Of a DNA stretch of 64,000 nucleotides, positions 1-64,000 are shown in pieces. A program made the translations under genes and the position numbers. Positions within the stretch are counted from its first letter, which is position 1. Each line of letters starts with the position of its first letter. Source of the DNA: Pavona decussata (Eukaryota); assembly GCA_977016875.1 (NCBI GenBank), contig CDRNST010000090.1, positions 620,001 to 684,000 on the forward strand, written 5' to 3'. Below the pieces are notes generated by a model, which worked only from the letters and a program-made list of their open reading frames with translations, did not search any database and was not told the origin of the DNA.

Positions 1-12956: not shown

Positions 12957-13781
12957 GAGTTTTCGATTCGCTGCATGTTCCCCACTAACGAGCACCATTT
13001 GATCGCATACAATTGTTAACTTTGAAAATTCGTAATTCTCTTGCCACGAATCCGAGAACGGTACTTTTTTCCATATTTAAAACTTTATTTATTGCAATTA
13101 CTCATAACTGCAAAGCAATGTAAATTTTATCGTTTCTTTCCCTCCAAAAATTGACACATGTTCAACTCTTGAAGATCCATAATTGCCTTTTTTACATCTC
13201 CTAGCCCGGTAGTTTTAGATATATTGAACAATTAATTCCTTTTAGTTTTCGATAACCAATATATGTAGATAGTAACGTTTCTGAAAAACTGAAAGCGTTT
13301 AGTTTCTTTTGCAAGCGTTTAGTTTCTTTTTTGTATCTGCACGGATCTAATTATGTTTGTCTGAGAATACGCGAGTAAATTGTTAGTGACAGAATCTATT
13401 CAAGCGCCATGTACAATCTCTAAAGTGCCTATGAAGTGAAACATTTTTTGTAGCAGATTGATAGTTAAGTAGTTTCTTTGTAAAACGTTCTCAAACCTAC
13501 TGGCTTGAAGTTAGCACAGTAAATTGTGAGCCTACATGACATATGTAAAAACGATCGTATTACAATGCAACATACACCAAAAAAAAACTAGAGAGCCGTT
13601 TGTATGGACAGTAATTAATTACTTTTCCTGATTTTGCTGCTCTCATGTAGAAAAGAAAGATTTCTAGCAGCAAAAAGCTGTTCGAACAAGTTAAATTCAA
13701 CACACCCATGCGCGAAATAGGAACGCATACATCACGCATGAAAGACATAACGCAGAGTGTGGAGTGTAGTACTTGTTAACG
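12957..13781. repeat. Diverged, internally deleted copy of the array unit (left edge)
   Basis: Begins AGAGTTTTCGATTCGCTGCATGTT like the array units, but with many substitutions and jumps near 13695 and 13775. Confidence 0.8.
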
Positions 13782-15095
13782 TTCGCTGCATGTTCACCAT
13801 AACGAGCACAATTTGATCGCATACAATTTTTAACTTTGAAAATTCATAATTTTATTGCCATGAATCCTAGAACGGTACTTTTTTTTATTTTTAAAACTTT
13901 GTTTATTGCAATTATTCATAACTGCAAAGTCCAAAAATTGCCACATGTTCAACTTTTGAAATCCATAGTTGAATTTTTAACAAATCCTAACACGGTAGTT
14001 TTAGATGTATTGAACAATTAATTCCTTTTAGTTTTCGATAACCGATATATGTAGATAGTCACATTTCTGAAAAACTGAAAGCAGTAAATTGTGAGCCTAC
14101 ATGACATGTAAAAACGATCGTATTACAATGCAACATACCCAAAAAAATACTAGAGAGCCGTTTGTATGGACAGTAATTAATTACTTTTCCTGATTTTGCT
14201 GCTCTCATGTGGAAAAGAAAGATTTCTAGCAGCAAAAAAACTGTTCGAACAAGTCAATTTTACAAACCTTTCAAGCTGTTTTCCCACTTGCATCCATCAG
14301 GATTAGGGATCTCCTTGCGCGATGCATGAATTCATGTAGGCAGAAATTACAACAGAAACAGTACAATTCAGTGCAATAAGGCCACCAAAAGGAATCGCAG
14401 ATAACATTGCACATCCAAACGGAATGTAGTAAAGCTGTGGGCAGAGCTTTTTTTTTTTGGAGGAATACCAACTTCACAAGCAAATGTGCAGAAATGATAT
14501 GCGATGCTTATCTCCCTCAGAAATGGTGCAATAATTCGTAAACAATCATCCTAGGCGTAACCTGTCTGAGTTCAAAGCTGGTTTGTACTGCACAGCGCAC
14601 CGATCCAGTATTGCTAGGATCTTGCTGGATGAGAACAAATTCTTTTCTTGTTTTTCTTGAAGACAATTATAATCTTCCATGCGTTCATCACATCCAGAAT
14701 TCCTCCGAGTCACAATAGTTTATTGTTCAAAGACCACCTGCCAATCAAAGTTGACTTCAACACACCCATGTGCGAAATAGGAACGCATACATCGCGCATG
14801 AAAGACATAACGCAGAGTGTGGAGTGTGGTACTTGAGTGCAGGAGAAAGACAAGCAATGTACGTAAGCTTAGTGGTAGCAAAATGAGCCAATTGGTATTT
14901 CGCAAATCTGTAAAGATTGTTGCAGGCCGGGAACACATGATTCTTGTTAACGTTTATTTAGAAAACAGAGAAAAGTTAAATGTAGTTTACCCGTAGCTTA
15001 ATGCGCAGTTGATAGACATATCTGCGGATTACAACGCGTTTAATATTGATGTTGACAAATGTTAACCATTTTCAGAACAATCGAAGAACTTGAAG

Positions 15096-15363
15096 ATGAT
15101 ATTTGTTGCAGCAGCACTATTTTTAGTGCTGCTGAAGCGGCTCATTGAAGAGCCAGAGAGACTCCCGATTCAAGAAGAGGGAGATGGAGAAGGGTGAGTC
15201 ATTTTGTAATTTTAAAAAATGTTGTTTACAATTTTTAATTGACATGACTGAGATACAGAAAAGAGATATACAAATTACTGAGATGAATTTTCTCTGCATC
15301 AATGACAGGGATCCAGCAGAGATCAACGCCGGAGCAGTAGAGCACGATGAGGATGCTCCCTGA
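15096..15363 (+). CDS. Candidate spliced 50-aa acidic micropeptide, copy 1 (MIFVAAALFLVLLKRLIEEPERLPIQEEGDGEGDPAEINAGAVEHDEDAP)
   Basis: Exons 15096-15193 and 15309-15363 join in frame across a phase-2 GTGAGT...ACAG intron of 115 nt. The frame is conserved in the diverged copy at 28009. Confidence 0.5.
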
Positions 15364-16775
15364 TAAGAGGGAGCATCGGTTGTAAATATACGTTTTTTTT
15401 ACTGAAAGGTAAGAGTGCAGAGTGCAAATTAGGAAACAAAGGCCAGAGTTTTCGATTCGCTGCATGTTCACCATAACGAGCACAATTTGATCGCATACAA
15501 TTTTTAACTTTGAAAATTCATAATTTTATTGCCATGAATCCTAGAACGGTACTTTTTTTTAGTTTTAAAACTTTGTTTATTGCAATTATTCATAACTGCA
15601 AAGTCCAAAAATTGCCACATGTTCAACTTTTGAAATCCATAGTTGAATTTTTAACAAATCCTAACACGGTAGTTTTAGATGTATTGAACAATTAATTCCT
15701 TTTAGTTTTCGATAACCGATATATGTAGATAGTCACATTTCTGAAAAACTGAAAGCAGTAAATTGTGAGCCTACATGACATGTAAAAACGATCGTATTAC
15801 AATGCAACATACCTCAAAAAATACTAGAGAGCCGTTTGTATGGACAGTAATTAATTACTTTTCCTGATTTTGCTGCTCTCATGTAGAAAAGAAAGATTTC
15901 TAGCAGCAAAAAGCTGTTCGAACAAGTCAATTTTACAAACCTTTTAAGCTGTTTTCCCACTTGCATCCATCAGGATCAGGGATCTTCCCCAGGGATCTCC
16001 TTGCGCGATGCATCAATAATGCAGAAATTACAACAGAAACAGTACAATTCAGTGCAATAAGGCCACCAAAAGGAATCGCAGATAACATTGCACATCCAAA
16101 CGGAATGTAGTAAAGGTGTGGGCAGAGCTTTTTTTTTTGGAGGAATACCAACTTCACAAGCAAATGTGCAGAAATGATATGCGATGCTTATCTCCCTCAG
16201 AAATGGTGCAATAATTCGTAAACAATCATCCTAGGCGTAACCTGTCTGAGTTCAAAGCTGGTTTGTACTGCACAGCGCACCGATCCAGTATTGCTAGGAT
16301 CTTGCTGGATGAGAACAAATTCTTTTCTTGTTTTTCTTGAAGACAATTATAATCTTCCATGCGTTCATCACATCCAGAATTCCTCCGAGTCACAATAGTT
16401 TATTGTTCAAAGACCACCTGCCAATCAAAGTTGACTTCAACACACCCATGTGCGAAATAGGAACGCATACAGCGCGCATGAAAGACATAACGCAGAGTGT
16501 GGAGTGTAGTACTTGAGTGCAGGAGAAAGACAAGCAATGTACGTAAGCTTAGTGGTAGCAAAATGAGCCAATTGGTATTTCGCAAATCTGTAAAGATTGT
16601 TGCAGGCCGGGAACACATGATTCTTGTTAACGTTTATTTAGAAAACAGAGAAAAGTTAAATGTAGTTTACCCGTAGCTTAATGCGCAGTTGATAGACATA
16701 TCTGCGGATTACAACGCGTTTAATATTGATGTTGACAAATGTTAAACATTTTCAGAACAATCGAAGAACTTGAAG

Positions 16776-17043
16776 ATGATATTTGTTGCAGCAGCACTAT
16801 TTTTAGTGCTGCTGAAGCGGCTCATTGAAGAGCCAGAGAGACTCCCGATTCAAGAAGAGGGAGATGGAGAAGGGTGAGTCATTTTGTAATTTTAAAAAAT
16901 GTTGTTTACAATTTTTAATTGACATGACTGAGATACAGAAAAGAGATATACAAATTACTGAGATGAATTTTCTCTGCATCAATGACAGGGATCCAGCAGA
17001 GATCAACGCCGGAGCAGTAGAGCACGATGAGGATGCTCCCTGA
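16776..17043 (+). CDS. Candidate micropeptide, copy 2
   Basis: Same exons and intron as copy 1. Confidence 0.5.
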
Positions 17044-18455
17044 TAAGAGGGAGCATCGGTTGTAAATATACGTTTTTTTTACTGAAAGGTAAGAGTGCAG
17101 AGTGCAAATTAGGAAACAAAGGCCAGAGTTTTCGATTCGCTGCATGTTCACCATAACGAGCACAATTTGATCGCATACAATTTTTAACTTTGAAAATTCA
17201 TAATTTTATTGCCATGAATCCTAGAACGGTACTTTTTTTTAGTTTTAAAACTTTGTTTATTGCAATTATTCATAACTGCAAAGTCCAAAAATTGCCACAT
17301 GTTCAACTTTTGAAATCCATAGTTGAATTTTTAACAAATCCTAACACGGTAGTTTTAGATGTATTGAACAATTAATTCCTTTTAGTTTTCGATAACCGAT
17401 ATATGTAGATAGTCACATTTCTGAAAAACTGAAAGCAGTAAATTGTGAGCCTACATGACATGTAAAAACGATCGTATTACAATGCAACATACCTCAAAAA
17501 ATACTAGAGAGCCGTTTGTATGGACAGTAATTAATTACTTTTCCTGATTTTGCTGCTCTCATGTAGAAAAGAAAGATTTCTAGCAGCAAAAAGCTGTTCG
17601 AACAAGTCAATTTTACAAACCTTTTAAGCTGTTTTCCCACTTGCATCCATCAGGATCAGGGATCTTCCCCAGGGATCTCCTTGCGCGATGCATCAATAAT
17701 GCAGAAATTACAACAGAAACAGTACAATTCAGTGCAATAAGGCCACCAAAAGGAATCGCAGATAACATTGCACATCCAAACGGAATGTAGTAAAGGTGTG
17801 GGCAGAGCTTTTTTTTTTGGAGGAATACCAACTTCACAAGCAAATGTGCAGAAATGATATGCGATGCTTATCTCCCTCAGAAATGGTGCAATAATTCGTA
17901 AACAATCATCCTAGGCGTAACCTGTCTGAGTTCAAAGCTGGTTTGTACTGCACAGCGCACCGATCCAGTATTGCTAGGATCTTGCTGGATGAGAACAAAT
18001 TCTTTTCTTGTTTTTCTTGAAGACAATTATAATCTTCCATGCGTTCATCACATCCAGAATTCCTCCGAGTCACAATAGTTTATTGTTCAAAGACCACCTG
18101 CCAATCAAAGTTGACTTCAACACACCCATGTGCGAAATAGGAACGCATACAGCGCGCATGAAAGACATAACGCAGAGTGTGGAGTGTAGTACTTGAGTGC
18201 AGGAGAAAGACAAGCAATGTACGTAAGCTTAGTGGTAGCAAAATGAGCCAATTGGTATTTCGCAAATCTGTAAAGATTGTTGCAGGCCGGGAACACATGA
18301 TTCTTGTTAACGTTTATTTAGAAAACAGAGAAAAGTTAAATGTAGTTTACCCGTAGCTTAATGCGCAGTTGATAGACATATCTGCGGATTACAACGCGTT
18401 TAATATTGATGTTGACAAATGTTAAACATTTTCAGAACAATCGAAGAACTTGAAG

Positions 18456-18723
18456 ATGATATTTGTTGCAGCAGCACTATTTTTAGTGCTGCTGAAGCGG
18501 CTCATTGAAGAGCCAGAGAGACTCCCGATTCAAGAAGAGGGAGATGGAGAAGGGTGAGTCATTTTGTAATTTTAAAAAATGTTGTTTACAATTTTTAATT
18601 GACATGACTGAGATACAGAAAAGAGATATACAAATTACTGAGATGAATTTTCTCTGCATCAATGACAGGGATCCAGCAGAGATCAACGCCGGAGCAGTAG
18701 AGCACGATGAGGATGCTCCCTGA
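18456..18723 (+). CDS. Candidate micropeptide, copy 3
   Basis: Same exons and intron as copy 1. Confidence 0.5.
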
Positions 18724-20139
18724 TAAGAGGGAGCATCGGTTGTAAATATACGTTTTTTTTACTGAAAGGTAAGAGTGCAGAGTGCAAATTAGGAAACAAA
18801 GGCCAGAGTTTTCGATTCGCTGCATGTTCACCATAACGAGCACAATTTGATCGCATACAATTTTTAACTTTGAAAATTCATAATTTTATTGCCATGAATC
18901 CTAGAACGGTACTTTTTTTTAGTTTTAAAACTTTGTTTATTGCAATTATTCATAACTGCAAAGTCCAAAAATTGCCACATGTTCAACTTTTGAAATCCAT
19001 AGTTGAATTTTTAACAAATCCTAACACGGTAGTTTTAGATGTATTGAACAATTAATTCCTTTTAGTTTTCGATAACCGATATATGTAGATAGTCACATTT
19101 CTGAAAAACTGAAAGCAGTAAATTGTGAGCCTACATGACATGTAAAAACGATCGTATTACAATGCAACATACCTCAAAAAATACTAGAGAGCCGTTTGTA
19201 TGGACAGTAATTAATTACTTTTCCTGATTTTGCTGCTCTCATGTAGAAAAGAAAGATTTCTAGCAGCAAAAAGCTGTTCGAACAAGTCAATTTTACAAAC
19301 CTTTTAAGCTGTTTTCCCACTTGCATCCATCAGGATCAGGGATCTTCCCCAGGGATCTCCTTGCGCGATGCATCAATTCATGTATGCAGAAATTACAACA
19401 GAAACAGTACAATTCGGTGCAATAAGGCGCCCAGAAAGAATCGCAGATAAAATTTCACATCCAAACGGAATGTAGTAAAGCTGTGGGCAGAGCTTTTTTT
19501 TTGGAGGAATACCAACTTGACAAGCAAATGTCCTGAAATGATATGCGATGCTTACCTCCCTCAGAAATGGTGCAACAATTTGTAAACAATCATCATAGGC
19601 GTAACCTGTATGAGTTCAAAGCTGGTTTGTACTGCACAGCGCACCGATCCGGTATTGCTAGGATCTTGCTAGATGAGAACAAATTCTTTTCTTGTTTTTC
19701 TTGAAGACAATTATAATCTTCCATGCGTTCATCACATCCAGAATTCCTCCGAGTCACAATAGTTTATTGTTCAAAAACCACCTGCCAATCAAAGTTGACT
19801 TCAACACACCCATGCGCGAAATAGGAACGCATACATCGCGCATGAAAGACATAATGCAGAGTGTGGAGTGTGGTACTTGAGTGCAGGAGAAAGACAAGCA
19901 ATGTACGTAAGCTTAGTGGTAGCAAAATGAGCCAATTGGTATTTCGCAAATCTGTAAAGATTGTTGCAGGCCGGGAACACATGATTCTTGTTAACGTTTA
20001 TTTAGAAAACAGAGAAAAGTTAAATGTAGTTTACCCGTAGCTTAATGCGTAGTTGATAGACATATCTGCGGATTACAACGCGTTTAATATTGATGTTGAC
20101 AAATGTTAAACATTTTCAGAACAATCGAAGAACTTGAAG

Positions 20140-20407
20140 ATGATATTTGTTGCAGCAGCACTATTTTTAGTGCTGCTGAAGCGGCTCATTGAAGAGCCAG
20201 AGAGACTCCCGATTCAAGAAGAGGGAGATGGAGAAGGGTGAGTCATTTTGTAATTTTAAAAAATGTTGTTTACAATTTTTAATTGACATGACTGAGATAC
20301 AGAAAAGAGATATACAAATTACTGAGATGAATTTTCTCTGCATCAATGACAGGGATCCAGCAGAGATCAACGCCGGAGCAGTAGAGCACGATGAGGATGC
20401 TCCCTGA
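20140..20407 (+). CDS. Candidate micropeptide, copy 4
   Basis: Same exons and intron as copy 1. Confidence 0.5.
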
Positions 20408-21819
20408 TAAGAGGGAGCATCGGTTGTAAATATACGTTTTTTTTACTGAAAGGTAAGAGTGCAGAGTGCAAATTAGGAAACAAAGGCCAGAGTTTTCGAT
20501 TCGCTGCATGTTCACCATAACGAGCACAATTTGATCGCATACAATTTTTAACTTTGAAAATTCATAATTTTATTGCCATGAATCCTAGAACGGTACTTTT
20601 TTTTAGTTTTAAAACTTTGTTTATTGCAATTATTCATAACTGCAAAGTCCAAAAATTGCCACATGTTCAACTTTTGAAATCCATAGTTGAATTTTTAACA
20701 AATCCTAACACGGTAGTTTTAGATGTATTGAACAATTAATTCCTTTTAGTTTTCGATAACCGATATATGTAGATAGTCACATTTCTGAAAAACTGAAAGC
20801 AGTAAATTGTGAGCCTACATGACATGTAAAAACGATCGTATTACAATGCAACATACCTCAAAAAATACTAGAGAGCCGTTTGTATGGACAGTAATTAATT
20901 ACTTTTCCTGATTTTGCTGCTCTCATGTAGAAAAGAAAGATTTCTAGCAGCAAAAAGCTGTTCGAACAAGTCAATTTTACAAACCTTTTAAGCTGTTTTC
21001 CCACTTGCATCCATCAGGATCAGGGATCTTCCCCAGGGATCTCCTTGCGCGATGCATCAATAATGCAGAAATTACAACAGAAACAGTACAATTCAGTGCA
21101 ATAAGGCCACCAAAAGGAATCGCAGATAACATTGCACATCCAAACGGAATGTAGTAAAGGTGTGGGCAGAGCTTTTTTTTTTGGAGGAATACCAACTTCA
21201 CAAGCAAATGTGCAGAAATGATATGCGATGCTTATCTCCCTCAGAAATGGTGCAATAATTCGTAAACAATCATCCTAGGCGTAACCTGTCTGAGTTCAAA
21301 GCTGGTTTGTACTGCACAGCGCACCGATCCAGTATTGCTAGGATCTTGCTGGATGAGAACAAATTCTTTTCTTGTTTTTCTTGAAGACAATTATAATCTT
21401 CCATGCGTTCATCACATCCAGAATTCCTCCGAGTCACAATAGTTTATTGTTCAAAGACCACCTGCCAATCAAAGTTGACTTCAACACACCCATGTGCGAA
21501 ATAGGAACGCATACAGCGCGCATGAAAGACATAACGCAGAGTGTGGAGTGTAGTACTTGAGTGCAGGAGAAAGACAAGCAATGTACGTAAGCTTAGTGGT
21601 AGCAAAATGAGCCAATTGGTATTTCGCAAATCTGTAAAGATTGTTGCAGGCCGGGAACACATGATTCTTGTTAACGTTTATTTAGAAAACAGAGAAAAGT
21701 TAAATGTAGTTTACCCGTAGCTTAATGCGCAGTTGATAGACATATCTGCGGATTACAACGCGTTTAATATTGATGTTGACAAATGTTAAACATTTTCAGA
21801 ACAATCGAAGAACTTGAAG

Positions 21820-22087
21820 ATGATATTTGTTGCAGCAGCACTATTTTTAGTGCTGCTGAAGCGGCTCATTGAAGAGCCAGAGAGACTCCCGATTCAAGAA
21901 GAGGGAGATGGAGAAGGGTGAGTCATTTTGTAATTTTAAAAAATGTTGTTTACAATTTTTAATTGACATGACTGAGATACAGAAAAGAGATATACAAATT
22001 ACTGAGATGAATTTTCTCTGCATCAATGACAGGGATCCAGCAGAGATCAACGCCGGAGCAGTAGAGCACGATGAGGATGCTCCCTGA
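21820..22087 (+). CDS. Candidate micropeptide, copy 5
   Basis: Same exons and intron as copy 1. Confidence 0.5.
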
Positions 22088-23499
22088 TAAGAGGGAGCAT
22101 CGGTTGTAAATATACGTTTTTTTTACTGAAAGGTAAGAGTGCAGAGTGCAAATTAGGAAACAAAGGCCAGAGTTTTCGATTCGCTGCATGTTCACCATAA
22201 CGAGCACAATTTGATCGCATACAATTTTTAACTTTGAAAATTCATAATTTTATTGCCATGAATCCTAGAACGGTACTTTTTTTTAGTTTTAAAACTTTGT
22301 TTATTGCAATTATTCATAACTGCAAAGTCCAAAAATTGCCACATGTTCAACTTTTGAAATCCATAGTTGAATTTTTAACAAATCCTAACACGGTAGTTTT
22401 AGATGTATTGAACAATTAATTCCTTTTAGTTTTCGATAACCGATATATGTAGATAGTCACATTTCTGAAAAACTGAAAGCAGTAAATTGTGAGCCTACAT
22501 GACATGTAAAAACGATCGTATTACAATGCAACATACCTCAAAAAATACTAGAGAGCCGTTTGTATGGACAGTAATTAATTACTTTTCCTGATTTTGCTGC
22601 TCTCATGTAGAAAAGAAAGATTTCTAGCAGCAAAAAGCTGTTCGAACAAGTCAATTTTACAAACCTTTTAAGCTGTTTTCCCACTTGCATCCATCAGGAT
22701 CAGGGATCTTCCCCAGGGATCTCCTTGCGCGATGCATCAATAATGCAGAAATTACAACAGAAACAGTACAATTCAGTGCAATAAGGCCACCAAAAGGAAT
22801 CGCAGATAACATTGCACATCCAAACGGAATGTAGTAAAGGTGTGGGCAGAGCTTTTTTTTTTGGAGGAATACCAACTTCACAAGCAAATGTGCAGAAATG
22901 ATATGCGATGCTTATCTCCCTCAGAAATGGTGCAATAATTCGTAAACAATCATCCTAGGCGTAACCTGTCTGAGTTCAAAGCTGGTTTGTACTGCACAGC
23001 GCACCGATCCAGTATTGCTAGGATCTTGCTGGATGAGAACAAATTCTTTTCTTGTTTTTCTTGAAGACAATTATAATCTTCCATGCGTTCATCACATCCA
23101 GAATTCCTCCGAGTCACAATAGTTTATTGTTCAAAGACCACCTGCCAATCAAAGTTGACTTCAACACACCCATGTGCGAAATAGGAACGCATACAGCGCG
23201 CATGAAAGACATAACGCAGAGTGTGGAGTGTAGTACTTGAGTGCAGGAGAAAGACAAGCAATGTACGTAAGCTTAGTGGTAGCAAAATGAGCCAATTGGT
23301 ATTTCGCAAATCTGTAAAGATTGTTGCAGGCCGGGAACACATGATTCTTGTTAACGTTTATTTAGAAAACAGAGAAAAGTTAAATGTAGTTTACCCGTAG
23401 CTTAATGCGCAGTTGATAGACATATCTGCGGATTACAACGCGTTTAATATTGATGTTGACAAATGTTAAACATTTTCAGAACAATCGAAGAACTTGAAG

Positions 23500-23767
23500 A
23501 TGATATTTGTTGCAGCAGCACTATTTTTAGTGCTGCTGAAGCGGCTCATTGAAGAGCCAGAGAGACTCCCGATTCAAGAAGAGGGAGATGGAGAAGGGTG
23601 AGTCATTTTGTAATTTTAAAAAATGTTGTTTACAATTTTTAATTGACATGACTGAGATACAGAAAAGAGATATACAAATTACTGAGATGAATTTTCTCTG
23701 CATCAATGACAGGGATCCAGCAGAGATCAACGCCGGAGCAGTAGAGCACGATGAGGATGCTCCCTGA
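23500..23767 (+). CDS. Candidate micropeptide, copy 6
   Basis: Same exons and intron as copy 1. Confidence 0.5.
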
Positions 23768-25183
23768 TAAGAGGGAGCATCGGTTGTAAATATACGTTTT
23801 TTTTACTGAAAGGTAAGAGTGCAGAGTGCAAATTAGGAAACAAAGGCCAGAGTTTTCGATTCGCTGCATGTTCACCATAACGAGCACAATTTGATCGCAT
23901 ACAATTTTTAACTTTGAAAATTCATAATTTTATTGCCATGAATCCTAGAACGGTACTTTTTTTTAGTTTTAAAACTTTGTTTATTGCAATTATTCATAAC
24001 TGCAAAGTCCAAAAATTGCCACATGTTCAACTTTTGAAATCCATAGTTGAATTTTTAACAAATCCTAACACGGTAGTTTTAGATGTATTGAACAATTAAT
24101 TCCTTTTAGTTTTCGATAACCGATATATGTAGATAGTCACATTTCTGAAAAACTGAAAGCAGTAAATTGTGAGCCTACATGACATGTAAAAACGATCGTA
24201 TTACAATGCAACATACCTCAAAAAATACTAGAGAGCCGTTTGTATGGACAGTAATTAATTACTTTTCCTGATTTTGCTGCTCTCATGTAGAAAAGAAAGA
24301 TTTCTAGCAGCAAAAAGCTGTTCGAACAAGTCAATTTTACAAACCTTTTAAGCTGTTTTCCCACTTGCATCCATCAGGATCAGGGATCTTCCCCAGGGAT
24401 CTCCTTGCGCGATGCATCAATTCATGTATGCAGAAATTACAACAGAAACAGTACAATTCGGTGCAATAAGGCGCCCAGAAAGAATCGCAGATAAAATTTC
24501 ACATCCAAACGGAATGTAGTAAAGCTGTGGGCAGAGCTTTTTTTTTGGAGGAATACCAACTTGACAAGCAAATGTCCTGAAATGATATGCGATGCTTACC
24601 TCCCTCAGAAATGGTGCAACAATTTGTAAACAATCATCATAGGCGTAACCTGTATGAGTTCAAAGCTGGTTTGTACTGCACAGCGCACCGATCCGGTATT
24701 GCTAGGATCTTGCTAGATGAGAACAAATTCTTTTCTTGTTTTTCTTGAAGACAATTATAATCTTCCATGCGTTCATCACATCCAGAATTCCTCCGAGTCA
24801 CAATAGTTTATTGTTCAAAAACCACCTGCCAATCAAAGTTGACTTCAACACACCCATGCGCGAAATAGGAACGCATACATCGCGCATGAAAGACATAATG
24901 CAGAGTGTGGAGTGTGGTACTTGAGTGCAGGAGAAAGACAAGCAATGTACGTAAGCTTAGTGGTAGCAAAATGAGCCAATTGGTATTTCGCAAATCTGTA
25001 AAGATTGTTGCAGGCCGGGAACACATGATTCTTGTTAACGTTTATTTAGAAAACAGAGAAAAGTTAAATGTAGTTTACCCGTAGCTTAATGCGTAGTTGA
25101 TAGACATATCTGCGGATTACAACGCGTTTAATATTGATGTTGACAAATGTTAAACATTTTCAGAACAATCGAAGAACTTGAAG

Positions 25184-25451
25184 ATGATATTTGTTGCAGC
25201 AGCACTATTTTTAGTGCTGCTGAAGCGGCTCATTGAAGAGCCAGAGAGACTCCCGATTCAAGAAGAGGGAGATGGAGAAGGGTGAGTCATTTTGTAATTT
25301 TAAAAAATGTTGTTTACAATTTTTAATTGACATGACTGAGATACAGAAAAGAGATATACAAATTACTGAGATGAATTTTCTCTGCATCAATGACAGGGAT
25401 CCAGCAGAGATCAACGCCGGAGCAGTAGAGCACGATGAGGATGCTCCCTGA
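25184..25451 (+). CDS. Candidate micropeptide, copy 7
   Basis: Same exons and intron as copy 1. Confidence 0.5.
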
Positions 25452-26856
25452 TAAGAGGGAGCATCGGTTGTAAATATACGTTTTTTTTACTGAAAGGTAA
25501 GAGTGCAGAGTGCAAATTAGGAAACAAAGGCCAGAGTTTTCGATTCGCTGCATGTTCACCATAACGAGCACAATTTGATCGCATACAATTTTTAACTTTG
25601 AAAATTCATAATTTTATTGCCATGAATCCTAGAACGGTACTTTTTTTTAGTTTTAAAACTTTGTTTATTGCAATTATTCATAACTGCAAAGTCCAAAAAT
25701 TGCCACATGTTCAACTTTTGAAATCCATAGTTGAATTTTTAACAAATCCTAACACGGTAGTTTTAGATGTATTGAACAATTAATTCCTTTTAGTTTTCGA
25801 TAACCGATATATGTAGATAGTCACATTTCTGAAAAACTGAAAGCAGTAAATTGTGAGCCTACATGACATGTAAAAACGATCGTATTACAATGCAACATAC
25901 CCCAAAAAATACTAGAGAGCCGTTTGTATGGACAGTAATTAATTACTTTTCCTGATTTTGCTGCTCTCATGTGGAAAAGAAAGATTTCTAGCAGCAAAAA
26001 AACTGTTCGAACAAGTCAATTTTACAAACCTTTCAAGCTGTTTTCCCACTTGCATCCATCAGGATTAGGGATCTCCTTGCGCGATGCATGAATTCATGTA
26101 GGCAGAAATTACAACAGAAACAGTACAATTCAGTGCAATAAGGCCACCAAAAGGAATCGCAGATAACATTGCACATCCAAACGGAATGTAGTAAAGCTGT
26201 GGGCAGAGCTTTTTTTTTTGGAGGAATACCAACTTCACAAGCAAATGTGCAGAAATGATTTGCGATGCTTATCTCCCTCAGAAATGGTGCAATAATTCGT
26301 AAACAATCATCCTAGGGGTAACCTGTATGAGTTCAAAGCTGGTTTGTACTGCACAGCGCACCGATCCAGTATTGCTAGGATCTTGCTGGATGAGAACAAA
26401 TTCTTTCCTTGTTTTTCTTGAAGACAATTATAATCTTCCATGCGTTCATCACATCCAGAATTCCTCCGAGTCACAATAGTTTATTGTTCAAAGACCACCT
26501 GCCAATCAAAGTTGACTTCAACACACCCATGTGCGAAATAGGAACGCATACATCGCGCATGAAAGACATAACGCAGAGTGTGGAGTGTGGTACTTGAGTG
26601 CAGGAGAAAGACAAGCAATGTACGTAAGCTTAGTGGTAGCAAAATGAGCCAATTGGTATTTCGCAAATCTGTAAAGATTGTTGCAGGCCGGGAACACATG
26701 ATTCTTGTTAACGTTTATTTAGAAAACAGAGAAAAGTTAAATGTAGTTTACCCGTAGCTTAATGCGCAGTTGATAGACATATCTGCGGATTACAACGCGT
26801 TTAATATTGATGTTGACAAATGTTAACCATTTTCAGAACAATCGAAGAACTTGAAG

Positions 26857-27124
26857 ATGATATTTGTTGCAGCAGCACTATTTTTAGTGCTGCTGAAGCG
26901 GCTCATTGAAGAGCCAGAGAGACTCCCGATTCAAGAAGAGGGAGATGGAGAAGGGTGAGTCATTTTGTAATTTTAAAAAATGTTGTTTACAATTTTTAAT
27001 TGACATGACTGAGATACAGAAAAGAGATATACAAATTACTGAGATGAATTTTCTCTGCATCAATGACAGGGATCCAGCAGAGATCAACGCCGGAGCAGTA
27101 GAGCACGATGAGGATGCTCCCTGA
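26857..27124 (+). CDS. Candidate micropeptide, copy 8
   Basis: Same exons and intron as copy 1. Confidence 0.5.
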
Positions 27125-28008
27125 TAAGAGGGAGCATCGGTTGTAAATATACGTTTTTTTTACTGAAAGGTAAGAGTGCAGAGTGCAAATTAGGAAACAA
27201 AGGCCAGAGTTTTCGATTCGCTGCATGTTCACCATAACGAGCACAATTTGATCGCATACAATTTTTAACTTTGAAAATTCATAATTTTATTGCCATGAAT
27301 CCTAGAACGGTACTTTTTTTTAGTTTTAAAACTTTGTTTATTGCAATTATTCATAACTGCAAAGTCCAAAAATTGCCACATGTTCAACTTTTGAAATCCA
27401 TAGTTGAATTTTTAACAAATCCTAACACGGTAGTTTTAGATGTATTGAACAATTAATTCCTTTTAGTTTTCGATAACCGATATATGTAGATAGTCACATT
27501 TCTGAAAAACTGAAAGCAGTAAATTGTGAGCCTACATGACATGTAAAAACGATCGTATTACAATGCAACATACCCCAAAAAATACTAGAGAGCCGTTCAT
27601 ATCCAGAATTCCTCCGAGTCACAATAGTTTATTGTTCAAAGACCACCTGCCAATCAAAGCTGACTTCAACACACCCATGCGCGAAATAGGAACGCATAAA
27701 TCGCGCATAAAGCTGAGTAAGCTGAGTGTGGTCCGTAACAGAGAGCTTTGAGCAGAGCCAAGGAAAGACAAGAAATGTACGTAAGCTTAGTGGTAGCGAA
27801 ATGAGCCAATTGGTATTTCGCAAATCTGTAAAGATTGTTGCAGCCCGGGAGCACATGATTCTGGTTAACGTTTATTTAGAAAACAGAGAAAAGTTAAATT
27901 TAGTTTACCTGTAGCTTAATGCGCAGTTGATGGACATATCTGCGGATTACAACGAGTTTAATATTGATGTTGACAAATGTTAAACATTTTCAGACCAATC
28001 GAATCAAG

Positions 28009-28248
28009 ATGATTAAGCAGCGGCTTATTCAAGAGAGCCGAAGACTCCCGATTCAAGAGGTGGGAGATACGGGGTGAGTCATTTTGTAATTTTCAAAAAT
28101 GTTGTTTACAATTTTTAATTGACATGACTGATATACAGAAAAGAGATATACAATTAGTGAAATGAATTTTCTCTGCATAAATGACAGAGATCAAGCAGAG
28201 AGAGATAGAGAACCCAGAGAAGCAGTAGAACATGCGGATGCTCCCTGA
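28009..28248 (+). CDS. Diverged 41-aa micropeptide paralogue lacking the hydrophobic stretch (MIKQRLIQESRRLPIQEVGDTGDQAERDREPREAVEHADAP)
   Basis: Exons 28009-28073 and 28188-28248, with the same phase-2 intron and the same stop. Net length changes in each exon are multiples of 3. Confidence 0.45.
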
Positions 28249-28590
28249 TTGGAGGGAGCATCATTTGTAAATATACGTTTTTTTAAAAGGTAAGAGTGCA
28301 GAGTGCAAATTAGGAAACAAAGGCCAGGTTAGTCTGTTCACATTACCCCTATTATTCCGTGGGATTCTCGAACGGTACGCAATCTCCGCAATCTTGGTTT
28401 GTAAAATCGAGCTCAATCTGTGGAGGTTCTTTAAACTACAGAATTAGAAGGGTGCGGGAGTGTGGTATAGTGAGGGAGGGAAAGCAAAAACATAGGGGAT
28501 CTGAAGCGATGACAGTACGAATTACGTATCTTTCACCGCAAGTTCTAAAAGTGGATACGGCTGGCGTATAATGTTGTGAAGATAGTGGGG

Positions 28591-28825
28591 TGTTGGAAAC
28601 GAGTAGGGACTGGAACTAGTCAAATTCGCACGTGATCATTTTGTATCAGATTTCTCGGATAGATTCTTGTTTTGAATGTGACTCTCGAAGGAACTCTGGA
28701 ACTATTACTTCTAAATGTAGCGGAATTTATCTTGTACGTCGTAAATAGCGGAATTCTTTCTCAAGGAATGTTATCATGTAATCTTCGAGTTTATCAAGTA
28801 TTAAAGAGTTTGGTCGAATACAACA
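28591..28825 (+). repeat. 5' LTR (235 bp)
   Basis: TGTTGGAAACGAG...GAATACAACA; identical by eye to 34415-34649. Confidence 0.97.
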
Positions 28826-28828
28826 TTT

Positions 28829-28847
28829 TGGTGCCGGAGACCCGGGA
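28829..28847 (+). other. Primer binding site, most like the complement of the tRNA-Phe 3' end
   Basis: TGGTGCCGGAGACCCGGGA lies 3 nt after the LTR. The canonical tRNA-Phe PBS is TGGTGCCGAAACCCGGGA. Confidence 0.7.
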
Positions 28848-28890
28848 GTGAAAGCAAGGAGAACAGAGCGCGTGTTTTGTAACCTTCGCC

Positions 28891-31800
28891 ATGTCGGATG
28901 TCAAAAAGAAAATTCTGGAGCGCTCAGGGTTCAGAGTTCACGTTCGTAAAGTTATGAACGATGTGAAGGAGTTAATCAACAACGGTGATGTGGAAAGCGT
29001 CCGACTGAAGCTGAAATCGCAAAAGATTAACCTGGAAAAACATCAGAAGGAAATTGCATCGCTTGATCAAGAAATCGCAGAATTATTACAAGCCGACGCA
29101 ATCGAAAAGGAAATCCTGGAGCGCTGCGATTTTAATGCGTCGTTACAAGAAACGATCTTATTGATAACCTCATGTTTGTCGTCTCCTAAGCAGGAAGCGA
29201 ATGATGTCGAAGAAACGGTGACATTGCCATCGGCGAGTCCGCAAGGATCTTTCCCTGCTCAAAATGGCGCGAAGGGCAAAAACAAGGCAAAGCTACCGAA
29301 GCTCACGTTACCTAAGTTTACCGGGGATGCCACAAAATGGACAACATTTTGGGACAGCTTCTCATCTGCAATTCACACGAGTGAGGATCTGAATGAAGTC
29401 GACAAATTTCAGTATTTGAAATCATTATTGGAGGGCGCTGCAGCCGAAACCATTTCTGGTTTACCTCTCACAAGCTCAAATTACAACCATGCGGTCGATC
29501 TCCTAAACAAGCGGTTCGGAAGCAAACAAGTTATCATATCTAAACACATCGAGATGTTAATGCAGCTACCAAAAGTGAGTGATACTGGTGATCTTAAACA
29601 ACTGCGGCAATTGTTGGACAAAACAGAGTCGGCTGTTCGAAGTTTGCAAGGAATTGGAATTTCCATTGACACGTACGGAACATTCCTAACCCCAGTAATC
29701 ATGGCGAAAATTCCTCAAGAGTTGCGTTTGATTTTGAGTCGTGGTATGAGCGACGAGTGGGACCTCGACACATTAATAAAGTCGTTTGCAGAGGAGTTAC
29801 AGATACGAGAAAGGTGTGCTCTCGGTCCAGTGACAGATCAGTCGAAAATGAGGGAAAAGCGAGAGTTTGGATATGAATTACGGTTCGGTCAAAACAAGAG
29901 ACCCCCCACGTCGTCGACACTTGTTTCATACAACGACAGACCTCAACAAAATAAGGAAATGTGGTGTACTTTCTGCAGTGGACCGCACCCTTCGGCGAGA
30001 TGCGCTGTTGTTACGGAGCCAGAAGCGAAGAAAAGAATTCTCCGCCAAAAGGGGCGATGTTTTGGTTGTTTGAGGAGTGGTCATGTGAGCCGAGATTGCC
30101 AAGCGAGATGTTATCGTTGTGGCGGGAAACATCATGTATCGCTATGCGGCGTGCAAAACTCTTCACCACAATTCACGCAGGCAAGAAGAACCAATCAGGA
30201 ACAAACTGTGAGTACAAATTTGTATTTCACCCAAGATGTTAAGAATAATTCTGTTTTGCTGCAAACTGCCAGAGCCAGGGTTGGAAATCCTAATGGAGGA
30301 AATTCTTGCCATGTCAGGGTTTTATTTGATTCATGTTCTCAAAGGTCTTACATAAGTACACGGTTGAGGAGCAAGTTAGGCCTGCCCTCATTTGGAAGTG
30401 AAACTGTTCTGATTAAAACGTTTGGAAACAATGAAGCCTCGTTGAAGAAATGTGACATTGTTCAATTTGCACTGGAATGCCAAGATCAGTTGAAAGTGTT
30501 TGTCAATGCTTATGAAGTTGAACTGATTTGTGGACCCATAGCCAACCAGGCCATTGAGATTGCACAGCAAAATTACCCTCATCTACAAGGCTTACCCCTT
30601 GCTGACTATTCCCGTGGCGATGAAGATCTTGAAGTAGATATTATGATTGGTGCTGATTATTACTGGTCCATTGTCCAGAACCATGTGGTACGGGGGGAGT
30701 CGCATGGACCTGTAGCAGTTCGTACAAGGCTGGGTTATGTTTTGAGTGGTCCTATTAACATAGCAGGTGCATTGCAGAGCTCATCAAGTGTTAACATGTC
30801 GCATGTTATGAAGACAGAGTGTCAAGTAGTTGAAGAAGACTTAAAGTCAGTTGATGTCTCTCTGAAAGAAGAACTGAACAAATTCTGGGACTATGATACT
30901 CTGGGAGTGAAGAATAGAGAAGAAGAATTCTATGAAGATTATCTTGCCAAAGTAAAGTTCAGTGGTAGCCGTTATGAAGTTTCTCTTCCCTTTAAGGAAG
31001 AACATCCTACAATTCCAGACAACTACTTGGTAGCACAGAAACGCCGCAGCTCCTCATTAGCAAGATTGAAGTCCAAGCCTGACATTCTACAACAGTATGA
31101 TGATGTCATTAAGGACCAACTGAACTCTGGTGTTATAGAATTAGTTGACAAGAGTCGTGTTCAAGAAGTAATACCAGGAACTGTGCATTACATTCCTCAT
31201 AAGGAAGTCGTGAAGGAAGACAGAACCACTACCAAACTACGAGTAGTGTATGATGCTAGTGCTAAATCTCAGAATGAACCAACTCTGAATGACTTTCTGC
31301 TCCCTGGTCCAGCCTTAACACCATTGATCTTTGACATTCTCCTACGATTTCGTCTCCACAGAGTTGCATTGATTGGTGACTTGGAGAAAGCGTTTTTAAA
31401 TGTTGAAGTAAATCCTGAACAGAGGAATTTGTTAAGGTTCTTGTGGATAAGTGACATCAGTTCCTCGAATCCGAAAGTCATTATCCTTAGATTCACACGG
31501 CTTGTGTTTGGCCTTGTCTGTTCACCGTTCATTTTGAATGTAACCCTGAGAAATCACTTAAGCAAGTATGAGAACATTGATCCAGACTTTGTGAACACTG
31601 TTGTCAGAGCTTTGTATGTGGATGACTTTGCATCTGGAAAGGATTCGGTAAAGGACTGCTTCGAACTTTACGGAAAATTGAAGTTGCGATTCAGAGAAGG
31701 AGGTTTCAACATGCGAAAATGGGCATCGAACAGCGAAGAGCTAAATCAGTTGATTGAGAAGGAGGAAGCTAACCTGTCATCATCAACTCAGACACCTTCA

Positions 31801-34320
31801 GAAACCAGTCCTTCTTTGACAAAGTCTAGTGTTCTCGAAGAAGACCTCATCAAAGTGATGGGAGTTCCATGGGATAGGATAGAAGACAGCTTCAAGTTTG
31901 ATCTCGCAACCTTTGCTACACAAGCATTGGATGGAACACTGACAAAGCGGAAACTGTTGAGCATCACTGCTCGATTTTATGATCCATTAGGCTTGTTGTC
32001 ACCAATTATGTTGCCCTTGAAGTGTATGTTTCAAGAGATATATCAGCTCAAGATTGGCTGGGATGAGGCCCTGCCAGAAGAGCCCTGTTTAAAGTGGAAA
32101 GAAGTAGCAGAAGACATGTTGAGAGTTTCAGTGGTCAGTGTACCTCGCTGTGTCCTAGCTGGGATAGAAGCAGAAGATGTCAAGTCTATTCAACTGCACG
32201 GTTTTGCAGACGCGAGTAAGATTGCTTATGGTGCAAACATCTATGTTCGGGTGACAACCTCTAATGTCAGCTATTCGCAGCTGTTAGCCTCTAAAACTAG
32301 GGTAGCACCCTTGAAGGGAGAGACAATTCCTAGATTGGAATTGATGGCAGCATTGACTCTAGCAAACCTGATGACAGCTGTGTACAAGGCATTGGCTTGT
32401 ACCGTCAAGGTTGATTCTGTGTTCAATTGGATTGATTCTCAGATTGTATGGTGGTGGATTCATGGAGAGTCAAAACAATTCAAGCAGTTTGTGCAGAATC
32501 GAGTAACAAAGATTCGAAGTCTCTGGAGTAAAGAACATTGGGGATATTGCCCTTCTGAACTTAACCCAAGTGACATTGCCTCGCGAGGAACTAAGAGTTC
32601 CGATCTTGTTTCCAATGATCTATGGTGGAAAGGAGCACCATTTCTAGAGAAGGAGAAGGATCAATGGCCAAGCCCACCTAATTGTCCTGTTGATGAAGGC
32701 ACCCTCTCAGAAGAAACTACAAAGAAATTGAAGAAAGAAGATGCAGATGGAATCTCACAAGTAATGACCGTATTGGTCCAAGCCTCTGAAAACATCTCTG
32801 AAGTTGTCCAACCAGAGAGATTTAGCAGTCTCAGCAAGCTTATTAGAGTAACTGCCCTTGTATTGAAGTTCATCAGACGGATTAAAAGAGTTCCAGAAAT
32901 GCATTCAAATGTTAGTTCACAGGAAATGAATGCTGCAAAAATTCTCTGGTACAAAGACGTTCAAGGGAAACTTGATGAAAGGGAGAGATCAAGTTCGACT
33001 TGGGAACAGTTAGGAGTCTTTAAAGATGAAGATGGAGTATTGCGATGCAAGGGAAGGATTCAGAATTCCTCACTTCCATACTCAGCCAAGTTTCCAATCC
33101 TGTTACCGAGAAAGCAGCACTTCACAAGATTAGTAATTGCACAAAGTCATGAAAACGTGAAACACAATGGGGTTGGAGAAACTCTCACTGAAACTCGGTC
33201 ACAGTTCTGGATAATCAAAGGACGACAAGCTGTCAAGGATGTACTCTCTAAGTGCATTACATGTAAGAAGATACAAGGGAGAGCTTTCAGTAGCCCACCT
33301 CCTCCTCCATTACCTTCATTTCGAGTCTCAGATGATCTGGCCTTCTCCAAAGTTGGTGTAGACTTTGCTGGCCCCCTTTATGTTAAGAATATCTACCAGT
33401 CCAAGGGAGACATGTTCAAGTGTTACATTGCTCTATTTACATGTGCAAGTACCAGAGCTATGCACCTTGAACTCACACCCGATTTGACCGCCAAGTCATT
33501 TCTAAGAGTGCTTAAACGTTTCTTTGGAAGACGAGGGATACCCAACCTGTTCATCTCAGATAACGGGAAAACTTTCAAAGATTCAGAAGTTCAGAAGTTC
33601 GTTCTTAACAAGAACATTGACTGGAATTTCAATGTGCCCACTGCGAGCTGGTGGGGCGGGTTTTTCGAAATCTGCGTCAAACTTGTGAAAAGGTGTCTGA
33701 AGAAAGTACTGGGAAATGCAAAGCTTAGTTATGAAGAATTGGAATCAGCCCTGATTGAAACTGAAGGAGTGTTAAATTCCAGGCCATTAACCTATGTGTA
33801 CAATGAGTTGTCAGAAGCTCCACTAACACCTTCTCATCTCGTAATTGGTCGACGTCTCTTGGAGCAACCTTCTGCTACCAGTGTACCTCTGAGCACTCTA
33901 GCCCGACGGGAACGATATTTGGAGAGTCTCCTCACCCACTTCAGAAATCGTTGGAGGAAAGAATACCTGACTGGCATCAGAGAGTATCAGAAACTTAAGG
34001 GAGAACCGAGAAGAACCATTCAAATTGGTGACCTTGTGCACATATATGCAGACAAAACACCTAGACAGCAGTGGAGAATGGGGAAAGTAGAGAAGCTGTT
34101 GCGAGGAAGAGACAACGTTGTTCGCTCCGCTGAAGTGGCGACAGTAGACAAATCTCTACGCAGGATTTGCATCAAGCGTCCAATTCAGAAGCTCTATCCT
34201 CTTGAAGTTAATGTGTTTGATGAAGGAGCAGCTGAGATGGGAGCTGTCCAGTATGACAGAGCAAGGAACATTTGTGTAGTCAGAGATGAAGATATTCCAA
34301 TTGTTGTTACTGCATCTTAA
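28891..34320 (+). CDS. BEL/Pao gag-pol polyprotein, 1809 aa (DUF1759 gag, 3 Zn knuckles, aspartic protease, RT, Pao RNase H, integrase, DUF5641-like tail)
   Basis: Motifs: LPKFTGDATKWTTFWDSF; CTFCSGPH..C, CFGCLRSGHVSRDC, CYRCGGKHHVSLC; LFDSCSQRSYI; KLRVVYDAS, DLEKAF, LYVDD; LHGFADAS, TIPRLEL; GVDFAGP, SDNG, WWGGFFE; RPIQKLYPLE. Confidence 0.96.
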   Translation: MSDVKKKILERSGFRVHVRKVMNDVKELINNGDVESVRLKLKSQKINLEKHQKEIASLDQEIAELLQADAIEKEILERCDFNASLQETILLITSCLSSPKQEANDVEETVTLPSASPQGSFPAQNGAKGKNKAKLPKLTLPKFTGDATKWTTFWDSFSSAIHTSEDLNEVDKFQYLKSLLEGAAAETISGLPLTSSNYNHAVDLLNKRFGSKQVIISKHIEMLMQLPKVSDTGDLKQLRQLLDKTESAVRSLQGIGISIDTYGTFLTPVIMAKIPQELRLILSRGMSDEWDLDTLIKSFAEELQIRERCALGPVTDQSKMREKREFGYELRFGQNKRPPTSSTLVSYNDRPQQNKEMWCTFCSGPHPSARCAVVTEPEAKKRILRQKGRCFGCLRSGHVSRDCQARCYRCGGKHHVSLCGVQNSSPQFTQARRTNQEQTVSTNLYFTQDVKNNSVLLQTARARVGNPNGGNSCHVRVLFDSCSQRSYISTRLRSKLGLPSFGSETVLIKTFGNNEASLKKCDIVQFALECQDQLKVFVNAYEVELICGPIANQAIEIAQQNYPHLQGLPLADYSRGDEDLEVDIMIGADYYWSIVQNHVVRGESHGPVAVRTRLGYVLSGPINIAGALQSSSSVNMSHVMKTECQVVEEDLKSVDVSLKEELNKFWDYDTLGVKNREEEFYEDYLAKVKFSGSRYEVSLPFKEEHPTIPDNYLVAQKRRSSSLARLKSKPDILQQYDDVIKDQLNSGVIELVDKSRVQEVIPGTVHYIPHKEVVKEDRTTTKLRVVYDASAKSQNEPTLNDFLLPGPALTPLIFDILLRFRLHRVALIGDLEKAFLNVEVNPEQRNLLRFLWISDISSSNPKVIILRFTRLVFGLVCSPFILNVTLRNHLSKYENIDPDFVNTVVRALYVDDFASGKDSVKDCFELYGKLKLRFREGGFNMRKWASNSEELNQLIEKEEANLSSSTQTPSETSPSLTKSSVLEEDLIKVMGVPWDRIEDSFKFDLATFATQALDGTLTKRKLLSITARFYDPLGLLSPIMLPLKCMFQEIYQLKIGWDEALPEEPCLKWKEVAEDMLRVSVVSVPRCVLAGIEAEDVKSIQLHGFADASKIAYGANIYVRVTTSNVSYSQLLASKTRVAPLKGETIPRLELMAALTLANLMTAVYKALACTVKVDSVFNWIDSQIVWWWIHGESKQFKQFVQNRVTKIRSLWSKEHWGYCPSELNPSDIASRGTKSSDLVSNDLWWKGAPFLEKEKDQWPSPPNCPVDEGTLSEETTKKLKKEDADGISQVMTVLVQASENISEVVQPERFSSLSKLIRVTALVLKFIRRIKRVPEMHSNVSSQEMNAAKILWYKDVQGKLDERERSSSTWEQLGVFKDEDGVLRCKGRIQNSSLPYSAKFPILLPRKQHFTRLVIAQSHENVKHNGVGETLTETRSQFWIIKGRQAVKDVLSKCITCKKIQGRAFSSPPPPPLPSFRVSDDLAFSKVGVDFAGPLYVKNIYQSKGDMFKCYIALFTCASTRAMHLELTPDLTAKSFLRVLKRFFGRRGIPNLFISDNGKTFKDSEVQKFVLNKNIDWNFNVPTASWWGGFFEICVKLVKRCLKKVLGNAKLSYEELESALIETEGVLNSRPLTYVYNELSEAPLTPSHLVIGRRLLEQPSATSVPLSTLARRERYLESLLTHFRNRWRKEYLTGIREYQKLKGEPRRTIQIGDLVHIYADKTPRQQWRMGKVEKLLRGRDNVVRSAEVATVDKSLRRICIKRPIQKLYPLEVNVFDEGAAEMGAVQYDRARNICVVRDEDIPIVVTAS

Positions 34321-34403
34321 CTTTCAGATCTAAAACTTTGAACATTGGACTGAGTTTCAAGAGTTATCTTTACAGTCTCGCCTTATGATTGACTCCGTCA
34401 ATC

Positions 34404-34412
34404 AGGGGGGAG
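34404..34412 (+). other. Polypurine tract
   Basis: AGGGGGGAG lies 2 nt upstream of the 3' LTR. Confidence 0.8.
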
Positions 34413-34414
34413 TG

Positions 34415-34649
34415 TGTTGGAAACGAGTAGGGACTGGAACTAGTCAAATTCGCACGTGATCATTTTGTATCAGATTTCTCGGATAGATTCTTGTTTTGAA
34501 TGTGACTCTCGAAGGAACTCTGGAACTATTACTTCTAAATGTAGCGGAATTTATCTTGTACGTCGTAAATAGCGGAATTCTTTCTCAAGGAATGTTATCA
34601 TGTAATCTTCGAGTTTATCAAGTATTAAAGAGTTTGGTCGAATACAACA
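34415..34649 (+). repeat. 3' LTR (235 bp)
   Basis: Matches the 5' LTR and is followed by the TSD TGGGG. Confidence 0.97.
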
Positions 34650-35414
34650 TGGGGAATGTTTTGATTTTAATCGTTTGTATCGTAGGCTTGGAGGCCTGAT
34701 AGTTATCAAAATTCCTGATACGCCTCTCAACTGATAACATTCAAAGAGAATCGAAACTGCACTATTGCATGGGGAACAAGACTAGAAACTCGCACGAAGG
34801 AATTTTACTGGCACTCAAGAGACTCGCGTCACTCACAATGCAGTTGTCTCCCGGGGTGGGGTAATACCCTATATAAGACGAGAATGGTTCATTTTAGGCA
34901 GCGCTATAATAATTTTATCTGTTCGGTAATGCTATTTCCGAAAGAAGTTATGGCATTTTTGTACATTTCCCGAAAACCTTCGGTATTATTTCCTTTTCCT
35001 AAAATCTTACCTGGCCTTTTTTTGCGGTACCAAAAACAACATTTTTATCTCACGAAAGATAGTAGTGAAAACTCCATTTGGAAAATTGCAGGGGTATTAA
35101 GGGCTTTCCGAACAGATAATTTACAGGAACTATCTGCTGGGTGCCCAGGGGGGTACTCCAAAAAAAATTGGGTAGGGGTGTGCTGCCCGCTTCCCCAAAC
35201 CCTTACCCTAATTATGACTAAAATCTGCGATTTTCCCCACCCTATTTATGACCTGAAGTAGCTTCTTCTAGAAAAAAAATTGAACCAGGGACTAGAGTGC
35301 AAAAATCTACACCCTATTTATTACCAAAATTGTGGCAAAATGGCTGAAAACGATTACAGTGATGTAAGCCGAGGATTACAAGTGGTCCTGTTGACAAATG
35401 TTAACCATTTTCAG

Positions 35415-35509
35415 ATGTTCTTTTTTGTTGCGGCATTAATTTTCCTGATGATAAAGGAGATGGTCACCGGTGAAACGCTGCAAATCCCCATCCAAGAAAC
35501 AGGTCCGAT
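35415..35509 (+). other. Distant paralogue of the micropeptide first coding exon (MFFFVAALIFLMIKEMVTGETLQIPIQETGP)
   Basis: Shares the upstream acceptor TGTTGACAAATGTTAACCATTTTCAG, the FVAA and PIQE motifs and a phase-2 GTGAGT donor with the array exon. Confidence 0.55.
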
Positions 35510-36946
35510 GTGAGTATACACCAATCAAGCTCATACCTTACCATATTCCAATCCCCCCGCCCCCCATTTTCTGCATATTTTTGCTTGGTTTGTTACACTC
35601 TACTTGTAGATCCCCGTTCCTACTGTGTTTCGGCCTTTATCCAGTGATTAAAATAAAGAAGTTTGATTGGCTCACCACTTAGACAGTTGCTAGTTATATA
35701 CAAACAGCTAAACATTTAATTCCAGGACACGACCATGGAGCACGAAATCCTTTCAAGGCTAAATGCAAACTACGAACCTGGAAAAGAGACAGATTTCATT
35801 CCAAAAGAAAACTTATGGAATGAATTAGCCAATGAAAGAGATGTTAATTGGAGTAGAAAAGAGTTCTTCAGGCATCTTGGGAGAAGTATCAGTCAAAGTT
35901 CATTGAAGGGAAGAATACACCAGCAAACAGGGGACATTTTGTTACCTGAGGACGTTATCTAAAGGCTGAAATCTTATTTGCCACTGCCACCTTACACCAA
36001 CTTGCGATGTTTCTTCACTTTCCTAACGAGGTGGGAGCATGGGCTTGAACTAACAAATCAGGAACAAAAACAACAAAGAGGATAATCAGTGAGCTACAAG
36101 GGAAAACAATGAAACTGCAGTCTCTGGATTCACAGCCAACATTTGGAGATATGCTTCACAGGAGTTTGAAGGTGCAGTTCAATTAAAATGCCAAGAGAAG
36201 AATTGCAGCAGCTGGTAAAAAAAGGAGTCATACAAGCAAGATGCCACTCCCAGCAAGGTAAAACTGGCCCACAATGCAGCCGTAGATGTTAGCCAGCCAA
36301 GGATCAAGCGTAAACCATCGAAACCTAAACACTCTCTAAGATCATGCTCTTCGCTAAAGGAAAAAGGCAAATCGTTTTGATCCAGTCTCATCAAAAAGGA
36401 AAACTATTTACCCAAACAACATGGCAAAGTTATCACACTGGGTAGTGATGACAGTGACATCAGTACCACTGACAACAAAGATCATAAGTTTGGTATGCCA
36501 TGGCAATACTTGGAGGAAGCTCAACTCCCTTAAGTAGATAATATGTTTAATCCTTTTGCAATCTTCGATGTCAAAGCAACGGTAAAAATCAAGTTGATAG
36601 TAATTAATGAATCTATCGTTGTGGATTTTATTGTTAGGGGTATCTATCAATCCAACTCGCAACTTTTTCTCTTTATCAATTTTTAACGCTTGACATATGC
36701 AATCTTTTCATTGTTTGATTGGTATATGAATCGGAATCAATTGTTGGAAAATCGATTGACTGTGCATGGTTATACTTAAGGATTAAGGCTTCAGTTCCCG
36801 GTATCTGAGATAAGACCCCAAATCTTTAATTTTTTTTTTACATTAATGACAAAAAATTTTTTGCCGAAAAAATTGAAATGCATATGGTAGGAAAACACTC
36901 GATCAGTGGCAGAAGCACACCGCCAAGCGACTGATAGCATCCACTC

Positions 36947-37023
36947 ATTATTGTTGTTATTATTATAGTTGTTGTTATATTATTATTATTATTAATTATT
37001 ATTATTATTATTTTTACTATTAT
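36947..37023. repeat. Imperfect (TTA/TTG)n microsatellite
   Basis: Visible trinucleotide run. Confidence 0.85.
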
Positions 37024-63460: not shown

Positions 63461-64000
63461 CGCACACTGAGTAAAAAAAATCAACAAAATGTAGCGCTGA
63501 TGACCGAGGCGTAAACTTGGTATGAGAATGTTTTTGTTGGATGCACGGTGACCCCCACTTTTTCTTTTCGGGAGAGCACTTCCTTCTCTGATTCTTTTCA
63601 AAGTAACAAAAAAAACCTGTACGTGGGGAGTTGTAATTATTTTGCTTTTGTGAAATTTTAGCAAGCGATGAAGGTGGCATAAATGACATAATTGCTATTT
63701 TCATTTCAGCAACACCAAGAAATTGGTAATGTTACTAATGTTGAAGTTGCGACTCAACAGTAATTAAAATCGTTCACTTCAGAGATTGTGATATGTTAGG
63801 TTTTGCATTGGTAGTGTTGTGTTATACGACTGTTTATTTTATGTTTATTCTTAATTAATTTCATACTCTTGCAAGGAAAAAGCGGAAAGTGCCTTGAACC
63901 ACGTTGTTTGTTTTTTAAAAACACTTTTGCACCCTTCAACATAAAAACAGAATCTCCTAACAAGCAAGAGTCGACCACAAAGTTTACTTAGCTTTCAAAG

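Follow-up and report, generated by a model that had tools for sequence, protein, structure and literature searches.

A window of 64,000 nucleotides of the Pavona decussata genome (the whole stretch of DNA that was analysed) contains a tandem array of 1.68-kb units, and a sequence-only reading had proposed that a spliced micropeptide gene is hidden in every unit. Is there a real gene in the repeated DNA, and what does its amplification amount to? The 5′ part of the array consists of degenerate partial units (12956–13775), full 1.68-kb units start at 13782, and the 3′ end is formed by a truncated last unit with a diverged ninth gene copy (Table 1). Exact-string search located the contexts of exon start, donor, acceptor and stop at eight places each, the stop context also at a ninth, and the eight gene copies follow one another at intervals of 1680, 1680, 1684, 1680, 1680, 1684 and 1673 nt. 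The proposed anatomy was found in 8/8 units: an ATG opens a 98-nt exon, a 115-nt phase-2 intron with GTGAGT...ACAG borders follows, and a 55-nt exon ends in TGA. The product of exon 1 begins with 13 hydrophobic residues, followed by K-R and an acidic stretch with a conserved P-I-Q-E-x-G. The gene is indeed invisible to a list of open reading frames, because the unspliced frame stops at once, in the TGA within GTGAGT. tRNA genes within the unit were considered and rejected. On balance, we favor the view that each unit carries a real two-exon gene for a fast-evolving, lineage-restricted protein of 45–55 residues that was recently amplified eightfold; its transcription, splicing, targeting or secretion and dosage are what we infer from the DNA.

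Table 1. Positions of the array, of the gene parts in unit 1 and of related features; numbers without a contig name refer to the window
Feature	Position	Strand	Remarks
Tandem array	12956..28330	+	self-BLAST and repeat families
Exon-1 starts (ATG), eight array copies	15096, 16776, 18456, 20140, 21820, 23500, 25184, 26857	+	
Possible 5′-UTR intron	14863..15074	+	GTAAGC donor to TTTTCAG acceptor
Upstream 24-nt motif	15052..15075	+	adjoins coding exon; ends TTTTCAG
Coding exon 1, unit 1	15096..15193	+	98 nt, phase-2 end
Palindrome 1	15109..15134	+	perfect, 11-bp stem, 4-nt loop; encodes core of hydrophobic segment
Intron, unit 1	15194..15308	+	115 nt, GTGAGT...ACAG; better conserved among paralogues than the exons
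Coding exon 2, unit 1	15309..15363	+	55 nt including TGA; acidic tail, conserved A-V-E-H near end
Palindrome 2	15352..15377	+	9-bp stem, 8-nt loop, spans stop codon; missing in type-2 genes
Donor-like GTAAGAGTGCA	15409..15419	+	45 nt 3′ of stop codon
Ninth, diverged copy	28009..28248	+	exon 1 28009–28073 (65 nt), intron, exon 2 28188–28248 (61 nt)
Pao/BEL LTR retroelement	28571..34656	+	Peptidase_A17, DUF1759, RVT_1, rve; inserted 3′ of array; not part of the gene
Type-2 paralogue in window	35391..35518	+	24-nt motif, ATG 35415, 95-nt exon 1 (phase 2), GTGAGT donor
Intact two-exon type-2 gene (L048)	G000:C144:592829		
Third type-2 site	C144:276312		

The family in the P. decussata genome comprises 16 type-1 members and, in addition, type-2 members. 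The intact type-2 gene L048 is barely alignable with type 1 as DNA, and yet its protein retains the hydrophobic stretch of 13 residues, a basic residue and the motifs P-I-Q-E-x-G and A-V-E-H, and the gene retains the phase-2 intron and the stop. In the type-2 copy of the window homology ends 9 nt into the intron, and exon 2 has therefore been lost there. The diverged ninth copy of the array had been described as keeping its start, splice phase, frame and stop; the ATG, GTGAGT, phase 2, AG, frame and stop are retained, but a loss of 33 nt has removed the hydrophobic N-terminus. Since it lacks the hydrophobic segment, this copy is not an intact family member.

The 24-nt motif upstream of the coding exon contains two yUnAy branch-like sites, a pyrimidine run and AG, and is invariant between type 1 and type 2, though the sequence around it is otherwise unalignable. 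It has 17 exact matches in the 602-Mb genome, compared to one for a reversed control; a metagenome scan gave 0 matches. Judged by its sequence, the motif would be either a 3′ splice site or else a core cis-element. Both extra donors pointed out earlier were confirmed, at ~14863 (GTAAGC) and at ~15409. The type-2 paralogue keeps the donor as well as the acceptor motif of the putative 5′-UTR intron (spacing 212 vs 51 nt), and such an intron is possible. The donor-like site downstream of the stop codon is conserved in copy 9, in L009 and L010 and in the type-2 gene L048, and may start a 3′-UTR intron. Each unit would then hold a gene of two exons, possibly of four with UTR exons, for a protein of 45–55 residues.

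To what extent does the family behave as protein-coding? The lengths of exon 1 in independent lineages (98, 65, 104, 104, 116, 104 and 104 nt, and 95 nt in type 2) are all 2 mod 3, while those of exon 2 to the conserved stop (55, 61, 34, 52, 52 and 49 nt) are all 1 mod 3; thus, phase is kept by the exon lengths in seven lineages and in type 2. Gap runs divisible by 3 account for 8/8 of those inside the CDS and for 4/16 outside it (hypergeometric P ~7e-4, or (1/3)^8 = 1.5e-4). The ATG, GT (GC in one copy), AG and stop are conserved, and 0 in-frame stops were found in any family copy. At the three codon positions the minimum numbers of changes are 24/24/43 (P = 0.019), third positions having changed most, and pN/pS is 0.26–0.85 and below 1 in 21/21 paralogue pairs, a noisy measure with only 20–35 synonymous sites. 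The stretch between acceptor and ATG is 20, 15, 30, 14, 11, 10 or 0 nt long in different copies; because these distances are out of phase, coding begins at the ATG, and a longer protein starting further upstream was rejected. Two other frames were dismissed as well. A 72-aa ORF reading across the intron is broken in paralogues by intron indels of 1 and 4 nt. A 75-aa ORF at 35735–35962, considered for a link with the type-2 exon, is out of frame and belongs to no family, its sole relative being a near-identical protein. Frame-preserving indels, codon-position bias and a deep type-2 paralogue with equal exon structure together make a real spliced small CDS, as originally proposed, very likely.

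A different explanation is that there is no gene at all, that the reading frame arose by chance in repeated DNA, and that what is conserved is a DNA or RNA structure: the two palindromes, the 24-nt motif or a non-coding transcript. The best-conserved parts of the CDS in type 1 do coincide with two perfect palindromes, the intron and the flanks are conserved more than the exons, and a search of positions 12000–30000 against Rfam in E-value mode gave palindrome-driven matches of miRNA models to exon 1, on both strands. These matches, and two to SNORD27 in B-variant units outside the gene, are weak (E 0.27–0.39) and far under the gathering scores; no Rfam family reaches threshold, and nothing was matched in the intron, so that a host gene for an intronic snoRNA or miRNA was rejected. 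The pairing of palindrome 1 is 11/11 in most type-1 copies, 9–10/11 in three copies without compensating changes, and 5/11 in type 2, while the encoded residues remain hydrophobic despite the broken pairs. Type 2 is left without either palindrome, yet has the features of the peptide. Together with the multiples of three among the CDS indels and the third-position excess, this makes an explanation by structure alone highly improbable.

Protein searches were run exon by exon. There was no Pfam family match at E <= 10. A profile search of 1.84 billion proteins matched nothing beyond the gene's own allele and P0002, a spurious protein of acidic repeats; the sole protein match comes from an allele of one paralogue, on which an ORF had been called without splicing. 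No predicted protein from transcripts or from other species matched these exon-wise queries. P0001 as a query matched itself alone, no candidate came up for L011's natural unspliced ORF of 43 aa, exact look-up of a 33-aa unspliced ORF found nothing on record, and the ESM Atlas gave no usable match. The earlier proposal of a lineage-restricted tandem family is borne out, and these searches gave no relatives from other species. The family is probably lineage-restricted, and it is probably a new family of orphan genes for small proteins, with a recent tandem amplification and putative expression.

Amplification of the array itself was recent. By self-BLAST, units 1, 2, 4 and 5 are 100% identical across 1680 nt, a 98.2% variant occurs in units 3 and 6 and a third variant in unit 7, which gives the higher-order pattern A A B A A B C. 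The eight-unit array was recovered base for base in two ENA assemblies; an alternative junction was seen in ERZ25073805. All eight gene copies are identical, as reported before, and variation is confined to another part of the unit: 56/56 variable columns between units fall at unit positions 719–1651, with 0 in the gene or in the next 450 nt. That whole units are 100% identical means that the array is very young. The identity of the gene copies is no sign of constraint and says nothing on selection, because entire units and not the gene alone are identical.

The identity of whole units is equally what one would see if the family coded once, or codes elsewhere, and the eight array copies were silent, having arisen merely as the 1.68-kb unit expanded in the manner of a satellite within a segmental duplication, with no role in dosage. 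The variable patch resembles a conversion tract, the region is full of transposons and duplications, no AATAAA or ATTAAA poly(A) signal occurs anywhere in the unit, and several other members (C47, C144:34k, the type-2 copy in the window and copy 9) are plainly truncated. Sequencing runs are in line with silence. A search with one whole unit as query against runs of any kind, whose RNA labels are guesses, found no holder recorded as RNA. X14, the only run with a (guessed) RNA label that holds unit words, yielded neither a contig covering the exons nor a splice joint in the 3301 letters covered. An adapter follows a GATC site, which suggests RAD-type libraries, and X14 is probably a RAD-like DNA library. 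Seven other runs of the species with guessed RNA labels contain next to no unit words. Contigs from X16, X17 and X5 are DNA-like and run through the intron. Diverged copies occur in the sister species labelled organisms B, E and F. However, since the labels are guesses, the silence of these runs is weak evidence, and every array copy has an intact ORF with its splice signals, preceded by the 24-nt motif. Moreover, a second locus (C90:839–840k) has tandem pairs too, and so have another species' contigs (joints in X17); tandem gain is thus a habit of the family. We therefore consider an entirely silent array unlikely, and prefer the reading with a real gene in each unit. One member became eight identical copies very recently, each with its own upstream motif, and dosage would have risen if the copies are transcribed.

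How did the gene reach its several loci? At least five loci carry a common ~9-kb block around it at 85–97% identity, and a CxC5/KDZ remnant lies at 3641–4369. The ORF might thus belong to a mobile element, as a passenger or an accessory gene, and spread with the ~9-kb block beside the remnant of a KDZ-type transposase. Three of the blocks, however, have their outer flanks in common, as in segmental duplications, and neither terminal repeats nor target duplications were seen at block ends; a Helitron-like or TIR element as carrier was rejected, there being no such features at the ends. No such block surrounds the type-2 genes or the copies at C90:804k and C90:839k, and neutral transposon decay would not focus change in exons. 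Mobility of this kind is thus very unlikely. The Pao/BEL retroelement next to the array is missing from paralogous loci. Under the preferred reading, that of a gene in every unit, the family would have expanded by segmental and tandem duplication.

Divergence among paralogues is focused on the exons, where it is 3–7x that of the intron and flanks. Variable columns make up 36/95 (38%) in exons, 79/526 (15%) in non-coding DNA and 9/115 (8%) in the intron (Fisher 1e-6 and 1.6e-7), and the intron differs between paralogues at 3–6 positions per 115 nt. With pN/pS below 1 in every pair, dN/dS above 1 was not observed for the mature region, and pS far exceeds intron divergence. Because synonymous divergence is far above that of the intron, positive selection on the protein in its plain form fails to account for the pattern. 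Exon-1 and exon-2 types form a mosaic among paralogues. A similar-looking case is that of the Sp185/333 (Transformer) genes of sea urchins, which have two exons, one of them a leader exon, are tightly clustered, and vary by in-frame blocks of indels and by recombination between paralogues. These genes encode far larger proteins, and they are documented to be expressed in immune cells; we know of no homology to the array gene. It is conceivable, though we think it rather doubtful, that the family encodes coral-specific acidic peptides of ~50 residues, membrane-targeted or secreted, with the exons as the focus of diversification at synonymous and non-synonymous sites, by in-frame indels and by shuffling of exon types in near-identical surrounding DNA, and with one allele amplified eightfold very recently. 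Such peptides would be effector-like (in defence, symbiont handling or allorecognition), with an evolution like that of toxins or immune proteins and a cysteine-free acidic product that would be unprecedented.

The predicted product has a conserved N-terminal h-region of 13 hydrophobic residues (mean Kyte-Doolittle 3.15 in type 1, 3.03 in type 2), within the 7–15 range and without a charged n-region. Array copies continue with K-R-L-I-E-E-P and lack small residues at −3/−1; candidate cleavage sites occur as V-T-G in type 2 only and as L-F-A in L009/L010 only. Signal-peptide cleavage is doubtful because there is no charged n-region and, in the array copies, no small −1/−3 residues either. The segment would most likely direct the protein to the ER membrane, be it as a signal peptide or as a short signal anchor, and is followed by a strongly acidic, fast-evolving tail. 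This tail has ~35 residues, mixed E, D, G, P and A. The dibasic KR site proposed earlier did not hold up: KR is present in the array and C90:839k copies, but other paralogues have KT, QR or KE. The C-terminus is D-A-P or H-P-L without a Gly-basic amidation signal. Thus, neither a conserved dibasic site nor C-terminal Gly amidation, either of which would mark a prohormone or neuropeptide precursor, was found.

Several known gene families offer partial parallels. Introns are conserved within conotoxin superfamilies (PMC3862624), and ant myrmicitoxin genes form tandem repeats, with a GC-AG intron in one paralogue and an intron just after the stop in some (PMC10800049). Such toxin genes are small, have 2–3 exons, a conserved hydrophobic N-terminus and a fast-evolving remainder, and lie in tandem, and all of these features have counterparts here. 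Unlike them, the array gene lacks a cysteine framework, its predicted mature peptide is neither cationic nor amphipathic, its tail is strongly acidic and change at its synonymous sites is elevated; there is no sequence similarity, and the array gene is known from DNA alone. The SCRiPs of reef corals are cysteine-rich and were defined from transcripts (PMC2652719). They are likewise short, lineage-restricted, multi-copy coral proteins with a hydrophobic N-terminal leader, whereas the array copies have no cysteines and are predicted from DNA; homology to SCRiPs was not detected. Coral acid-rich and skeletal organic matrix proteins are hundreds of residues in length, have long Asp/Glu runs and were identified in skeleton (PMC3748352, PMC6824150). 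The array product resembles them, as had been suggested earlier, in being net acidic with a presumed secretory leader, and differs in its short mixed tail, which is without long Asp/Glu runs and without a profile or family match.

If the array is silent, then a frame-preserving history of paralogues does not make each amplified copy a functional gene. Exon-focused divergence in near-identical flanks provides a compact locus at which to ask whether such genes diversify through selection, local hypermutation or exon-limited conversion. If the genes are expressed, they would represent an unannotated lineage-restricted family wholly missed by standard ORF finders and protein databases, and a clean example of very recent copy-number gain in a coral.

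Each of the four landmarks of the gene (the contexts of the ATG-exon start, donor, acceptor and stop) was placed by exact-string search at eight positions 1673–1684 nt apart in the window, which has a G+C content of 39% and zero N; the stop context occurs a ninth time besides. Together with direct reading of unit 1, this bears out the spliced layout proposed for every unit: an ATG, a 98-nt exon, a GTGAGT...ACAG intron and a 55-nt exon. The unspliced frame closes immediately, at the TGA within GTGAGT, and this is why the gene is missing from the six-frame ORF list, as the sequence-only reading had supposed. The 1.68-kb array was confirmed by self-BLAST and a repeat finder. The same eight-unit array is present in two ENA assemblies, with 0 mismatches over 14.7–20 kb, in samples that may share one genotype; therefore, it is not an artefact of the window's assembly alone.

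Coordinates of the array, the gene, its relatives and neighbouring elements (window positions, or approximate positions on contigs C90, C144, C323 and C47 of the same genome)
Feature	Position	Description	Source
Array (+)	12956 to near 28330	degenerate partial units, through to truncated last unit and diverged ninth gene copy (copy 9, 28009–28248)	self-BLAST, repeat finder
Exon 1, unit 1	15096–15193	98 nt	sequence reading
Intron, unit 1	15194–15308	GTGAGT donor; pyrimidine run ahead of ACAG	sequence reading
Exon 2, unit 1	15309–15363	TGA at end	sequence reading
Palindrome 1	15109–15134	perfect, 11-bp; encodes core of hydrophobic segment	
Palindrome 2	15352–15377	9-bp; flanks stop codon on both sides	
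Paralogues	C144:742k, C323:420k	86–87% identical	
Paralogue pair	C90:839–840k	two copies, 987 nt apart	
Paralogue	C90:804k	about 80% identical	
Cut-off paralogues	C47:2150k, C144:34k	both end 23 nt into intron	
Paralogue fragment	C144:384k		
Intact type-2 gene (L048)	C144:592805	95-nt exon; intron with recognisable homology islands; 49-nt exon 2 with stop	
Pao/BEL LTR retroelement	28571–34656	6.1 kb; uninterrupted gag-pol ORF 28891–34320 (+), 1809 residues; Peptidase_A17, DUF1759, RVT_1, rve, DUF5641	
Transposon remnant	1016–2188 (-)	two ORFs with rva_4 integrase core	
Transposon remnant	3641–4369 (+)	CxC5 cysteine cluster of KDZ-type transposases	

Array-like (type 1) paralogues were sought in the window's own 602-Mb genome by DNA and profile searches. 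In every lineage exon 1 opens with a conserved ATG and closes at a GTGAGT donor, which reads GCGAGT in one copy. Exon-1 lengths (98, 65, 104, 104, 116, 104 and 104 nt) are all 2 mod 3, and those of exon 2 to the same conserved stop (55, 61, 34, 52 and 52 nt) are all 1 mod 3. In a codon-blind MAFFT alignment, 8 of 8 gap runs in coding sequence were multiples of 3 (30, 12, 6, 6, 3, 30, 9 and 3), compared to 4 of 16 outside it, where lengths include 1, 2, 4, 5, 10, 16, 19 and 20; the chance of such an outcome in coding sequence is about 1.5e-4 at p = 1/3 and about 7e-4 given the margins. Intron indels measure 1 and 4 nt, and the spacing between TTTTCAG and the ATG does not keep phase (20, 15, 30, 14, 11 and 10 nt). 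Thus, the open frame begins at the ATG and omits the intron. Minimum changes by codon position were 24, 24 and 43 (P = 0.019), and Nei-Gojobori pN/pS, calculated for each exon separately without the split codon, was 0.26–0.85 in 21 of 21 pairs, a noisy yet one-sided result. The KR dibasic site noted in the peptide is not conserved, being KT, QR or KE in paralogues. Copy 9 retains the frame, as claimed (exons of 65 and 61 nt, still 2 and 1 mod 3), but its hydrophobic segment is gone.

Two palindromes overlap the coding exons and account for weak miRNA-model matches on both strands. In three paralogues palindrome 1 retains 9–10 of 11 pairs, with uncompensated substitutions, while the residues are still hydrophobic. 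In the deep paralogue (type 2) only 5 of 11 pairs remain and palindrome 2 is wholly absent, yet the peptide features are retained. We consider it highly improbable that a nucleic-acid element is what is conserved; the conserved entity, to judge from these comparisons, is the peptide rather than the structure.

A type-2 copy was found at window positions 35370–35515, with the 24-nt motif that precedes the coding exon in the array (ending TTTTCAG), an ATG at 35415, a 95-nt phase-2 exon and a GTGAGT donor. Homology breaks off after the donor, so exon 2 has been lost there. A genome search located the motif exactly at 17 places, versus 1 for a reversed control; the intact type-2 gene L048 (C144:592805) is among the 17. 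In the intact type-2 gene the stop falls in sequence that is 3'-UTR in the array type. The DNA of the two types is barely alignable. Both nevertheless encode a hydrophobic stretch 13 residues long, a basic residue and an acidic part that contains P-I-Q-E-x-G; the intron is phase 2 in each, and A-V-E-H lies near the end. Frame and motifs have been kept between the types over a far longer span than the type-1 comparisons reach. Further downstream, out of frame with the truncated type-2 exon, lies a 75-residue ORF (35735–35962, +) with no Pfam family; its sole relative is a protein record from an ENA assembly (P0004, 99 aa), 97% identical to it.

Protein searches, run exon by exon, returned no match for the family peptides in Pfam and none in a word search of proteins. 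A profile of the exon-1 peptides, compared with 1.84 billion proteins, retrieved only a spurious acidic-repeat protein and a 54-residue unspliced ORF call, on a contig 99.4% identical to the C144:742k locus. The suggested link to known acidic biomineralisation proteins did not materialise. A metagenome scan with the 24-nt motif gave 0 matches. We favor as the probable reading a genuine small-protein gene family, restricted to this lineage and very recently amplified here to eight copies, whose products would have a targeting segment at the N-terminus and an acidic tail that evolves fast.

Alternatively, the array copies may be silent, which we regard as rather unlikely. Expression is where the probable reading is weakest. 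The sequencing runs containing unit words are DNA-like, from Pavona decussata and its relatives, and none is on record as RNA. Run X14, the only run guessed to be RNA that had any words of the unit, yielded no exon contig and no splice joint over the 3301 nt covered, and contigs of runs X16, X17 and X5 are unspliced across the exon-intron border. One loose contig end carries an Illumina adapter following a GATC site, so the runs are probably restriction-based DNA libraries. Contigs of X17, from another species, contain head-to-tail unit joints with other periods; hence, the tandem arrangement is not unique to the Pavona decussata genome. Neither AATAAA nor ATTAAA occurs within the unit. Both extra donors proposed as UTR-exon signals are present and conserved in the type-2 gene, which would fit UTR introns with a more distant poly(A) site. 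Just past the array, positions 28326–28371 attract many short contigs from all four runs; their summed depth, about 490 in X14, is very high, and the sequence on either side is unrelated. This is a high-copy repeat common to several species.

The gene is located in a roughly 9-kb block (window 6766–13691, one unit, 28330–28571 and 34656–35354) that is repeated with 85–97% identity at at least five other loci (C144:742k, C144:384k, C323:420k, C47:2150k and C144:34k; L018–L031). One copy of the block has lost the gene by deletion, and in two others the gene is truncated. That the gene is carried by a mobile block is very unlikely: three blocks have outer flanks in common and no terminal repeats were seen at the block ends, which we take to mean segmental duplications rather than a transposon, and family members are found outside the block too. 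Compared with three paralogous loci, the Pao/BEL element is inserted sequence and is, therefore, probably young. Several long ORFs at 47996–54986 (+; 346, 1089, 133 and 245 residues) have the appearance of a single large element or gene that is partly broken.

Units 1, 2, 4 and 5 are identical over the full 1680 nt; a single variant is common to units 3 and 6, and unit 7 is a hybrid. The 56 variable columns are confined to unit positions 719–1651, and their pattern resembles a single conversion or ancestry patch that recurs in the order A A B A A B C. The array is thus either extremely young or strongly homogenised, and the identity of all eight gene copies carries no weight as a sign of selection. 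An ENA contig end (L054, ERZ25073805; corresponding to window 28313) departs from the window directly after copy 9, continues for 237 nt of B-type unit sequence (equal to 19148–19384) and stops; the junction reflects a structural variant of the array or else a contig-end tangle. A weak SNORD27-model match in both B-variant units only (19497–19569 and 24541–24613, +; 28 bits against a gathering score of 52, E = 0.39) is most likely due to chance.

Among four full-length lineages, variable columns are concentrated in coding sequence (36/95), compared to 79/526 in non-coding sequence and 9/115 in the intron (Fisher 1e-6 and 1.6e-7). Exon types are shuffled: copy 9 matches the second copy at C90:839k in exon-2 type and differs from it in exon-1 type. 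Toxin-peptide families are known to combine variable exons with conserved introns (PMC3862624, PMC10800049), a trait in which the array family resembles them. Here, however, synonymous divergence (0.1–0.7) is also far above that of the intron (0.03–0.05), so simple positive selection on the protein would not suffice. Possible explanations are local hypermutation, conversion between old allelic types that is confined to the exons, and noise in aligning a short, indel-rich region. Orphan families of small peptides arranged in tandem are a familiar kind of thing; the family itself is new.
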